The position numbers and the translations under genes are program-made. Positions 1 through 64,000 of a stretch of 64,000 bases of DNA are shown in pieces. The notes under the pieces were generated by a model. It saw nothing but the letters and a program-made list of their open reading frames with translations. It made no database searches and was not told where the DNA came from. This DNA comes from a virus (taxonomy: Duplodnaviria > Caudoviricetes). The DNA is taken from positions 96,425 through 160,424 of IMG/VR virus record IMGVR_UViG_3300048502_000015; one strand, 5' to 3'. The first letter of the stretch is position 1; the number at the start of each line of letters is the position of its first letter.

Positions 1-725
1 ACGCTACTTCCCGTTGGGTTATAACCAAGATTGGCTCCGAAGGAATGAAACGATTCCCCTTGTCCAAGAACCCCTTTAACCCCCGAACTAATAAGGTGGA
101 GTGTAGCCGCGTTCTGGTATCCTCTTTGAAGAAGACCTGCTGCTGCGGCACCAACCCTTCCTATTGTACTTGGGGCAGCACTCATGTCTCCTTGATTATA
201 GGCGTCAATATCGGCTTGATTATACCCTCCGAAACTAGCTACTCTGGTTGCCAAGTCTCGGGCATACTGTAACTTATCGTTTAGCTGCCAATCACCGAAC
301 TGAGGAATCTTGATTCCTTCGGAAAGCCCCTCGTTATACTGGCCCAAATTCACATTTGGAATAGGACTGGGCTGTAGTTTGTATTGAGCTTCGGTCATTC
401 CCGGAGGAATAGAAGCGTTTGCACCGCTACCACCCAAAATAGCTGAAGCAAATCCTCTTAGACCACCCCTACCCCCGACACTTTCCAAAGCCTGTTCGGG
501 AGCCACGGTTTTCATATTCGCTTGTTGATTATTTGAATCCACAAGTTGATCTTGAAGCCGATTTGCGGAATCGGGGTTAGCTACATTTGCGTAATAGCTA
601 TTGAGTTGCTTAAGCTGGGCCACCAGTTGTTCGGTAGCGTTATAGAGATGCTTCTGAATGTTAACGGCGGGAGTACTAGATCCCTGAGTAGGATCGCCGC
701 CCGTATTAGAGGAAGATGTGGACAT
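1..725 (-). CDS. Probable tape measure protein, N-terminal part (runs off window)
   Basis: Hand translation from ATG at 725 (MSTSSSNTGGDPTQG...) stays open to the window edge; Ala/Gly/Gln-rich; lies downstream of the tail chaperones. Not in the ORF track. Function from synteny. Confidence 0.55.
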   Translation of the reverse strand, partial: MSTSSSNTGGDPTQGSSTPAVNIQKHLYNATEQLVAQLKQLNSYYANVANPDSANRLQDQLVDSNNQQANMKTVAPEQALESVGGRGGLRGFASAILGGSGANASIPPGMTEAQYKLQPSPIPNVNLGQYNEGLSEGIKIPQFGDWQLNDKLQYARDLATRVASFGGYNQADIDAYNQGDMSAAPSTIGRVGAAAAGLLQRGYQNAATLHLISSGVKGVLGQGESFHSFGANLGYNPTGSS

Positions 726-775
726 CAATAATTATTGCTTAGCTTTTTCCTACAAGGTGTGATATAATTGGTAAT

Positions 776-1024
776 ATGGATGATTACTACAGTGAATATC
801 CTCACGTATCAACCAATACGTATCCGGGTGATCCAAATCTATTCAATCCGCTTAAGATTTTCTTCTTTTGGGGGCTTTTGGTACACGTAATCCCATTGAT
901 TGGCCTATATTTCATTTGGTTAATGATTATAGGACATGTTGTAGCCGTAATCGGATTGATAGCAACGGCATTCGTCTGGGTTATGGCATTTCGTTGGGCC
1001 TTGAGAGTCGGCAAGACCCTTTAA
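776..1024 (+). CDS. Small membrane protein (2 TM), moron-like
   Basis: Two hydrophobic stretches; own promoter TGATATAAT (760-768) 7 nt before ATG. Confidence 0.6.
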   Translation: MDDYYSEYPHVSTNTYPGDPNLFNPLKIFFFWGLLVHVIPLIGLYFIWLMIIGHVVAVIGLIATAFVWVMAFRWALRVGKTL

Positions 1025-1260
1025 CCCCAGGCGTTCTCTTCCTCTAGCATCTTAAGGAAGTTTTCAAAATCCTCGGGGCTATTCTGATCAATGAAGCGAA
1101 TGTCGTGTTGATCGTCTAGTCTAAACTTCTCCGGATTCAACATACGTTCCCAAACTTCGGGATTGGTGTGGCCCATTTCTGCCAGAATCTTGGCAGTATA
1201 CTCGGCGTTACTTAGCTCTACCTTTGCCTCTTCTTCCTTCCAGAGAAGGAAGTTAAGCAT
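1021..1260 (-). CDS. Tail assembly chaperone C-terminal extension (gpT-like, -1 frameshift product)
   Basis: Frame is open upstream to 1380 and is the -1 frame of the 1272..1823 gene at G GAT TTT. Confidence 0.75.
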   Translation of the reverse strand: MLNFLLWKEEEAKVELSNAEYTAKILAEMGHTNPEVWERMLNPEKFRLDDQHDIRFIDQNSPEDFENFLKMLEEENAWG

Positions 1261-1271
1261 TTCAGTTTGAG

Positions 1272-1823
1272 CTAAGTTGAGATCGGGATATCCCCAGAAG
1301 TCTCTTCGTTGGAAAAATCCCTGTCGGTCAAGTTGTCGGCAGAGGTAGTAGATAGGGTCCGCCCCTTCTCGTAAAAATCCCGCAACGCACCAATAGCACC
1401 AAAAGATTCCTTTTCAAGTTTAACCCATTCGCTAAAGAGATATTCAAGGGTCAACTGGTTCCAGCCGGTTCTTCCACCGTTATTTGCGTCTTGTTCTCCG
1501 GTTACATAACGAAGGCGAACTCTAACAAATTCTTCAAGATTTGGTCCAGCCGGAGGAAGAAACGCCGAATCTCCGTCAATGGAAACCAGAGCCATTCCTA
1601 CATGAGCGTTGTTGTATACGTCACGAGCAGCAAGGGTGTCCTGCCAAGGAGCAATGACCTTAGCAATCTCGGCCTTTTCCATTGGCTTTAGGGTTCTTAG
1701 CACAAAAGAGTGGCCACAAAACTTTACTTCCTTCTGAAGATTCCCCAACCAAATTAGGCCCAACACGGCCTCTTTATGTTCTGCTGGAAACTTATCCCAG
1801 GGATCTGAACTAACTTCTGCCAT
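1272..1823 (-). CDS. Tail assembly chaperone (gpG-like)
   Basis: Directly downstream of tail tube; F-x-LRTL motif; slippery heptamers near 3' end. Confidence 0.75.
   Translation of the reverse strand: MAEVSSDPWDKFPAEHKEAVLGLIWLGNLQKEVKFCGHSFVLRTLKPMEKAEIAKVIAPWQDTLAARDVYNNAHVGMALVSIDGDSAFLPPAGPNLEEFVRVRLRYVTGEQDANNGGRTGWNQLTLEYLFSEWVKLEKESFGAIGALRDFYEKGRTLSTTSADNLTDRDFSNEETSGDIPIST
1374..1380 (-). promoter_or_regulatory. Programmed -1 frameshift site G GAT TTT (second identical copy at 1314-1320)
   Basis: CGG GAT TTT TAC; the -1 frame reads FLREGADPIYYLCRQ... and continues into 1021..1260 without a stop. Confidence 0.7.
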
Positions 1824-1849
1824 ATACGCCTTTCTCCCTTACGGGAACT

Positions 1850-2497
1850 TTAACTTGAAACGTTATCGCGTAGATTGAACGCGATGTTTTGAGCGCCGTT
1901 ACGAGTCATGTAACGATAACTGATTGTAATCTGCTTGATAACCTCAAGCGTTGAAACTTGGATTTGTTCGCCGTCGATAACGTTGGTGATAACGCAACCA
2001 TGATATTCTTCTGTGTAAGGGGTTGTTTGTGCGGCTGTATTTCCCCCGATAGCAAGCGGACGGATAATCTTAACGACCTGAAGTTTATCGGGAGTCATTT
2101 GTGCCTGACGGATGAAGATTTCAACAATGTCAGTGGCACCCGTGAAAGGACCCGTACCAAAGCCCCCTGTGAAGCCGTTTCCAGGGTCCGCAAATGGATT
2201 AGAAGGAGATGAACCCGTAATGCTCGCTCCTAGTGCATCCCAAATTTTAGAGGCTGTTCCACCGCTTCCAAATAGTTCGAAGATATTGAGAGTGATTTGT
2301 CCTGCTCCTGCTGCTACAGGAGTGATGATCTCGATTGGATACGGTTCATCCATCGGCTGAATTACTGACATTCCTTGGCCAACGGGCTGAGGGGATTGAT
2401 GGGCAACCTGCTGACAAAAGGCAATCGGTTGACCACCAAAGGTGAACGTAGTTAATACGCCTCCTGTTCGAACTCTTGATTGTGGTGCAGTTGCCAT
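1850..2497 (-). CDS. Tail tube protein
   Basis: Follows sheath; YHGCVIT and EVIKQITISY motifs typical of myovirus tube proteins. Confidence 0.75.
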   Translation of the reverse strand: MATAPQSRVRTGGVLTTFTFGGQPIAFCQQVAHQSPQPVGQGMSVIQPMDEPYPIEIITPVAAGAGQITLNIFELFGSGGTASKIWDALGASITGSSPSNPFADPGNGFTGGFGTGPFTGATDIVEIFIRQAQMTPDKLQVVKIIRPLAIGGNTAAQTTPYTEEYHGCVITNVIDGEQIQVSTLEVIKQITISYRYMTRNGAQNIAFNLRDNVSS

Positions 2498-2520
2498 CGC
2501 TAATTATATTCCGTAGTTGG

Positions 2521-4047
2521 TTATGAAGTTGTCGTAGAATCAGATGTCGTTACGACACTGTTTGTAAGATCTAGCGAGAAGGTCACGTTTACATACTTGA
2601 CCGTGAATGCAGGTCGGTAAGAGAATGTTGCCGTAATGACGGTTGGGTTAAGCGAAATCAAAGAACATACAGGAACGCTGTACGAGATAAGAGATCCAGC
2701 CTGCTGTAGCTGAGACAATACTCCGGAGATTGCTGAACGAACCACGTATGGAGAGTTGGAGTCTGCGATGATCTGTCCAATAATTTGATTCTCAAGGGTA
2801 GCCTTAACAGATTCAATCATCTGGAACTTGGCTCGAACAACCGAAAGACTTGATCGCGCTGCTCCCGTTGAATCCATTGTTAGGTCATCTCGACAACGAA
2901 CGGTCTGGGAGTTCGTAAGTTGCTCCATAACCATAAGTCCGTCACCGGCATCAGTGTTCTTATCACTTAGCTGGCGATAATCAAGAACCGCACTAAATCC
3001 AGAAATAGTTTGTCTACATAGGGAGGCCGATACTGGTCGGGCAGCTAAAGCTCCAGCAACAGCGGCAGCCATGTACTGTCCACCAACGGCTAGTCCATTT
3101 TGATTTGAAGAAGGAAGAGGGACCTGGAAGTTCGAGGTATTGATCATGACATTTTGCTGATTAAGGGCACCGGCATATCGACTCTCTAGGGTCGAAGCAT
3201 GAGATCGAATAGTAGCCATTTGTGCTACCGAATTAGAGGAGCTACTATCTTCCCCGAAAATCCCGAAAATGAACTGTTCCTGACCGTTCATAAAGGTTTC
3301 GTGATCTTGGACAGCTTCAAAAACAGAAAGTTGGACTGAATCGGTAACGCTAGTCCATGACTGACCGATGATTGGAACAATGATGTCGATGTTGTTGTAG
3401 TTTCTAAGAACGTAAAGGGTATCCGCCCAAGTCGATGCTGTAGCAATTTGGGTAGCATTTGGCTGCCCCTGTGCCGTAGTAGGGTTACCAGGAGTAGCTC
3501 GAACGAAAAGTGGCTGGCAGATAACTGATCCTGCGCCATTCTGGAAGGCGTTAAGTGCAGCGAAACTCATTGGGGAGCTAATTGCTGTACCAGCGGTGTT
3601 GAATGCTGGTCCATAAAGAGACTGGACGGCTCCAAGACTATTAAGCATAACTGCGTTGAAGTAACCCAACGGGATATATGTGTAGGTTACGTAGAGAAGA
3701 ACCCCACCAGAATAAGGAATCGTTCCTCCTGATCCGGTAGCGACGGCTGTAATGGTTCCCGTACCAGTGTTAACCGTATAATCTGTAGTCAACGCATATC
3801 CCGCCGACGTAGGATTCAAAACGTTTGTGACCGAAGTTACGGCGACAAGGGTAGCTCCCGGATTTGCAACTAGAGTAGGAAGTGTGTTAGCGGTTGTACC
3901 GGAAACAAGGATTTGATCAGTGGCCGTTTGAAATCCCTGAACGGGGGCAACTATACAGACATTTGAACTAGGAGAAATCTGCGGAGCAGTACCAGCATAA
4001 ATAATCTGTTCTACTACTGACGCTCCTGGGGCAATGTATAGTGACAT
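2521..4047 (-). CDS. Contractile tail sheath protein
   Basis: N-terminal YIAPGASVVE; YMAAAVAG; C-terminal LSVVR and YRPAFTVKYVNVTF sheath motifs; 508 aa. Confidence 0.9.
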   Translation of the reverse strand: MSLYIAPGASVVEQIIYAGTAPQISPSSNVCIVAPVQGFQTATDQILVSGTTANTLPTLVANPGATLVAVTSVTNVLNPTSAGYALTTDYTVNTGTGTITAVATGSGGTIPYSGGVLLYVTYTYIPLGYFNAVMLNSLGAVQSLYGPAFNTAGTAISSPMSFAALNAFQNGAGSVICQPLFVRATPGNPTTAQGQPNATQIATASTWADTLYVLRNYNNIDIIVPIIGQSWTSVTDSVQLSVFEAVQDHETFMNGQEQFIFGIFGEDSSSSNSVAQMATIRSHASTLESRYAGALNQQNVMINTSNFQVPLPSSNQNGLAVGGQYMAAAVAGALAARPVSASLCRQTISGFSAVLDYRQLSDKNTDAGDGLMVMEQLTNSQTVRCRDDLTMDSTGAARSSLSVVRAKFQMIESVKATLENQIIGQIIADSNSPYVVRSAISGVLSQLQQAGSLISYSVPVCSLISLNPTVITATFSYRPAFTVKYVNVTFSLDLTNSVVTTSDSTTTS

Positions 4048-4126
4048 TCAAGTTCCTAAAGTAAATCTTTCATTCATTATCTCGTTGTTCAGATAAGGAA
4101 GATAGGACTCAGATTGCTATTTGTCC

Positions 4127-4873
4127 TTAGGAGGGAGCATCAATCTTCATGTAATCGTCACTTGGGATAACGCCACCAGGAAACGTCGATGGATCGGTAT
4201 CTTCTGGATCATCCGGGTCCCACACATACAAATCGACTTCATCGACAAATCCAGGAGTATTCGGCGTGTTCGGCGTGTTGCTGTAGAATTCGCCCATTAC
4301 TGGAATTCGATAAGAGGTTTGATACACCAATACGTCTTCTGGCATCCAGGGAGCGATCTGTTGCATTTCTCCAAATCCTGCCGGGACATTTTGATTGAGA
4401 ACTACGTAATGCCACTCGCCATAAAAGGCATCTGAGTTTGAATCATACATTCGATTCCAGAAAGCGGCTCCTCCAGGGGTGGCATCAAACATCGCAATAA
4501 CCTCGATAAAGGCGTCGGCTACGGTGTCTCGATCTAGGCTTGATAAACCAAAGATCTCAAATTCAACATCACCTTTGTACCAACGATGGTAGTATTGAGT
4601 AACAGCGGTAACTTCTCCGTCCACAATGGTTGGAAGATACTCAACGTGGCCAACCCCAATATTTGAGATGTCTCGTTCGTAGAATTTGACGATAACTACA
4701 GGAAAATCTTCGATACTATGAGGATAATCTACACTAACAAAGGTAGAGGCCACCGTAGGATCGGGATGACCATTGAAAGCATCTCTAAGAGATTGGACTA
4801 CAATACGCTTTAGAAACGTTTTGTAGCTTAGGGTCGCCATTGGGCGGATTGGAATGGCTGGGGTATTAGTCAT
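4127..4873 (-). CDS. Tail terminator/completion-like neck protein
   Basis: Immediately upstream of sheath; VDYP...FPVVIV and EIFGLSSLDRD pattern. Confidence 0.6.
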   Translation of the reverse strand: MTNTPAIPIRPMATLSYKTFLKRIVVQSLRDAFNGHPDPTVASTFVSVDYPHSIEDFPVVIVKFYERDISNIGVGHVEYLPTIVDGEVTAVTQYYHRWYKGDVEFEIFGLSSLDRDTVADAFIEVIAMFDATPGGAAFWNRMYDSNSDAFYGEWHYVVLNQNVPAGFGEMQQIAPWMPEDVLVYQTSYRIPVMGEFYSNTPNTPNTPGFVDEVDLYVWDPDDPEDTDPSTFPGGVIPSDDYMKIDAPS

Positions 4874-4881
4874 CTAGCGAT

Positions 4882-5640
4882 CTACCTATTGGTTTCTACC
4901 CCATATATAGTGGTATCGTTTTCTCGAACACGATTGGCTTCACAGTATTGTCCCACCCAAAGTCGATCTCCTCCTGCCGGGGGAAGAGAAAACTCTCGAA
5001 TTCCATATCGGTCGGCCCCTCGCATTGAGATCGGCTGGACTTGCTTTAGCTGAAAACGTTCATAGGTGCCTACCACGTTTTCCCAAGGATCAAGCTGACA
5101 AACAATCATGAGATCGTTGTCTCCCGCCAATGGATACCATGGAAGTTGTACTCGTGCCTGTTGGGTACGAAATAGGTTTCCTTGAACGGTTAGCTTCCAA
5201 ACGTCTTCGGCCACATCTGGGAGAATTGCGTAAACTAGATATCCGGGTCCATATCCCCGATATTTTGGGGCATTGACATATCCCATCCCCGGACTCGTTG
5301 GTTGATCAACGACTAGGCTTCCCGTAGGGCTAATCCATTCGGTAGGGCTTGTTTCAACGGACGCAAAGCCAACCCCATTGGTAATTGCGTCGTTGTAAAA
5401 TGTTTGTCCATAAACGGGATCTTGGTTAGCCCCATCAATTGCATACCCGTTAGCCACATCTTCGGCATTGTACATGTGCTTAATGATGACCGGAACGCCC
5501 ATTCTTCGCATGGTTTCCATTGTTGATCGACGCCGTGAACGAACGTCAAATGGAATCACTGGATCGCCGTAATATCGGATAGCGTTAACTGGTCCGCTGT
5601 CGGGAATGATGGGACCGGCATCGACAGAATACAGAGACAT
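4882..5640 (-). CDS. Head closure-like neck protein
   Basis: Position in neck module; PWYPLAGDND...ERF motif. Confidence 0.5.
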   Translation of the reverse strand: MSLYSVDAGPIIPDSGPVNAIRYYGDPVIPFDVRSRRRSTMETMRRMGVPVIIKHMYNAEDVANGYAIDGANQDPVYGQTFYNDAITNGVGFASVETSPTEWISPTGSLVVDQPTSPGMGYVNAPKYRGYGPGYLVYAILPDVAEDVWKLTVQGNLFRTQQARVQLPWYPLAGDNDLMIVCQLDPWENVVGTYERFQLKQVQPISMRGADRYGIREFSLPPAGGDRLWVGQYCEANRVRENDTTIYGVETNR

Positions 5641-6495
5641 TTAGTAGCCTATTCGACTAATGTTTCGAGTCCCATAAGAAGTACCAAAAGCCCCTCGGTT
5701 TGCTGCCTTAGAAGCCACGAGCAATCTACTATGACCCAACTGAAGAAGCTGGCGCTTGTAGAGTCTAACCATCTGAATGTACTCTTGATACTCGGCATCG
5801 TAGTATGCTTTCCAAGTCTGGGAATAACGAGTACGATCTTCATAAACTACTTGTGCTCCGGCTGGAACTGGTTGTTCAATGTATGAACGGATTAGGTGCA
5901 TGACCGTTCTAACGAGAAGTCCCTTTACGAGAATCGGAAGAATTGGGTTTGGGCTTCCATCTTGGTTTGGGGTAGTGAAGTCAGCAATAACCGCGTCAGT
6001 CGGAGGCATCTGAACATTGAAGTCCAAAATTGCTTCTGGAATAAAGGCCGCGATCTTGGTTTGGTCAAAGTGACCCCTCGTTTTGTCTCTGAGCCACGGT
6101 CCTCCATAAAGGGAGTCGAAACAATCTTCAATTCTTAGCCATACCTGATCCACAACGGTTTGACTTGGACTTTCTCCAACAATCGCAAATGGATCGGTAA
6201 CGGTGAAGTTAAGAATGGATGAACGGATCTCTCCGCTAGTCAAAGTAAAGGTTGCGACGGCCTTATATGGACCAACTTCCTGGGTATTACCAAATCGAAG
6301 AAATCCTTGTCCCAGGTCGTTGATTGATCCGTATTGAGTAGTGCTTGATCCATCTGGAAGTTGGACGGTATAGCTAACCGTCACAATATCGTTTGGGTCA
6401 ACGGGAAGTTCGTTTACTTGGCGAAGTCCAGCACAAAGTTCGGCTGTATCCCCTTGGTTTATTTGGCCAATATAATTGCTTACGGCAATAGACAT
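5641..6495 (-). CDS. Head-tail adaptor-like protein with N-terminal Ig-like domain
   Basis: Beta-rich N-terminus (GPYKAVATFT), helical C-terminus, neck module position. Confidence 0.55.
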   Translation of the reverse strand: MSIAVSNYIGQINQGDTAELCAGLRQVNELPVDPNDIVTVSYTVQLPDGSSTTQYGSINDLGQGFLRFGNTQEVGPYKAVATFTLTSGEIRSSILNFTVTDPFAIVGESPSQTVVDQVWLRIEDCFDSLYGGPWLRDKTRGHFDQTKIAAFIPEAILDFNVQMPPTDAVIADFTTPNQDGSPNPILPILVKGLLVRTVMHLIRSYIEQPVPAGAQVVYEDRTRYSQTWKAYYDAEYQEYIQMVRLYKRQLLQLGHSRLLVASKAANRGAFGTSYGTRNISRIGY

Positions 6496-6556
6496 GTCAT
6501 CTATTACTCGGCGTTTTCGTGTGCTATACTGGTTTTAATTCAACAAAGGAAAATGT

Positions 6557-7039
6557 ATGGCTTATAGAGAAGTTTTGATTTACGACATTAACGGAGCCTT
6601 CTTAGGTTCGGGAATTAAGAGGGACGGGGCTATCAAGCTTCAGACACAGAACATCTGGACCGAAGACGAGGGAGAAGCTTTGGAGAAGCAATTGGCTCTT
6701 CTAAACGAGAATCAGGCTGTCAAGGGTGCTTGGCCGGATGCCAGAGATCCCGACGTTGTGACTCTTCTAAACAACCCAAATTTCATGCCGATTGAAACGG
6801 GACCGATGGAAGTTGTTGACGAGGATGCAAGCTATCTGGTCTTTAAGCAAGTTCCTGCCGTTGATGAGTTCGGCGTAGAACTGGTTCCTGAGCAACTTGT
6901 TGATGGCGAAGACTACGATAAGGATGCTTCGGTTATTGTTCACAAGACGATTATCGCTCCACTTCGTCAGTCCGATGTCGGTCAACGGGTAAATGCGGCT
7001 TGCGAACAGATTGCTAAGCAACGGTCAGGTGTGGTATAA
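6557..7039 (+). CDS. Hypothetical protein
   Basis: Promoter TGCTATACT 6522-6530, SD AAGGA. Confidence 0.65.
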   Translation: MAYREVLIYDINGAFLGSGIKRDGAIKLQTQNIWTEDEGEALEKQLALLNENQAVKGAWPDARDPDVVTLLNNPNFMPIETGPMEVVDEDASYLVFKQVPAVDEFGVELVPEQLVDGEDYDKDASVIVHKTIIAPLRQSDVGQRVNAACEQIAKQRSGVV

Positions 7040-7046
7040 TACATCT

Positions 7047-7796
7047 GTGATTTCCACAACTGATAAGCCCTGTCTAGTCATTCCTGATGTGCATGGGCAT
7101 CATGATCGCCTGAATTCCCTGCTTCTTCAAGAAGGAATTATCGACGCTAAAGACAAGCGGATTAACCACGATGTAGAGGTTATTCAGCTTGGCGATCTTG
7201 GTCATTTCGGTGCCGACCACAACACCGGAGATCGCCTCAACTACATGGCGGTTAATCTAGACAACTGGATTGATCACGTTCTTTGGGGAAATCACGACTA
7301 TGCCGTGATGGATTCGCGTAGCCTGTTTGGAGGATATTGTCGTCCAGAGGATATGCTTATAAAGACGATGAATGATCTTATTGACCGCGAAGTTATCAAG
7401 TACGCATTTGCGGCTCATGGATTCCTAATGACTCATGCCGGTCTTCATGCTAAATTCAAACATCAGAATGTGGCCGACGATATCAAGGAAGATCCGGTAA
7501 AGTTTGCCGAATGGATCAACAAGGAACAGGACGATGAAAATTGGCTTGCCACTGTGATTGCCGTTGGATCATCTCGTGGTGGTCGTAGTCCTGCCGGAGG
7601 AATCCTTTGGCGAGATGCTAACGAAAGTCTTTATGACGGATTTCGTCAAGTCTTTGGTCATACATCAAAGGATAAGGTTAGAAAGTACCAAACCCCAAAC
7701 GGGTATTCCTACTGTATTGATACCGGAAACCAGTTTAACGGAGAACTTAAGGGAATCTGGCTTCCAGAAGAAAGGATTGTAGGCGTTAAGATATGA
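7047..7796 (+). CDS. Calcineurin-like metallophosphoesterase
   Basis: DVHG, GDLGH, GNHD, THAG, FGHT motifs; start reassigned to GTG 7047, 6 nt after TGGTATAAT. Confidence 0.85.
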   Translation: MISTTDKPCLVIPDVHGHHDRLNSLLLQEGIIDAKDKRINHDVEVIQLGDLGHFGADHNTGDRLNYMAVNLDNWIDHVLWGNHDYAVMDSRSLFGGYCRPEDMLIKTMNDLIDREVIKYAFAAHGFLMTHAGLHAKFKHQNVADDIKEDPVKFAEWINKEQDDENWLATVIAVGSSRGGRSPAGGILWRDANESLYDGFRQVFGHTSKDKVRKYQTPNGYSYCIDTGNQFNGELKGIWLPEERIVGVKI

Positions 7797-7924
7797 GTTA
7801 TTCAGAACGACAAGGCGATCTATTTGCTGCCACGGATCTCGACGGAATTGCTCACGGAGTAAATTGCCATGGACAAATGGGCGCAGGAATTGCCAAAATC
7901 ATTCGAGAGAAATATCCCGAATGA
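7793..7924 (+). pseudogene. Truncated macrodomain (TARG1/DarG-like N-terminus, 43 aa)
   Basis: Hand translation MSYSERQGDLFAATDLDGIAHGVNCHGQMGAGIAKIIREKYPE*; GDLF and HGVNCxGxMGAGIA are macrodomain motifs. Confidence 0.75.
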
Positions 7925-8598
7925 AGGTAGTGGCGACAGCAGACACTCACGGAGAGCTTCCTTGGATTCAGGAATGCGATCTAGCCATTTTTGCTGGGGA
8001 TGTTTGCCCTATCAACGATCATGATGTGTTCTACCAATACAGATGGCTTAAAGACACTTGGATTCCTTATCTAAGAAAACTTCCGGCCAAGGATGTTGTT
8101 TGGATCTTTGGCAACCACGACTTTATTGGGGACAATATGAGGGTAGAAGAGCCAAAGATCTTTCAAGATCTTAGTTTTCTCTGGGATCAGGAAAAGGATT
8201 CCCATATCCACTTTCTCAACAATACGTCAGTAACCATCGACGGTTTTCACATCTTTGGTTATCCCTACGTCGGAGGACTTTCTGGATGGGCATTCAACCG
8301 TGAACCAGAAGAATTGGAAGAAATGGCTTCGTTGATCCCTCCTTGTGATATACTTGTGACTCATGCTCCACCATTTGGATCAGGAGACAAAGCACAATAC
8401 AAATATCACGTCGGAGATCGCTATCTTGCCGAAAATCTAGAACGGATATCCCCAAAGGTTGTTATCTGCGGGCATATTCATGAAGCATACGGAGTTTACA
8501 AGAGCGCTTATGTCGAGCACGGAATTCATTCTGTGTCATATCTAAACGAACGTTATGAACATAAATTGCATCGGCACCCAACTTTGATCAACCTATAA
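7921..8598 (+). CDS. Metallophosphoesterase
   Basis: ADTHG, AGD, GNHD, THAPP, CGHIHE motifs; start reassigned to ATG 7921. Confidence 0.88.
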   Translation: MKVVATADTHGELPWIQECDLAIFAGDVCPINDHDVFYQYRWLKDTWIPYLRKLPAKDVVWIFGNHDFIGDNMRVEEPKIFQDLSFLWDQEKDSHIHFLNNTSVTIDGFHIFGYPYVGGLSGWAFNREPEELEEMASLIPPCDILVTHAPPFGSGDKAQYKYHVGDRYLAENLERISPKVVICGHIHEAYGVYKSAYVEHGIHSVSYLNERYEHKLHRHPTLINL

Positions 8599-8786
8599 TG
8601 GCCACCCTAATCTATATCCATAGTTTCTCTTTTGACAAATATTTTCTCCATCTGATATTTGATGGAGCAGCGGACGCAGGCGGCTGGTACAGCTATCAGT
8701 TCTGCCGCCATCGTTGGCACAGAGTTGCCGTGGCAGTCGGGTTCGCCTTGATTACCACACTCGGTCTTGTTATGATTGTTGGATAA
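8598..8786 (+). CDS. Small membrane protein
   Basis: TAATG coupling; C-terminal TM segment. Confidence 0.5.
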   Translation: MATLIYIHSFSFDKYFLHLIFDGAADAGGWYSYQFCRHRWHRVAVAVGFALITTLGLVMIVG

Positions 8787-8812
8787 GTAAAGGAACAAAC
8801 AAAGGACAGTTA

Positions 8813-9259
8813 ATGAATGATGATTACGCAGGTATCGGCGGAATTCTAGCCGGATTCGTAGCATTTCTTGTAGGACTTGCTCTAACCATTGTTTTGGTTT
8901 TCGGAGTGATTGCATTTGCCAATAACTTTGGTCGAACTCAATCAAGAGATAACGCTGGTAACCAAGTCAAGATCACGCATATCCTAATCAATCGGGCTGC
9001 ACAGCAAGCCAGGATTAATTATGCGCAGATTGCAGCTACAAAGGCTGAAGCTGATAAGCGCGTTGTTGAAGCTCGCGGTATCGCAGAGGCCCAGCACATT
9101 ATCGCTGGGAGTCTCACGCCCGCCTACCTTCAGTACGAGGCGATTCAGTCACAGCAAGCAATTGCCACATCAGGGCAAAATAACACCGTTATTTATGTCC
9201 CATCTGGAGTCGATGGAGTACCCGTACAACAGGTACAACAGGTTCCTACAGGTAAGTAG
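8813..9259 (+). CDS. Membrane protein with SPFH/prohibitin-like C-terminal coiled coil
   Basis: N-terminal TM; EARGIAEAQHII..SLTP.YLQY motif; SD AAGGA. Confidence 0.65.
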   Translation: MNDDYAGIGGILAGFVAFLVGLALTIVLVFGVIAFANNFGRTQSRDNAGNQVKITHILINRAAQQARINYAQIAATKAEADKRVVEARGIAEAQHIIAGSLTPAYLQYEAIQSQQAIATSGQNNTVIYVPSGVDGVPVQQVQQVPTGK

Positions 9260-9262
9260 ACA

Positions 9263-9293
9263 AAAGAAACCCGGTCAAAAGCCGGGTTTCTTT
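9263..9293. terminator. Bidirectional intrinsic terminator
   Basis: AAAGAAACCCGG-loop-CCGGGTTTCTTT between convergent genes. Confidence 0.85.
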
Positions 9294-9314
9294 GCTACTC
9301 TAGCGAATGACCAG

Positions 9315-9770
9315 TTATAGAGAAGCTTCTACTTCCTTGACGATTTCTTCAACGTCAGCTTCAAGATCCTTCTCGACTACGGCAACTACCTTCTCGACTA
9401 CCTCTTCAACTTCTTTCTCAACGTCAGTCTCTACGTCCTTGACAGGAGTTTCAACTACGCCTTCAACGTCCTTGAGGGCAGCTTCAGCGTCAGCTTCGAC
9501 CTGAGAAATCAGAGATTCCTTAGGGGCTACAGGACCCGGAGCAACCGGCTGGTCCCCAATGGCCGCGACAACTGGCGGTCGAAGACTCTCCTGGTTATCA
9601 GGGTGAACAAGCGGAGTGCCTGCCGTGCGTGCATGAATAGCGGCAATGTTAGCCTTATCGGTTAGCTCCTTGTACTCAGCGACAATCTTAGCTACCGCTG
9701 TTGCTTCGTCTACCTTTGCTTCAGCATAAGCCTTTTCTGCCTCTGCTTTAAATTCATCCCATTCAGACAT
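9315..9770 (-). CDS. Acidic Glu/Val-rich hypothetical protein
   Basis: SD AAGGA; low-complexity helical C-terminus. Confidence 0.65.
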   Translation of the reverse strand: MSEWDEFKAEAEKAYAEAKVDEATAVAKIVAEYKELTDKANIAAIHARTAGTPLVHPDNQESLRPPVVAAIGDQPVAPGPVAPKESLISQVEADAEAALKDVEGVVETPVKDVETDVEKEVEEVVEKVVAVVEKDLEADVEEIVKEVEASL

Positions 9771-9804
9771 ATTCTTGTTCCTTGTTAAATTTGGTTATCA
9801 ATCT

Positions 9805-10245
9805 TTATTTGACGGTTGTTGCAGAAAATCTGTGTTCGTGGTTCTCTTTGTTCTTCGTTCTAGCTCCACGGCCACGGAATTTAACCCCATTTTCTTCCAA
9901 TACGATCACATCGTACTCGGGATAAGGGTATTCCCGATCTATAAGGTAAGAAACCACGGCAATCGGTGTTTGCTCGTACCTTTTTCTTTGCTTCTTTTGT
10001 TCTTTAACGATATCCGAAAGGTTCTTACCCTTCTTGTCAGTGGATAACACAATACTGGCATCATATTCTCGCCATTTACGATCATCGAAAGGTATGGGCA
10101 AATTTGTTGGTTGGTGCAAACCCTTCTGGAATCGGGAATACTTCAACCAGCGAAAACCAAACTCAGTCGATAGACGAAAGAAGATGCGGTCGTAAAGGGG
10201 TAAGCCCTTCAATATCCACGGACGGCTATGAATAACTTTGCTCAT
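9805..10245 (-). CDS. Hypothetical protein
   Basis: Translationally coupled in minus-strand operon. Confidence 0.55.
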   Translation of the reverse strand: MSKVIHSRPWILKGLPLYDRIFFRLSTEFGFRWLKYSRFQKGLHQPTNLPIPFDDRKWREYDASIVLSTDKKGKNLSDIVKEQKKQRKRYEQTPIAVVSYLIDREYPYPEYDVIVLEENGVKFRGRGARTKNKENHEHRFSATTVK

Positions 10246-11051
10246 TATGGCCTCGTGGTTGATCTCGTTGTCTTATTGTTCTTTGAACGTGATTCAATAG
10301 GGATACCAATTGGTGGTGTTCCCTTAATTATTTCCTTGATTCTCTTCTGGAGTTGTCGTTGTTCTCGATAGCTAAGCGTAACTCCACGAGGGACCTTGAT
10401 GGTAATCTCCTTCAACGGCTTACGTAAAGTCTCAAGCTCCTTCAGGAATTCTTTACTTGAAGTCGTTCGAGGACTACTGAGATACTTGACTGCTAAATCA
10501 GTATTAACATACTCTTTGATTGGTAGCCGCTCCCTATTCCAAATCTTATCTGATTCTGCTTGTGCCCCTCGTTGTGCTATCACCAAATCGGATAGGACTG
10601 GACCAGGAGTGATTGGTTCCAAAGAACCACTTTTGCCGCTAACATAAGTAACTTTAGGAGGAGGTCCCGGTGTCTGGGAGAATTCAAACCCCTTAGGAGG
10701 ATAAGTTGAAGAAGGATAGCCCAAAACTTCTTCTCCTCTTGCGATTTCCATCTGTTTCTTTGTTTCGGCTTGCTTTTCCTTTTCTTGTTCTAGAATTTCA
10801 TCCGAAGGGCCGGTTCGTATAACCTCAAGATGGCCTTTTTTGGTGGCGACTATCTCGTAGCGATCCTCTCCGAGAGAAAAGGTAACGGAATCCTGAACCT
10901 TCGTGGTTATTGTCTCCAATTCGTATCCAGAACGAGGTTCTTTAGAAACAAAATCAAAAAGCCCCTCTGCCTCATAGGATGCCGAATTTATAGACTTACG
11001 TGAGAATTCTTCAATTCCCCTTTTTTCATCATCAACTTTCTTGTTATCCAT
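10245..11051 (-). CDS. Hypothetical protein
   Basis: 268 aa ORF in operon. Confidence 0.65.
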   Translation of the reverse strand: MDNKKVDDEKRGIEEFSRKSINSASYEAEGLFDFVSKEPRSGYELETITTKVQDSVTFSLGEDRYEIVATKKGHLEVIRTGPSDEILEQEKEKQAETKKQMEIARGEEVLGYPSSTYPPKGFEFSQTPGPPPKVTYVSGKSGSLEPITPGPVLSDLVIAQRGAQAESDKIWNRERLPIKEYVNTDLAVKYLSSPRTTSSKEFLKELETLRKPLKEITIKVPRGVTLSYREQRQLQKRIKEIIKGTPPIGIPIESRSKNNKTTRSTTRP

Positions 11052-11053
11052 GA

Positions 11054-11911
11054 TTAACTCTTTTGAGTAGGATTAACGACTACAGAAAGTCCTCCAATGC
11101 CAGCTTCAATTCCTCCTGCGCCTCTACGTCGGGCGATATCGTCGGTAATCTTAGCTCGTGCATTCGGATCATTCGGATTAAATCCATCCGAGATGATTGC
11201 CGGATTTCCCCCGGTCGGAACAAACCCCGAAACCGTTCGAGAAAGTCCTCCGTCAGCCCGTGCGACCTGCTTATCGCTGTATTGACCCTGAAGAACTCCT
11301 GGATCAAGGGTAGCTACGGTAACACCTTGACTATTGAACTCGGCTTCAACTTTGATCGATCCCGGACTATACTTTTCGCCCTTTTCGTTCCGAAGAATAT
11401 CGAATGGTGTATGGACTCGGTTTTCGACATTGTTAACCTGATTCTCAATGATCTTATTAGCCACGCTAGCCGAAATGACCTCGATGATTCCGGTACTAAG
11501 GTTTCGCTTGAGAATCGGATCTTCCAAATCTTCCTTAGTTAGGGGATGAAGATCTCCTGGCTTACCACGAGGCTTCAATTCGATTCGACGCTTCTCTGTC
11601 TGTCGATCTAGACGAAGAGAGAACGGAGCCGGATAAAGATTGCGGACATACCACGGTCCCTTCTTATCGATTGCTTCAAGTTCCTTTGCAGCAGCCTTCT
11701 GTGCCTTCTCAATATCGGCACGACGCTGTTCCTCTTCCTTGATCCAAAGTTCAACGTCAGCGGAAATCTCTGAAGGAATAGGGAGTCCTGCGCTCTTGAG
11801 AGCCGCATAAGCTTGATACTTCGCCTGACGCTGATCGTCAGTAAGTTCAATTATTGCTTCTGGCTCCGGTTTTGGAGCACGGGTACGAGGGGTTGTCTTG
11901 GTGGTTGCCAT
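11054..11911 (-). CDS. Hypothetical, probably virion-associated protein
   Basis: 285 aa, SD AAGGA, structural strand. Confidence 0.65.
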   Translation of the reverse strand: MATTKTTPRTRAPKPEPEAIIELTDDQRQAKYQAYAALKSAGLPIPSEISADVELWIKEEEQRRADIEKAQKAAAKELEAIDKKGPWYVRNLYPAPFSLRLDRQTEKRRIELKPRGKPGDLHPLTKEDLEDPILKRNLSTGIIEVISASVANKIIENQVNNVENRVHTPFDILRNEKGEKYSPGSIKVEAEFNSQGVTVATLDPGVLQGQYSDKQVARADGGLSRTVSGFVPTGGNPAIISDGFNPNDPNARAKITDDIARRRGAGGIEAGIGGLSVVVNPTQKS

Positions 11912-12038
11912 TTGGCGATCCTTTGGTCTATATGTTTACTAATCTGAACGACGAACTACTTACTCACCTTTTATATGGCCAACGCATTCAATTTTGATGC
12001 ATCCCGGAGGTAACAGGTGAAAACTACCAGGAGAATAA

Positions 12039-12158
12039 ATGCTTTTATTCCTAATCTTAATCATCCTACTCTTCATTGTTCTAGGAGTCACCGTTAGCCA
12101 CTTTCTTTGGATCGTGGTTGTCGTTATCATCATTCTACTTCTATTCAGAGCGTTGTAA
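12039..12158 (+). CDS. 39 aa hydrophobic membrane peptide
   Basis: MLLFLILIILLFIVLGVTVSHFLWIVVVVIIILLLFRAL*, SD AGGAG, TAATG-coupled to next gene; not in ORF track. Confidence 0.6.
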   Translation: MLLFLILIILLFIVLGVTVSHFLWIVVVVIIILLLFRAL

Positions 12159-12964
12159 TGACCCAACCTATCTACTCTTTAGGAAAGAAGAAGGCTAGAT
12201 TTGTAGAGTCGGATAAATTCTTTGCTACATATCGGAACCCAACTTCCGCTGGAACCTTGGATATCCCATCCGTCTTTGGTCATGGAAATACTTTCACTGA
12301 CTGGGGAATGAACGGAAATGACCTTTGGGGAGATTGTGTTTGGGCCGGTGGAGGACACGAAACCGAACTAATCAACAATCTTGCCGATGGCGGAAAGGTT
12401 GGTGTAGAACCGATTGTAATTACAGCCGACAACTCTTTGTCGGATTATGCTGCTTCAACCGGATTCAACATCAACGCCGGTCCTTCAGGAAACAACCCAA
12501 CCGATCAAGGAACCGATGTTCACGACGCCCTTAACTATCGTCAGACCACGGGGCTTGTAGACTCTGTTGGAAATCGTCATAAGATTGCAGCTTATGTTGC
12601 TCTAGAAGTTGGAAACTATCAGCATCTTCTTGAGGCTGCTTGGATTTTCGACTTTGTTGGGATCGGAATCAACTTCCCAGAATCAGCTATGACCCAGTTC
12701 AACAACGGTCAACCATGGTCGGTTGTCCCTGGAGCTACAATCTCGGGCGGGCATTATATCCCGATTGTTGGCGTTCCTACTCCGGGAATGTTGGCTATTG
12801 TGACATGGGGAAAGAGACAACTCATGACCGAAGGTTTCTTCAAGAAGTACTGCGACGAGGCTTACGCCATGATCACTTTGGATAGCCTTAATAGCAAGAC
12901 TAATGAGAACTATGGTGGATTCAACTGGACACAACTTCAGGCGGATCTCAAGATTGTAAGCTAA
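12158..12964 (+). CDS. Papain-like (Cys-His) peptidase domain protein
   Basis: GNDLWGDCVWA (Cys), GGHYIPIVG (His), VTWG motifs. Confidence 0.6.
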   Translation: MTQPIYSLGKKKARFVESDKFFATYRNPTSAGTLDIPSVFGHGNTFTDWGMNGNDLWGDCVWAGGGHETELINNLADGGKVGVEPIVITADNSLSDYAASTGFNINAGPSGNNPTDQGTDVHDALNYRQTTGLVDSVGNRHKIAAYVALEVGNYQHLLEAAWIFDFVGIGINFPESAMTQFNNGQPWSVVPGATISGGHYIPIVGVPTPGMLAIVTWGKRQLMTEGFFKKYCDEAYAMITLDSLNSKTNENYGGFNWTQLQADLKIVS

Positions 12965-12999
12965 CATCTGCTATACTTCCCTTAGATAAGTAATAACAG

Positions 13000-13029
13000 A
13001 GGACCGTCCCTAAAAAGATGGTCCTTTTT
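13000..13029 (+). terminator. Intrinsic terminator
   Basis: AGGACCGTC / GATGGTCCT stem followed by T run. Confidence 0.65.
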
Positions 13030-13426
13030 GTTTTATAAAACGACAATAAGGACGGATGATTTTATTCGTATTCTATTTACAAAAACGCTTCTAACGACGT
13101 TATTAGCCACATTTTCATTTCATGGGCATCACCATAAGCCGCATCATCATAAGATCAGTTATGGACCCCCGGTTGTATTGGATACAACCTCGTACTGCCA
13201 AGGGAGTATTACTTCTTCTGGCATTCACCCCTATCTAGGGGAAGTGGCAAATAACATTTGGCCTCTCGGAACAAAAGTAAAGGTTTGGCCTCCGGTTTAT
13301 GGCCTAACTCACTTTGTTATCGAAGACCATATCGGTTGGGGAAGTCAGATGGATTTCTACAACCCCTCTTGCGGCGCTGCGATTCAGTATGGTCGTAGAA
13401 CCGAATCTGTGAGAGTTGCCAAGTAG
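13028..13426 (+). CDS. 3D/RlpA-like (double-psi beta barrel) cell-wall hydrolase
   Basis: TSY..TSSG..VA..PLGTKV..IEDHIG..MDFY..AIQYGRR; start uncertain. Confidence 0.75.
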   Translation: MFYKTTIRTDDFIRILFTKTLLTTLLATFSFHGHHHKPHHHKISYGPPVVLDTTSYCQGSITSSGIHPYLGEVANNIWPLGTKVKVWPPVYGLTHFVIEDHIGWGSQMDFYNPSCGAAIQYGRRTESVRVAK

Positions 13427-13536
13427 TCTGCTATACTAGGATTGTATTAGTTCCTAAGGGCAGCAGGAGGGGTGCGCATTCCTTAAACGCACAATTTCTT
13501 TTTGATTATAGTCTTTCTTTATGCTATAATACACCT

Positions 13537-14961
13537 ATGAGCAACTTCCTCCCCACTCCAGAGCAGCAGGCAGCCCTCGACGCATTTGCTACAGGCGAGA
13601 ACATGGTCATTCAGGCCGGTGCAGGAACCGGCAAGACCTCAACGCTTCGCCTTCTGGCAGAGTCCACAAGTAAATCAGGACTATACTTGGCCTACAACAA
13701 GGCAATCCAGCTTGATGCTGCTAAGGATTTCCCGGAGTCCTGCCAATGCAAGACGGCTCACTCGCTTGCCTACGGTGGTGTCATTCGGATGCCGAACGGT
13801 AAGTCCCTTCTGAACCGCCTCCGTGCTCCTCGCGTCACTTCCAAGCAGGCCGTTTCGATCCTTGGAATTCCCTCTGGCGGATTTCAGATCAGCAACGATC
13901 AGAACCTTGCCGCTTGGATCATCGCTCGCGCAGCGATGGATACGGTCAAGAACTTCTGCAACAGCGCCGACACCGAGGTTGACAAGAAGCACGTTGCTAA
14001 GATCGACGGGGTTGAGGATCACGCTTCTCTCGCCTCCTACGTGGCTCCGTTTGCTGCTAAGGCTTGGGCCGACCTGAACAACAAGGACGGCCAGCTTAAG
14101 TTCGACCACGATCACTACCTCAAGATCTGGGCGCTGTCTAACCCCAAGCTGAACGCCGATTACATCCTCTTTGATGAGGCTCAGGATGCCAACCCGGTCA
14201 TCGTCGGAATCCTGAAGAACCAGGATGCCCAGCTTGTAGCGGTTGGCGATGAGGCTCAGGCCATCTACGGCTGGAGAGGCGCAGTTGACGCGATGCACGC
14301 CTTCGACGCTAAGCACCGTGTAACGCTCTCTCAGAGCTTCCGCTTCGGTCCTGCGGTTGCTGAGCAGGCCAACAAGTACCTTGACCTTCTTGACGCTCCG
14401 CTGCGTCTGAGCGGCTTCGATAAGGTCAACTCAACGGTCGAGATCCTTTCGGACCCCGATGCAATCCTCTGCCGCACGAATGCAGCGGTTTTCGAGTACG
14501 CAATGAACTTCCAGGCCGATGGCAAGAAGGTTGCAATCGTCGGAGGGGCAACCGAGATCAAGAACTTTGCTTTCGGCGCTCTTGCTCTGATGAAGGGCGA
14601 GACTACTAGCCACCCCGACCTGTCGGCTTTCGCTAACTGGGCCGAGGTTAACGAGTACGTCGGCAGCGACGAGGGCAAGGATCTCAAGGTCATGGTCAAC
14701 ATGGTCAACATGTACGGGGTCGGCGCAATCCTCGACGTTTGCAACAACTCTGTTGACGAGTCCTCAGCCGATCTAATTGTTTCTACCGCCCACAAGAGCA
14801 AGGGCCGGGAATGGAATAAGGTTCGAATTGGACGGGACTTCAAGGCTCCTGAGAGCGGTGTTCCGAGCCGTCAGGATCTTATGTTGCTATATGTCTCTGT
14901 AACCCGTGCCAAGATCGTCCTTGACGCCTCTGCACTCTCCTGGGTAGATGATCTCTCATGA
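13537..14961 (+). CDS. UvrD/Rep-like superfamily 1 helicase
   Basis: AGAGTGKT, DEAQD, VGDEAQAIYGWRGA, LSQSFRFG, STAHKSKGREW, YVSVTRA. Confidence 0.93.
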   Translation: MSNFLPTPEQQAALDAFATGENMVIQAGAGTGKTSTLRLLAESTSKSGLYLAYNKAIQLDAAKDFPESCQCKTAHSLAYGGVIRMPNGKSLLNRLRAPRVTSKQAVSILGIPSGGFQISNDQNLAAWIIARAAMDTVKNFCNSADTEVDKKHVAKIDGVEDHASLASYVAPFAAKAWADLNNKDGQLKFDHDHYLKIWALSNPKLNADYILFDEAQDANPVIVGILKNQDAQLVAVGDEAQAIYGWRGAVDAMHAFDAKHRVTLSQSFRFGPAVAEQANKYLDLLDAPLRLSGFDKVNSTVEILSDPDAILCRTNAAVFEYAMNFQADGKKVAIVGGATEIKNFAFGALALMKGETTSHPDLSAFANWAEVNEYVGSDEGKDLKVMVNMVNMYGVGAILDVCNNSVDESSADLIVSTAHKSKGREWNKVRIGRDFKAPESGVPSRQDLMLLYVSVTRAKIVLDASALSWVDDLS

Positions 14962-15140
14962 TCGAAAATCCCTTTGAGTTGCCTCCATATCCGTGTCCTC
15001 GATGTAAAGAGGTTCATGATCCAGTGGTGGAGTGTGAAATCAAATACCCGCAGCCATGCATCGGATGCGGAAAATTTGTAGGAAAGAAGTCCCGTTATTA
15101 TAATCAATGCGCCGATTGCGCCGATGACTGGAGCTACTAA
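14958..15140 (+). CDS. Small Cys-rich (zinc-binding) protein
   Basis: Three CxxC pairs; ATGA overlap. Confidence 0.55.
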   Translation: MIENPFELPPYPCPRCKEVHDPVVECEIKYPQPCIGCGKFVGKKSRYYNQCADCADDWSY

Positions 15141-15141
15141 G

Positions 15142-15462
15142 ATGAGCTACGCCCGAGCACAAGCTGAATACGACCGCCAGGGACCACCGGAACCCGATGG
15201 CTACCATGATGCTAATGGGGAGCCAATTGACAAGGGAGACAGGGTGCGGATTGCCGGTCCTCATAAGATCCCCTCGCCGGAATCGTCAGGAGTAATCCTC
15301 TCAATCAGTGACCCAGATGGCGATGTTGATGATGAGGGTCGTTCGGTCTATTATCCGCCGCGAGTAACCGTTCTGTTTGATATTGGGGATGAGGATTACT
15401 TCCTTGGATATCATGTTTACGGCGACGATGGCTTCACGTTCGAAGATCTGGTGAAACTGTAA
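15142..15462 (+). CDS. Hypothetical protein with SH3/KOW-like motif
   Basis: DANGEPIDKGDRVRI motif. Confidence 0.55.
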   Translation: MSYARAQAEYDRQGPPEPDGYHDANGEPIDKGDRVRIAGPHKIPSPESSGVILSISDPDGDVDDEGRSVYYPPRVTVLFDIGDEDYFLGYHVYGDDGFTFEDLVKL

Positions 15463-15920
15463 TGGGTAAAATCCGCCGTATTCGTTACGGGCCATATCAT
15501 AAGGTGTTAAACGAGAATCCTTATCGAGATCAATCTAAAGATCCGCAGTACGATCATCGGAACGTTACGGTAATCAATACCTACGAGGAAGCCTTTATTC
15601 GCCAGCTTAGTAGGGATGGCATAGGATGGAATCCAGGCGGGGCATACCAGCTATGTATCCCGTTTCCTAATCTAGAAACAGGGTCGATGATCGATGTTGA
15701 CGGAGATCGAGCCATCATTCGAGTTGAAATGGTAGGAGCTTCTGTGAATCTTTTCTATCACGACAGTCCAAGTTATAAGGGGTTTGTTTCAAAAGAAAAT
15801 CTAGTCCGCGAAGAAGAATATCGCAAAGGAAATATCTTCTCAGCCTACGATAAAGATCAAAATCTCGATTATGAATTTGTCTTAGAAGAATGGTTCGTGT
15901 TAACGCAGGACGAAACCTGA
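15462..15920 (+). CDS. Hypothetical protein
   Basis: TAATG coupling. Confidence 0.6.
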   Translation: MGKIRRIRYGPYHKVLNENPYRDQSKDPQYDHRNVTVINTYEEAFIRQLSRDGIGWNPGGAYQLCIPFPNLETGSMIDVDGDRAIIRVEMVGASVNLFYHDSPSYKGFVSKENLVREEEYRKGNIFSAYDKDQNLDYEFVLEEWFVLTQDET

Positions 15921-15932
15921 TATACTATAGAT

Positions 15933-17090
15933 ATGAATATTAAGCCAATGAAGGCCCAAGCCGTTGATGTTCTTCCTGATGGTCCGTACATCATGGAGCC
16001 GAAATTTGATGGCTGGCGAGCACTTGCAGTCTCGACTCAAGCTGGCGTCATCCTCTACACGAATACCGGCAAGACCATCGATTCGGTTCCCTATATCAAC
16101 GACGCTCTGAAGAACCTTCCTGTCGGGACCATTGTAGACGGCGAGATTGTCGATCTTGCTGGCGATACCCAGTGGAATCGGACGCAGACGATTTGTTCTC
16201 GTTATGCCGCTCATGTTCCTACCGCTTCTGATCCGGCTCTGAGCTATGTCCTTTTTGACATTCTGGCTCTTGGAATGGTGGACTACAAGAACGAGCGTTT
16301 GGGTTTCCGGAAGTCACGTTTGGACGACCTATTTCGTCTTCTTTCTCTTGGCGGCGTCATTGGACAGGTTCCGACCTGGGATGTCTCGCAAGATGTCCTC
16401 GACCACCTTGTTATTGTTAAGGGGTTCGAAGGCGTTGTTTGCAAGCACCTTGATTCTAAGTACGTCCCCGGTTCTCGCAATCGTGGCTGGGTCAAGATCA
16501 AGCCTTACAAGGAGATCGACGTTCTTTGCACCGGAACTTTCCCGGCAAAAGAGGGAAGCAAGTACGACGGCAACGCCGTTGGCGGAATCACCTTCCGAGT
16601 TGTCCATGAAGATGGAACGGTCTACGAGGATGGACAGGCTGCCGGGATGGACGACTTCCTTCGAACGGACCTTTACGACCATCCCGAGAAGTATGTCGGG
16701 CGCGTTGTTGAGATCAAGCATTGGGGAATTGGCAAGGATGGAGCGTTGCGTCATCCTAACTTCTACCGATTTCGTGATGTGGCCGATAAGGGTCCTGCGG
16801 AGCTTCCTCAACCATCCGATGTCCCGCATGTTATGATGGCAGTTGGAATCTTGTCTGGGCGGGACGTTATCAAGATCGAGAAGCCAAAGAAGGTTGCTCC
16901 GGTCCTTGGAAGCGGTCCTTCAGGTCGTATGAGGAACTATAAGGCAATGGGAGATCCTAAGCTGCTGATTGCCCTTGCCGAGCTTCGTGCAGGCGTAGGA
17001 GACTCTTACGACAGGGCCTTGAGCGGTTCAGGAGATCCTGCTGCCGATCTAAAAGTTGCCGAAGCTGAAGCTGCCGCCCGTGGATTGTGA
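15933..17090 (+). CDS. lig: ATP-dependent DNA ligase
   Basis: EPKFDGWR (motif I), DGEIV, FDIL, EGVVCK, WVKIK, LRHP.F.RFR OB-fold motif. Confidence 0.92.
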   Translation: MNIKPMKAQAVDVLPDGPYIMEPKFDGWRALAVSTQAGVILYTNTGKTIDSVPYINDALKNLPVGTIVDGEIVDLAGDTQWNRTQTICSRYAAHVPTASDPALSYVLFDILALGMVDYKNERLGFRKSRLDDLFRLLSLGGVIGQVPTWDVSQDVLDHLVIVKGFEGVVCKHLDSKYVPGSRNRGWVKIKPYKEIDVLCTGTFPAKEGSKYDGNAVGGITFRVVHEDGTVYEDGQAAGMDDFLRTDLYDHPEKYVGRVVEIKHWGIGKDGALRHPNFYRFRDVADKGPAELPQPSDVPHVMMAVGILSGRDVIKIEKPKKVAPVLGSGPSGRMRNYKAMGDPKLLIALAELRAGVGDSYDRALSGSGDPAADLKVAEAEAAARGL

Positions 17091-17102
17091 TATACTTAAG
17101 CT

Positions 17103-17687
17103 ATGACAAATCAACCACTACTTGGCCGTTGTAAGGAATGCGATTACGCTCTCTTTGCTACCGACGAGGATCTCGTTCAAGCTGAGAGCTTCCGCGATAT
17201 CAAGCAAACCGGAGTTGTTTATCGGATGCTGCTTCCGCTGGAGGCTTTCTTTGCCCGTTGTCCTCAACGGCATAAGGTCTTTGTTCTCAACCGCATCAAG
17301 GGAACCTACTCCAAGGACCACAAGTGCGATGCTCGTTGTCTGAATGCAAAGGGCCACGATTGTACTTGTTCTTGCGGCGGGGCTAATCATGGACGCGGAC
17401 ATACAGCCGTCCATGTGGCTACCGAAAAGGTCCAGCTACTTGTTGGCGAAGTCGGAAAGACCATCCGTGGAACAGCTAAGGTCGCCAGCAAGCGCGATAT
17501 CACAGATGCCACTCTCTACACCTTTGTAAATCCCGCTGGGACCGTTACCATCAAGTGGTTCGCTCCTTCTTACGCCAATCCGGATTACGCGATTGGCCAG
17601 GAAGTGAACTTCCGCGCTCGTGTAAAGAAGCACGAGGACAACGAATACGGTAAGGCGACCATCGTGACATACCTGGAGGAAGTATAA
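17103..17687 (+). CDS. Zinc-binding plus OB-fold protein
   Basis: CDARC..A.GHDCTCSCGG.NHG; C-terminal RARVKKH..YGK.T OB-like region. Confidence 0.6.
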   Translation: MTNQPLLGRCKECDYALFATDEDLVQAESFRDIKQTGVVYRMLLPLEAFFARCPQRHKVFVLNRIKGTYSKDHKCDARCLNAKGHDCTCSCGGANHGRGHTAVHVATEKVQLLVGEVGKTIRGTAKVASKRDITDATLYTFVNPAGTVTIKWFAPSYANPDYAIGQEVNFRARVKKHEDNEYGKATIVTYLEEV

Positions 17688-18568
17688 TGATTCGAAGAAT
17701 AGCTTTTATATCAATCTCGTGGGTAGCCACTTTTCTCGGACTATTAACGGTTCATTATATTGTCGCTGCTCTTGGATTATTTTTCCTACTTAGTGGGTTT
17801 TATTCGTGGGATAATTATGCGATAAATCGTACTTTGGGAACAACTAAGAAGCGGCGATCCAAAGTAGACTACAACTACCTATATGAGCTTGAGGAGGCCA
17901 ACGGGTTTACTCATCTATACGACAGAAAGGGTAATCAGATTCAGGAGCCGGTTCCTCTGTCAGATACAGTCTTGAAAAAGATCGAGGCTAACAAAATGAG
18001 AACGCAAGATTTTCTTAAGGATCAAACTCCTCACGAAAGAAGACTGGTCGCACAGAGAAAGTTGGAAGAACTTGAAGACAACTATAAGGCTCAAAGGATT
18101 CTTATGGAAAGTATCGAGAAATATGAGGATTCAATTGCGCGGGGCCTTGCCGCTAACACTCAGTTCTTTCTAAACCGAGATAAGACATGTCATATCTGCG
18201 GAGGAAATCTTCGGACAATATATAGGGTTTCGGAACTTCCTGGAGCAGCTACATATACCAGTTGCTATCTATGTGGATCTCATTTTAAGAATGGCCGTAA
18301 GGTGGGACAAGAGGGATCTCCTGTTAGGATTAGCGAAACCCATTACGACAATGTTCTAAACGGCTTGTCGCCCGATGGTACTCGCCGCGAGGGAAATCCG
18401 CTGCCAAAACTTACACGGCAACAAAAGGATGAATCTATGCTCAAAACTCTTCATGAGAAGAACCGTCAAGCCTGGAGCAAAGAAGGTCTATATGTGGGCG
18501 AAAGCCATTACGACTACGACAACGATGGACGCCTTATATGGCGCGAGTCGATGGTAAGGAAGGATTAA
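17687..18568 (+). CDS. Membrane-anchored protein with zinc ribbon
   Basis: N-terminal TM, CHICG...CYLCG. Confidence 0.6.
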   Translation: MIRRIAFISISWVATFLGLLTVHYIVAALGLFFLLSGFYSWDNYAINRTLGTTKKRRSKVDYNYLYELEEANGFTHLYDRKGNQIQEPVPLSDTVLKKIEANKMRTQDFLKDQTPHERRLVAQRKLEELEDNYKAQRILMESIEKYEDSIARGLAANTQFFLNRDKTCHICGGNLRTIYRVSELPGAATYTSCYLCGSHFKNGRKVGQEGSPVRISETHYDNVLNGLSPDGTRREGNPLPKLTRQQKDESMLKTLHEKNRQAWSKEGLYVGESHYDYDNDGRLIWRESMVRKD

Positions 18569-18569
18569 A

Positions 18570-18836
18570 ATGTCTAATACAATTGTAATCAAAATTGCCC
18601 TCCACGGATTCAATGCCGACAACATCGAGTACATTATGAATGGACCGGGTTGGGAGGGCTTTACCGAAAGAGAAAAGATTGCCGGAGTTCTAGGATTGAT
18701 TGATTCTACTGGACCGGCCCTGGTACTTGCTCCCGCAGGGACTCAAGATGATTTCAAGTCAACGGCGTTTGACGGAACCATTCTTGATTTGAGAATTGAA
18801 AATCGACCAGAATTGGATGAAGAAGATGACGACTGA
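18570..18836 (+). CDS. Hypothetical protein
   Basis: SD AAGGA, operon position. Confidence 0.55.
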   Translation: MSNTIVIKIALHGFNADNIEYIMNGPGWEGFTEREKIAGVLGLIDSTGPALVLAPAGTQDDFKSTAFDGTILDLRIENRPELDEEDDD

Positions 18837-19281
18837 TAGCCGACCAGAAACCCTAAAGCATATTGTAAAGGTCATGAACCTCCTCGAAGAGGTAGTGGAC
18901 GAACTTCATTTGCGTGCAAAGTACCACGACAAGTCAAAGCTTGCCTCTCCCGAGGTAGAAGTCTTTGACGAATTCACTGATAGGCTTGCGGATAGTGAAT
19001 ACGGCAGCGATGAGTACAATGCTAATCTGGAGGCGATGAAGCCTGCTCTGGACCACCACTATGTCGCCAATCGTCATCATCCTCAGCATTGGATAAACGG
19101 TATCCGAGGTATGAGTCTAATCGATCTAATCGAAATGCTAGCCGATTGGAAAGCGGCTACTCTTAGAAACAAGAACGGCAATCTTGCAGAATCCATTATC
19201 CAGAATGCTGAACGATTTGAATACGACGATCACATGGTTAATCTGCTTCTTGAAACCGCCCGAGACATGGGTTGGTTGTGA
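18826..19281 (+). CDS. HD-like phosphohydrolase (DUF5662-like)
   Basis: HDKSKL, HHY..NRHHP.HW, EMLADW motifs. Confidence 0.75.
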   Translation: MTTDSRPETLKHIVKVMNLLEEVVDELHLRAKYHDKSKLASPEVEVFDEFTDRLADSEYGSDEYNANLEAMKPALDHHYVANRHHPQHWINGIRGMSLIDLIEMLADWKAATLRNKNGNLAESIIQNAERFEYDDHMVNLLLETARDMGWL

Positions 19282-19916
19282 TAATCAACTTACTTAACCA
19301 CGTACTGTTTGTCTTTGGGACCGATCAAGTAACGTCGGCAGAGATCCTTGGGTTCATTACAGGAATCGCTTGCGTCTATTTGGTTGTCAAGGAGAACGTC
19401 CATAACTTCTGGATCGGCATTCTCAATGCCGCGTTCTTCTTGATCCTTTTCTTGAACGCTCGACTTTATGCCGATAGTGGCCTTCAAGTGATGTTTATCG
19501 TTCTCAACGCCATTGGCTGGTGGGCTTGGCTCAAAGCCGGTCCTAACAAGACTCCGTTGAAGATCAGCAACGGTCGCAAATGGGAATTGCCAGTGATCGG
19601 GATATTGGTTATCGGAATTACCGCGATCCTCTATCCGATTCTGCTTCATATCCACGATATCGCTCCCTGGTGGGATGCCGTTACTACGGGACTCTCTGTA
19701 GGCGCTCAGTTGCTCCTTAATTGGAAGAGAATTGAGAACTGGTATATCTGGATTGCCGCAGACCTGATTTATATTCCACTGTACTTTTACAAGAACCTGT
19801 ACTTAACGGGAATCGTCTATATCGGCTTCATTACTCTTTCTTGTATTGGACTTGTCGGATGGATGGCCCGAAAGAGAATTCAGAATGCCAACTTGCCAGT
19901 GTACGAATCAATCTGA
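19272..19916 (+). CDS. pnuC: Nicotinamide riboside transporter PnuC
   Basis: Multi-TM; LYAD..LQ, GWWAW, PWWDA.TT.LS..AQ.LL..K.IENW..WI..D. Confidence 0.92.
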   Translation: MVVIINLLNHVLFVFGTDQVTSAEILGFITGIACVYLVVKENVHNFWIGILNAAFFLILFLNARLYADSGLQVMFIVLNAIGWWAWLKAGPNKTPLKISNGRKWELPVIGILVIGITAILYPILLHIHDIAPWWDAVTTGLSVGAQLLLNWKRIENWYIWIAADLIYIPLYFYKNLYLTGIVYIGFITLSCIGLVGWMARKRIQNANLPVYESI

Positions 19917-19932
19917 TAGACTAAGGAGAGAT

Positions 19933-20271
19933 ATGAGTTACAGCGATAAAGAATTTCTAGAAGCAGTTAGGGACCGCCTCCTTGAAAAGGGCTGGCATTC
20001 TGGTAGGTTAGGGGGTCCTGATGGACCCAACTGCCTCGTCGGAGCAGCGATCTGGACCGATCCTCCAGAAGGGATTAAAGATGGTTGCTCAGAGGACCCG
20101 GGAGTTTACTTTGTGGTTAATGGAGAAGATTTCGTAGCAAAAGATGACAAGAATAGTAAAAGACTAGCTAGGCTTCTTGGTAGGAATTCCGTTTGGGATC
20201 TTATTTGGGCGCAGGATACTTGGGGCCAACATCGGGTAATAGCAACTCTGAATGAGGCCATAAATGCCTGA
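19933..20271 (+). CDS. Hypothetical protein
   Basis: SD AAGGAG; GW..G...CLVGA motif. Confidence 0.6.
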   Translation: MSYSDKEFLEAVRDRLLEKGWHSGRLGGPDGPNCLVGAAIWTDPPEGIKDGCSEDPGVYFVVNGEDFVAKDDKNSKRLARLLGRNSVWDLIWAQDTWGQHRVIATLNEAINA

Positions 20272-21124
20272 TATAGACCTAGTAATCACATGGCCTAAGA
20301 CTCGCCCTCTGTACTCCTATTTGAGAGAATTGTCGAAGGCCCAGGATGCTGGCGAGCTAATCAACTATAGAATTGCGCGGCCTCCTAGTGACGAATGGCG
20401 TTTGCAACTTGCCTATAGAAGTGCTCGTTGCTTTATAGTCCATGACGGGTTCATTCAAGGCTATAACCGGATTAGAGGGATTGAAGAAAAGGGAGAAAAC
20501 GAGGTAACCGATCCGATTACCGGAGCATTCTGGCCTTCTGGTTGGTACATCGTTCGAGAACCAGAATGGCATCCTATTGAGCCGATCCCGATGAAGGGAT
20601 TCCGTGGCTGGCGTTACTTTGATACTCTGGAACCAGAGAAGCCCGTAGAAAGATGGACGGCAGAAGACTACGCCAAATACTACGAGAACCCGGAGAAAAT
20701 TGACTATCCGTGGATTCCAGATCAAGCAGAGATTGCCGATCCGTGGAATCCTTCGGATGAAGAGATTCAGGAGGTTATTGACATTTTCGATAAATCCTTT
20801 CTCGGGATTGAACTAGAATCAGAACGGCTTGTTGACTGGAATCCAATTTTTGAGGAGCCAACTAGGGTCAAAAAGTATAGGAAGAAGCCGGTTGTCATTG
20901 AGGCGCTTCTTTTAGATCACCTTACGCCGCTTGAGGATCTTCTAGATTTTCTCGGAGATACTCCATTCGAATTCGATGATGCTGGAATCGACATCCCTAC
21001 TCTCGAAGGGATCATTCACGCAAGTCCCGGAGACTACATAATTAAGGGAATCCAAAATGAGTTTTATCCCTGTAAGCCGGATATTTTCCATCAGACCTAT
21101 GAGTTGGTAGAAGATGTCAGTTAG
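20264..21124 (+). CDS. Fusion: ASCH/PUA-like N-terminus and PGDYG-like C-terminal domain
   Basis: PIPMKGFRGWRY; KYRKKPVVIEA..IPTLEG..ASPGDYIIKG..EFYPCKPDIF..TYE. Confidence 0.65.
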   Translation: MPDIDLVITWPKTRPLYSYLRELSKAQDAGELINYRIARPPSDEWRLQLAYRSARCFIVHDGFIQGYNRIRGIEEKGENEVTDPITGAFWPSGWYIVREPEWHPIEPIPMKGFRGWRYFDTLEPEKPVERWTAEDYAKYYENPEKIDYPWIPDQAEIADPWNPSDEEIQEVIDIFDKSFLGIELESERLVDWNPIFEEPTRVKKYRKKPVVIEALLLDHLTPLEDLLDFLGDTPFEFDDAGIDIPTLEGIIHASPGDYIIKGIQNEFYPCKPDIFHQTYELVEDVS

Positions 21125-21284
21125 TATGCAAAACAAAAGAGGAGAATGGGTTCCCGCCGTTCCTCTACCGTTTTTCTACTTTCGCAAGAAGTGTTCTTGC
21201 GGCCAGAAATTCTGGACATTAGATGGATATTACGGCCACTATGCCTGGACACACATTCTGCTAGGAGAAGAAGATGTTTCATAG
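21114..21284 (+). CDS. Small C2H2-type zinc-finger protein (56 aa)
   Basis: Hand translation ...CSCGQKF....YYGHYAWTH...; not in ORF track. Confidence 0.55.
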   Translation: MSVSMQNKRGEWVPAVPLPFFYFRKKCSCGQKFWTLDGYYGHYAWTHILLGEEDVS

Positions 21285-21462
21285 ACATAAGTGGACCGTT
21301 CTAAAAGTACAGCACGGAACACGCGCTTGGATTAGAACACGAGATAATTCAAAGACCGGACAATCTGAAGAATGGACACGATCATATTTAAGATGTGAAT
21401 GTTCTAAAACTAAAGTAAAGGATCAACCGGGCCGCTGGACCCTAGAGGAACTTCAAGGATGA
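21274..21462 (+). CDS. Small His/Cys protein
   Basis: HRHKW...RCECSK; SD AGGAG. Confidence 0.55.
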   Translation: MFHRHKWTVLKVQHGTRAWIRTRDNSKTGQSEEWTRSYLRCECSKTKVKDQPGRWTLEELQG

Positions 21463-22523
21463 AACACGGACTTGTCATAGGAAAGTTCTACCCGCCTCAT
21501 GCGGGCCATCATTTTGTGATCGATAAAGCCGTTTCAGAATGTGATTTCGTAACGGTAATCTGTCTCTATTCCGTGACAGAGGGAATCGATCCAAGTTTGC
21601 GTTTCCAGTGGCTCTGTAACCGCCATCCTGATGAATCCAAGGTCTACATTATGACGGCCCAGGACGAATTCCCGGTAGATTATGATAGCCCAGAGGCATG
21701 GGATAATCATGTTGGAATCATGAAGAAATACCTTCAGGAGAGCGTCATCGGAGATCCCGATCCAATTACTGACGTGTATGGATCGGAGGAATACATTCCG
21801 GAATTGGCTCGCCGTTTTGATGCTATTCCTCATGTGGTTGATCTAGAACGGAAGTTCTTTCCTGTCTCGGCTTCTGCTGTCCGAGAAGATCCTGGAGCCA
21901 ACTGGCAGTTTCTAGAGCCAGATGTACGCGCTTGGATTGCTAAGCAACGAAAGGTCGTCTGCATCGGGGCCGAATCTTCCGGGACAACTACTCTTGCTAA
22001 GGATCTTGCCAAAGATTTTGGGACAGCTTTCGTTCCCGAATATGGCCGAATCTATTCGGAGGGCCTTGGACAGGATCATGTATGGACAAACGAAGAGTTC
22101 TTCCATATCTTCGAAATGCAGAAGAAAATGGAGGATCAGATTGCTCGACAGGTTTCTTCGCCGCTTCTTATTTGCGATACCGATTGGTTCGCAACTCAAA
22201 TTTGGCAGCAATATCTTGTCAATCCTACTAGCGACGAGTTCTGGGATAAAGGACTGCCACAATCTCCTTCAGGTGATTTTCCGGAGCTTTATATCCTGAC
22301 GGATCTTTGTCCTTGGGAAGATGACGGAACCCGCGTTGGGGAAAGTTTCCGAGAAAGGATGCAATACGATTTTCGATTCTGGCTAGAACACGAAGAGAAC
22401 CCGATTCCCCATATCTTTGTAACCGGGGATAGATATGATCGTCTATATAAAGCCAATGCTGCCATAGTCGAACAAGTACTCCTCAAGCCTTTTGATTGGC
22501 CGCTTCCCTTGGAGGAGAAATGA
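21459..22523 (+). CDS. nadR: NadR-like NMN adenylyltransferase / nicotinamide riboside kinase
   Basis: GKFYPPHAGH, VSASAVR, GAESSGTTTLA, VPEYGR, ICDTD, PWEDDGTR. Confidence 0.9.
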   Translation: MKHGLVIGKFYPPHAGHHFVIDKAVSECDFVTVICLYSVTEGIDPSLRFQWLCNRHPDESKVYIMTAQDEFPVDYDSPEAWDNHVGIMKKYLQESVIGDPDPITDVYGSEEYIPELARRFDAIPHVVDLERKFFPVSASAVREDPGANWQFLEPDVRAWIAKQRKVVCIGAESSGTTTLAKDLAKDFGTAFVPEYGRIYSEGLGQDHVWTNEEFFHIFEMQKKMEDQIARQVSSPLLICDTDWFATQIWQQYLVNPTSDEFWDKGLPQSPSGDFPELYILTDLCPWEDDGTRVGESFRERMQYDFRFWLEHEENPIPHIFVTGDRYDRLYKANAAIVEQVLLKPFDWPLPLEEK

Positions 22524-22720
22524 ATCTAGTCTACTTTGGGGACGGCCCTCTATATCGAAAGACTCAAACCTATCCTGATCCTGCACCGAGACTAATTGTG
22601 ACTATGCGTAGAAAGGACCTTCCGATTATGATCAACTACGATGGCCACTACGATCCCTTTTATGATTACGAAGAAATCTTTTACGAGCGCGTAGGATATC
22701 TATACAAGGTCAAGAAATGA
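22520..22720 (+). CDS. Hypothetical protein
   Basis: SD GGAGGAG; F.DGPL motif. Confidence 0.55.
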   Translation: MNLVYFGDGPLYRKTQTYPDPAPRLIVTMRRKDLPIMINYDGHYDPFYDYEEIFYERVGYLYKVKK

Positions 22721-23121
22721 GTAAGCCGTATATCCACGCGAAGTCCTCGGCCAAAAAATGGGGAGGAGTCCCAGAAGACTATCTTGAGATTCACGATCTG
22801 ATGGATAGTTCTAAAGCCGTCTTCCCCGATAATCGGCATCGAGCTTTGACTCATAACAACTGGTTTATCTTCATTGTCGAAAAGATCTACGGCCACAATA
22901 TCACTAATTCATCTGATAGACTGGTAAGTGTTAGGGATATTGTGGAGCAGCATATCCTTGAAGATTTTGGAGGAAAGTTCATTCCGACTCCGCAAGATTA
23001 CTTAGAAAACATGGAGTTCGTCCCGTGGATGAATAATGCCATTGAAGGCGCTCCCCCAAGTCACAGAAAACTACAGGCAAAATCACAAACAATAAGAAGG
23101 GTGGCGTTTACACTTGACTAG
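22717..23121 (+). CDS. Conserved phage protein (DUF6915-like)
   Basis: HAKSSAKKWGG..EDY..IH..MDSSK..D.RHRA..H, EQHILED. Confidence 0.7.
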   Translation: MSKPYIHAKSSAKKWGGVPEDYLEIHDLMDSSKAVFPDNRHRALTHNNWFIFIVEKIYGHNITNSSDRLVSVRDIVEQHILEDFGGKFIPTPQDYLENMEFVPWMNNAIEGAPPSHRKLQAKSQTIRRVAFTLD

Positions 23122-23560
23122 CTCAGACAAAATAGAAGCATTGAAGACTCGCATCGCAGGATTGCAGGAACAGCTTCGAACAGAATCAAAAAGCGCTTTT
23201 ACGGAAGGCTCAAAGGATTTCTTCGAGCGGTATCCGAATCTAGACTCGTTCGGATGGACCCAATATACTCCGTACTTTAATGACGGAGAGCCTTGTGAGT
23301 TCCAGGTCCGTGCTGATAACGATTGGGACTTGCGCATCAACGGGGAACGTCCTGGGGAAAGCGATCAATGGGAGTATATCCCCGGCACATACGAGAAAAC
23401 CCATATTGCCCATCCTGAGCTACACGATGTGGCAGATGAATTGAGCGAATTCATTTACGCAATTCCAGAAGAGGCCATGAAGTCAATGTTTGATGACCAC
23501 GTAACGGTTACGGTTCATCGTTCAGGAGAAGTCGAAACAGAATACTATGAGCACGAGTAA
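23114..23560 (+). CDS. Hypothetical conserved phage protein
   Basis: WTQYTPYFNDGEPCEF motif. Confidence 0.65.
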   Translation: MTSSDKIEALKTRIAGLQEQLRTESKSAFTEGSKDFFERYPNLDSFGWTQYTPYFNDGEPCEFQVRADNDWDLRINGERPGESDQWEYIPGTYEKTHIAHPELHDVADELSEFIYAIPEEAMKSMFDDHVTVTVHRSGEVETEYYEHE

Positions 23561-23681
23561 TCCCGACAATCCCGATGATTGGCCATCTTGGGAAGAACTA
23601 GATCTTCATGTCGATCGCGTTCAGCAAATTCCTTGGGCTAATCAAGAACAACGGGATGGGACTGTACTCGCATAGACGGCC

Positions 23682-23710
23682 TTGACAGAAGGATAAATCG
23701 GTTCTATAAT
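23682..23710 (+). promoter_or_regulatory. Consensus sigma70/SigA promoter TTGACA-17-TATAAT, leaderless
   Basis: TTGACA 23682-23687, TATAAT 23705-23710, ATG at 23718. Confidence 0.85.
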
Positions 23711-23717
23711 AGTTGGG

Positions 23718-24956
23718 ATGCATTTTTGCGCATATCATAACGAGGATCATCCGGTTGACCGTTTTCTGATAAAGAAAAACGGAAAGCTGGATTCCTGGTG
23801 CCACGAAGGACGGAAAGAATACAATCGGGAATATTCTAAGAAGTCCTATGCCCCGATTAAAGAAGAAGTGGCCGAAAAAATTGGGGCCAGAGAAAATCGG
23901 ACAGAACAGGTTTGCACAATTTGCTCTGTCAATAAATCAATTGAAGATTTCCGATTCCGATATGACCGCCCTGATAAACGGGAGTCAAGGTGCATTCCCT
24001 GTCTTAAGATCATTAGGCGTAGCGAACAACAAATTGACTCTCTAAAGCACGCCGATAAAAGAGGAATTACAAGACGTAAATGGCAAGCTGCTCATCCGAG
24101 ATACAACGAACAATCTAGTCGTACTCGTCGGGCACGAATGAAGGTCGTAAGGCGAGAAAGATACACTAGAAAACAGGTTAGAGAACGGGATAACGGTTTA
24201 TGCTGGTTCTGTAATCTCCCGGTTGATCCTAGTCTGAAGTGGCCAGATCCTCTTTCAGAAGTCGTTCATCACCATCATCCGATTTCTAAGAAGGGACCAG
24301 ACTGTTTAGAAAATGTAGCGTTGGCTCATAATGAGTGTAACGGACATCATCATGCCAAATATGAATCTCCATTCCTGAATTGGTCGGTAATCTCTATCGA
24401 CAATGCGTTAGCGAGAAAGACGGCTGTAGAGAATCACTATCTCCATCGAGCGCCAAACGTTTCATTCGGATTTGGTCTTTACTCTCCCGAGAACAAACTC
24501 CAGGGGATCGTGACATTTGGATCACCGTCGTCAAATCGCATAACTAAATCGGTGTGTCCGAATAACGATTGTAAAGTCATTGAACTTAATCGTCTTTGGA
24601 TAGACGACACTACTCCATTTGGAGCCGCCTCTTGGCTTGTGTCTCGCGCCCTAAAAGAGTTGCCGCCGATGATCATCGTATCCTATGCCGACACAGATAT
24701 CGTTGATTCTAGAAACGAGAGAAATCACGATGGATCAATCTATCGTGCTCTTTCGTTTGACTACGCTGGGCAATCTAAGGCCAAAACTGAATATCGAATG
24801 CCCGGAGGGACAAGAAACGTTGGGAAAATTACTCCTGGATCAGTCAAAAGCAAAATTTCATCTAAGAAACGTTTTTGGACTGTTACGGGAAATAAACGAG
24901 AAAAGCGTATCCTGAGGGATATCTGCAACTGGAATTCTCTTCCATATGAGCAATAA
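23718..24956 (+). CDS. HNH endonuclease fused to Mom-like DNA-modifying acetyltransferase
   Basis: RDNGLCWFC...HHHHPISKKG..ENVALAH.ECN (HNH); HYLHR, TFGSP, ELNRLW, IVSYAD, H.G.IYRA..F.Y.G (Mom/GNAT). Confidence 0.8.
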   Translation: MHFCAYHNEDHPVDRFLIKKNGKLDSWCHEGRKEYNREYSKKSYAPIKEEVAEKIGARENRTEQVCTICSVNKSIEDFRFRYDRPDKRESRCIPCLKIIRRSEQQIDSLKHADKRGITRRKWQAAHPRYNEQSSRTRRARMKVVRRERYTRKQVRERDNGLCWFCNLPVDPSLKWPDPLSEVVHHHHPISKKGPDCLENVALAHNECNGHHHAKYESPFLNWSVISIDNALARKTAVENHYLHRAPNVSFGFGLYSPENKLQGIVTFGSPSSNRITKSVCPNNDCKVIELNRLWIDDTTPFGAASWLVSRALKELPPMIIVSYADTDIVDSRNERNHDGSIYRALSFDYAGQSKAKTEYRMPGGTRNVGKITPGSVKSKISSKKRFWTVTGNKREKRILRDICNWNSLPYEQ

Positions 24957-24982
24957 AAAGGCCCGCTTTTGGCGGGCCTTTT
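24956..24982. terminator. Bidirectional intrinsic terminator
   Basis: AAAAGGCCCGC-TTTTG-GCGGGCCTTTT between convergent genes. Confidence 0.85.
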
Positions 24983-25004
24983 AGGTTTACTATCGAATCG
25001 AGTT

Positions 25005-26096
25005 CTAAAGAACCCAAGTTCCAGGTGATCCGTTTCCAAGACCGGAGATATCCAATTTTGAAGGAGCGGCTGTTGAGTCTGCTTTCAAAATTCTAGAGAT
25101 TCCTCTAGGATTTAGAATTAACATTCCTACGAGCTCGTCCAGGACCCAACCCTTGTAAAACTGCTCTACCTGATGATTCTCTTCAACATCAAGAGAGTAC
25201 ATGACAGGGAAGACGCCGATGAATTCAGGTTCAGCCGTTAGGAAGATTTCTCCTTGAGGCACGATGATTGATCGCTGGATCTGGAATTCACCGAAGGAAG
25301 TGATTCTTCCGCCTGCGAAAACTTCGTCCTTGAATCGGAATCCAGTTACGTTAAGGTCCCATGTGTAAAGGTCGCGGATATCTGCCGGATGAGCAAGAAC
25401 TCTACGAGCCTCTAGCTGGTTGATTTCAATCTGCGTTACCGCGTTGTAGAAATCAGCCGGTTCTAGTGGGTTACCTGCACCAAGGAGCACAGTATGCTCG
25501 TTTGGAGCCGATGCTGGACCAGAAGCGATTCCTGTTGCAAGTCCACCCGTTGGGGCAAGACCGACAACTCCGTTGGAGATCGCTGTTCCAAGACCTGTTA
25601 CCGCCTGCTCAAGAAGAAGGATCAAACGAGCATCCTCCTGCTTCTGAATAGCCTGACGGGTTTCGTCCTGGGCATATTCAACCGCGTTAACTCTCAAGAA
25701 GTAAAGGTCTTCCTTTCGGATTCTTGGGAATGAGGCAATTCTGAACAACTGAGGGAAAGCTTGCTTTCCTTCGAACGGAGTAATCTTTACTTCCGCATCG
25801 GTTGAGTTAAGAACATAAGCCGTTCCAAGGTCGTCCAAGATGTCGTAAGGCATAAGTGGTCCGCGTTCCAATGTATCTTCTACAAGAACGTTTCGCACGA
25901 TTCCTTCATAACGAAGACGAATCTGAATAGGACCGATCATTCCTTGACCAATTCTCTGAAGGGCATTACCCTTGTCTGCAAGAATAGCTTCTAGACGGCC
26001 TACCTTTTGCTTTCGAGAAAGCTTAGGAAGATCCTTTAGCTTATTTTCATAGTCGGCTGACGCTACAGCCTGACGTGAGTATAATTCATAAGACAT
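25005..26096 (-). CDS. Major capsid protein (HK97 fold)
   Basis: Downstream of protease and decoration genes; LRYEGIVRNVL, FRIASFPRI, AIQKQED, GWVLDELVGMLILNPRG resemble large actinophage myovirus MCPs. Confidence 0.88.
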   Translation of the reverse strand: MSYELYSRQAVASADYENKLKDLPKLSRKQKVGRLEAILADKGNALQRIGQGMIGPIQIRLRYEGIVRNVLVEDTLERGPLMPYDILDDLGTAYVLNSTDAEVKITPFEGKQAFPQLFRIASFPRIRKEDLYFLRVNAVEYAQDETRQAIQKQEDARLILLLEQAVTGLGTAISNGVVGLAPTGGLATGIASGPASAPNEHTVLLGAGNPLEPADFYNAVTQIEINQLEARRVLAHPADIRDLYTWDLNVTGFRFKDEVFAGGRITSFGEFQIQRSIIVPQGEIFLTAEPEFIGVFPVMYSLDVEENHQVEQFYKGWVLDELVGMLILNPRGISRILKADSTAAPSKLDISGLGNGSPGTWVL

Positions 26097-26109
26097 TAGA
26101 AGTTATTCC

Positions 26110-26694
26110 TTATATCGTTAGGTTGATGGTTAGCTGGGCTGAACTTGGTCGGCTAACAATCCAACCTACGGAGATTGCTCCACCGCCTGGGTTAGTAATA
26201 CCAAGTCGTCCATCTGTTTGTGCGTATAGATATACGTTTGTTCCTGGACCTGCTGCTGCGATTGCTGCGGCAACTCCTGTATCGTTCCAAGCTGGGGCAA
26301 GAAGCTGGATTAGAGAATCCGGGCCTCTCCAAGCCTGTACTTCATTGATCTGGGTTAGCTGGCCGAATGTGCCACCTAGCCATGAACCAAGAAGTCCGAA
26401 AGGCTGCTGTGCTGCTGCTGCTCCTGTTGCTACAACAACGTTTTCGTTGGTGCTCTTAATGAGAACCGTTCCGGGGACGATAGATCCCTGAAGTGTGAAT
26501 ACGTTTGCTGAACGAGCAATCGGAGTAGTATCAGTAGACTGCGGAATACGGAAGTTTCCACTTGAGTCTCTGAAAGATGTCTGGTCAAGGTAGCACGCAT
26601 AAGGAGTAGCCTGTGTTTGACCATAGAGTACTCTTAATAGGCGCTTTTGAGCCGTGATGTTGATGTTTGAAGCATCACCGTAAATTGTCTGCAT
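26110..26694 (-). CDS. Capsid decoration/minor capsid protein
   Basis: Between protease and MCP; IVPGTVL, PFGL, DGRL motifs. Confidence 0.65.
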   Translation of the reverse strand: MQTIYGDASNINITAQKRLLRVLYGQTQATPYACYLDQTSFRDSSGNFRIPQSTDTTPIARSANVFTLQGSIVPGTVLIKSTNENVVVATGAAAAQQPFGLLGSWLGGTFGQLTQINEVQAWRGPDSLIQLLAPAWNDTGVAAAIAAAGPGTNVYLYAQTDGRLGITNPGGGAISVGWIVSRPSSAQLTINLTI

Positions 26695-26788
26695 TAGTTT
26701 CCTATTGTTCCTTTTAGATTTATAGGTAAGCGCCTTGCGCTAGTCCATCACACATTTCATAGACGGACCTAGTACAAATTAAAGTACT

Positions 26789-29395
26789 CTACCTTGTAAA
26801 CAGCGCCGAATCGATCACTGAGTTGTCAACTGGCTGGTTTTCCTGGCTATCGACTCCAGCCGTAATATGGTCAAATCCACGAGATGCTGCTGTAGACTTA
26901 CCAAATAACGACGGTAGACGGGAAACTCCTCCTGCGCTAGCAGTACGAGATGCCTGTTGTCTTAGGCTTGCGGTTTTAACCTTGGCCAAAGTATTTGTTT
27001 GGGCTTCTAGAGCCTCTGGGCTTTCGCCTTCCAATTCTGCAATACGATCATACTTCTGATCCTTAGGGATAAGTCCCATTTCAACTTCGGTATCAGCAAG
27101 CTTAATTGCATTGATGAAGTGTGCAGTAACTCCGTCACTCTTGGTAACTTCCTTGGTGACCGGATCTTGCTGCTTGTAAATCTTGTTTCCATCGGTTCCC
27201 GACCATGTGGTTGTCGGACCAGAATTGTTTGATGGGCTATTGACGGCCTGAAGAACGTCTACACGATCTCCTGCCTTTCCGATTGGATCAGATGGCTGAG
27301 TACCCTGGTTGGCGCTTCCTGGCTTAATGTCCTGAAGATCTCCAACGCCGTCCTCATAAGCAACCTTGGACTTAACACCCTCGTTTGATGCAGGGAATGG
27401 CTCTGAGGTTACTGGGCTAGTAACTCCCTTTTGAGTTCCATCAGAATCTCCGAAAGTAGAGGTAGGTCCGCTATCTTCCTGATTCTTGGTTGTATCAAAT
27501 CCTGCGTTATCGGTCTTGGTAGAAGGAATTTCTTCCGTCTTGTCTGCCTCAACGTCTGAGACTCCAGTTGTTCCGATTCCGGTTACATCGATCTGTGCAT
27601 CGGCCTTTGAAGCCGCTGCGTTATCTGCTTGGTCTACTCCACCGACGCCTATGACATCAACTCGCGTAGTTGGCGAAGCGTCGTCTGGTGACGGTCCCTG
27701 AGCGTTTCGTTGACTCATATTTTCTCCTTGTGCCTTGGCAATTAAGTGTCGGGCGGTAAGCATTGCTGCTGTGACCGGAGTGGATTGATCACTCGTCACA
27801 GTCTCTTTAGATGGTTCGTTTGAAACAGGCTTGGACACAACCTGTACAGGAATTTCGCGCTGATTAATTCTTCCCGCTACCTTTTGATGCACATATGGTG
27901 TCCAATTCATTTCACCTTTTACATTAGCGGTAGGCTGTCCTTTTGTAGCCTGCTCGTTCTGGATCATGCTTCCCGGCTTCTTTGGTTGACTATCAGGATC
28001 GGCCTGTTCTCCCGGAGGCGGACCATTTTCATCACTAGGAATGGTTACCTCATCTCCGGCTTCCATTTCCTCATCAATTTTCTTTGCCTTGTCTAGATCC
28101 GGGTTGTCAAATCCCTTAGGAGGCTTAACATATCCACAAACATCGCAGGTTTCTCCCTGAACATCTGAGCCACAAATCGGGCAGATACTTTCTTGTCGCA
28201 AAGTATCTACTTCTTGAGGAGCGGTTGTCTCCATAGATTGAGGAAGTGGGTTTTCAGCTTGCTTTCTAGCAGCCGTTTTAGTCTTCATTTCGTCTTCAAA
28301 AGTTCCTTGATGTACGGGACCTAATAATCCTAGCTGTATAGATTTATCTAGACGAGGAATAACTTCGTGTTCATCAATGTTATTTGGAATTGTCGCTCCG
28401 TCATCTCCACGATTAGGGACTGTAAGAAAACCCTGTCCTTGACAGGTTGGGCATGATGGTCCAAGTGGATTTTCATGACCGTTACATGTAGGGCAAGCTA
28501 TAGAATTCGAAATTTCGTTATTAGAAATATCCCTTTCTGGAATTTGATAATCGTATTCACCATGAGGAAAATGAACGTTTTCGTCCCCTTCCTTCTGAAT
28601 AGAAGAAATGATTTCCTTAGTCAAAGCCGTTTCATCGGCAGGCTCGAATACTCCTGATAGCTCAAAGAACTGGCATCCGAAACAATTTTCGTAGCTCTTC
28701 TTTGATGTACGATGGCCGTCTGCCGTCTTAAGGTCATGAGTAGCCCCCTTAGACTGGACATGGAAACAATATTCCTCTGGCGAAGAAGCGATATTTCCAC
28801 AATGAGAACATTTGGATCGTTCTACATTTGCTCCCATTGAGAATCCGTCGATTTCTCCATCCTTAACCGCCTTGGCAAACTTAGGAAATGACTTGGCATC
28901 GATTTCTAGAAGAAGCTCGATATGAGTCGGCGGAAGATGTTCGGGGTCAACATCAGATGATGAATAGTACGGATCAAGGGAGGCCGTTTTGGAATCAACT
29001 GGCTCAACGATAAGCTTGGCGTCAACAATGACTCCACGAGCACGCTTAGGATCAGAGTTATGATGGTCTACAAAGATCGGCTTGCCGATAAATGTAGCGA
29101 AACCATACTTCTTGTCTCCGTCCTTAGCCTCAACTGTAAATCCGGTTGAAGACTGCTTCTGGTGTCGTTCGAAGATCTCCTTGGAACCGGCAAGTTCAAT
29201 CGATGGCCATCCGTCATGGTTCTTGTTAACCCTAGAGCTAATGGCTCTTACGCGGGCATAGAGATACTTCTGCCCCGTTCGATAGTTCTTGTATTCCCCG
29301 ACCTTATCGAGCGAAGCCGTCTTAAGTCGGGTAGAACTTCCCTTTATTTCAAGGACACTAGATGATTCGATTGATCCGTGCTTTGTTAATGCCAT
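26789..29395 (-). CDS. Prohead (capsid maturation) protease with scaffold region
   Basis: RAISSRVNKNHDG, TFIGKPIFVDH.N, GFSMG, CSHCG..C.H, FFELS.V..PAD..A; long low-complexity C-terminus. Confidence 0.8.
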   Translation of the reverse strand: MALTKHGSIESSSVLEIKGSSTRLKTASLDKVGEYKNYRTGQKYLYARVRAISSRVNKNHDGWPSIELAGSKEIFERHQKQSSTGFTVEAKDGDKKYGFATFIGKPIFVDHHNSDPKRARGVIVDAKLIVEPVDSKTASLDPYYSSSDVDPEHLPPTHIELLLEIDAKSFPKFAKAVKDGEIDGFSMGANVERSKCSHCGNIASSPEEYCFHVQSKGATHDLKTADGHRTSKKSYENCFGCQFFELSGVFEPADETALTKEIISSIQKEGDENVHFPHGEYDYQIPERDISNNEISNSIACPTCNGHENPLGPSCPTCQGQGFLTVPNRGDDGATIPNNIDEHEVIPRLDKSIQLGLLGPVHQGTFEDEMKTKTAARKQAENPLPQSMETTAPQEVDTLRQESICPICGSDVQGETCDVCGYVKPPKGFDNPDLDKAKKIDEEMEAGDEVTIPSDENGPPPGEQADPDSQPKKPGSMIQNEQATKGQPTANVKGEMNWTPYVHQKVAGRINQREIPVQVVSKPVSNEPSKETVTSDQSTPVTAAMLTARHLIAKAQGENMSQRNAQGPSPDDASPTTRVDVIGVGGVDQADNAAASKADAQIDVTGIGTTGVSDVEADKTEEIPSTKTDNAGFDTTKNQEDSGPTSTFGDSDGTQKGVTSPVTSEPFPASNEGVKSKVAYEDGVGDLQDIKPGSANQGTQPSDPIGKAGDRVDVLQAVNSPSNNSGPTTTWSGTDGNKIYKQQDPVTKEVTKSDGVTAHFINAIKLADTEVEMGLIPKDQKYDRIAELEGESPEALEAQTNTLAKVKTASLRQQASRTASAGGVSRLPSLFGKSTAASRGFDHITAGVDSQENQPVDNSVIDSALFTR

Positions 29396-29427
29396 CGTTC
29401 ATTACACAACCGAATGTGCTATACTTA

Positions 29428-29727
29428 CTACTCTTCGTCGCCAAAGACTAAATCAATGATCAATTTCTCGGCATCATAAGAGAGAGATTTAAGAGTGGCA
29501 ATAGCCCCGCGTTCCTGCTTTTCTGGCAAGCCAACGGCTTCAATAAACCCAGCCAAACGGCCACGCATACGATTCATTTCTTTGCGGATCTTTTCTTCAA
29601 CTATCTTATCTTCTTCGTACATGTCTGATTCCTCGCTGGAGCGAGCATCTTTTCTTACGCTATTGGCCATGTGCGGTCTAGTAGATCGAAAGGGATGCGG
29701 TAATTCGAGCTTCGTTATCTTCTCCAC
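29428..29727 (-). CDS. Hypothetical protein (start probably further downstream)
   Basis: Helical C-terminal part; overlaps upstream gene. Confidence 0.5.
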   Translation of the reverse strand: MEKITKLELPHPFRSTRPHMANSVRKDARSSEESDMYEEDKIVEEKIRKEMNRMRGRLAGFIEAVGLPEKQERGAIATLKSLSYDAEKLIIDLVFGDEE

Positions 29728-30484
29728 GAATTTCTCGAATTTGCTTTACCTTGAATCCAGCTTCGGCAGCCAAACTACGAAGTTCAGCCTGAGCCTCATC
29801 CATTGAGTTAGTTCCAAGAGGCTCATTAACTCTGAATGAAGCAACCTTTCCGGCGATATGAGCAAACGGATTAGTTGAAGCAAATGCCGGAGCACCTAGA
29901 GGAGTTCCACCGCCAGGAGTATCTCCCGGATGAAGAGGATGCTTAGTATCGCCCGGAGGAGGACCGCTTGGCGGACCAGGAGGGCCTGCATCAGGACCAG
30001 GAGGCGGTGGACCGTCATCGCCAGGGACAGGACTATCGGCTGGATTTCCGCCGGGAAGCTGGACACCAAGAGCTAGACATAGAGCCTGAAGCATTTGATG
30101 GACTTCAGTAATCTCCTTGTGCTCTCCACCCTTGTCGCCCTTTTCCTTCTTAGGCTTATCTTCGCCTGAGTCGTCACCTTCGTCGGAACCGTCATCAGGA
30201 GATGGAGGACCATCAGTTTCGGGAGCTTCGTCGGACGGATCAGAATCCGGAGGACCATCACTAGGAGGCGGTCCAGCCTCTTCCTCGCCGCCTGCTGGAG
30301 GGAATGGCGCAGCAACCGCGATAGACGCAACCCAGCGACCCTCAACATCTTCAACGTTGAAATCAACATTACCAGTTTTAGGGAAATCGGGATGTTGCTT
30401 CAAGCCTTCAATAGCTTGAGAACGAGTGTACTTCGAGGTATAAGGGCCAGGGATTAGATAACTTGTAACTTTGGTTTGAGCCAT
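29678..30484 (-). CDS. Pro/Asp/Gly-rich probable head protein
   Basis: Low-complexity centre; TAAT element upstream. Confidence 0.65.
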   Translation of the reverse strand: MAQTKVTSYLIPGPYTSKYTRSQAIEGLKQHPDFPKTGNVDFNVEDVEGRWVASIAVAAPFPPAGGEEEAGPPPSDGPPDSDPSDEAPETDGPPSPDDGSDEGDDSGEDKPKKEKGDKGGEHKEITEVHQMLQALCLALGVQLPGGNPADSPVPGDDGPPPPGPDAGPPGPPSGPPPGDTKHPLHPGDTPGGGTPLGAPAFASTNPFAHIAGKVASFRVNEPLGTNSMDEAQAELRSLAAEAGFKVKQIREIRGEDNEARITASLSIY

Positions 30485-30531
30485 ATCGTGTATTACTTTC
30501 GTGATTTGGTAGTTTTGATAGTGTTAGGTCT

Positions 30532-30753
30532 TTAAGTTCCGACTTGACCACTACCAGGAAGGTTGATGATCTTAGGACCAACTGCCCCTGTTCGACTATA
30601 ACGGTCGGTTTCTGGGGTTCGTCCTGATCGCTCTTCGCTTAAGGTATAATGACGCTGCTGTACTGGGGCTTTGCCGTGGCAAATTCCACATTCTGCAAAT
30701 GGAATTCCTACTCTGCCGCAAACGCCGCATTCGGTTTCTTCTTGTTCTGACAT
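30532..30753 (-). CDS. Small zinc-ribbon protein
   Basis: CGVCG...CGICH; SD AAGGA. Confidence 0.6.
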   Translation of the reverse strand: MSEQEETECGVCGRVGIPFAECGICHGKAPVQQRHYTLSEERSGRTPETDRYSRTGAVGPKIINLPGSGQVGT

Positions 30754-30772
30754 TACTTTCCTTACTTGTTGT

Positions 30773-33463
30773 TTATAAACCGAAGACTAAATGTGCTTCG
30801 GGGGCGTTTTCGCCATTAGCTTTTCCGGTACTATCCCACTTGGTTTCGTAGTGGGTGTGGCTCAAGTCCAAAAGGTCTGAGTTACGAGCCAATCCTTGTT
30901 CGTCAATTAAAGCTCTCTGTTCTGCTGGAGAATGCTTTCTTCCAGACGTTCTGAGAAATTCTTCTGCGTTTTGCTTATTCTGTCTCAAGCGTTCGCTGAT
31001 TTCTGCAAGACGAGGATCTTTGGCTGCGATATCAGAAATGTTTCTGGAAGAAGTTCCCGAAGCTCTCATTTGAGAGGCCCGATCCATCCCGGCCCAGAAA
31101 TCATCCTGACCGTTACTTTCGTTTAGCCAACTTAGGTCAATACTTGACTGGTGCCCGTAATCTTCGATTGGGGTTTCCCAAACTTTCTCGCATCTATAGC
31201 AAGTGTGCATTTCTCGTGTTTCGGAGGCATATCGGTGTTCGATATCATGGCTTGAACATTTTGGACAAACATCAGAATCAAACTCGTATTGGCCTACAGA
31301 AGATATTGCCGTCTGACTCGGATAGCTATTTTCTACCTCATCGGTTGTCTGACTTGCTGGACCAACTTGAGACTGGCCCGGAGTTGTTGGAGGCGGCTGT
31401 TGATCTTGTTGTTCGTTCTGAGTCGGAATAAACGTAATTGAATCCATCTTAGCCCGCTGTTGAGTAAGCTTGATGTCGGGGGAGTTATCGCCCTGTTCAT
31501 TACTAAACTGGCCAACAAGCTTTAATCCGACTTCATTTGGATGGATGAATACGACCTTAACGATATCCGGAATCTCATAGGCCGGATTATGCATCTCGTA
31601 CTCTTTGCCCGCTTGAAGAGCTTCGCCGTTGTTGTCCTGCCAAGTCAAAGAAGAATCTTGTTCCTGGGTAATGTCTCGGTGTCCGTGTTCTGCTGCCGGT
31701 TGGGTAGAAGGATTGATAGCCTGAAGATCATCCGAAACTCTCGTAGACGAAACGGTATGCTTCTTGATATTGTCGTCTGTCCAAGTGTGGCCGCACGCGG
31801 AGCAATAACATGATCCTTCGTCGTCGTCTAGAAGTCCCGTTGTTCCTGAATGGCAATTTGGGCAGCGCCTACTAATACTGTCTGCTGCCGTTACTGACCC
31901 CATTTGAGGCGGCATTCCTCCTCCACCTTGAGAAGGATCTGCTCCTGGAGGCGGTCCACCGCCCATTCCTGGAGGACCCATAGGAGGCTGTGGAGGCGGC
32001 GGTATTTGACTAGGATCTACTTGAGGAGCTAGATTAGGGTTGCCCTGAATTTCGGCCATTTCCTTGGCGTAATCCTGTGGTTGAAGAGGAACATCTGGGA
32101 GTTCGCTAATTCGACCCTGCTGAATAAGAAGTTGTTGTACTGCCGCAATTTGTTCGTTTGTTACCGGACCCTGATGGTTAGCTGCTGTATATCCCATGCC
32201 CGGAGCAAATCCACCGCCACCGTTTTGTACTCCTCCGGTAGGATCGGTCTTAGCCCCACAAGTTGGACAACTTCCATCGGCGGTTGTTGCCGATCCACAA
32301 TTATTACACTGTCCCATTTGATTTCCCATCTGCTGCGGCCCAAACATATTTCCCGGTTGTTGGACGATAGCTGTCTTTGCATGAACTCCTAAAGATTTAT
32401 GTCCTTGGAGCCACTTTTCTAAAGCGATTTGACTGTTTAGTGAATCGAAGTTATCAAGATAATTGGGGTTCTCGTCGTGAAGCGTTTTATGAAGTCCCAT
32501 GATCAAAGGTTCATGTGAACCCGATTCAGGAGAATGGTAGTAATGAAGAAGAAGAGGTTGAAGAAGTTCTGCTCGTTGTAGTGCTGGGCTATCTGGAGCA
32601 AAGCCACCGTTCTGTCGGACCTGATCTTCTCCAGATGCGCCAGAATCCTCAAGATTTGGATTGTCCGGTCGATTTGTGTTATCGCCGTCATCAAATTCGT
32701 GCTGGTCAGTACGAGTAGGATCGCCCTCTCTTAGTCCTACTGAATCAATAGATCCCGGAGATTCATAATCTGCCGTAACTGCGCTAATTGTTGGAACGCT
32801 AGCTGGTTGTGATGGAGGGGCAGATTGCTGTGAACCTCCACCGCCTCCTCCAATTCCTAACTCTTTTCCGGCCATTTCTCCTATGTCTCGACCAATGCCT
32901 CCTTCAATGCCTCCCCCAACGCTTCCCCCACTACTTCCTCCACCAATTCCCAAAACGCTATGCATAATTCCGCCAATACTGTCTCCAAGACTACTAGCTC
33001 CTAAGGCATCGGCTCCTAATTCGGCGGCTTCGGGAGCTAAAACTATTGATTGATGAATCTGTGCTTCCTTAAGAACCTGCGCCGAATGAGCAATAAACGA
33101 ATCGTCGCTAAACAATGCGGGGTACGGCTCCATATTTGAATGACGTTCCATAGACTTTCCTTCTACTAAATTACTTTGCAGGTTAGCCACTTTTGAATGC
33201 ATGAAGTTATCTCTTCTTCCCATAGGGCGTTCTCCATCGCTCCCCATAATCGTTCCTTCAGTAAGTGGTGAGCCTCCGGCATCTTTGCCAGAAGGCATAT
33301 CCACCATATCCCTTAAGTCTCCGTCACTTTGAGTCGGTGACGGCTGATCTCTATATAATCTCGTGCCTCCACATTCTGAACACGCAACGGGTCCAGAGAT
33401 GTCGTTAGGACTTAGAAGAAAATGTGTGTCGCAGTCTGCGCATTGGACCGGATATCCAGACAC
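30773..33463 (-). CDS. Large modular head-associated protein with four zinc ribbons
   Basis: Four CxxC...CxxC pairs separated by Gly/Pro/Gln-rich linkers. Confidence 0.7.
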   Translation of the reverse strand: MSGYPVQCADCDTHFLLSPNDISGPVACSECGGTRLYRDQPSPTQSDGDLRDMVDMPSGKDAGGSPLTEGTIMGSDGERPMGRRDNFMHSKVANLQSNLVEGKSMERHSNMEPYPALFSDDSFIAHSAQVLKEAQIHQSIVLAPEAAELGADALGASSLGDSIGGIMHSVLGIGGGSSGGSVGGGIEGGIGRDIGEMAGKELGIGGGGGGSQQSAPPSQPASVPTISAVTADYESPGSIDSVGLREGDPTRTDQHEFDDGDNTNRPDNPNLEDSGASGEDQVRQNGGFAPDSPALQRAELLQPLLLHYYHSPESGSHEPLIMGLHKTLHDENPNYLDNFDSLNSQIALEKWLQGHKSLGVHAKTAIVQQPGNMFGPQQMGNQMGQCNNCGSATTADGSCPTCGAKTDPTGGVQNGGGGFAPGMGYTAANHQGPVTNEQIAAVQQLLIQQGRISELPDVPLQPQDYAKEMAEIQGNPNLAPQVDPSQIPPPPQPPMGPPGMGGGPPPGADPSQGGGGMPPQMGSVTAADSISRRCPNCHSGTTGLLDDDEGSCYCSACGHTWTDDNIKKHTVSSTRVSDDLQAINPSTQPAAEHGHRDITQEQDSSLTWQDNNGEALQAGKEYEMHNPAYEIPDIVKVVFIHPNEVGLKLVGQFSNEQGDNSPDIKLTQQRAKMDSITFIPTQNEQQDQQPPPTTPGQSQVGPASQTTDEVENSYPSQTAISSVGQYEFDSDVCPKCSSHDIEHRYASETREMHTCYRCEKVWETPIEDYGHQSSIDLSWLNESNGQDDFWAGMDRASQMRASGTSSRNISDIAAKDPRLAEISERLRQNKQNAEEFLRTSGRKHSPAEQRALIDEQGLARNSDLLDLSHTHYETKWDSTGKANGENAPEAHLVFGL

Positions 33464-33464
33464 A

Positions 33465-34094
33465 TTATCCGCGTCCTGTAGTAAACGTTCTAGAGAATAG
33501 TCGGAAGACGCCTTGGGCGGTTCCTCCGTTTACATAACGAATTCGGACATATGGGGCTAGAATAGTCTGAGAGAACGAGGCTCCTTGTCCTGTTCCAGGA
33601 GTAGCTGCTGTAATGGTTGTGGAGTTAGAAATATCAAAGCTGAACCCACCGGCAAGAACCGCTGATCCGACTGGATAGTTGAAGTTTGGTGTCTGGGATG
33701 TTACAGAAAGCGAAGTTGCTCCTTTTGATGCTGGGGCCGATAGAATCCACTGTTGGGTATTGGTTCCATCCGGGGCACCCTGAGCAGAATTTGTCGTAAC
33801 CACCGTTGCTCCAATTAGAAGGGCCGCAGGAGTAGCACTAACGGCAAGAGAAGTAATTGCTCCTCCACCAGTCGTTAAAGCTGTGGTAAGATATGCCGGA
33901 GATCCCTCGTTAGGATCTCCGTTATCAAAACTCTGTTCAATATATAGGGTTCCCGACTGATCTGTAAAGATAGAACCGGCTACCTGTTGAGCGGTGTCGG
34001 CCTGCATAGGCCCAAGAATAAGAGTCTGGTTAGCCGCAAGAACTGTATTTCCTGTGGTAGAATCAGAAGTGTTATAGGCGGCGAAATGACTCAT
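33465..34094 (-). CDS. Virion structural protein
   Basis: DQSGTLYIEQSFD, PYVRIRYVNG..AQ..FRL; internal module shared with 45078..46952. Confidence 0.65.
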   Translation of the reverse strand: MSHFAAYNTSDSTTGNTVLAANQTLILGPMQADTAQQVAGSIFTDQSGTLYIEQSFDNGDPNEGSPAYLTTALTTGGGAITSLAVSATPAALLIGATVVTTNSAQGAPDGTNTQQWILSAPASKGATSLSVTSQTPNFNYPVGSAVLAGGFSFDISNSTTITAATPGTGQGASFSQTILAPYVRIRYVNGGTAQGVFRLFSRTFTTGRG

Positions 34095-34154
34095 CAACGA
34101 TTATGGTCCGCTTAAGGGTTGTTTTGAGGGGACGCTATGCTATACTTGAAAGAA

Positions 34155-34382
34155 ATGAAAAATTACATCACAATTAAATACGGAGTAATTGCAACCTTTC
34201 TCGGAATTTTGTGGGGAATGGCCTTTGGTGCCCTTGTTACTTTAACCGCCGTTGGTGTTACAATTGGGGCACACCCCACCAACATTGGGATACTCTTTAT
34301 CTTCTTTATTCCTATTAGCCTAGTGTGGATTAGCCTAGTGTGGCTACTCTTTGCATTTGACTTTGCAGTTAAAGGCGACTAA
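34155..34382 (+). CDS. Membrane protein
   Basis: 2 TM; promoter TGCTATACT 34138-34146. Confidence 0.6.
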   Translation: MKNYITIKYGVIATFLGILWGMAFGALVTLTAVGVTIGAHPTNIGILFIFFIPISLVWISLVWLLFAFDFAVKGD

Positions 34383-34867
34383 TGAAAACAGCCCTAATTA
34401 TAGTTAACGTCCAAAAGGACTATCTTTCCGGTGGTGTTAAGGAGATCAAGGACGCCGAAAAGATCCTTCCCTTTATTCAAGACCTAAATACAGATGGACC
34501 AACTTTTGCTGTTCGAAATTGGTTTGATGATTATTTTTGCCATCTTTCATATGGCTTAGAAAACACCCCAGGAGCAAAGCTTCATCCTGCCATTAAGAAA
34601 ATGGCAAATTACACCATTAGCGTTCGGAATCCCGGATATTCCGGATTTCAGGGGACCACCCTTCGACCAATCGAGACTCTTGAGGATCTTCTTCTTGAAC
34701 ATGAGGTTCAGCACGTAACTGTTTGTGGATTGGGAGATTCTGTTGTATTCACAGCTTTAGATTCTGCGGCTCTTGGATACCAAACCAGAATCGCTAAAGA
34801 TGCTTCTATCTTTGTCAACGACCTGCTTAGCTTCTTTATCTCTAATTCGGGTATTCAATATGGCTAG
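34382..34867 (+). CDS. Nicotinamidase/isochorismatase-like protein, catalytically degenerate
   Basis: KTALIIVNVQKDY..GG, TPGAKLH, YSGFQG, VCGL...V..TALDS..LGY; catalytic Asp and Cys appear replaced. Confidence 0.7.
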   Translation: MKTALIIVNVQKDYLSGGVKEIKDAEKILPFIQDLNTDGPTFAVRNWFDDYFCHLSYGLENTPGAKLHPAIKKMANYTISVRNPGYSGFQGTTLRPIETLEDLLLEHEVQHVTVCGLGDSVVFTALDSAALGYQTRIAKDASIFVNDLLSFFISNSGIQYG

Positions 34868-35183
34868 CGTTACGTTAATCCTCCAAATGGTTACTGAGGA
34901 CGAAGCTCATGGGGAACCGGGATGGAAGGTCGGCTCCTACAGTAGCAAGGACGGAGAATGGTGGATACCGTCTACAATGATTTCAAGCGATCAGGCTTCT
35001 GTCATCGGACAAGCTTTTGAAGACGCTACCAAAGGATTTAAGAAGGGGATTGTTAGGGTTACCCCGACCAATATAATCGTGAACGGAAATGCTAGAATAA
35101 AAGAAGCGCTCGAAGCAGAGCTAAAATTTGCCGAAGAACAAGCCAAACGAGTCGTAGGACTCAGAAAGAGACTAGAAGAGTGA
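34860..35183 (+). CDS. Hypothetical protein
   Basis: Overlaps upstream stop; C-terminal coiled coil. Confidence 0.55.
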   Translation: MASVTLILQMVTEDEAHGEPGWKVGSYSSKDGEWWIPSTMISSDQASVIGQAFEDATKGFKKGIVRVTPTNIIVNGNARIKEALEAELKFAEEQAKRVVGLRKRLEE

Positions 35184-35303
35184 AAACAGATCAGAAAAGT
35201 GGCCTCATGATTTGCAATGTGTGCGGCCATGCCTGGAGTGACCATGGATTGGGTGGAAATTGTTTACATCCGATTTTAACCGACGAGGAAAGAGAAGCAC
35301 AAA

Positions 35304-35591
35304 ATGTTTGATGTAACAGTTCAGCCGATTGGAATTGAAGCGATTAACCAAAATGAAACCACTCTTCAGTTGGTTTGTGTAATCGGGATCATTATTGGCC
35401 CCAATCAGGCGATTCCTGGAGGAACCATTCGTATTCCTCTTTCTAAGGATAACGCCGATCAGGTTATCAAGCTTCTCCAAGAAGAGGCAGATAAGCTCAC
35501 TAAGCCAAGCGATCTAGTGATCGCTGGCGCAGGAGATGTTGATAAAATCGCAGGACTTGATAAGAAGATTAAGAAGATTAAGGGGAAGTAA
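35304..35591 (+). CDS. Hypothetical protein
   Basis: Coupled to dcd by TAATG. Confidence 0.6.
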   Translation: MFDVTVQPIGIEAINQNETTLQLVCVIGIIIGPNQAIPGGTIRIPLSKDNADQVIKLLQEEADKLTKPSDLVIAGAGDVDKIAGLDKKIKKIKGK

Positions 35592-36139
35592 TGTCTGTTC
35601 TCTCAGATAAGGATATTGTATCTAAGCTCTATCAACCAGATAAGGGTAACTTGATTGACCCGTTTGATGAAAAATGCCTTCAACCGGCTAGCTATGATAT
35701 CCATCTGGGAGAATCCTTTAGAAAGTATCAGGGAGTAACGCCGATTGATCCATTAGACCTTCGACCGAATCTCACGCGAGAAATCATCAGTAATCGTCTA
35801 TTGATCAAGCCGGGGGAGTTCGTCCTTGGATGCACTCAAGAAACCTTTAACATCCCCAGAACTTTGGTTGCCCGTGTCGAAGGGAAGTCGAGTATTGGCC
35901 GTCTAGGAATTTTGGTGCATATTTCTGCGGGCTTCATTGACCCAGGCTTTAATGGAACCTTAACCTTAGAACTATATAATTGCAACAGTTCTTCAATTTG
36001 GCTCTCGTCTGGGATGAAGATTGCCCAGATTGCGTTTACTCAGCTAACCCAACCTGCTAGCATTGAATACGGCCACAAGGATCTCAAGAGTCATTATCAA
36101 AATCAAACGGGAGCCACGGAAAGTAGGTACGGAAAATGA
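35591..36139 (+). CDS. dcd: dCTP deaminase
   Basis: LSDKDI, QPASYD, EGKSSIGRLG, AGFIDPGF.G.LTLE, YQNQ. Confidence 0.93.
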   Translation: MSVLSDKDIVSKLYQPDKGNLIDPFDEKCLQPASYDIHLGESFRKYQGVTPIDPLDLRPNLTREIISNRLLIKPGEFVLGCTQETFNIPRTLVARVEGKSSIGRLGILVHISAGFIDPGFNGTLTLELYNCNSSSIWLSSGMKIAQIAFTQLTQPASIEYGHKDLKSHYQNQTGATESRYGK

Positions 36140-36327
36140 ACTTCTTTGTAACTCTCTTCAATTTACCGGGTACTGGTACATGGTACAGCAACGGGTTTAT
36201 GGACCTTATCTATCTCTTTACTCTGTTCGTCTATCTCCCGTTCGCCATTCGTACAGTTTGGTCGATAGGAAAGATCTACTATCAGATCGAATACGAAAAG
36301 GAATTACAGCGTCGCGGCAAAGTATGA
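36136..36327 (+). CDS. Small membrane protein
   Basis: ATGA overlap, one TM. Confidence 0.5.
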   Translation: MNFFVTLFNLPGTGTWYSNGFMDLIYLFTLFVYLPFAIRTVWSIGKIYYQIEYEKELQRRGKV

Positions 36328-36339
36328 TATACTATGTCT

Positions 36340-36534
36340 ATGACTATGACAAAGCCTAAAACATCGAAGGTTGTTATCCGATACAAGTCGGGTATTGAGG
36401 TAAACGTAACGGTCACCAAATTTACCGCTTTTCTACAAAATGGTATACTTGAGAGTGTTACGTATAAGGGTATGACTCCAAACCCCCTCTTCATTAACGT
36501 TAATGAAATCGAATCCATTTGGGAGATCGTATGA
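36340..36534 (+). CDS. Hypothetical protein
   Basis: ATG 6 nt after TGATATACT. Confidence 0.55.
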   Translation: MTMTKPKTSKVVIRYKSGIEVNVTVTKFTAFLQNGILESVTYKGMTPNPLFINVNEIESIWEIV

Positions 36535-36890
36535 GTAAAACTATCGAACTCCATTGCGAACTCGGCAATCACGAGTGGTCCCGCGAGTCCCAACGGGGTC
36601 GCAGACCAGTCAACTGTCCGGAGCATCAGCCGGTAATCGAGGAAACTGAAAAGAAGGTTAGCCTCAACCAAATTATCTCTGGTGAAGCTCGTGCCAAAGC
36701 CATCAACGATATTGTCAGCATTCATCCCGAATGTAAATGCGATATCCGCGATGACATGACCGATGATGAACTTATGCACGTCAAGAGTTGTGCTCCGCAT
36801 TGGCAATGTTCTACTCTTGATGCTGTACGCCGTCGCGTAGTAAACTACAACCGTCATTTCGATCAGGACGATTACGAGGTATCTCTCTAA
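36531..36890 (+). CDS. Cys/His-rich hypothetical protein
   Basis: C..G.H.W, GRRP..CPEH motifs. Confidence 0.6.
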   Translation: MSKTIELHCELGNHEWSRESQRGRRPVNCPEHQPVIEETEKKVSLNQIISGEARAKAINDIVSIHPECKCDIRDDMTDDELMHVKSCAPHWQCSTLDAVRRRVVNYNRHFDQDDYEVSL

Positions 36891-37049
36891 TGCAAATAAT
36901 GAGCGACTTCGAGGTTGTCGCTTGGGATTGGCGAGAGCCGAACGTGATCGCCGTCTACTCCGAAGAGCAGGACGCCAAGGACTTTGCCGAGACAATGGAC
37001 GCAAGCGGGCTTTGCTGTTATGTGCGGCCTCTACAGGAGAAACAAACAG

Positions 37050-38455
37050 ATGAGTGACGAACGCCGGAAGAACGCGATCCTCAGGGTCTATCAGATGTAC
37101 GCGAACCTCAACTACTACGACGACGAACGGCCCATCGACGAGGAGATCGAGCAGATCGTTGAGGCCGTATTCGCCTCGACGGTTGACCCGCTCGACGCCG
37201 AGTTGACTGCTGCTCTAGCTCGTGCAGAACAAGCCGAACAAATGCTTAGTGTCTCTGAGGAACACTGCGAGTTCTGGAAGGCTCGTGCAGAACAAGCCGA
37301 GAAGGCACTCAGAGATTCCTGGCGGCTGATGCTTCGTTCCCGGCGAATCGCTCGTGCTGTTCTTTCATCTGAGGAACAGGAAGGAAAGCCATGATGCGAG
37401 TTAGATTGCATCGTTCGTTCTGGCTTGCTCGCCCGCGTCGATGGGATTTCACTCGGCAGCCGGATTGGATCGCATCGTCGGGAGAATTGGTCTATGGCGC
37501 TTGGTGGCTACGTATCGGGCCGATTGTGTTCGAGTACGGCGTCGGTCGCGGAATACGGCGAGAAGGAAAGCCAGATGCTTGAACTACGACCGTGGCGCGT
37601 CAAGACTTCCGAGCGCAAGATGCTCGTTGAGGCGTTGTTCGAGTTGACCGATGCTAGTGATCGCCTGCCGGTCAAGCGCGAGCGAAATGCCGATGAGCAG
37701 GATGCGGTAGAGACGTGGACAGAAGCCGTGGTCCGTGCTCGCGCGGTTCTCAGGCTGCTGGCAAACAGGTACTACTCGTGACTGATCCTGTATTGGTCGC
37801 TCTACTCAAGGCGAACATGAGAGCCGGAGAGATACGCGACGCCGAAGTCAACCGGCACGAACCTTGGCGCGCTCACGGCTCGCTGCCGATCATGCGTGGC
37901 GCTCCAACGCATTCGTGCGCTTATCTCCTTCAGGCTCTTGTTGAGGATGGATGGGAACTACGAAAGGTAGGAGAGCCGTGAGTCCAGTCAAAGATGGGCC
38001 GTCGTGTCCCAGACACTCGGGGACCTGCGGATTGCCGAACTATGCGGGCATGTGTCCTCATTGCCGAGGCGATCAGGCAGCCTACGAGCATGAGCTTGTT
38101 CCGCCCTTCGACTCATCCCTGCCGACAGACGGAGTAGACGTGATCGGCACCGACAACGATCCTTGGGTGGTCAGTAATGAGTAAAGCCGAGAAGCCGCCA
38201 GAGATGCTGCTCGATCCCGATGGGGAGGGCGTTTACCTTTCAAGCGAGATCGACGGATTCCCGCCGATACTGATGCGTGCCGCCGCGCTATTCGGCGTCG
38301 GTTGGCGCGATGTCGAGTGCAAAACGGTCTTGATGTACCCGGACAATGACGGGCTATGGCATCGCAAACCGTGGAACTGGCGGTGGATGGCGCGGCTGAA
38401 TCTTCCGAAGCGGTGGAGTCCGGCGGTCTATTGCTATTGCCGACCTAAGTCGTGA
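37050..38455 (+). other. GC-richer run of six overlapping small ORFs (37050-37394, 37391-37582, 37575-37781, 37778-37981, 37978-38184, 38177-38455)
   Basis: ATGA/GTGA stop-start overlaps, purine-rich SDs, visibly higher GC than flanks. Confidence 0.6.
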
Positions 38456-38545
38456 CTGTCGGGCTACCTAAGGAGAACGATAGTTTGTTTCTTTTACATA
38501 AAGTATGCTATAATACTTGAAAGACTCTAACATTTAAGGAAAAAT

Positions 38546-39283
38546 ATGCCGAAAAACAAGTCTCTCCCAGAAGTACGAATTACCGTTGCCAATTTCGATA
38601 GCAGCGGAGCCGAAGTTTATCGCGTTAAGCGAAATGGAGTAACCGTCAAGGAATGGACTCCGTTTACATCTGCCGATTATATTCCCAATGGCGGAACCCC
38701 GCTTTTGGATGCCACGGCTAGATTCGTTGCCGATCTTGAAGGACAACGAGGACCGGATAAGGTCATTGTCGGACTTCTCTGCGACGAATCTGGAAGCATG
38801 AACGGAAATCGACAGTCTGTTGTTGATGGAGTTAATGAATTCGTTGGCTCCATTTCTGGAGTAGACGGAGTTGATCCCGAAGCTGCCGGAAAGGTCATCG
38901 CGGTTATCTTGACAGACGGCTACGAAAATATGAGCCGAGAAGTTACTAAGGAACAAATCGCAGATTTGATCTCATCAAAGGAAGCCGATGGATGGACCTT
39001 GATTTATATGGGGGCCAATCAGGATGCCTGGGGAGAATCCGCAGGACTAGGTTTCTCTAGCACATCATCCGGAACAAGCATCAACTACACTAGCTCTCCA
39101 AGGGGAACTTCTAGTGCTTTAAGAGCAGCCGGAAAGAGAACCTCGACATATCTATCCAGTAACGCTACCTATGACGGTGCCTACAATGGAACTTTGGCTA
39201 GTTCTACTGTTGCCGAGGACGGAACGACGTTTGATTCCACTGGGGCAATTTCGGCAGCCAATACTTTGTTGGAGAACAAGTAA
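38546..39283 (+). CDS. vWA (MIDAS) domain protein, permuted
   Basis: DESGSM, P.GGTPLLDA, LTDGYEN.SRE, GW..IYMGANQD; promoter TGCTATAAT 38506-38514. Confidence 0.85.
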   Translation: MPKNKSLPEVRITVANFDSSGAEVYRVKRNGVTVKEWTPFTSADYIPNGGTPLLDATARFVADLEGQRGPDKVIVGLLCDESGSMNGNRQSVVDGVNEFVGSISGVDGVDPEAAGKVIAVILTDGYENMSREVTKEQIADLISSKEADGWTLIYMGANQDAWGESAGLGFSSTSSGTSINYTSSPRGTSSALRAAGKRTSTYLSSNATYDGAYNGTLASSTVAEDGTTFDSTGAISAANTLLENK

Positions 39284-39555
39284 TGAGCGTCTGTTGCTGT
39301 TATAGTTATCCATGTTCCTGTACATATTCTTGGAATCCATATCCTTGGGTCTATCGTCCATATCATCCGGGGCAATATCTATGCTGGTGTGGCCAATACC
39401 ATGCTTATGGATATCCACACTATCAACCTTGGCCTTGGCCGAATCAGATAACAATTGTTCCTGCGCCTAAGCCAGAGAAGAAACCAAAGAGGCGTCCGGG
39501 TAGTCTCAAGAAGGAAGACGTTGACAAAGCCAATGACGTATTGAAAGGTAAGTAA
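39283..39555 (+). CDS. Cys/Tyr/Pro/Trp-rich small protein
   Basis: TAATG coupling; biased composition with basic tail. Confidence 0.55.
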   Translation: MSVCCCYSYPCSCTYSWNPYPWVYRPYHPGQYLCWCGQYHAYGYPHYQPWPWPNQITIVPAPKPEKKPKRRPGSLKKEDVDKANDVLKGK

Positions 39556-39556
39556 A

Positions 39557-39820
39557 ATGACGACTAAGAAAAAGACAAGTACAGGAGAGAAGATTTTTGC
39601 ATTATCTCTTCTTCCATTCGTTGAAACAGGGATTTTCATTCTGTTTTGGAATATTCTCCGGGTTCATAGTGCCGTAGGCCATCATTTGGGTACGGTAAAT
39701 TTCTGGACCGCATTAGGAGTAGACATCGTAGTTGCTGGTATTGTAAGTGCCGTTTTTGCAACTCCATTTTGGGGCGCAAAGTATAACGTTGGCAAGCTAT
39801 ACGATACCCTTGACATTTAG
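39557..39820 (+). CDS. Membrane protein
   Basis: 2 TM. Confidence 0.55.
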   Translation: MTTKKKTSTGEKIFALSLLPFVETGIFILFWNILRVHSAVGHHLGTVNFWTALGVDIVVAGIVSAVFATPFWGAKYNVGKLYDTLDI

Positions 39821-40064
39821 TGCGCACCTACACGATTTAGTGTTCTCGGTTGGGGCGGCGGTCTTATTCGCCGCCCTATTTCCGGCAGTTATTCGGAAGT
39901 CAGTAATTCCAATCTCCACCTGTCTAATCACGGGTGGAGTTTTACTGATTTTCACGATTAACTATTTCACAATGAAATATTGGTATGCTACAGTAGTAGA
40001 AATGAGTAATGTAATCGCATGGGGTTATCTGCTAAGAGTCTCGTGGAAATTTAAGGGAGCGTAA
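39747..40064 (+). CDS. Membrane protein (3 TM; start uncertain)
   Basis: Hydrophobic; coupled to next gene. Confidence 0.5.
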   Translation: MPFLQLHFGAQSITLASYTIPLTFSAHLHDLVFSVGAAVLFAALFPAVIRKSVIPISTCLITGGVLLIFTINYFTMKYWYATVVEMSNVIAWGYLLRVSWKFKGA

Positions 40065-40402
40065 TGGGAAAAGCAAAAGATGAGTTGAGAAGTAGGGTTG
40101 AAGAACTACAGAGTCTCGCTGTCGAACTCGAAGAGGAGCTAAATTCGGTATATGATGAACTTTCAAATTCCGAATCAGAAAACAATGGTCTGAGCGCAGA
40201 TCTTGAGGCAGAAAGTGCTCGCGCAGATAGTCTCCGTGCTCATCTTGATGCCCAAGATGGCGTTGTGGCGGATCAACGGGAGAAGATTAAAGTTCTTCAG
40301 GGAGCCGTTGATACTCTTGCTGAAGATCTTATAGCGGATGCCGACGAAACTAAACAAGAACTACATCTTGTGTCGGTTCTTATAGATCTGCTATACTTGT
40401 AG
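40064..40402 (+). CDS. Acidic coiled-coil protein
   Basis: Heptad Leu/Glu pattern. Confidence 0.6.
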   Translation: MGKAKDELRSRVEELQSLAVELEEELNSVYDELSNSESENNGLSADLEAESARADSLRAHLDAQDGVVADQREKIKVLQGAVDTLAEDLIADADETKQELHLVSVLIDLLYL

Positions 40403-40404
40403 TT

Positions 40405-40602
40405 ATGTCTGTACCAATAACCATTCGTGGCGACGTAGATCAAGCAGCTATTGATCAGCTAAAGCTATGTACCGAAACTGGTAATGCCATCCGTGCTTCT
40501 ATGAGTGCGGATGGTCATTTGGGATACAGTATGCCGATTGGTGGAGCTATCGCCTACGCCGATCATATTTCGCCCTCCGGTGTTGGCTTCGATATTAAAT
40601 GA
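40405..40602 (+). pseudogene. rtcB: RtcB RNA ligase N-terminal fragment
   Basis: D..AIDQL, ADGHLGYSMPIGG, ISPSGVGFDI then stop before the catalytic Cys. Confidence 0.8.
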
Positions 40603-40641
40603 ACGTGAAGATAAGGCTTTGGCCTTCTACGGAGGATAAAC

Positions 40642-41532
40642 ATGGCATACTCAGCTAAAATATTACTAGACAGCGTTAGCCCGACCGGGGCACGTCTAAC
40701 AACGTTTGAAATTTGCCTTCCTCGATTTTGCCTTAGCGAGCTAAATACCCACAGAATGATCTCAAAAAATTCAGCCTCTTCTCGGGCTATCCCCGTATCT
40801 AAGGCTATTGCTGCCGTCCGTGCTGATCCATTTATCCCAGAAGAATTTGGAAAGAATCAACCTGGAATGAAATGGGATAATAGTCTTGAAGCCGACGAAG
40901 CCTTTATCGCTCGCCAAGACTGGATAAGCGCTTCTGAAGCGGCTATCCATTTTGCTGAACGTCTGAATAACCTTGAAGTTCATAAAGGACTTGCTAATCG
41001 AATTCTAGAACCATTCAAATGGCACACAGCCATTTTATCCGGGACAGAGTGGTCTAACTTCTTTGCTCTTAGAACCGACGTAAACGCCCAGCCGGAATTC
41101 CGCAAGATCGCTTTGATGATGCAGGAGTTGTATCAGAGCAACGAACCAGAATTAGTTGTTGAAGAGTGGCATCTTCCTCTTGTCGATTATCAGCATGAAC
41201 TTTATGGTAATCATCCAGATTGTTATCCAAAGAACCAAGACGCTGGTAGTGTCAATTGGGAATACTGGAAGAAAGTCTCTGTCGGTCGCTGTGCTCGTGT
41301 GAGTTACTTGACTCACGACGGGATACGCGATCCTCAGAAGGATGTCGAACTTCATGATCGACTTTGGGAATCAGGACATTTATCTCCATATGAACATATT
41401 GCTACTCCCGAACCTGCCGAACGCTATGCAGACGATTGGTATGAAGAACAATGGTCTGGTAATTTTAGAGGCTGGCACCAATATCGTAAGGATATTCCAA
41501 ATGAAAGCGATTTTTCATTGATCGTGAAGTAA
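40642..41532 (+). CDS. thyX: Flavin-dependent thymidylate synthase (phage type)
   Basis: ELNTHRMISKNSASSRAIP, HK..ANRILEPF, FFALR...AQPE, CARVSY, H.SP.EH. Confidence 0.88.
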   Translation: MAYSAKILLDSVSPTGARLTTFEICLPRFCLSELNTHRMISKNSASSRAIPVSKAIAAVRADPFIPEEFGKNQPGMKWDNSLEADEAFIARQDWISASEAAIHFAERLNNLEVHKGLANRILEPFKWHTAILSGTEWSNFFALRTDVNAQPEFRKIALMMQELYQSNEPELVVEEWHLPLVDYQHELYGNHPDCYPKNQDAGSVNWEYWKKVSVGRCARVSYLTHDGIRDPQKDVELHDRLWESGHLSPYEHIATPEPAERYADDWYEEQWSGNFRGWHQYRKDIPNESDFSLIVK

Positions 41533-41538
41533 TAAGAG

Positions 41539-41892
41539 ATGGCCATCCCAAAAGACTTTCAAGACCTACTGCCCGATAAGGCTCACGAGGAACCATATAC
41601 TGGACCGATCTATTGGGCTTGGTCCTTCAATCCGCAGACGGCCAAAGTCACTTTAATCCATAATGACGATACTCATCCGTCTAAGCATAGGACTCATGCG
41701 GACATTGACCTAGAGAATACCGATCCTGGACGGGTCAACGGCTACGCCTACAAGATTAGAGGCGGCTACCGGATTACTAACGATGAGCATAAACCAGTCG
41801 ATCCATTTATCTCAAAGCGTGTGCTAACCTTGTTACGAGGACACGAGCCTAAAGATCCTCTACCCCATATTCCATATCACAAAGGAGTCTAG
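41539..41892 (+). CDS. Hypothetical protein
   Basis: TAAT-N4-G-ATG start. Confidence 0.6.
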   Translation: MAIPKDFQDLLPDKAHEEPYTGPIYWAWSFNPQTAKVTLIHNDDTHPSKHRTHADIDLENTDPGRVNGYAYKIRGGYRITNDEHKPVDPFISKRVLTLLRGHEPKDPLPHIPYHKGV

Positions 41893-41893
41893 T

Positions 41894-42076
41894 ATGTATA
41901 TGCACGTCATCCCAACCTATAAAGTGGCTGTCAAAGATCTTAATCGAGATTTCCGAATTAGCGAATCCGATCTTTCTGCCTTTATTAGCGTGCTTCGATT
42001 TAACAATCTGACAACCTTTTCCGTAGAAAAGGAAAAGAGTCTTTTGGATACCTACAACGAAGCGGTTTCGACGTAA
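41894..42076 (+). CDS. Hypothetical protein
   Basis: SD AAGGAG. Confidence 0.5.
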   Translation: MYMHVIPTYKVAVKDLNRDFRISESDLSAFISVLRFNNLTTFSVEKEKSLLDTYNEAVST

Positions 42077-42077
42077 A

Positions 42078-42422
42078 ATGGTTGCCGTCACCCATATCTT
42101 TGCTTTCTGGGGCTTCTGGAGTTCTAAATTCGGAAGCGAATTAGTCAACTTTTTGGGAGGCCCAGTTCAAACCGCCGAGGGAGCCGGAGTATTCGTGGCG
42201 GTTATTACAGGGCTTTACCATATTATCAAGAGTAGAAATTGTCATCAGAAGAGATGTCCTAGAATCCAATTCGGTCCTCATCCTGATCACGGTCATCCGG
42301 TTTGCAAAAAGCACTATCAAGATCCTGCCGAAAATTTTGACCACGGGCTTTCAACCAAAAATCATAGGAAACCTCCGGTTGATCATCTAGATCCCGTAGT
42401 GTTCAAACGTTTGCCGAATTAG
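42078..42422 (+). CDS. Membrane protein with Cys/His motif
   Basis: TM then CH..RC.RI..HP..GH.VCKKH. Confidence 0.55.
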   Translation: MVAVTHIFAFWGFWSSKFGSELVNFLGGPVQTAEGAGVFVAVITGLYHIIKSRNCHQKRCPRIQFGPHPDHGHPVCKKHYQDPAENFDHGLSTKNHRKPPVDHLDPVVFKRLPN

Positions 42423-42453
42423 CAAAAGGTTAATTCCGCAGTTGTAATCGTAG

Positions 42454-42828
42454 ATGACCACAACTGTTTCTCTATCCCCGGCTCGTGTCCGGTGGACCAT
42501 TTATGAAGGAGCAACCTTCAAGCAGCAGATTACCGTTTTAACTGCGGGAATTGGTTCTAATCCCGTAGACCTTACGGAATATACAAATGCGACCCTAACC
42601 GTTCGAATGAGTATTGGAGGGTCTATCCTAATGACTCTTTCAAGCCCCAGTAACGGGATTGTTCTTGGAGGAACCCAAGGAACCGTTACGATCACAATCT
42701 CCGATACAGTAACGGCTAATCTTCCTTGGAAACAGGCGGTCTTCGATCTTCTTATTACTGAACCCGATGGAGTTACCGTTGATGCCCTTGTGACGGGCAA
42801 CTTCTCTGTTGGCGGACTAATTTCTTAA
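42454..42828 (+). CDS. Virion structural protein (BppU-N/Ig-like)
   Basis: IYEGATF, PVDLT.Y, GTVTITI, FDL.I..PDG, L..G.F.V. Confidence 0.65.
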   Translation: MTTTVSLSPARVRWTIYEGATFKQQITVLTAGIGSNPVDLTEYTNATLTVRMSIGGSILMTLSSPSNGIVLGGTQGTVTITISDTVTANLPWKQAVFDLLITEPDGVTVDALVTGNFSVGGLIS

Positions 42829-42851
42829 GGATTGCTAGCTGATAATCAATG

Positions 42852-42995
42852 ATGCTTGATACTACTATGCAAAATGTTAAGAGAATGACTCTTGAGGCAA
42901 CTATTATTCGGGCTGATGGATCTAGAGAAGAGCAAGGAATTATTGCGTCTTATGATTTGGACTCTCCTAAGGAGCCGGAGGTATCATGCGAGTAG
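42852..42995 (+). CDS. 47 aa protein
   Basis: MLDTTMQNVKRMTLEATIIRADGSREEQGIIASY...; TAAT-N4-G-ATG start; not in ORF track. Confidence 0.5.
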   Translation: MLDTTMQNVKRMTLEATIIRADGSREEQGIIASYDLDSPKEPEVSCE

Positions 42996-43306
42996 CAATT
43001 CACTTCGAAGATGGTTCGGTGGCTGCATATAAGCTCGGTAGAATTGTTGACGGCACTCATACGGATGATCTGCTTACGGGAAAGGTTACTCCAATTACAG
43101 ACATTGCTGACGCTCTTGCAGAGCAAGCTAAGGCCGAATATCCTGAGGCCGAAATTGTCATTGAACGATTTAAGGATAATGGCAACGGAACTGGTTCTTG
43201 GGTTTCTGTTGATAAGGTTGATAGCCCGCCTGTGGCTTCTAAGGTCATCGAAGGTCCGGTTTTATCAACCGGCCAAGAACAATCTACAACTAAAAGTGTG
43301 ATCTAA
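42986..43306 (+). CDS. Hypothetical protein
   Basis: SD GGAGG. Confidence 0.6.
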   Translation: MRVAIHFEDGSVAAYKLGRIVDGTHTDDLLTGKVTPITDIADALAEQAKAEYPEAEIVIERFKDNGNGTGSWVSVDKVDSPPVASKVIEGPVLSTGQEQSTTKSVI

Positions 43307-43948
43307 GTGGCAACTATTATTACAAGGACTGGGAAAGCTGTTCAAGCAGGTCGTATGACCGGAGCTACACCAACCCAGAATGAACCTAAGTATCTTTGTT
43401 GGGGAACGAACCCTGTACCAACGACAGCGGCGATCACCGATGTAGCTTTGTTTTTTGAATCGACTGAAGCTCGTACTGCCGGAACGGCTTCTCTTCAGAC
43501 AACTACTTACACCAACGATACCATTCAGTGGACCGGAACAATTACTGCTACTGCTACCAGAATCATTCAGGAAGCTGCTTTAGCCGATTCTGCTACTCAA
43601 CCCGCCCAAGGAACTGTTGCTGCCGGTGGAGTCGTAGGTTCTTCTGTTTCTACCACACTTAACACGGGTGCCACATTTTCTCCTACCAACACCGGATATA
43701 TTCAGATCCGTGGAGAAGTTATGGCCGTTACTGCCGGTTCTGGTACAACTACTCTGACAGTAACTCGCGCCCAGAATGGTTCTTCGGCTATCGCTACAAT
43801 CGCGGCCTCTGATAACATCGGAGTAGGAAACATCCCTGGAACTACTACAACCACTGGCGGAACTTTCTTAGCTCACGCCGACTTCCCTGCGATTAATTTG
43901 TCATCAGGGGATTCCATAAATTTCACATGGCGTCTTCAGTATACCTAA
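43307..43948 (+). CDS. Virion structural (tail/baseplate-associated) protein
   Basis: T..GK, PKYLCWGT, TDVAL..E...R, I.EA.L, INL.SGDSI.FT; Thr-rich; inserted VTRAQNGS module. Confidence 0.65.
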   Translation: MATIITRTGKAVQAGRMTGATPTQNEPKYLCWGTNPVPTTAAITDVALFFESTEARTAGTASLQTTTYTNDTIQWTGTITATATRIIQEAALADSATQPAQGTVAAGGVVGSSVSTTLNTGATFSPTNTGYIQIRGEVMAVTAGSGTTTLTVTRAQNGSSAIATIAASDNIGVGNIPGTTTTTGGTFLAHADFPAINLSSGDSINFTWRLQYT

Positions 43949-43957
43949 CGTAGTGTT

Positions 43958-44683
43958 CTAAACGGAAATCATTACCATTGGTGGCTTTCTATTTCCAATT
44001 GGTTCAAGCATTTCGGTATCCACAATTGATCGAAGATAAGCAATTGTTACTCCTGGGTGAGCGTGTCCTAATTGTGTCATAACTGACATTAGGCCAATAT
44101 TTTCTCGCCACCATTCTGTAGCAGCCGCATGACGTAATGCATGAGGATGAAAACGACGACGTAATTTTGCTCGTTCACCAACATCTCTAAATTGATCTCT
44201 TACCGCACTATCATGCATAGCTCGCCCAATGGTAGATCCCGAGAGGACACAAAAGATTTGTCCCGGAGGAAGCGTGCGACGAATTTCTAGCCAACGTTCA
44301 AATTCAACCCATCCCCAATCATCCATTAATACAAGACGACGTTTACCACCTTTACCGTTACGAATTACAATTTTACGTTCCCTGCGATCAAGGTCACGTT
44401 CTTCTAAAGCAAGTGCTTCACTAATTCGCATTCCAGTTCGCCAAAGAACTATAATCAACCCTCGTAACCGAACAGCCGAATATTCTGCTATTAAACCGGG
44501 ACGAAGAGGAACACATGCTTGTAAGACCGCAACAATATCCTCAACGGGTGGAGGATCTGGCGGATATCTGCGACCTTTAGTTGCAGGCGGTTTAGTTGGT
44601 TTATAACCACTAATGCTTGCTGGAGAACGTCGTCTTCCCCGAGCATCCAATAGATAATTTGGAATGCTATCTATAGAATCCAT
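43958..44683 (-). CDS. Tyrosine recombinase (short, invertase/Rci-like)
   Basis: Full catalytic set: TGMRISE (R), GKGGK (K), HALRH (HxxR), QLGH (H), TIAYL (Y); 241 aa with no long N-terminal arm domain. Confidence 0.92.
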   Translation of the reverse strand: MDSIDSIPNYLLDARGRRRSPASISGYKPTKPPATKGRRYPPDPPPVEDIVAVLQACVPLRPGLIAEYSAVRLRGLIIVLWRTGMRISEALALEERDLDRRERKIVIRNGKGGKRRLVLMDDWGWVEFERWLEIRRTLPPGQIFCVLSGSTIGRAMHDSAVRDQFRDVGERAKLRRRFHPHALRHAAATEWWRENIGLMSVMTQLGHAHPGVTIAYLRSIVDTEMLEPIGNRKPPMVMISV

Positions 44684-44720
44684 TTAAATAGTCTCCGTTC
44701 TTAGAACAATAGGAGACTAT

Positions 44721-44729
44721 ATTATAGCA
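44721..44729 (-). promoter_or_regulatory. Extended -10 promoter of recombinase (TGCTATAAT)
   Basis: Lies directly 3' of site S1 on the minus strand. Confidence 0.7.
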
Positions 44730-44730
44730 T

Positions 44731-44757
44731 AACTTTCGCCAAACTCGGGAGTCGAGC
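44731..44757 (-). repeat. Putative recombination site S1
   Basis: GCTCGACTCCCGAGTTTGGCGA (44736-44757) is an exact 22 bp inverted copy of 50554-50575. Confidence 0.8.
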
Positions 44758-44895
44758 GCTCTAGCGGTAGACTCGCGCGATCGTGCCCGACCTAGTAGAC
44801 ACTCTGATGAGCGACGATCCGCTTTGCTCACGCCCGCTGGTAGTAGATATCTACGCTGTAGATGTTCATGACAGTCTAGTGCCACACGAACCGAA

Positions 44896-45081
44896 TCAGT
44901 CCGCCGCCGACTTGTCTTCCATCGCTTTGTCTACAAGTTGACGAATGCTGCCAGGCAGATTGTCGAGCCCGACCGGAAACACGGCACCCTCGGCAATGGC
45001 TCGTTCGCCGATAATCACCTTGTCTGTATTACGCTCGGTCATGATGACTCGAAACTCGACACGATGAAACTCAAGACTCAT
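44896..45081 (-). CDS. Small protein downstream of fibre (possible chaperone)
   Basis: ATGA overlap with fibre stop; inside the GC-rich cassette. Confidence 0.55.
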   Translation of the reverse strand: MSLEFHRVEFRVIMTERNTDKVIIGERAIAEGAVFPVGLDNLPGSIRQLVDKAMEDKSAAD

Positions 45082-46952
45082 AGGTAGCACTCCTTGACTT
45101 CGACGATCGGTGGGGAGCCGCCGAGGTTTACGATTTCGTAGTAAAAGCCGGGTGGCACGGGAAATGTCATGGACGTGTTGCTAGCGACACTTACCGCCCC
45201 GGACTGAAACACGTCTGTGCGGCAATACTCGGTCGTCGGTGGATTGTTGGCGTCCATGTTGATCTTTACGCCAGAGGTGACGCCGGTCGCGGCGGTCATG
45301 TTCATGGTTACCGTGACCAACGTTGTTCGTGTCGTACTCGGTTGATAGGCGGTACCGAGCGCGCGTGTGGGCGCAGAAGGCTGCACTGCCTGACCAATCA
45401 GCAGCGTTCCTGTAACGCCGTCCGCTCCATACCACGATGGCTGATTTGTACTGTTTGCAGCGTAAAGGAAGCCGCCGCTACTGGGATCGCTCGTAGGGTT
45501 TGTGGCTGCCGCTGCCAGTGAAATACCACCAGAACCACCGCCTGTCGTCGATGCGCCAGCGACGTAGAGCGTGCTTCCGAAATAGCCGTTGCGCCATTTG
45601 AAAGAGACGCTGCCCAGATCCTTCACAGAGCTAGAGATTGGTGTGTGCGTGCCCGATGTCATGTTGCCCGCGCTGTCGATGTACCAAGCCGGGGTCGATC
45701 CGCTGTCGCTGTAGACGATGATCGGGTTGGTCCAGCCTGCTGCGCCTTCGACACGAATCGCCTGATTCAAAACGACATTGGTCGGGTTGGTGTTGCTGAT
45801 GCGTAGGCCAATAGACGTTTTGCCTGATCCAGCCGTTGATGTTGCCGGGCTGAATTGGATGCGCGCGCCGTACTGGTTGACACCAACGTTGTCGGTCATC
45901 ACCGCGTCAATAGCAAAGAAGTCGCCACCGAGATCACCGCTGGTGTTCTGAATCGAGCCAATGAACAGGCCCATCTGACCAGACCCGTGGTGCTGAACGT
46001 TGCCCCAAAATACCTGCCCCGAACCGGCGTTGTTCTTGATGTAGACACCGCCGAATATCTGCCCGTACGTTGTTGGGCCTGTGTTGGAACCGGCGTTGTC
46101 GGTGAAGTTCTCGACGTAGAAGACGCCGTCTTTGTAGCCGCTGTCACGGTAGACGTGCGCGGCTCCCCACGATGCGCTTGAGATAAATGAGCCGATTCCG
46201 GCGCCGCTTTGGTTGGCGGCAGATTGGAGTGAGTCACCCGAAGCAGAACTGCTACTTACCACCGACGTTGGTAGCTGCCCAGGCCCAGATGCACCGCTAA
46301 TCGTATAGCGTGAATCTAGACTGGATAATGTCTTATGACTTGCAATTGGCCACCAAGAACCTGAAGCGTCTGTTTCCAACAAAACTGTTTCATCAGATAA
46401 TTTTAGAGTTATTGATCCCGAAGAATCTCGAATTCCGCCTGTAACTGTAACTGTGTTAATTGGTGCGGTTACCGGGGAAGCCGAAGGATAAGCAAAATTA
46501 GGAGTTTGAGAAGTGACCGTTAACGAAGTTGCCCCGGCAGATGCGGGAGCCGATAATGTCCATGTTTGGGAATTAGTTCCTGAAGTGAGTGTTACTATAA
46601 TTCCCGACGCAAAAGCATAAGGAATTGCAACTACTGGAAGTGTTGTTATCGGTCCTCCGGTAGAAAGAGGAGATGATAATGTAGTGCTTCCGTTAACGTT
46701 TTGAACCGCGATTAGAGATCCGGGAATTTGTCCCGATGGGAGAGCTTCGCTTAAAGCCCCTGCCGTCGCATTAACAGGCGTTAGTGTGTTGATTGCTAAA
46801 GTTGTTGATGTAGTAATTGGAGCAGCAACCGTCATTCTAGAGAATGCAGTTGTGTCGGTATAGGCCCCGATATGTTGGACCATAGCCTCAAAGTTAGCTG
46901 CGTCGGTTGCTAGACCAGAATAATCGGTCCAGCCAAAAGGAGTAATAGCCAT
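45078..46952 (-). CDS. Tail fibre / receptor-binding protein A
   Basis: Thr/Ser/Gly-rich; DLGS...KW...YF fibre motif; N-terminus paralogous to 48041 gene. Confidence 0.8.
   Translation of the reverse strand: MAITPFGWTDYSGLATDAANFEAMVQHIGAYTDTTAFSRMTVAAPITTSTTLAINTLTPVNATAGALSEALPSGQIPGSLIAVQNVNGSTTLSSPLSTGGPITTLPVVAIPYAFASGIIVTLTSGTNSQTWTLSAPASAGATSLTVTSQTPNFAYPSASPVTAPINTVTVTGGIRDSSGSITLKLSDETVLLETDASGSWWPIASHKTLSSLDSRYTISGASGPGQLPTSVVSSSSASGDSLQSAANQSGAGIGSFISSASWGAAHVYRDSGYKDGVFYVENFTDNAGSNTGPTTYGQIFGGVYIKNNAGSGQVFWGNVQHHGSGQMGLFIGSIQNTSGDLGGDFFAIDAVMTDNVGVNQYGARIQFSPATSTAGSGKTSIGLRISNTNPTNVVLNQAIRVEGAAGWTNPIIVYSDSGSTPAWYIDSAGNMTSGTHTPISSSVKDLGSVSFKWRNGYFGSTLYVAGASTTGGGSGGISLAAAATNPTSDPSSGGFLYAANSTNQPSWYGADGVTGTLLIGQAVQPSAPTRALGTAYQPSTTRTTLVTVTMNMTAATGVTSGVKINMDANNPPTTEYCRTDVFQSGAVSVASNTSMTFPVPPGFYYEIVNLGGSPPIVEVKECYL
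46254..46274 (-). repeat. Putative in-frame recombination site S2 (LPTSVVS)
   Basis: CTACCAACGTCGGTGGTAAGT; near the GC shift. Confidence 0.6.
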
Positions 46953-46958
46953 TACTTC

Positions 46959-47999
46959 TTAAGTATCCGAAACATACTGAATTGATTGGGTACTTTCCAC
47001 TATCCCTATATTAAATGGCCCATCCTCAAAGGTATAAACCCAATCGCCGTTAGGAATATAGACGTAAACCGTTTCATTGTCGATCTCAACAGGGTAAAGT
47101 AGGTATCCCGTTTCTTGTGAAAGGATCGATGTAGCTATTGGGTAGTAAAAGAATTTCCCAACTAAAATGGCATCCTCATAAAGCCTTAAAATCTTACTAT
47201 TAAATCTACTTATACTTATGTGTTGCGACTGTCCGTATCCCTGAGGGTAAGTGTGCGGATTTGGATAAAGGTAAGGGGAGGGGTAGGTAGCATTTCCCGC
47301 AATCAAAATTTTGTTAATTGATTTACCAAAATGAATAGCTTGAGATTGACCTATAACTAGAATCTTTGGAGTAACGTTTTTGAAAATGGTTAGACTTTGT
47401 GGTTGACCCGGAACTGATCCTGGAGTACTAGGGAAAAGTGAATTATTTGGATAAAGGTTATTTGACGGCCACAATCCTAAATTGCTTCCTGGAGTAAGAA
47501 CCTTACTAATAAACTTCGAAAGAGAAAGATTTTGTGATTGGGATAAATGGTTAATCTTAGCTAAATTCCGCCCGATAGTAATTGTTTGTGCCTGCGTTGG
47601 CCTAAGGACTTTTGCTGACTGACGAAGGGACAGACTTAAGTTTTGTGGTTGTCCCGACCCATCAGTTGGATAAAGGGTGGTAGAAGGATAAAGCGAAGTT
47701 GACGGATATAGAGCAGCATGACCACAAAGGATATAAGTTTTGTGAACCGATTTAGAAGTAATTATGGATTGCCCTTGTCCCGCGCCGCTCATAGGAAAGG
47801 AACCTGGATTAGGATACGATCCAGGATTTGGATATGAAGAGTTGCCCCCATACACGGTTACGACCTTCATAGTTCGGTTAGATCGACTTATATTTTGGGC
47901 CTGAGTAGGATTTATTCCTTTAATGACTTGTTTTTTGATCGAAAGAGATTGAGATTGACTTGTCGAGATATTTTCGTTGTACGTTGTCATTACACCCAT
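46959..47999 (-). CDS. Repeat-containing virion protein (YPxxxLYP motifs)
   Basis: Four triple-YP blocks and QxQx[IL] repeats. Confidence 0.7.
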   Translation of the reverse strand: MGVMTTYNENISTSQSQSLSIKKQVIKGINPTQAQNISRSNRTMKVVTVYGGNSSYPNPGSYPNPGSFPMSGAGQGQSIITSKSVHKTYILCGHAALYPSTSLYPSTTLYPTDGSGQPQNLSLSLRQSAKVLRPTQAQTITIGRNLAKINHLSQSQNLSLSKFISKVLTPGSNLGLWPSNNLYPNNSLFPSTPGSVPGQPQSLTIFKNVTPKILVIGQSQAIHFGKSINKILIAGNATYPSPYLYPNPHTYPQGYGQSQHISISRFNSKILRLYEDAILVGKFFYYPIATSILSQETGYLLYPVEIDNETVYVYIPNGDWVYTFEDGPFNIGIVESTQSIQYVSDT

Positions 48000-48040
48000 T
48001 ATGCATTAGTTTCCTTGACTCTTCTGGCAGATAAACATTG

Positions 48041-50554
48041 ATGACTCCTATTGCTCCCTTCGGATGGACTAACAATTCTGGTCTTCCTCTTAGCGCCGCA
48101 GATTTAGAGGCCATGCTTGCACAAGCAGGGGCATATACCGATACCCTTGCTACCAATATTGAAAATGGATCTGCCCTCCCGAGTTCGGTGGGAAGCGGGA
48201 CTCCAGCCAACCAAGCGATCTTCGTCGGGAATGGCACTAGCTGGGCCACGCTACCGATCGGCACGGCAGGCGCGACGATGCTCATGGTGCGCTCGGACGG
48301 GACGCTCCAGTATATCAAGACGCCAAAAATCTATGCCTCGGCGTGGGGGGTGGTAAACGACGGCGTTACCCTGAATGACACCGCGATCAATAGCGCAATC
48401 GCCGCAGCAGCGGCGCTCCCGGCCGGTGGGGGCTGCATAGATTGGGGTGCCGGTGAGATAGCGATCAGCACCCAGATCGTGATTCCCGCAGGCGTATCAA
48501 CGGATGGTGGTGGGAGTGGCACGCAGAGCAGCAACGGGACTAGCATTGTCAGCGCCGGGACCACTTTTGTCTGTACGAACGCCGCATCCGGCATCCAGAT
48601 CGATAGCCCGCAAGGTGGCTATCACCGTGGCTGGGTTGTCGATGGTCGGGGAGTCGGCACGGGTGGCTCAGAGGGCGCGATCCTTGAGATCCTGAACGGC
48701 ACATCAACGAACTTTATGGACGTGTCCGCCTTTCGCGGGGCGCTCGACAACACGCACATCAAGTCCACGCAGAACACCACATTCATAGGCTGCGCCAACG
48801 TCCGGGCAGCACGCGACAACGTTGTCATCGACCTCGGGGCCGGTGGCCTCGTATTCCAGCGCTGCGAGCGCTACGGGGCTGGCCGAACAAATCTCCGTAT
48901 CCAGCAGTCGGGCACGTCCTCTAGCGTCTACTCGACACCATCTGATCTTCTCTTTCTCGGCGGTGGGTTGGACGAGCACAACCAGGGCACCTATGTAGGT
49001 ACGCCCGTCACGGCAACGACGAATTCAACGACGACGCTGGCGGCAATCGGCAGCTTTACGGATATCTTGGAGGGCACGTATATCTCGGGCGCGGCGATCG
49101 TGGCCGGAACGTACATCTGCTCGATAAACCGTGCCGCCGGGACGGCCGTGATGAGTCAGGCGGCGACGGCGAGTGCGAGCGGAGTGACAATCACGCCGAC
49201 GTACTTCCCGCCCGTCGTGGTGGCAGAGGGCGCCACGAACAACCAGAGCATCTGGTTTGGCCCGCGTCACACGATGGGCCAGGGCGACACGACAGCGACC
49301 GCTACGCCCGTACTCTGGGTTGGTGCTGCGGGTCGGGTCGTACTCGGGGGCGTTGACTTCTACACGACCGGGGCATTCTCTATTCCGGCATACGTCGTGG
49401 CCGCCAGTGGGACAGGGCTTGCGACCACGGGCATCAACTACTTCTCCGCTGGCCCCGCTGCCGCGATTGATGATTCTTCCGGAGCAACGGTGCGCGTGTC
49501 CCCCGGCTCGCTTGACCTCGGTACTGGTGTGGTTCCGCTTACGTCAACGACGACGAACTACGGCGACTCGTCGGTCTACACGCTGGTCTACGCGCCGCAG
49601 ATCGTGCAGCGCGGGGCTGCTAGCAACACGGTCCTAGCGTCTCTCCTTGCGGGAGATGTGGGGCAGCGCGCACGCCTCTTGGCAGACGGAACACTGGAGT
49701 TCAACTACGGCGGCAGCGGCTATTCGTTCGGCGCCAAGGTGTTCCCCGAGTCCGATGGCACCGTAGGAATCTCACCAGCGCCAACGATTACGGGGCTGCC
49801 TGGGTCGGCCATCAGCCTGCGCATAGCGGGCGCAAACCCCGGTCCGCCAAGCAGCGGGGCGCATGTTGCCAACGACCTCGTTCTCGACACCGTTGCGCCA
49901 CGCCTACTCGTCACGACCGCAGCAGGCACACCGGGAACCTTCGTTGATGTCGCCGCCTACGCTGCCGGTCAAGCCTCTGTGGCGGCGGCGGCGGTGCTTC
50001 CCGTCGTAACCGGGAAGGGTCTTTACTTCCAGGCCCAGTATTCGATCAGCACTTCGGTAACGCTCGCTAACGGCACGCTGCGACTGAGTCCCGTGTACGT
50101 GCCGATAGCCTGCACCATCGAGCAGATGTTCGCGGAGTTCACTGCGGCCGGGGACGCGCCATCCGTGCTCGCGCTCTGCATCTACACCGACAACGGAAGC
50201 TATTACCCTGGCACGCTGCTCCTCACCGGCCCCACGATCAGCACTGGTAGCGGCAACGCCGGGACGGTCAGCACAGGAGGTACGCCGGGAATGTACGGTG
50301 GCAGTTGCTCACAGGCGCTCACTCCCGGCTGGTATTGGATGGGCGGCGTGATCCAGGGTGTCACGGTCACGCAGCCAACGATTCGCACCGGCATATGGGG
50401 ACCGTTCGCAGTGGGCACGACGACGCTTCCGGGGACCAACGACAATGACATCGGCTACGACCAGGGCAGCGTCACTGGGGCACTCCCTGGCACGTTCCAA
50501 TCCACGCGCGGGCGCTCATCCGCAACGCCGCGTATCGGTGTGCAGATCACGTAG
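48041..50554 (+). CDS. Tailspike / receptor-binding protein B with pectate-lyase-like beta helix
   Basis: WGVVNDGVTLNDTAINSAI..A..GGG.I...G beta-helix cap; GPPSSG...AAGTPGT fibre motif. Confidence 0.82.
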   Translation: MTPIAPFGWTNNSGLPLSAADLEAMLAQAGAYTDTLATNIENGSALPSSVGSGTPANQAIFVGNGTSWATLPIGTAGATMLMVRSDGTLQYIKTPKIYASAWGVVNDGVTLNDTAINSAIAAAAALPAGGGCIDWGAGEIAISTQIVIPAGVSTDGGGSGTQSSNGTSIVSAGTTFVCTNAASGIQIDSPQGGYHRGWVVDGRGVGTGGSEGAILEILNGTSTNFMDVSAFRGALDNTHIKSTQNTTFIGCANVRAARDNVVIDLGAGGLVFQRCERYGAGRTNLRIQQSGTSSSVYSTPSDLLFLGGGLDEHNQGTYVGTPVTATTNSTTTLAAIGSFTDILEGTYISGAAIVAGTYICSINRAAGTAVMSQAATASASGVTITPTYFPPVVVAEGATNNQSIWFGPRHTMGQGDTTATATPVLWVGAAGRVVLGGVDFYTTGAFSIPAYVVAASGTGLATTGINYFSAGPAAAIDDSSGATVRVSPGSLDLGTGVVPLTSTTTNYGDSSVYTLVYAPQIVQRGAASNTVLASLLAGDVGQRARLLADGTLEFNYGGSGYSFGAKVFPESDGTVGISPAPTITGLPGSAISLRIAGANPGPPSSGAHVANDLVLDTVAPRLLVTTAAGTPGTFVDVAAYAAGQASVAAAAVLPVVTGKGLYFQAQYSISTSVTLANGTLRLSPVYVPIACTIEQMFAEFTAAGDAPSVLALCIYTDNGSYYPGTLLLTGPTISTGSGNAGTVSTGGTPGMYGGSCSQALTPGWYWMGGVIQGVTVTQPTIRTGIWGPFAVGTTTLPGTNDNDIGYDQGSVTGALPGTFQSTRGRSSATPRIGVQIT
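48176..48196 (+). repeat. Putative in-frame recombination site S3 (LPSSVGS)
   Basis: CTCCCGAGTTCGGTGGGAAGC, 18/21 identical to S4. Confidence 0.75.
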
Positions 50555-50580
50555 CTCGACTCCCGAGTTTGGCGAGAAGC
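50554..50580 (+). repeat. Putative recombination site S4
   Basis: GCTCGACTCCCGAGTTTGGCGAGAAGC beginning at the last base of the tailspike stop codon. Confidence 0.8.
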
Positions 50581-50585
50581 ACAAC

Positions 50586-51122
50586 TTACTGGTAGTAACC
50601 GATTCCCTCATTAGGCGCACTAAACAACGAATGCCATTGATATCCGTTTGTAGTCGTTAGGACACAAACGTAAACGATATCTCCGCTTGTTGTCCCGTTC
50701 CCATAGACCGTATAGAACTGTCCTCGATAAGCTTGACTTGGAGCCGGAAGAGTGTTAACGAGACTTGTTGAACTACCCGGAGACAATAGAACAAGAGTCG
50801 AAATATCGATTGTTCCTCCAGGAGCGTTGTAAGGAATAACTGCACTAAATCCTGTCGCCGGTGCCCCAACCGTTTGAACCGTGAAGTAGTAGAATGTACC
50901 TGTTGGAAGAGTAGAGGAATCGTTATTTGCCGCCAAAGTAAACGCCGTTCCTTGGACGTTCTTAAGCAGCCCCGAAACGATATATCCTATAATCGGAGTT
51001 GGAGAGATTGTTTCGTCCGAATTGGTTATCTGACTAGAAAGAGTAGCCGTAACCGTTCCGTGAGGAATGGACCCATCCGGATTTGTGAAGCTTCCCGTCA
51101 AAATTATTTGTGTGGCTGCCAT
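50586..51122 (-). CDS. Virion structural protein
   Basis: G.F..PDG...G.V, L.AN.D...P.GT.Y, IP......IDIS; fibre-like C-terminal motif. Confidence 0.65.
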   Translation of the reverse strand: MAATQIILTGSFTNPDGSIPHGTVTATLSSQITNSDETISPTPIIGYIVSGLLKNVQGTAFTLAANNDSSTLPTGTFYYFTVQTVGAPATGFSAVIPYNAPGGTIDISTLVLLSPGSSTSLVNTLPAPSQAYRGQFYTVYGNGTTSGDIVYVCVLTTTNGYQWHSLFSAPNEGIGYYQ

Positions 51123-54026
51123 CTACTCTTTACCCGCTTGATCTTCGCCTAAAACCGACCATACTTGGGGGGTGGACATTTGTAAGGTTCTGGTTGCGTG
51201 TTGCATGTTGGTTTCGCCCGGATTTCCGTATGTGTGAAGTCCTGTATCTGGATTGGTGTACCAGGGCCTTCTAAGCGATGCTGCCGTTTTTGAGGTAAAT
51301 TGATATGTCGGATCGGTTGCCCCATAAGGAATCTGATTCTTAGGAGTAAACGGAGCCACGTTTTGGTCCCAATCGGCTGCTACGGAATCTCGATAGGGTT
51401 GAGTGTTTCTCCACCAATCTGGAGCGTTGTTATGCCAGTCTGCTTTAAAGGCTTCTGCATGGCCTCCTCCAACTGGCTGAACTTTAGCTGCCCAATCAAT
51501 TGAATCATGTGGAGTAGGGTTGAGGACCTTCAATCCAGAATGATCTTGGTGGGAACCCGCCCCGGTTCTTTTGGCATCCCACATTAGCCATTGAAATTGT
51601 CCTAGAGGAATATGTCCATATCCGGCTGCATCTCGTCCTGTTGCAAGCTCCCGTTCAAACTTTCCATAGTCACGGGTGTTCATATCCTTCTCATAATTGT
51701 GGCCGAGAACGTCCATCATATGAGTGTCAATCGTGGCCAACTGAGATGTCATTGGTTGAAGAAGAAGCCACGCAAATGAGCATACCTTTGGTCCAACCCC
51801 CGAAACCCCAAGCTGCATTACTGCCGCCCGGAAATGATGTCCTGTCCCGTCATGCTCGTGAATGTCTTCTAATGCTGCCTTGAGAATATTGTCTACGTGT
51901 CCGCTAATTTGGCCAATTGCCTTTAGATGAGTTCCCATCCATGCCGGATACTTTTCTGGAACATCTTGAGGCGTTGCCTCCGGAGGAGCAAATAGGGGTT
52001 CTTGAACTGCCGAAGTGAAGTCTAGCTTGGGCTGGAATTCCTTGATGTACAACTGCATACGCTTAGCTAGAGCTTCGTTAGCCCGACGTTCAATCTCGTC
52101 CGCTAGACGTTGTTTATCCTGGGGCTTATCCTTGTCCTCTCTTGCGATTCTTTCTTGTTCCTCGTTCTGCCAATCGAACATGATCTGCTTGGCTTTTTTC
52201 TGTGCTCCTTGCCATCCGATCTTAGGATTCATCTGGAAGATGATCGACTCAAACGGCTTAACAAATGGAGCGTAGACCATGTGAGCAAAACGAGCTTGTT
52301 CTCCGAAGACCTTAACATTGTGATTCTGTCGGGCATTCTCAAGGGTATTCCAATAGACTCCTGGATCAGAAACATCTCCCGGAATTCCAGCAATATCCTG
52401 GTAGTGTCGAACGTTGGCTTTCAAGTCCTTTCTTGGCGAAAGAAGAACCGCCCGGAAAGCATTTACAATGGCCTGCTTCATAAGGGCCAATTCTCCGGGA
52501 TCTTCCTGATTTAGCTGGGACCATTCGGTATCAATCAGCTTTGCATTATCTGCCCCGGCTTGGCTTCCTAATGGGTCGCCATGATCAAGATAAGCGTTTG
52601 GCTGCATCGGTTCAACCCCGGATGACCAGTTGGCATTTGGGTCAGTAAAAGGGCTAGAAAACCTAGCAGATCCCTCTTTGCTAATGTCGTCATCTTCCTT
52701 CTCTTTCTTTCCCCTTACTTCAATCTCTTCGTCCCGATCAAGATCCCACATGGTTTCCTGTTCATTATCCCAAGCTCGTTTATGAGCTTCATGGAAGTCA
52801 TGCATGATCTGGCCGATATCGAGATATGCCTTAGATCCGTTTTTCCAAATGCTAAGGTAGTTGTCGGGCATTGAGAGCGCAGCAAGATTAGTCTGAACGA
52901 ACTCGTCTATCTTCTGAGGATCTAGATTCGCAAACTTGATTTGGACTTCCCGATCCTTAGTCGGGCTGAAAGCATATCCGTGCTTAGGCTGATCTCCCTT
53001 GAGGTTAATGAAGACTCCCTTTTTGTTGTGGGAGATTAACTGGAAAGCAGTACGAGAGATCTCTGATGTACTGGCAGAGAAGATGTGAATCGGTCGATCT
53101 ACTCCGGGAACGTAGTTGGCCAATCCTAATCCATCAAGATGAGGAGGAATCCCGTCAAACTCTGGTTCGTATTGTTCTGGCTTTACTGCCGGGGAAGATA
53201 CGGGAGGGAAACTCTGGGAAGGATGAACGCCAGCATATCCCGGTCCAGGATTCTCCTTTTGTTGAACCGAATCCATGAACTGGGGGAATAAAGCGACCTT
53301 CAGGGGACCGAATCCCTTGTAGTGCGCCGCATATCCGGTTTGCCCAATACACTCGGACCAGAGAGCCTTTTGAGCGTTTTCTGATAGTAAAGGAAAGTGC
53401 GCGGCGCACGCAGCGTTCTCTCCCTGCCAATCAAAATTTCCTCCAGAAACGGCGTGCCCAAGTACATCGTGAACCGCCCTGAATGCTACGTTCGTTGGGG
53501 TATCCCAGATCGGATGATCTGAGTTAGCTCTTGAAACATTCAGCTTTCGACGCTTCTGAATGTCTTCGATCATCTCTTGAGCGTTTCGGTAGGGTTCGGG
53601 ATCATCTGTCTCGGTAATGTTGAGATGTTGCTTTAGCTGGTTATATCGACGTACCGAATCCTGTCCAAGTTCGTGAAAGGCTGCCGCTGCTTTAGGGTCG
53701 TAAATGTTTGCCTTTGAATAAGCCTCGGCTATTTGGGGAAGCTGGTCTGTCCAATTGTGTGGATTCCACATGCCAAGTTTCCATTGGGCTGCCGTTCGCA
53801 TATTGTACTTGCGAGTAATCGATAGAAGGAGTTTAGCCATTGCTCGTTTTTCTGAATCTCCGAACGACTCGATCTCTTCCCCATGCGGATTCTTAGCCTT
53901 GACCAGATATCCCTTTTTCTTGTCGTACTTGATATGCTTGACTTCCCATCCCAATTGACCAACCTGTTGCACAAGGTCTTCAAGATTAGCTGTAAGTCCC
54001 TGAAGGGATGCAAGAATATCCGGCAT
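51123..54026 (-). CDS. Multi-domain (polyvalent) protein: HD-zincin-like, SAM-lyase-like(?) and HhH-GPD glycosylase domains
   Basis: FRAVHDVLGH..GE; YLSIW..YLDI..EA..NEQETMWDL; GVGPKVCSF..IDTHM..QWLMW; start reassigned to ATG 54026. Confidence 0.75.
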   Translation of the reverse strand: MPDILASLQGLTANLEDLVQQVGQLGWEVKHIKYDKKKGYLVKAKNPHGEEIESFGDSEKRAMAKLLLSITRKYNMRTAAQWKLGMWNPHNWTDQLPQIAEAYSKANIYDPKAAAAFHELGQDSVRRYNQLKQHLNITETDDPEPYRNAQEMIEDIQKRRKLNVSRANSDHPIWDTPTNVAFRAVHDVLGHAVSGGNFDWQGENAACAAHFPLLSENAQKALWSECIGQTGYAAHYKGFGPLKVALFPQFMDSVQQKENPGPGYAGVHPSQSFPPVSSPAVKPEQYEPEFDGIPPHLDGLGLANYVPGVDRPIHIFSASTSEISRTAFQLISHNKKGVFINLKGDQPKHGYAFSPTKDREVQIKFANLDPQKIDEFVQTNLAALSMPDNYLSIWKNGSKAYLDIGQIMHDFHEAHKRAWDNEQETMWDLDRDEEIEVRGKKEKEDDDISKEGSARFSSPFTDPNANWSSGVEPMQPNAYLDHGDPLGSQAGADNAKLIDTEWSQLNQEDPGELALMKQAIVNAFRAVLLSPRKDLKANVRHYQDIAGIPGDVSDPGVYWNTLENARQNHNVKVFGEQARFAHMVYAPFVKPFESIIFQMNPKIGWQGAQKKAKQIMFDWQNEEQERIAREDKDKPQDKQRLADEIERRANEALAKRMQLYIKEFQPKLDFTSAVQEPLFAPPEATPQDVPEKYPAWMGTHLKAIGQISGHVDNILKAALEDIHEHDGTGHHFRAAVMQLGVSGVGPKVCSFAWLLLQPMTSQLATIDTHMMDVLGHNYEKDMNTRDYGKFERELATGRDAAGYGHIPLGQFQWLMWDAKRTGAGSHQDHSGLKVLNPTPHDSIDWAAKVQPVGGGHAEAFKADWHNNAPDWWRNTQPYRDSVAADWDQNVAPFTPKNQIPYGATDPTYQFTSKTAASLRRPWYTNPDTGLHTYGNPGETNMQHATRTLQMSTPQVWSVLGEDQAGKE

Positions 54027-54031
54027 ACTGA

Positions 54032-57000
54032 TTACGCTTCCGTTTTGAAGTTCCATGCCGAAAACGTTGGCTTCTCGGGAACGTTTTGGTACGAGTGCGT
54101 TGTATAATCATAATGAGGCGCAAGTAACCCATTGATATTGTTCATAGCTTCATAATGGGGATGATCCTCAAGGGCTTCGGATTCGAATCTACTCCGCATA
54201 TCATCATAGTGATTCATTGCCTCTTCATCGTCATCGTTTTCTGGATATGATGGCATCCATTCCGTCCCATCATAGTTATCATGTGCCCAATCGAGATGCC
54301 TATCTACTTCAGGTTGCGCAACCTTATCTTGCCAATCCCCAAAGGCCGTAGCAAACTGAGGAATCTCTCCTCTGTGTTTTGCCAAATTATATGCATTTTC
54401 GGCCCAATGCCAATCATGATGTGATTGACGATAACGATTATCATCCACCATGTTGTTCATAACGGCTGGCCAATCCACGTCGGGCTTAGGGGTACTAAGC
54501 CCATATTCATCTATTGCATTCTCAAAATATGACGGATGAATTTCTTGAGGATCTCCAATCTCAAACCGATCCTCATCGGCCCATTTAGGTTTATTCTCGG
54601 GACTGAAAGTATCGAACCATTGCTTCATTCGGTCCTTATACTCGGGAAGCGGTTCTTGATTTCCTTTTCCTTGAATTTGGATTACTTGTCCATTTTCTGG
54701 AACATAGTGATGATTGATAAATTGAGGATCACTTTCTAACGCTTCGTAATGGGGTCTAGCCCAGGGTTCACTCCTATTTTCGTAAATATGATCGGGAGAG
54801 TACAGTTTAGCCATTTCCTTAAATTCATCATAAGGTAGTCCTGCTTCTACCGCATCATTGTTCATATTAGGGTATGTGATGATTTTTGGGGGATGCAATA
54901 TCCCATTTCCTTTAGCTGCTAACTCATCTAATGCTGGCCAATTCCATTCCCTTCTTCGAAGAGGATGAATCTCCATAGTAGTATGCGGCTTGCCTTCCGG
55001 ATCTCTTAGGGAGTAAATCAGAGATCTTCCGTTCTGTACCTGCTGACCATATCCGCCAACGCAGTTATGGACCACGATGTTCTCCACAACATATGAATGG
55101 TCGCCCTCTACTTCTAGGTTGTAAACGGGGCCGGAATAATGTAATTGATCGAGCTTATATATTGTCACGGCTCTGCGATCACCAATTTGCCAGAACCCCG
55201 CCTTGTTATTCCCTCGTCTTGGATAGGGAGTTAACCCACAGGGTTCCTGAACGGCGTATGATACCTTTTTATTTTTGGGATAATTGGTGGAAATAGAAGG
55301 CTGTCCATTCTGACGTAATGAAATTTCAGCCATCTGTAGAGCTAACATTTTAGAGGTTTGATGAAAGGTTTGACTACTTTCGCAATTATCTCCGTCTAGA
55401 ATTCCCCTCTGTAAATGATTAAGCTTCTCTAGGGGTAGGTTCAAAAGTTCAGCGGGAATATGTTTATTTTCACAGCCCCTTCCTAGCCATTCTGAAAACC
55501 ACTCCGCTAATGTCCGAGAAGATATCCTCATGACTCGACCGTTATAATCTAATTTATCCTTTCGTTCTTGTATAGTAAATCCATATGTGAGAAAAAGGTC
55601 TTGAAGTCTCGTCCAATAGGATTTTTCATCCTTATGCAAGGCAAATTGAATTCCATTTTCACTGGCTGATCCCTCGGCAATATATAAACCAATCATCCAT
55701 AAGAATTCTGGTGTTAATTCAAACCCTTGTGGTCCTTGACGAGCCGGTCCAGTTCTTTGCTCCTTTCCTAAATGATGTTTAGGGATAGTAACATAGTCCA
55801 GGTCATATGAATCCTTTAGAGGGTTTGCAGCCAAATATTGCCTTCTATCAAGCTCTCGCGCGGGGGTCCATTCAAATATGTGCTTATCTGCATCCCGTTT
55901 GGGGCAAGATCCATCCCAAACCTTTGGATGCTCTTGATCACAATGAACGGCTAAAACTGGATGATTTCCCGTCATTCTAAGAGGTTCGGTGCCTACGCGA
56001 GTATACGCTTCTATTAAATCCCCTTCATAGTGATTTACAAAGGTTTGTTCGACTGAATGCCATTTTCCATCTGCCGCGATTACTTTATCGCCCACAATAA
56101 CATCTTCGATAGGAATAAATCCCTTTTTAGTTCGGACTAAAGATCCTGCCACAAAACAATGGCCCATGTTATTTCCTTCGGCTTTAAGCTCTTCCGGTTG
56201 CGTTAGCCTTCTCAGGGTCCAATTATCGGGATATCTATGAACTGTTTCTCCGTGAGAGGCCGCTTCTTGTTCTTTGGCATTCTTCATTGCCTCATCCCAA
56301 TTTTGGATATGTTGCATAAACTCTGGGAGAGTCTTCTGCATGATATCCCCCATAGCTCGCTTCTCGGGATGATTAGAGTTATAGAAATCCGCCCAGTGAT
56401 CCAAAGTATTGTAACTTATCGGTCGTTTCCCATATTGCTGATCACTTTGGTCCTGATAACTTAATAACCCAATCGGGTTGTCACGACTGCTCCCCTCGTG
56501 ATTTACATGATTTATTCTTCCCTTTTTCCACTCTCTTGTAAGCCACGGCATTAATCCATCAGATTTCTCACTCCAATAACGACCACCAAGAGTTCGTAAA
56601 AATTCTTTTCCCTCGGGAGTTTGTAAATCTGGACGAGCTTTAGGGTTCATCAAAAAATCATGAAATTTGTCTGCCGTCTTGACCATGCTGGTATGAGTCG
56701 GGACAAATCTCGTATAATCGAAGCCGCACCAACAAGGTTCTCCGGTGTAGTAATTCGGGTGGGTTTTAGCCGCCGATTCAAAGTTCCAACCAGCCCCAAC
56801 TGTCATCCCATAGTCGTTGCTGAATTGGATATCGTGATGTCGGGCTTCTCCTTCTGTATCCGTATTTCCATGGCCGTATTCCTTATCCCAATGAGTCGGA
56901 GCTTTGAATGTCTTAACATCCATGATTGCCTCTCTCGGGACAATCCCCTTGTAATAATGGTTTCCCCATTCCATTCCGTTTTGGTATCCCTCGCCCGTTT

Positions 57001-58708
57001 CCGGATCGTATCCGAACTGATCTGGATCGAGTTTATCCGGGTCAATAGTGATTCGTACAGGCTTGTCCATAAAAGGAATATCGTCGTTCCAAGAGGATTC
57101 TGGGTCTTCCCCATTTTCAGTCAAATACGTGCCCGCTGGAGCGATCTCAGAGGCATCTAACCACTTGTGTATGTTCTTCGAATCGGTCCAATGATATAGG
57201 GGATGAGTAGTGGCTGCCACCTTTGATTGATCAATCCATTGGTCCGCCATATTTGGAAGTCCGTTTGGATTACTTCTTTGCATTCCCCAAGGCATATGGG
57301 CATCGGCAGGGGCCTCATCAATCGCGTGCGGCGGAATGTATCCTCGATGGGCAACTGATCCTCTATCAAGCGAAAAGTGAGTATCCATAGGATTATTTCC
57401 TAGTCCTATTTTTTCAGCCCAGTCCCCCAGTGTTTTTTCTCCGATTGGGATTTCGTCGGCATCAAAATGGTCCTCATCGGGATTCAGATTAGCTGGATCA
57501 AGTTTCCTCAGGTCTACTCTTAACAAATTGGTGCCCTTTTTCCCATAACTTGCGGCATATGAATGATTGGCCAAATAAACATGTCTTGGTCTTGGTGTTG
57601 GCCAACCTGTATATCGACTCCCAATTCCCCAAGTATCATGAGGATGAAGTCCTACATTCAAGATTTCTGGTATTGCGTCAAGGTTGGTCCCATGATAAAG
57701 ATATGGTCCGTTCTTCTCCATATACTCGGCCAGCCAATTGGGATCGGCGGCAGAGAAGATAGCCTTCTTCTCTGGCTCAAAAGAATCGCAAGTGTAATCC
57801 TTGCTGACAGTCTTCAAGCCATATCCCCAGCAGCGGCCTTTGTCAAACATGGTGCAATTCCCACAGTTCTTTGTGGCCGTTCCCTTCTTGTAATGAGGCG
57901 GCTCTGGAGCCTTGTGAGCAAATTTCCATGACCCTACGTGTTCTGGATCGTCTGGAATGCCCGTCGCATGATATCCTACTTGAAATTCTTTAGGGGTTAT
58001 CCCGCCATAAGGGATTTGTAATGTGTCTCTAGGTTCTTTCGAGAGAACATCCGAATTCACTAAAGCCTCAGGACTTACTCCTCCTTGAACTGCAACGGTT
58101 CCAAAACTATTTAATGAATGAGCCACATGTGCAGGATCATTCAGTCCAACTCGGTCTGCCCAGGCCCCTCTTCCTTCATCTTCCTTTGAAAAACCATCGT
58201 CAATATCAACCTCTCTAAGCGGTAATCCCCAACTCTTTTGGTCACTTAAATGAGTAAATGCATCTTCATCGGCATTTATCCTAGTAGGATCAAGTTTCCG
58301 TAAATCGATTCCAATAACGGTATGAAGGAAGAGTTTGTTTGTTGGCCTCCATGCCTTCGCATATACATGATTGGCTCTAGGGTATAGATATCCGCCATAC
58401 TGAGATCCAATAGGCATTCCTAGATCATCTGCCGGATTAGGCTGATCATGCGGGATCAATCCTTCCCGAAGAATCTTATCTCTGGTATCGCTTCCTGAAG
58501 TAGAATGGATAAGGTAAGGTCCATTTGCCTGAATCCACTTGTTTAGCCATTCTGGATCGGCTGCCGATATCTTGCGGCGGTTATGAGGCTTAGGAAGGCC
58601 CCATCTTCTCTTTCCGCGTTCGTGATCCTCGTTTGAAGTAGTAAACTTTTTTGCCGATAAAGAGGCTCTATGTTGCGCTAAACTGGTGAAAAACTTAGAT
58701 GAATTCAT
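54032..58708 (-). CDS. Giant polyvalent protein: 3 ART-like domains, HiPIP-like motif, PcfJ-like domain with intein
   Basis: YLIHST..ILREGL.P, YLYHGT..IL..GL.P, LYHWT; EGNNMGH/CVGGY, IYSLRD..GKPH.T.E, QIQGKGN. Confidence 0.8.
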   Translation of the reverse strand: MNSSKFFTSLAQHRASLSAKKFTTSNEDHERGKRRWGLPKPHNRRKISAADPEWLNKWIQANGPYLIHSTSGSDTRDKILREGLIPHDQPNPADDLGMPIGSQYGGYLYPRANHVYAKAWRPTNKLFLHTVIGIDLRKLDPTRINADEDAFTHLSDQKSWGLPLREVDIDDGFSKEDEGRGAWADRVGLNDPAHVAHSLNSFGTVAVQGGVSPEALVNSDVLSKEPRDTLQIPYGGITPKEFQVGYHATGIPDDPEHVGSWKFAHKAPEPPHYKKGTATKNCGNCTMFDKGRCWGYGLKTVSKDYTCDSFEPEKKAIFSAADPNWLAEYMEKNGPYLYHGTNLDAIPEILNVGLHPHDTWGIGSRYTGWPTPRPRHVYLANHSYAASYGKKGTNLLRVDLRKLDPANLNPDEDHFDADEIPIGEKTLGDWAEKIGLGNNPMDTHFSLDRGSVAHRGYIPPHAIDEAPADAHMPWGMQRSNPNGLPNMADQWIDQSKVAATTHPLYHWTDSKNIHKWLDASEIAPAGTYLTENGEDPESSWNDDIPFMDKPVRITIDPDKLDPDQFGYDPETGEGYQNGMEWGNHYYKGIVPREAIMDVKTFKAPTHWDKEYGHGNTDTEGEARHHDIQFSNDYGMTVGAGWNFESAAKTHPNYYTGEPCWCGFDYTRFVPTHTSMVKTADKFHDFLMNPKARPDLQTPEGKEFLRTLGGRYWSEKSDGLMPWLTREWKKGRINHVNHEGSSRDNPIGLLSYQDQSDQQYGKRPISYNTLDHWADFYNSNHPEKRAMGDIMQKTLPEFMQHIQNWDEAMKNAKEQEAASHGETVHRYPDNWTLRRLTQPEELKAEGNNMGHCFVAGSLVRTKKGFIPIEDVIVGDKVIAADGKWHSVEQTFVNHYEGDLIEAYTRVGTEPLRMTGNHPVLAVHCDQEHPKVWDGSCPKRDADKHIFEWTPARELDRRQYLAANPLKDSYDLDYVTIPKHHLGKEQRTGPARQGPQGFELTPEFLWMIGLYIAEGSASENGIQFALHKDEKSYWTRLQDLFLTYGFTIQERKDKLDYNGRVMRISSRTLAEWFSEWLGRGCENKHIPAELLNLPLEKLNHLQRGILDGDNCESSQTFHQTSKMLALQMAEISLRQNGQPSISTNYPKNKKVSYAVQEPCGLTPYPRRGNNKAGFWQIGDRRAVTIYKLDQLHYSGPVYNLEVEGDHSYVVENIVVHNCVGGYGQQVQNGRSLIYSLRDPEGKPHTTMEIHPLRRREWNWPALDELAAKGNGILHPPKIITYPNMNNDAVEAGLPYDEFKEMAKLYSPDHIYENRSEPWARPHYEALESDPQFINHHYVPENGQVIQIQGKGNQEPLPEYKDRMKQWFDTFSPENKPKWADEDRFEIGDPQEIHPSYFENAIDEYGLSTPKPDVDWPAVMNNMVDDNRYRQSHHDWHWAENAYNLAKHRGEIPQFATAFGDWQDKVAQPEVDRHLDWAHDNYDGTEWMPSYPENDDDEEAMNHYDDMRSRFESEALEDHPHYEAMNNINGLLAPHYDYTTHSYQNVPEKPTFSAWNFKTEA
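55064..56158 (-). mobile_element. Intein (365 aa) with LAGLIDADG homing endonuclease
   Basis: Starts CFVAGSLVRT, block B TGNHPV, IGLYIAEGS and RGILDGD motifs, VYNLEVEGDHSY..ENIVVHN followed by Cys. Confidence 0.93.
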
Positions 58709-58721
58709 TACACCGATTATA

Positions 58722-61700
58722 CTACAGGAATCGCCAGGACCCTATTACTCTATCCGGTAATCCGATTCCAAGTTGCTTAATATCGTTCTCGTTCCAATTT
58801 GGATAGGTTCCGTCGTAAAATTTACCGGATGGACCCTTTGGATATTCCCAAGTATCCTCATATGGTTGATGAAGAACGGGCTGATTGATGCTATGAGGAA
58901 TTATATGTGCATCTGAAAATGGCATTAGTGGATCTTCCTCCAATGACTGAATCTGATCGTCTGGAATTCTCCACATATCAGTTGGGAGTTGCTTTCCCAT
59001 TTGATGATCGAAATAAAGCCATCGAGCACCTTCTGCTTTCTCTTCGTTCGGGACAACATAAACTCCAGCGGCTTGATCCTGAATATCTTCGTTTCCCTTC
59101 CAATGATCATTTACTCCCGGCGAAGATAGCTGCAATCCATGCTGTTGAATTCTGGCCCGTTCTGTAGTCGGGGCTAGATGATACCAGTCGGCTGTCTTGG
59201 CCATAAACTCGTTCCAGCTATTTGTTGAGTTTCCTTCAACCGGAGATTTCAAAAGACCATGAGGGTCTTCAAGATTCTCCCAGAAATCCCCCATGTCTGC
59301 TTTCAATCCCTCTTGTCGCTTCTTGTGCTGCTGGACTAGATTCCAAACATTCTGTCCATGGCCCATTCCCTGATTAGGTGCATTAGGATCTAATGTCGGC
59401 CTGTTCCAAAAACGGTGATGACTTACTATTGCTCGGCTAACATCAATTCTCGGAAGTCTTCCTTGATCATACCATCCGTGCCAAACCCCGTGCATTCTTT
59501 TGTTCTTCCCAAAGGTATTCTTCCACATTGGTCCATTTTGATCATGCGCTAGATCATCAACGTTGAAATCTGGGATTTGGTAATTGGGGGTATCCGCTAT
59601 CGGACCTGCTCCGACAAGTTGTGCTGCTCGCGCCTTCATCCTAGCTTCATTTTCGTTGCGAAGATTTGGTGCTCCCTCTGGATTCCATCCTACCCATCCG
59701 TGATGGAGATTTGGTCCATATCTATCGAATCCGTATTTCTCAACGTAGTTTGTTAATTCAGGAGTGTTTCTAACGATATCGTTATGCGTTGCTGATTCGC
59801 TTCCCATGAAAATGTTCCCGGATAGGTCGTTATAGATAACCGGCCATCTTCCGCTCCAAGCTCCTCCACCACCTGGGACCGGAGTTACCATTGCAGCAGA
59901 ATACTTGTCAAAATCCCAGCCTCCCTGTCGCTGAAGGATATCCATGATCTTATTTCCGTGTCCCATCATCGGAGCATTATCTGGAAGCGTTGGCCGATTC
60001 CAGAATTTATGATGACTAATCATTGCGTTGGTTACAACTGGACCAGGATCTTGTCCGTCCTTAAGTCCGTACCAGCCATACCAAATTCCTTCTGGGGTTT
60101 TCCGATTTTCGTCATATTCCTTTGGATAATAATCTGCTGGAGGAGTATTCTCCGGGAAGCTTGTGTAGCCTGCTTCGGGATTATATCCGACCCAGCCATG
60201 AGAATAGTTTGGGTTATATCGATCCAAAACTGGATTTTCTCCTTCCCAATCAGGATCATATCCCTTTATATGATGGGCAATATCTGAATGGAAATCTCCT
60301 TCGGCTCCCATATGGATCTCGTCATTTTGATGATCGTAAATGACTGGATAACGGCCTCTTAGCCAACCCGAAGCATATCCGCCTTCATCGTTATGCGGAA
60401 TTACCATTGAGGCCGCTGTCTTGGAGAAGTCCCATCCGCCGTCTTCCATTCTCCAAGATTCTGAAGATTGAAAATTCCATTGAGAAGGATATGTCGTTGC
60501 TCCCGGCTCGCTATCCATCCAAGGATCGGGATGGTTCATAGTCTGAGGAACTTCGTCATGAGAAAGCTCTTTGCCCATTACCCATGGCGGATAAGTGACA
60601 TTAGAAAATTCATGTCCCTCTGGCCCCGAAATGATTTTGACATAATGCGATCCTCGATAGTACGGGTCGGCATGATCGTACTCAACTTGATATGGCCCGC
60701 CCCAGCCCATGTTTTCGGAATCGGCGGGAGTCCAAGTCAAACGATCTCCCTTGGAGAAAGAATGCGGCTGATCAGGAATCCGTTCTTGCTTATAAGCGGG
60801 TTGAGGGTAATCGCCCAATCCATCCCAGTCGTCATCCCCGTACTTGGATTTGAATTTCCATGATCCAATTAGATGATCGGGGTAAAGTGGCTTTGGCGCA
60901 AAAAGTTCTTCCGGACTATTTCCTGGTCCCCATAGTTGTTCTTGTGGACTATTCTCTAGGTTTCGATAGCTCTGTTGCTGATTATGCTCCTGGAGCCACT
61001 CATTCCAGCGATCTCTAATTTGAGTAGATCCCTCGTCTGCCGGGTCGTGAAGATCATTAAGAGCATCAGTAATCAGCGGTAAGTGCCCGTTATGGTAGAG
61101 ACTTGCCCCATTAGCTGCCGCTGTATCAAAAACATTCCGATGAATTTCCTCGTCCGGATGCCATTCGTACATGCCCCTTGCCACATCATGAGGATTGAAT
61201 CCCTGATTGTTCTCGTGCCATCTTGTCCCTGAATGCCATTGGTCGCCATGTAAATAGTCCTCGATCCCCGGATGCTCGGGATGATAATGGGCGACATATG
61301 ATTCTGCATCCCTAACCGGCTCTGCATCGTCCAAATAGATGTCATCCTGCGGTCGTCCCATCAAGCGATTCCAAATTGCTCGATCTCCTCCGTTTAGGTT
61401 GGCATTTCCAAGCTGGCTATCCAACTGATCCATGTGGTGTTGTCCATTATATTCTGCCGTTTCATGCGCCCGTCTGAAATCATCTTCGTCCCCGCGTGCT
61501 TGTAGATCTCGGGCAATGGAACGGAAATCCGGAGGAGCGCGGTTGACTTCTGTATCCTCCCCGACCTCTCCATGATTCATGGCTTCGTCCATCATCTGAC
61601 TCCATTGGTTCTCCTCCATCTCCGGATGATGGTATTCGTAGTATTCTTGTGCGTTTTCTGCCCCAGGAACCGTTATTTCCTCATCCGCTTGGCCTTGTAA

Positions 61701-63976
61701 CCCAACCGCGTTATTTCGATGCGGCCGATCCATTCCTCTATGATCCGCCCATTCATTTAGCATGTCCTGATATTCGGGCTTAACGGGATCGTCATTTGGT
61801 CCATAGCATTCCGACAAAGTTCCATCGGCATTGTATGTAAAAGTGACATGCGGCCAGCCCTTTTTATCTCTTAGCGAATAGGCTTCGAGTTGTCCGTTAT
61901 CGGCCATCTCAGTATAAGGATTTCCTCCGATGCAATGGTTCATCGCCTTTCCTTCGGCAGCCAAAGCATCGGAAGGATAAATTGATTCTCCTCTTGGATT
62001 CTCGTTTTCATTAGTATCGGTCAAATCATGGATATGCCAGCCGTTAGGAAACTGATAGATGTTCTTCCCGTAACTCAATCCCTCTTTCATCAACTTCTCT
62101 TTTTCAAGAGCTTTTTGATGTTCTTGAACCTTTTGAAACATCTGGCGAACTCCGAAACCGGAATCAAGGACATTGACTCCTTGCCGAGTCGGATGCTGGC
62201 GAGCGTTAAGCCATTGATTGGCTTCGTCCAGTTTGCTTATTCCTCCCCAATTTTGTCTATGCGGTTCAACCCAAGCGTAGCTCGGTGCCCCATGGTCTGG
62301 ACGAAATTCGTCAAAATAATCACCTTCTCCTTCGCCCAGATACGGGGATTGCATATAGAGCTTGCCATTCGGATGAACTCTGAACTCCCCCTTCTTAAAG
62401 CGATGGGCCATCCAAGGGAACAATCCTTCGTACTGCTCGGGGAGCTTCTTAAGATGCTCTTTGAAGGCAAGTCCCTCTGGAGTATTCAGTTGCTTATCGG
62501 GAGAGTTAAGAACCCAATTGAGTTTGTTCCCGGCAAGATGGAAAGCCCTTCTCCAGGTCTTCTTGAACGGACAAGTACACGGAAGCCCGGTCCAGCTATT
62601 ATGATGCTCGGGAACCGAATAGTTTTTAAGTGCTACTTTATGCATCCCTTGATCCCAAATATTTCCAAAATTTTGAAAGCCATCGTTCCATGAATTAGAT
62701 AGACGGGACCCAATAGATCCGATTACTCGGTCTGGAAGTCCGATTCCCCATTTCTTTCCGTAATCCTCAAGATCATAGTATTCTGGATAAGTTGGCCCGA
62801 CATCTCCTCGTCCGTAATCGTATCTCTCTGGCTGAACGGCAACGCTATGCTCGTAAGGCTGATGCAAACTCAAAGCCTCCGGCGGAATCTCATGCGGGCA
62901 GACCCATTTTTTCCCTCCTAAAAGAGGGTCCCGTTGCAAGGCCGAAATATAGGAAGGATCGATTTTCCAAATATCGCCTTTGACATCCCAGGGAGTCATA
63001 GTGTTGTAAGGGTCGTTGGCCATATAGACTCCGGTAGGCTGCCAGCTAACTGCTCCAGATCCCCAGCCGGAATTGTTCTTCGGGCTAGAAGGCTGCAATC
63101 CGAAAGCTTGAATCCGATGGCGGTCTTCAGTTGGAGCAGCATGATAGAAATTGGTTCCATGAAGTCCGGGATTATACCCAACCCAATTGTCCCAAACAGA
63201 TTCCTTATGGGACCCTAAAAGGGGACCCCATTTAGGTCCTACATTATGCGTCCCCTGCCCCAAGTTCTTACTAGAATTTCGATTGCCTCTATTATGCCCA
63301 AATAGGGGAGCGCTCATATCAAAGGACGGACAGGATGTCAAGTCCCATGTATCCATTGGCCTATCATACTGGCTGGATGATGTCAAGCCACGCTTGTCCC
63401 AGTCATCTGCTATAGTATGTGTATGCGTGTTGTCCTTGCTACATTGCTTACTCTGCTTGCCGAGTATATCGGACTCGCTCTTGTCCCAAGACATGTTGCC
63501 CATCATGACTTGATCGGAGTGTTGATCATAGTCATTGCCCTTTGGATGATTCTGATTATCAGTTTGATTCAAACTTTGATGATTCAAACCAGAACCAAAT
63601 AAATCCCAATCAAGGGACAATTTGTTTCGGCGCTTCATGAATTGATCTACCCTCGTCTTTCCCGCAGGCGACTCTCGTAGCTCATCTATTTCGTTGCCGA
63701 TCTGGGAAGAATGCGTGTACTCCTTTGTCGGAGACATTCCTACAGGATTGTTCTCTGGGATATGCCAAGTCTCTCCTAATTGATTATCCGCATTCATTCC
63801 ATGAATCGGGCAAGTTAGTTTCTCCCCGATAATGCAAGAGCAGCCATGAAGTTCTGGATGGCCTTTCGGATCATCAAACTCTCTGCTGTCGTCATGATCG
63901 GCCAAGAATTGTTCTAGCTCCTTGACAATTGGTTGTCCTTGTGCATGAGGAGGGTTCTTACTGGGGTGGTCTGAGA
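58722..63976 (-). CDS. Giant polyvalent protein (5' truncated): 2 ART-like domains, PcfJ-like domain, duplicated unknown domain
   Basis: Frame stays open upstream of TTG 63905 up to the adapter; FYHAAP..RIQ..GLQ and WYHLAP..RIQ..GLQ; AEGKAMNHCIGG, YSLRD..G.PHVT. Confidence 0.8.
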
Positions 63977-64000
63977 GTACTCTGCGTTGATACCACTGCT
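63977..64000 (-). other. Library adapter (SMART/IS-PCR-type oligo), not biological
   Basis: Reverse complement reads AGCAGTGGTATCAACGCAGAGTAC. Confidence 0.95.

Follow-up and report, generated by a model that had tools for sequence, protein, structure and literature searches.

A candidate recombination module serving the receptor-binding ends of two divergent fibre genes in a 160-kb phage

The locus at positions 43958–50580 of the window (the whole stretch of 64,000 nucleotides that was analysed, part of a 160-kb phage genome, and to which all coordinates refer) is probably a module for site-specific recombination at the receptor-binding ends of two fibre or tailspike genes, allowing their tips to be exchanged as cassettes; we would put the probability of this reading near 0.6. 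In the window, the two divergent genes adjoin the gene for a 241-aa tyrosine recombinase and, in each, a GC-rich C-terminal part opens at an in-frame internal site (S2, S3) and closes at a terminal site (S1, S4). We observed this anatomy, found that the sites and the recombinase are conserved jointly, and saw homology break off at the sites. Related phages have a common layout but different ends, and the module thus looks like a device for tip exchange rather than a known DNA flip-switch. Exchange between sites is supported by the material presented here; inversion and the formation of circles are not.

Table 1. Features of the fibre and recombinase locus (window coordinates; S1 to S4 are the candidate recombination sites).
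Feature	Position	Strand	Remarks
Tyrosine recombinase, catalytic core only, 241 aa	43958..44683	-	Pfam PF00589, invariant catalytic residues, AF2 model
Recombinase leader	44684..44730	-	TGCTATAAT directly after S1, then hairpin over GGAG ribosome-binding site
S1, terminal site closing tip cassette A	44731..44757	-	abuts recombinase promoter; identity of L005 to window breaks at S1
Tip cassette A	44758..46250	-	GC about 0.58; fibre-1 C-terminal part of about 390 aa
Overlapping 61-aa ORF in tip cassette A	44896-45081		
Spacer in tip cassette A			about 140 nt
S2, internal in-frame site of fibre 1 (LPTSVVSS)	46251..46274	-	left half degenerate
Fibre-1 N-terminal constant part	46275..46952	-	about 226 aa, backbone GC
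346-aa repeat protein between both fibre starts	46959..47999	-	weak PHROG minor-tail match
Fibre-2 N-terminal anchor	48041..48175	+	45 aa, paralogous to first 36 aa of fibre 1
S3, internal in-frame site of fibre 2 (LPSSVGSG)	48176..48199	+	genome's best match to relatives' internal site
Tip cassette B	48200..50553	+	GC 0.57-0.66; tailspike-like beta-helix part, then C-terminal jelly-roll domain
S4, terminal site	50554..50580	+	first base is last base of fibre-2 stop codon

The original prediction for this DNA had placed an intact tyrosine recombinase beside two divergent fibre genes with paralogous N-termini and unrelated C-termini, and all of this held. The recombinase matches Pfam PF00589 (E 8e-25), and R86, K111, H181, R184, H207 and Y216, invariant in an alignment of 40 sequences, make up a complete R-K-HxxR-H-Y catalytic set. 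The AF2 model and Pfam point to a Xer-like tyrosine recombinase formed by a catalytic domain and a basic tail, without an N-terminal core-binding domain: the ordered fold starts near residue 47 of the model (pLDDT 83.6), behind about 45 basic, low-confidence residues, and the nearest solved folds are those of XerA and XerH. The hairpin over the ribosome-binding site of the gene has a predicted energy of -13.4 kcal/mol (z -2.5), and ribosome-binding-site hairpins also precede the recombinase genes of relatives (see below). A profile search of the 160-kb genome revealed no second tyrosine or serine site-specific recombinase, and no match to PF00239. Among 50,697 deposited phage records the best match to the recombinase is at most 32% identical, and the deposited phage genomes yielded neither a DNA match nor a close recombinase; nothing was found in viral contigs scanned with the exact site and with a single-protein recombinase query, and look-ups of the recombinase and of the 61-aa ORF of tip A returned only the reference arrangement. 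We infer that this recombinase acts on S1–S4, and by which route.

The N-termini of fibre 1 and fibre 2 are identical at 21 of 34 residues (E 5e-9) and the remainder of the two proteins is unlike. The gene for the 346-aa repeat protein is separated by a 6-nt gap from the start of fibre 1, with which it is probably co-transcribed. The GC content is 0.40–0.47 in the backbone, 0.55–0.59 in tip A and 0.57–0.66 in tip B, and it shifts at the sites. By their composition the tips, with any small companion ORF, appear to be cassettes of foreign, GC-rich origin, their likely source being phages or prophages of a high-GC host clade. In cassette B, residues 101–164 match the Sf6 tailspike (E 4e-4) and the homologues contain Beta_helix and Pect-lyase domains; residues 645–838 form a widespread C-terminal domain (973 matches), the AF2 beta-sandwich of which is like the Bxb1 and Douge tail-tip proteins and carbohydrate-binding modules. 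Searches for donors of tips A and B, and of a third tip described below (tip C), found none; a word-based protein search with the whole of fibre 2 found nothing, and no relatives of the phage backbone were found via ORF178. None of the sites borders the GC-rich islands found elsewhere in the phage.

Four related sites had been proposed, three of which stood firmly. A consensus search returned S1, S3 and S4, three matches against 0.04 expected, and these are the sole consensus copies in the 160-kb genome. S2 is weaker and shares 15 of 21 bases with S3. When the whole phage was scored with a weight matrix for the internal site, built from the sites of relatives alone, S3 came out on top with 29.0 bits and S2 next with 18.8 bits; over 20 shuffles the best score had a mean of 15.2 and a maximum of 20.8 bits. 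As its score lies within the shuffle range, S2 is backed by position and context and not by score alone. Beyond these four sites, no further copies were found elsewhere in the 160-kb phage. The internal site reads ..CCGAGTTCGGTGGnAAGC.., encodes LPxSV and lies at the joint of the constant N-terminal part (hereafter, N-part) of the fibre and the tip. As had been claimed, S2 and S3 share a reading phase (CTA CCA ACG TCG GTG GTA AGT and CTC CCG AGT TCG GTG GGA AGC, respectively), and tips A and B both start with TCGGTGG[T/G]AAG and share the end GCTCGACTCCCGAGTT. The terminal site, which reads GCTCGACTCCCGAGTTTGGCGAGAAGC, is found just past the last stop codon of the tip, is about 27 bp long and has a sole internal dyad of 4 bp. 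The sites that flank each tip differ at their centres, GGTGG in the internal and GGCGA in the terminal site. S1 and S4 form a perfect 22-nt inverted repeat (44736–44757 and 50554–50575), and both S2/S3 and S1/S4 are inverted pairs of like sites that result from the head-to-head arrangement of the two units. An origin of the site from a tRNA end (attB-like) was rejected, no tRNA being present at any match or in the window. A metagenome scan with the terminal site gave 50 loci, all of them chance matches in coding DNA (TPEFGD, e.g. in HemB) and none with the recombinase.

At least eight other phage or prophage contigs (L008, L009, L069, L070, L071, L072, L073 and L075) encode recombinases 53–64% identical to that of the window, and in these relatives a common unit recurs, formed by a fibre N-part, internal site, tip, stop codon, terminal site and recombinase; L082 has a comparable architecture but a convergent gene order. 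This recurrence agrees with the original view that the sites are linked to the recombinase and that the tips are cassette-like. In each relative a single internal site precedes the recombinase by 1.5–2.9 kb, and a terminal-type site follows closely on the stop codon of the preceding ORF, roughly 100–190 nt ahead of the recombinase start; most have one fibre, and direct sites only. In ORFs of relatives whose third positions are 65–91% GC, the internal-site DNA AGT TCG GTG GTA AGC still contains GTA and AGT, which are rare codons there (GTA makes up 2 of the 85 Val codons in L008), and the internal site appears to be constrained at the DNA level. The recombinase genes of the relatives are located inside tail modules, adjoining Dit or P2 gpI-like genes, and a 95%-complete relative encodes an additional, separate 372-aa integrase; thus, in the relatives, the recombinase is not a lysogeny integrase.

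Part of the resemblance at the internal site stems from a protein motif that is conserved. P0122, a bacterial homologue of tip B whose polysaccharide locus shows no recombinase within 6 kb, matches at 17 of 21 bases where LPTSV is encoded, and in L169 a homologue of the fibre-1 N-part is joined to another C-terminal part (C-part), with neither site nor recombinase. Such homologues, in which LPxSV or a joint at the same place occurs free of a recombinase, fit an explanation that we regard as quite improbable, in which the fibres are ordinary mosaics whose tips were gained by homologous or illegitimate recombination at the conserved motif, the recombinase is an unrelated integrase or dimer resolvase with S1 as its own site, and S3 and S4 are look-alikes or dead relics. 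It would also suit an enzyme that is the sole recombinase of the genome and whose activity is predicted. The terminal sites, however, are non-coding yet conserved, with 16 identical bases at the end of two unrelated tips and the same left arm present in L069, and they always lie at the tip end beside the recombinase, in phages with unrelated backbones. The retention of rare codons in the internal site, the location of the recombinase gene inside tail modules and the separate full-length integrase of one relative also speak against ordinary mosaicism.

The original prediction had suggested that identity between related genomes might break exactly at the site, and two comparisons revealed such breaks. 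L009 and L071 share about 68–70% nucleotide identity in the N-part, the recombinase and the downstream genes, but immediately past the internal site the similarity is lost, to reappear about 60 nt ahead of the recombinase start; at the protein level, the N-parts are 70% identical and the tips are unrelated. L005, a contig from another sample (JGI 3300048790), is 99.9% identical to the window over 1,017 nt up to S1; past S1, the next 225 nt are the end of an unrelated GC-rich ORF with a TAG codon, followed by the contig's own version of the terminal-site left arm. The 225-nt stretch is absent from the genome of this phage, and L005, a single short contig, appears to carry a third tip end (tip C) joined at S1. 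This third tip does not belong to the profile of the tip-B C-terminal domain (1.7 bits), and searches gave no longer homologues and no exact cluster for it.

The event best supported by these natural variants would be the replacement of everything between the internal and the terminal site. The N-part and the recombinase would remain with the backbone and the tip would be replaced, presumably as two DNA molecules recombine like with like, once at their internal and once at their terminal sites; the second molecule could be, for example, a co-infecting phage or a resident prophage. The unlike centres of the two flanking sites should disfavour deletion of the tip. As head-to-head units create inverted pairs of like sites, inversions at S2/S3 and S1/S4 would be possible by-products; none was seen.

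Whether inversion could instead be the main reaction bears on an alternative that we consider unlikely, a Rin-like switch in which the recombinase mainly flips DNA within this phage. Recombination of S2 x S3 would then give each of the two anchors, long and short, the tip of the other; S1 x S4 would turn the 5.8-kb block around as a whole and so change which fibre operon is codirectional with the upstream late genes; and either S1 x S3 or S2 x S4 would leave one fibre unexpressed. The inverted like-site pairs, with S2 and S3 in the same phase and 22 identical bases in S1 and S4, are consistent with a switch, as is the finding of no terminator-like site between the upstream minus-strand genes and the fibre block; moreover, one in-gene site and a direct site right after the gene have also been described for the Rin shufflon (PMC6109161). 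Exchanging two tips that are already expressed would change little, however, S2 differs from S3 at several positions of its left half, and neither this phage nor its relatives contain silent, start-less cassettes. Contigs from five datasets are 99.8–100% identical to and collinear with the window, all in one orientation, and no inverted or excised form occurs in these five assemblies, the datasets being nearly clonal and assemblers keeping the majority path only. Since most relatives have one fibre and direct sites only, inversion cannot be the basic or ancestral reaction of the family. The same observations go against the original proposal that S2 x S3 inversion swaps the tips. The phage is present in samples SRR30280133, SRR30280140 and JGI 3300048790, 3300048819 and 3300056815.

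The original prediction had also envisaged excision of a tip as a circle (S3 x S4 or S2 x S1) which, if re-inserted at the internal site of another fibre gene, would amount to integron-style capture. Each tip does lie between directly oriented related sites and ends with its own copy of the site, as an integron cassette does, and chromosomal relatives of the recombinase are found in arrays of directly repeated sites behind small genes. We nevertheless hold this route to be very improbable. Tyrosine recombinases usually need matching site centres, and the difference between internal and terminal centres, seen in every phage examined, argues against easy excision; no empty site and no tandem tip array was found in any phage locus examined, and the recombinase is not an IntI (see below).

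Our preferred reading thus remains the exchange of tips between like sites, but the chromosomal relatives hint at a broader setting. In Solirubrobacterales-type genomes, homologous recombinases are found among many copies of a homologous 16-bp dyad, located just after the stop codons of small accessory genes, which is a cassette-like setting. We tentatively raise the possibility that high-GC Actinomycetota (Solirubrobacterales and their phages) have an integron-like cassette system, so far undescribed, to which the locus belongs as one arm. Its tyrosine recombinase, reduced to the catalytic core, would use short dyad sites after stop codons. The chromosomal sites would bound arrays of small accessory genes, and in phages one site would have moved into the fibre frame, which might let tips be taken up or traded, still in frame, among phages, prophages and possibly host genes. 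Known variation of phage tips involves the flipping of stored cassettes (Gin, Cin, Min, Rin), diversity-generating retroelements or ordinary mosaic recombination. In-frame replacement of tips by a dedicated recombinase, without stored copies, would be a different route to a change in host range, and would account for the abrupt fibre ends of foreign composition in phages of little-studied soil Actinomycetota. With its two unlike natural sites, conserved and 20–27 bp long, the minimal recombinase might also prove useful as a genetic tool, and the link to the multi-site arrays of Solirubrobacterales points to a cassette system of wider reach that lies beyond the classical integrons.

The original statement that such a system had not been described is half right: the Rin shufflon, in which a tyrosine recombinase serves the receptor-binding tips of Bifidobacterium and Eggerthella prophages, was published in 2018 (Mavrich et al. 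2018, PMC6109161; see also PMC8778435). We read the module as related to Rin, but without silent inverted cassettes. [quoted passage not shown] Rin, however, has several promoterless alternative C-parts in inverted orientation, the inversions of which have been observed, whereas here silent cassettes are lacking, both tips are part of complete, expressed genes, and most relatives have direct sites only. The Rin site is the 11-bp TTCCCTAACCC, from which the site sequence here differs, and two kinds of site flank each tip here. The core-binding domain reported for Rin is absent from the present recombinase.

The R64 shufflon also has a tyrosine recombinase gene at the far end of the variable region, and asymmetric sites (sfx, in pilV) in frame at the joint of the constant and variable parts of an adhesin; Rci, a protein of 384 aa with extra domains, is reported to act only on inverted sfx sites in an array of invertible segments, and no such array is present here. 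Gin of Mu, Cin of P1 and Min of p15B are serine invertases that work with an enhancer on strictly inverted sites. They resemble the present locus in that alternative fibre C-parts with a small companion ORF are exchanged site-specifically at the constant/variable joint (in part after PMC6109161), but this genome has no serine recombinase. An analogy is cassette exchange with lox or FRT, in which a segment between related sites with unlike centres can be exchanged between molecules and is not easily deleted; that is an engineered laboratory method, whereas for this locus we infer a natural counterpart. Finally, as in integrons, a cassette here would consist of coding DNA and its own 3' site, the recombinase gene stays with the platform, cassettes bounded by sites differ between otherwise matching platforms (L005 and the window at S1; L009 and L071), and chromosomal relatives of the recombinase occur in multi-site arrays of small genes. 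The recombinase, in contrast, scores far below the cut-offs of the IntI profiles (TIGR02249, 50 bits, cut-off 265; NF011946, 46.5, cut-off 435) and, at 241 aa, is without the extra domain of IntI. Integron attC sites are imperfect palindromes of 57–141 bp at the 3' end of each cassette, whereas the sites here are about 27 bp long, with no long palindrome of the attC type. The insertion point lies inside a coding frame and therefore the cassette here completes a protein, unlike the free-standing gene of an integron.

The window makes up the final 64 kb of a viral record of 160,424 bp that was judged complete, with an overall GC content of 0.468, and the fibre/recombinase locus lies between very large virion-type protein genes and an early or middle region that includes ThyX. 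As originally predicted, an intact tyrosine recombinase stands beside two fibre genes, which lie, with a repeat protein gene, to its right; its catalytic residues are all the same in the 39 homologues aligned with it. In the AlphaFold model of the recombinase (pLDDT 83.6) the catalytic fold is ordered from about residue 47 onwards, and a helical core-binding domain is lacking; the solved folds nearest to the model are XerA and XerH. The protein fails the IntI tests, and no second tyrosine or serine recombinase was found in the phage genome. Homologues of 230-255 aa number in the thousands, with none closer than 32% identity in 50,697 deposited phage genomes. One relative, 95% complete, carries a separate full-length integrase, which argues against a role in lysogeny. 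Directly after S1, the terminal site next to the recombinase gene, come TGCTATAAT and a hairpin that covers the ribosome-binding site of this gene (44684-44722, minus strand; -13.4 kcal/mol, z -2.5). Hairpins covering the ribosome-binding site also precede the family genes of two related contigs, L008 (6416-6470) and L009 (2536-2590; z -3.7), which suggests that translation of the recombinase family is tightly limited.

Coding features of the fibre/recombinase locus (window coordinates)
Feature	Position	Strand	Match
Tyrosine recombinase ORF, 241 aa	43958-44683	-	PF00589, E 8e-25
Fibre 1	45078-46952	-	
Repeat protein, 346 aa	46959-47999	-	
Fibre 2	48041-50554	+	

The two fibres had been proposed to have paralogous N-termini and unrelated C-termini, and indeed 21 of 34 N-terminal residues are identical (E 5e-9) and the rest of the proteins are unalike. 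The unrelated C-terminal parts, tips A and B, nevertheless have in common their first 11 bases (10/11) and their last 16 (16/16). The GC content is about 0.45 outside the tips and rises sharply at the sites, to 0.58 in tip A and 0.64 in tip B. The internal sites, S2 (LPTSVVS) and S3 (LPSSVGS), are both in frame. At the other ends, the terminal site S4 begins with the final base of the stop codon of fibre 2, and S1 lies about 140 nt past a 61-aa ORF overlapping the stop of fibre 1; S1 and S4 are inverted relative to each other and identical over 22 bases. The S1/S3/S4 consensus occurs three times against 0.04 expected, and was not found elsewhere in the 160-kb genome. A matrix built from the sites of relatives alone ranks S3, then S2, as the best two positions in the phage. 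Other GC-rich islands (0.56-0.69) occur at 13577-14876 and 36877-38476 of the window and at 17901-18500 and 60101-61600 of the genome; the sites were not found flanking any of them, and genes taken up repeatedly from a high-GC host would fit these islands.

The same unit recurs in contigs with 53-64% identical recombinases, which are high-GC phages or prophages with the recombinase gene inside tail modules. In six of them (L008, L009, L070, L071, L072 and L073) a large ORF holds an in-frame internal site, ..AGT TCG GTG GTA AGC.., located 1.6-2.9 kb upstream of the recombinase; the site takes variant forms in L069 and L075, and in L082 the gene order is convergent. The final ORF ahead of the recombinase has a terminal-type site behind its stop codon, that of L069 retaining the left arm GCTCGACT. 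One motif, ..GTTYGGYGRnAAGC, underlies both the internal and the terminal sites, but their centres are unlike in every phage examined (GGTGG versus GGCGA in the window). The GTA and AGT codons of the internal site are kept in genes where both are rare, and therefore the constraint is on the DNA itself as well as on the peptide.

One check proposed was whether identity between related genomes breaks exactly at the site. L009 and L071 are about 68-70% identical at the nucleotide level in the fibre N-part, recombinase and downstream tail genes; alignment is lost just past the internal site and regained about 60 nt upstream of the recombinase gene. The N-parts of the two are 70% identical and the tips unrelated. 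Across eleven units compared, the N-parts group into families and the tips are almost all unrelated. Within the same phage population, one short contig from another sample, L005, is 99.9% identical to the window over the 1,017 nt up to S1, beyond which it has a different GC-rich ORF end, a TAG and its own slightly different terminal-site left arm. This ORF end was not found in the window phage genome, and we take L005 as a real variant because the stretch it has in common with any S4-type site is not long enough to mislead an assembler into a false join.

The original prediction is thus confirmed in its observation and partly supported in its interpretation: L009/L071 and L005 speak for exchange of tips at the sites, whereas the proposed inversion (S2 with S3) or excision was not seen in contigs of five datasets, all 99.8-100% identical to the window and collinear across the locus. 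If the centre of the site is the crossover region, each tip would be flanked by two unlike sites and so guarded against deletion, and tips could still be exchanged if two DNA molecules crossed over twice, each time like site with like. Inversion is possible at the window locus, because its head-to-head units give the inverted like pairs S2/S3 and S1/S4. It cannot be the general function of the recombinase family. No extra inverted site copies or silent cassettes were found in any relative examined.

Residues 101-164 of fibre 2 match the Sf6 tailspike, and its homologues contain beta-helix, pectate-lyase-like, DUF5907 and BppL_N domains. About the last 190 residues (640-838; window 49955-50551) form a modular domain with 973 library hits and no Pfam family, modelled as a beta-sandwich that resembles tail-tip proteins of mycobacteriophages Bxb1 and Douge and carbohydrate-binding modules. 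Proteins ending in this domain range from 190 to 1320 aa, and their enzymatic fronts vary (GDSL lipase, GH16, beta-helix). Tip B has its closest full-length homologue in P0122 (L168 6001-8544; 47% identical), a bacterial protein with a Tat signal, encoded in a polysaccharide locus beside glycosyltransferase and Wzz-like genes; a host enzyme acting on polysaccharide may thus be the source of the tailspike tip, or have a common ancestor with it. The LPTSV codons of P0122 agree with the internal site in 17 of 21 bases, and no recombinase lies near them; the similarity of internal sites is therefore in part an inherited protein motif. In another locus, L169, a different C-part follows a homologue of the fibre-1 N-part, with neither site nor recombinase. 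Inside tip B, at window 49428-49439, contigs of JGI 3300048819 and Logan SRR30280133 (possibly one sample) break with an 11-12-nt overlap of their ends, which could reflect a coverage gap or a population branch.

In genome collections, the recombinase family is concentrated in Solirubrobacterales-type MAGs, probably the host clade of the phage; such a host would fit the GC-rich tips. Several of these MAGs (loci L101, L104, L106, L109, L116, L120, L133 and L146) contain a 16-bp dyad, GCTTTGGACGA[GA]AAGC, homologous to the phage terminal site, at 2-6 copies per 16 kb, usually 2-12 nt past the stop of a small gene (SnoaL_2/SnoaL-like, cupin) and often with a second dyad, GCTTTGCATGGAAAGC, 7-9 nt beyond. 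One copy stands ahead of the MAG recombinase gene, and three loci have an inverted copy behind this gene. Each MAG has 11-47 exact copies in small clusters; a reversed-pattern control gave zero matches in whole MAGs. The arrays may represent a system of integron-like mini-arrays, or else a small recombinase element and its target sites. In a Saccharibacteria MAG contig (L006/L083), a 51%-identical family recombinase has a type IV secretion operon on one side and a PKD-like gene on the other, and by that neighbourhood the family extends beyond phage tails.

Among described systems, the Rin shufflon (PMC6109161) comes closest. Unlike the window locus, it has stored inverted cassettes, and its inversions have been observed; the two have in common the idea, the gene order and the use of one in-gene and one post-gene site.

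Follow-up and report, generated by a model that had tools for sequence, protein, structure and literature searches.

A motif common to three giant polyvalent proteins and the prohead protease-scaffold of an uncultured myovirus suggests possible processing in the head

Three giant open reading frames of an uncultured myovirus encode polyvalent proteins, strings of unrelated enzyme modules, and a short motif found at their module junctions, [KR]-T-A, recurs in the phage's prohead protease-scaffold fusion. Judging from sequence, we give about even chances to the reading that these giants are loaded into the head, cut by the head protease into separate enzymes at or beside [KR]-T-A, and ejected with the DNA. 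Since the motif is common to the protease-scaffold and the giants, head-protease processing is the most likely mechanism; the protease-scaffold is the protein expected to cut itself. The anatomy of the giants, the enrichment and placement of the motif, its presence in the protease-scaffold and the fold of the protease, as modelled, are shown here.

The phage has a genome of ~160 kb, and its head genes resemble those of Cluster C mycobacteriophages. An amplification adapter is present at both contig ends, and these share an overlap of 691 bp, so that the genome forms a circle of 159,688 bp, on which the third giant ORF is whole and encodes 2848 aa. The window, the 64-kb stretch of DNA that we analysed, truncates this ORF at its edge and leaves out 1121 of its residues. 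Consequently, the coordinates that a first-pass annotation had given for the giants were incomplete for the third ORF, while the sites it had quoted could be located and every motif string is present in its place. All positions given below are those of the window, and all features lie on the minus strand. Giants 1, 2 and 3 (977, 1558 and 2848 aa) are co-directional ORFs in a single strand block, directly upstream of the tail-fibre genes and on the same strand as these; a homologue of a giant-1 domain is located in the structural region of Cluster C phages. A Megablast search with the 12.9-kb giant region found no match among phage records, and tblastn with giant 2 returned from phage records only intein matches and one PcfJ-like match. 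No related loci were found with the giant 2 sequence alone, whereas an alignment query did yield loci. The co-occurrence of giant and protease was checked in two IMG/VR records.

The C-terminal 1727 aa of giant 3 lie in the window (58722–64000, from the ORF list and translation), and the ORF continues over the circle junction into genome positions 23–4004; it contains PcfJ-like modules, Tpt1/ART-like modules and a tandem pair of GGWDF-headed domains. Giant 2 (54032–58708; 1558 aa) has, besides three Tpt1/ART-like modules and a small Cys knuckle, a PcfJ-like module interrupted by an intein with Hint and LAGLIDADG parts (residues 851–1215; 55064–56158). The intein lies within the conserved MGH-C motif of this module, matches Hint_2, Intein_splicing and LAGLIDADG_3 in Pfam and intein_Cterm (TIGR01443) in NCBIfam, and has a first Cys, a terminal His-Asn and a +1 Cys. 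A paralogue that lacks the intein and 36 GHC motifs among the homologues indicate that its insertion site is conserved. Giant 1 (51123–54056; 977 aa), whose true start may be Met11 at 54026, includes a domain that is widespread in phages (residues 92–267) and a block common to the homologues P0029, P0047 and P0014 (residues 463–930).

Giants 2 and 3 have three PcfJ-like modules, five Tpt1/ART-like modules within the window were aligned, and further blocks are unnamed. The Tpt1/ART call is weak on the phage's own copies (PARP, E 0.018), PF01885 matches only the homologue P0009, at the cut-off, and a profile of the five copies had no meaningful match among PDB sequences. Homologues of the giants carry Acb1-like 2H, cREC, CCA-adding plus HD, Fic/DOC and Tpt1 domains, which are typical counter-defence content, and modules are heavily shuffled among them. 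By their sequence, the three ORFs fall in the polyvalent-protein class of Iyer et al. 2017, for which host delivery is predicted; as described in that paper (PMC5512222), such proteins are likewise giants that unite enzymatic domains of unrelated kinds, their genes lie next to late genes, and their entry into the host along with the DNA is predicted. The giants are chains of separable modules with a recurrent signature at their junctions, as had been proposed. Predicted polar linkers join the modules, with W-x-F at or near a module's end and [KR]-T-A-[GSAD] at the start of the next. The placement of the motifs in disordered linkers was judged solely from flank composition and homology-block ends; for the last 598 aa of giant 3, which are rich in junctions, an AlphaFold model from the single sequence reached a pLDDT of 33 and was not usable.

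The junction motif had first been described as [KR]-x-[ASG], a pattern that occurs in the giants at chance level (108 seen, 105 ± 9 in shuffles) and at the rate of the rest of the proteome, and we rejected this loose form as uninformative. The claim of enrichment holds for narrower forms, W-x-F and [KR]TA[GSAD], both of which are above chance in the giants. The latter occurs five times where 0.4–0.7 are expected, a rate 8 times that of the remaining proteome (Fisher p 0.003), which is itself at background. This enrichment is modest, as KTA ranks only about tenth among the tripeptides of this phage's giants (p 1.5e-3 before correction). Several of the instances originally listed are not independent, because the two GGWDF sites belong to a tandem domain repeat and ISAADP and FSAADP start two paralogous domains. 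An 896-aa protein that had been named as a further carrier has two loose matches and no strict one, which is chance level; its identification as the portal was also rejected.

In related phages, the motif is concentrated in a few proteins. Four Finch proteins (gp12, gp13, gp16 and gp17) hold 17 of that phage's 24 sites, and gp85, gp93 and gp94 hold 12 of the 20 in ScottMcG. In IMG/VR record G002, enrichment is confined to the protease-scaffold (5 sites), the giant homologue P0047 (3) and a protein of 325 aa (2), while 14 other proteins longer than 700 aa carry 0 or 1 site. Among the tripeptides of the other large head-module proteins of Finch, ScottMcG, Myrna and this phage, RTA ranks first and KTA third; sites of the [KR]-T-A type are absent from the major capsid protein. 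That giants and head protease have a motif in common is borne out for [KR]-T-A, which extends to other head-module proteins across the clade.

All 8 [KR]TA sites of the three giants lie at most 8 aa from a homology-block end (2.7 expected, p 1e-4), in agreement with the earlier claim that domains begin right after the motifs, and family-wide 61% of [KR]TA sites fall on block starts, where chance would give 20%. A stricter test on the three proteins, which called for at least three block ends within 10 aa, was not significant (KTA 2/5, p 0.12). In giant 2, V-KTAD-K (56666–56683) stands at the start of the conserved PcfJ-N module, with more than 20 homology blocks starting at residues 673–679. 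M-RTAA-Q (53784–53801) lies just before the conserved 92–267 domain of giant 1, and FTS-KTAA-S (51276–51299) lies at the end of that protein's large conserved block and has a parallel, YAFS-KTAS, in P0011. Giant 3 has a composite junction, GGWDF-S-KTAA-S, at the head of its first tandem domain copy (60408–60440; homology block from full-length residue 2278) and a paralogous junction with a degenerate second half, GGWDF-D-KYSAA, at the head of the second copy (59892–59924). A further site, SWNEF-MA-KTAD (59187–59219), falls just before the last Tpt1/ART-like module, where homology blocks start at full-length residues 2686–2695.

These positions could also arise if the signatures were structural features only, domain caps or linker residues inherited with shuffled modules, and the giants were uncut multi-domain enzymes, packaged or not. 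The PcfJ-N module speaks for this: 25 of 27 independent representatives have K-x-A-D in front of it, this one homologous position (KTAD-KLHDFLMNPK) supplies about 17 of the 42 sites in homologues, and KTAD could be a mere part of the domain, because stand-alone proteins retain it after leaders down to 4 residues. The paralogous origin of the ISAADP/FSAADP and GGWDF sites and the modest enrichment in this phage's giants point the same way. However, the same tetrapeptide turns up in settings that are unrelated and in part disordered (the scaffold, Finch gp12, gp13 and gp16, and ScottMcG gp85 and gp93) and heads at least four different module types, and the flanks of W-x-F are polar and hydrophobic-poor, as is typical of short linear motifs. 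We consider a purely structural origin unlikely. Still less can be said for the junction peptide being a by-product of conserved DNA that serves recombinational module exchange. The heavy module shuffling among homologues would suit it, but the motif is also frequent in scaffolds, which are not shuffled, and its codons vary synonymously (AAA/AAG, ACG/ACC/ACT/ACA, GCT/GCC/GCA/GCG), which indicates selection on the peptide. We rejected this very improbable explanation on the codon variation.

The protein with which the giants have the motif in common is a prohead protease-scaffold fusion of 868 aa (26789–29395). It has a PHROG match to head maturation proteases, and its gene is followed by those for cement (PF23968) and the major capsid protein (phrog_2522), in the order and synteny seen in Cluster C phages. 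We modelled residues 1–330 from a 40-sequence alignment (pLDDT 78). The model aligns with T4 gp21 (5jbl_A) over 146 aa with a Z-score of 11.9 and an rmsd of 2.9, and with herpesvirus proteases at lower scores (VZV, Z 6.2; HCMV, Z 4.8; unrelated rows, at most 4.8); in Foldseek, 5jbl is the only specific match (probability 0.97–0.99). His111 and Ser186, the latter in G-F-S-M-G, are invariant in the 40 sequences, are kept in ScottMcG, Finch and Myrna, and form a putative catalytic pair. Sequence searches of the protease domain against Pfam, NCBIfam and PDB gave no matches. Taken together, the PHROG match, the modelled fold and the invariant residues identify the 868-aa protein as a prohead protease with a predicted T4 gp21/herpesvirus assemblin fold.

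This protein carries six [KR]TA[GSAD] sites (29312–29323, 28979–28990, 28718–28729, 28268–28279, 26966–26977 and 26936–26947; Poisson p 3e-9). The copies cluster at the scaffold C-terminus, and three conserved ones are found in protease-domain loops. KTA ranks first among the tripeptides of the protease-scaffold in four related phages, and 119 metagenomic homologues together hold 456 [KR]-T-A-[GSAD] sites against 24 expected, with at least one in every protein. The clade counts 633 protease-scaffold homologues and takes in the Cluster C mycobacteriophages. Across 120 protease-scaffolds, the enrichment ratio is 8.5 for [KR]TA, 1.09 for [LI].E and 1.20 for [SAG].E; Glu-type cleavage motifs ([LI]-x-E, A-x-E type) are not enriched, enrichment being the sole test applied to them. 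The analogy that had been drawn with T4 gp21 and phiKZ gp175 thus carries over in principle and not in motif.

The giants may instead be cut by another protease, either one that they carry themselves as a zincin-like domain or, once they have entered the cell, an enzyme of the host. Self-processing of polyvalent proteins by built-in zincin-like peptidases has been predicted by Iyer et al. (PMC5512222), and residues 92–267 of giant 1 bear a weak likeness to the Peptidase_M78 cluster (TM 0.39) and to DUF2201_N (TM 0.35). In contrast to such built-in peptidases, no clear zincin domain was found here: both TM values are below 0.5, and the 92–267 domain has no Pfam match and carries H-D-x-x-G-H in place of HExxH. 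Moreover, Finch has the strongest motif clustering without a detectable copy of this domain, and the densest carrier of the motif is the head protease-scaffold. We regard cleavage by another protease as quite improbable. In the searched text of PMC5512222, 'prohead protease' occurs once, and PcfJ and inteins are not mentioned.

The second signature, W-x-F, occurs 10 times in the giants, where shuffles give 5.0, and is 4 times as frequent there as in the remaining proteome (p 0.001); for [GSAQ]W[KNDR]F, a pattern chosen after the data were seen, the counts are 8 and 0.3. In giant 2 it is seen as GSWKF-AHKAP after the first Tpt1/ART-like module (57905–57934), GWNF-ESAAK between the third such module and the PcfJ block (56765–56791), and SAWNF-KTEA in the C-terminal tail (54035–54061). 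Giant 3 has GSWKF-KSKYG in a stretch covered by no homologue (60837–60866) and ends in GSWRFL (58725–58742). Such C-terminal copies are enriched family-wide: the ORF terminus is W-x-F in 7 of 50 giants (null 0.5), with 6 more in a second set. The composite W-x-F-x(0-8)-[KR]-[TVI]-A is found 16 times in the 50 giants (0.4 expected), and an independent set of 129 adds another 35 instances. By itself, W-x-F is not enriched near homology-block stops (29% versus 25%), nor was the strict boundary test significant in this phage's giants (3/10, p 0.21). Homologues with many W-x-F and few KTA exist, for example P0030 with 13 of the former and one of the latter. In the protease-scaffold family W-x-F is depleted (9 versus 24 expected), and it therefore lies outside the protease's self-cleavage sites and appears to be a separate, cargo-specific signal.

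One or both signatures might instead serve as docking signals to the capsid interior, the scaffold or the portal, with the giants staying intact as P1 DarB or N4 virion RNA polymerase do. The N4 enzyme resembles the giants in being a ~3500-aa protein that is carried in the capsid and injected (PMC5512222); unlike the products proposed here, it enters the capsid uncut and functions as one enzyme. Docking would account for the clustering of motif copies at the C-terminal end of the scaffold, the part by which scaffolds bind coat protein, for W-x-F at natural C-termini, which resembles cargo-loading tails, and for homologues whose ORFs begin with [KR]TA near residues 3–12, since at two to six residues from an ORF start cutting gains little. 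It fits poorly with the three conserved sites in protease-domain loops, which are not a coat-binding part, and with the depletion of W-x-F in scaffolds; the protease-scaffold must also be dismantled somewhere, and it contains no other enriched motif. Docking without cleavage is in our judgement also unlikely.

Under head-protease processing, we infer how the giants would be packaged, where the scissile bond would lie and how cleavage and ejection would follow. The assembling prohead would take in the giants; the head protease would cut them at or beside [KR]-T-A into single enzymes while dismantling its own scaffold; and the resulting counter-defence and RNA-repair enzymes would exit the capsid together with the DNA, ready for use. 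W-x-F may be a second, cargo-only signal, with docking to the capsid or scaffold, or something after entry, as candidate roles. More tentatively, the two signatures might form a two-part code, a W-x-F module tail followed by a [KR]-T-A module head, by which strings of counter-defence enzymes are loaded as protease-scaffold substrates and resolved into single ejectable enzymes. If the giants are loaded as such substrates, the cut site would double as a packaging signal. We think this fuller reading possible but rather doubtful.

Precedents for packaged or processed cargo exist (PMC10052503; PMC12810830; PMC5512222). Known head proteases mostly trim N-terminal propeptides and do not usually turn one chain into many enzymes (PMC10052503), which counts against the proposal, as do the major capsid protein without a site and the giant homologues rich in W-x-F and poor in KTA, and the literature on Cluster C phages and their relatives yielded no cleavage or virion proteomic data. 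T4 gp21, with its substrates IPI–III and Alt, is alike in protease fold (5jbl, Z 11.9) and in principle, as the scaffold core and the head-internal proteins that are later ejected have a short motif in common, and these proteins are cut within the prohead. In contrast, T4 cuts after Glu ([LI]-x-E, a pattern with a ratio of 1.09 here against the 8.5-fold of [KR]TA) and removes one short N-terminal targeting peptide, whereas the sites here are multiple, internal and between enzyme modules, and the protease is fused to the scaffold. In phiKZ (gp175) and SPN3US (gp245), many head and ejection proteins are likewise processed at a three-residue motif that is repeated in propeptides; however, that motif is A-X-E, the substrates lose N-terminal propeptides of 20–254 aa, no enzyme chain is released and no partner motif like W-x-F is described (PMC10052503, PMC5694885). 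The P1 Dar system also packages a giant anti-defence enzyme, DarB (~2,000 aa), in the head and ejects it, and its partner DarA is cut by the prohead protease Pro; DarB differs in being loaded via DarA/Hdf, is not described as cut into modules, and has no known shared short motif (PMC12810830).

If head-protease processing is true, a sequence rule would predict which proteins travel in the capsid, and where they are cut, in a large and mostly uncultured phage clade. A protease of the gp21 fold would have a specificity that is not centred on Glu, and head-protease processing would extend from the trimming of propeptides to the release of several enzymes per chain. The motif and the W-x-F tail would provide a means, open to testing, of filling capsids with foreign proteins, and the question of how polyvalent proteins are processed would become a concrete experiment in cultivable relatives. 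The two-part code, if true, would amount to a capsid-internal polyprotein strategy, undescribed for tailed phages.

The first-pass annotation had proposed that three co-directional giant proteins (giants 1, 2 and 3; 977, 1558 and 2848 aa; window 51123-64000 (-)) are polyproteins cut by the head protease at [KR]-x-[ASG], with W-x-F as a possible targeting or docking signal. Every motif string that it quoted is present in the sequence; the loose pattern itself carries no signal in the giants, where it occurs 108 times and 105 are expected by chance. The strict motif [KR]TA[GSAD] occurs 20 times in the whole proteome (6.4 expected): six copies lie in the 868-aa prohead protease-scaffold fusion (window 26789..29395 (-)), five in the giants, four in a 505-aa protein (genome 34883-36400 (-), L032:4883-6400), one in a neighbouring 332-aa protein (genome 36409-37407 (-), L032:6409-7407) and four, a background level, in the entire remaining proteome. 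The 505-aa and 332-aa proteins, encoded between terminase and portal outside the window, have no family match; they are likely the positional counterparts of gp12 and gp13 of Rhodococcus phage Finch, and probably either act as additional substrates of the protease or reside inside the head. Finch has 17 of its 24 strict sites in gp12, gp13, gp16 and gp17, and ScottMcG has 12 of 20 in gp85, gp93 and gp94; the carriers in both phages are large proteins around portal and protease. For an 896-aa protein encoded beside the head genes (window 30773-33463 (-)), the sole match is a TFIIB-type zinc ribbon (residues 533-568); we considered this protein as the portal and rejected it, the portal being at genome 32373-34838.

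An unbiased ranking of all tripeptides placed KTA first in four protease-scaffolds, and RTA first and KTA third in other head-module proteins. Across 119 of 633 metagenomic protease-scaffold homologues the strict motif occurs 456 times (24 expected). Its copies cluster at conserved positions: around residue 25, in two protease-domain loops, in mid-scaffold and, twice, near the C-terminus. The protease-scaffold and a PcfJ-module giant are present together in two IMG/VR records; in the 144-kb record the motif is enriched only in the protease-scaffold, a 325-aa protein and the giant, with 0 or 1 site in each of fourteen other proteins above 700 aa. Because [KR]-T-A is densest in the protein bound to cut itself, and because it recurs in unrelated head-module neighbours and is placed in loops and linkers, it is most simply read as the recognition motif of the clade's head protease. 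One main rival is that it serves docking rather than cutting.

We modeled the protease-scaffold with 40 sequences and obtained a confident fold for its N-terminal 250 residues (pLDDT 78). The protease domain matches T4 gp21 (Z 11.9, rmsd 2.9, 146 residues), with herpesvirus proteases ranking next (Z 6.2 and 4.8), and His111 and Ser186 are invariant in the alignment. Enrichment of the Glu-type motifs of T4 and of phiKZ/SPN3US was sought in the protease-scaffold family and none was found (ratios of 1.09 and 1.20, versus 8.5 for [KR]TA); W-x-F is depleted there (9 versus 24 expected). Within the protease domain (window 28406-29395 (-)), Cys196, Cys199, Cys210 and His212 are also invariant, and a second block of four cysteines lies at 301-318, a pattern that points to a pair of zinc sites, within the domain or immediately after it. 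We know of no such sites in T4 gp21.

By its head genes, the phage lies near the Cluster C mycobacteriophages (Ceeclamvirinae): its major capsid protein shares 58% identity with those of Myrna and ScottMcG, identity is 38-40% for the portal, and the order protease-scaffold, cement, capsid is that of Cluster C. The window is the terminal 64 kb of one 160,424-bp contig, each end of which bears an amplification adapter, identical in sequence but inverted (window 63977-64000; genome 1-22). Inside the adapters, the contig ends share an identical stretch of 691 bp (genome 23-713 = 159711-160401), so that the genome closes into a circle of 159,688 bp and the record retains adapter sequence. Giant 3, which seems to leave the window, continues across the circle junction, and its N-terminal 1121 residues are encoded at genome 23-4004.

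Together the giants span 5383 codons on one strand, their ORFs spaced by 13 nt or overlapping, with tail-fibre genes directly downstream and no convincing internal terminator found within the three-ORF block. The annotated ATG of giant 1 sits, in a different frame, within the codons for W-N-F in giant 2 (window 54026-54061), and comparison with the metagenomic homologues P0029, P0047 and P0014 suggests that translation really begins at Met11 (54026), five bases past the giant 2 stop. Pfam identifies PcfJ-like domains in giants 2 and 3; in giant 2, a Hint/LAGLIDADG intein (residues 851-1215) lies within the conserved M-G-H-C motif of this domain. Hint/intein domains are also found on the protease-scaffold homologues P0053, P0110, P0119, P0127, P0132 and P0138, and therefore the clade's prohead protease gene has been invaded by inteins as well. 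Self-comparison and comparison with homologues defined further module types: repeats marked by the signature Y-H-x-[TAP] ... G-L ... V-Y, two domains in tandem with GGWDF heading each copy, a conserved module beginning KTAD-KFHDFLMNPK, and a giant 1 domain (92-267) common as a stand-alone phage protein. At about residues 700-800 of giant 1, a helix-hairpin-helix stretch, G-[VI]-G-P-K ... D-T-H, resembles, by eye, the HhH-GPD glycosylase motif; it has no Pfam match. A search of 5.8 billion proteins yielded 47 giant homologues (865-2634 aa) with shuffled module orders, whose Pfam content (precomputed annotations, re-checked) includes Tpt1, Acb1-like/LigT 2H phosphoesterases, cREC, CCA-adding enzyme with HD, and Fic/DOC. 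The Tpt1/ART label is weak for the phage's own copies (PARP E 0.018; PF01885 on only one homologue, at the cut-off). In the terminology of Iyer et al. (PMC5512222), the giants are polyvalent proteins.

The proposal that domains start right after the motifs holds: in the three giants, each of the eight [KR]TA sites is at most 8 aa away from the end of a homology block (2.7 sites expected, p 1e-4). A stricter version of the test, confined to these three proteins, did not reach significance. Across the giant family, block starts fall on 61% of sites, versus 20% by chance. The 47 homologues contain 42 strict motifs (5.9 expected), about 17 of which are a single homologous position heading the PcfJ-N module; when this position is excluded, 48% of sites remain at a block start versus 18%. 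Its KTAD is kept even in stand-alone proteins, a point in favor of another main rival, purely structural conservation. The pattern repeats in a second set of 129 representatives, for the most part independent of the first, in which the strict motif occurs 63 times versus 10, and K-x-A-D precedes the module start in 25 of 27 cases. The moderate but reproducible motif at module starts argues that the giants are protease substrates and therefore prohead cargo; cleavage by a different protease is the third main rival.

W-x-F occurs 10 times in the giants (5 expected), at four times the rate of the remaining proteome, and its small-W-polar-F form, a pattern picked post hoc, 8 times versus 0.3. Counts rise to 113 versus 52 in the 47 homologues and 197 versus 108 in the second set, and, across the giant family, a block start follows W-x-F within 20 aa in 41% of cases versus 24%. 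Its flanks hold few hydrophobic and many small and acidic residues, the composition anticipated for linker-borne short linear motifs, and codons of both W-x-F and [KR]TA show synonymous-site differences. The 50 giants contain 16 copies of the composite W-x-F-x(0-8)-[KR]-[TVI]-A, versus 0.4 in shuffles, and the second set contains 35; the complete proteomes of Finch, of ScottMcG and of the two IMG/VR records have none. W-x-F lies in the last 8 residues of 7 of the 50 giants (rotation null 0.5, maximum 4) and ends six more proteins in the second set, while [KR]TA lies inside the first 12 residues of three of the 50. These natural ORF ends and starts look like junctions frozen by gene fission, and fit modules working as separate units. 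A 105-aa ORF without family match (window 39747-40064 (+)) ends in SWKFKGA, the W-K-F tail form of the giants, and is the genome's only other ORF with a C-terminal W-x-F.

The principle is already known. In T4, phiKZ, 201phi2-1 and SPN3US, proteins that are internal to the head or are ejected are processed by the head protease at a short motif, which the protease has in common with the scaffold (PMC10052503), and giant packaged anti-defence proteins are described for P1 (DarB) and N4 (PMC12810830, PMC5512222). Here too, scaffold and putative cargo share a short motif. In contrast to the known systems, the candidate motif is not Glu-based despite the gp21 fold, protease and scaffold form a single fusion protein, the candidate sites are internal, multiple and between enzyme modules, and an extra partner motif, W-x-F, is confined to the putative cargo. 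We give an even chance to the joint reading, in which [KR]-T-A would be the clade's head-protease recognition motif and the giants would be protease substrates, carried in the prohead and cut at or near [KR]-T-A.
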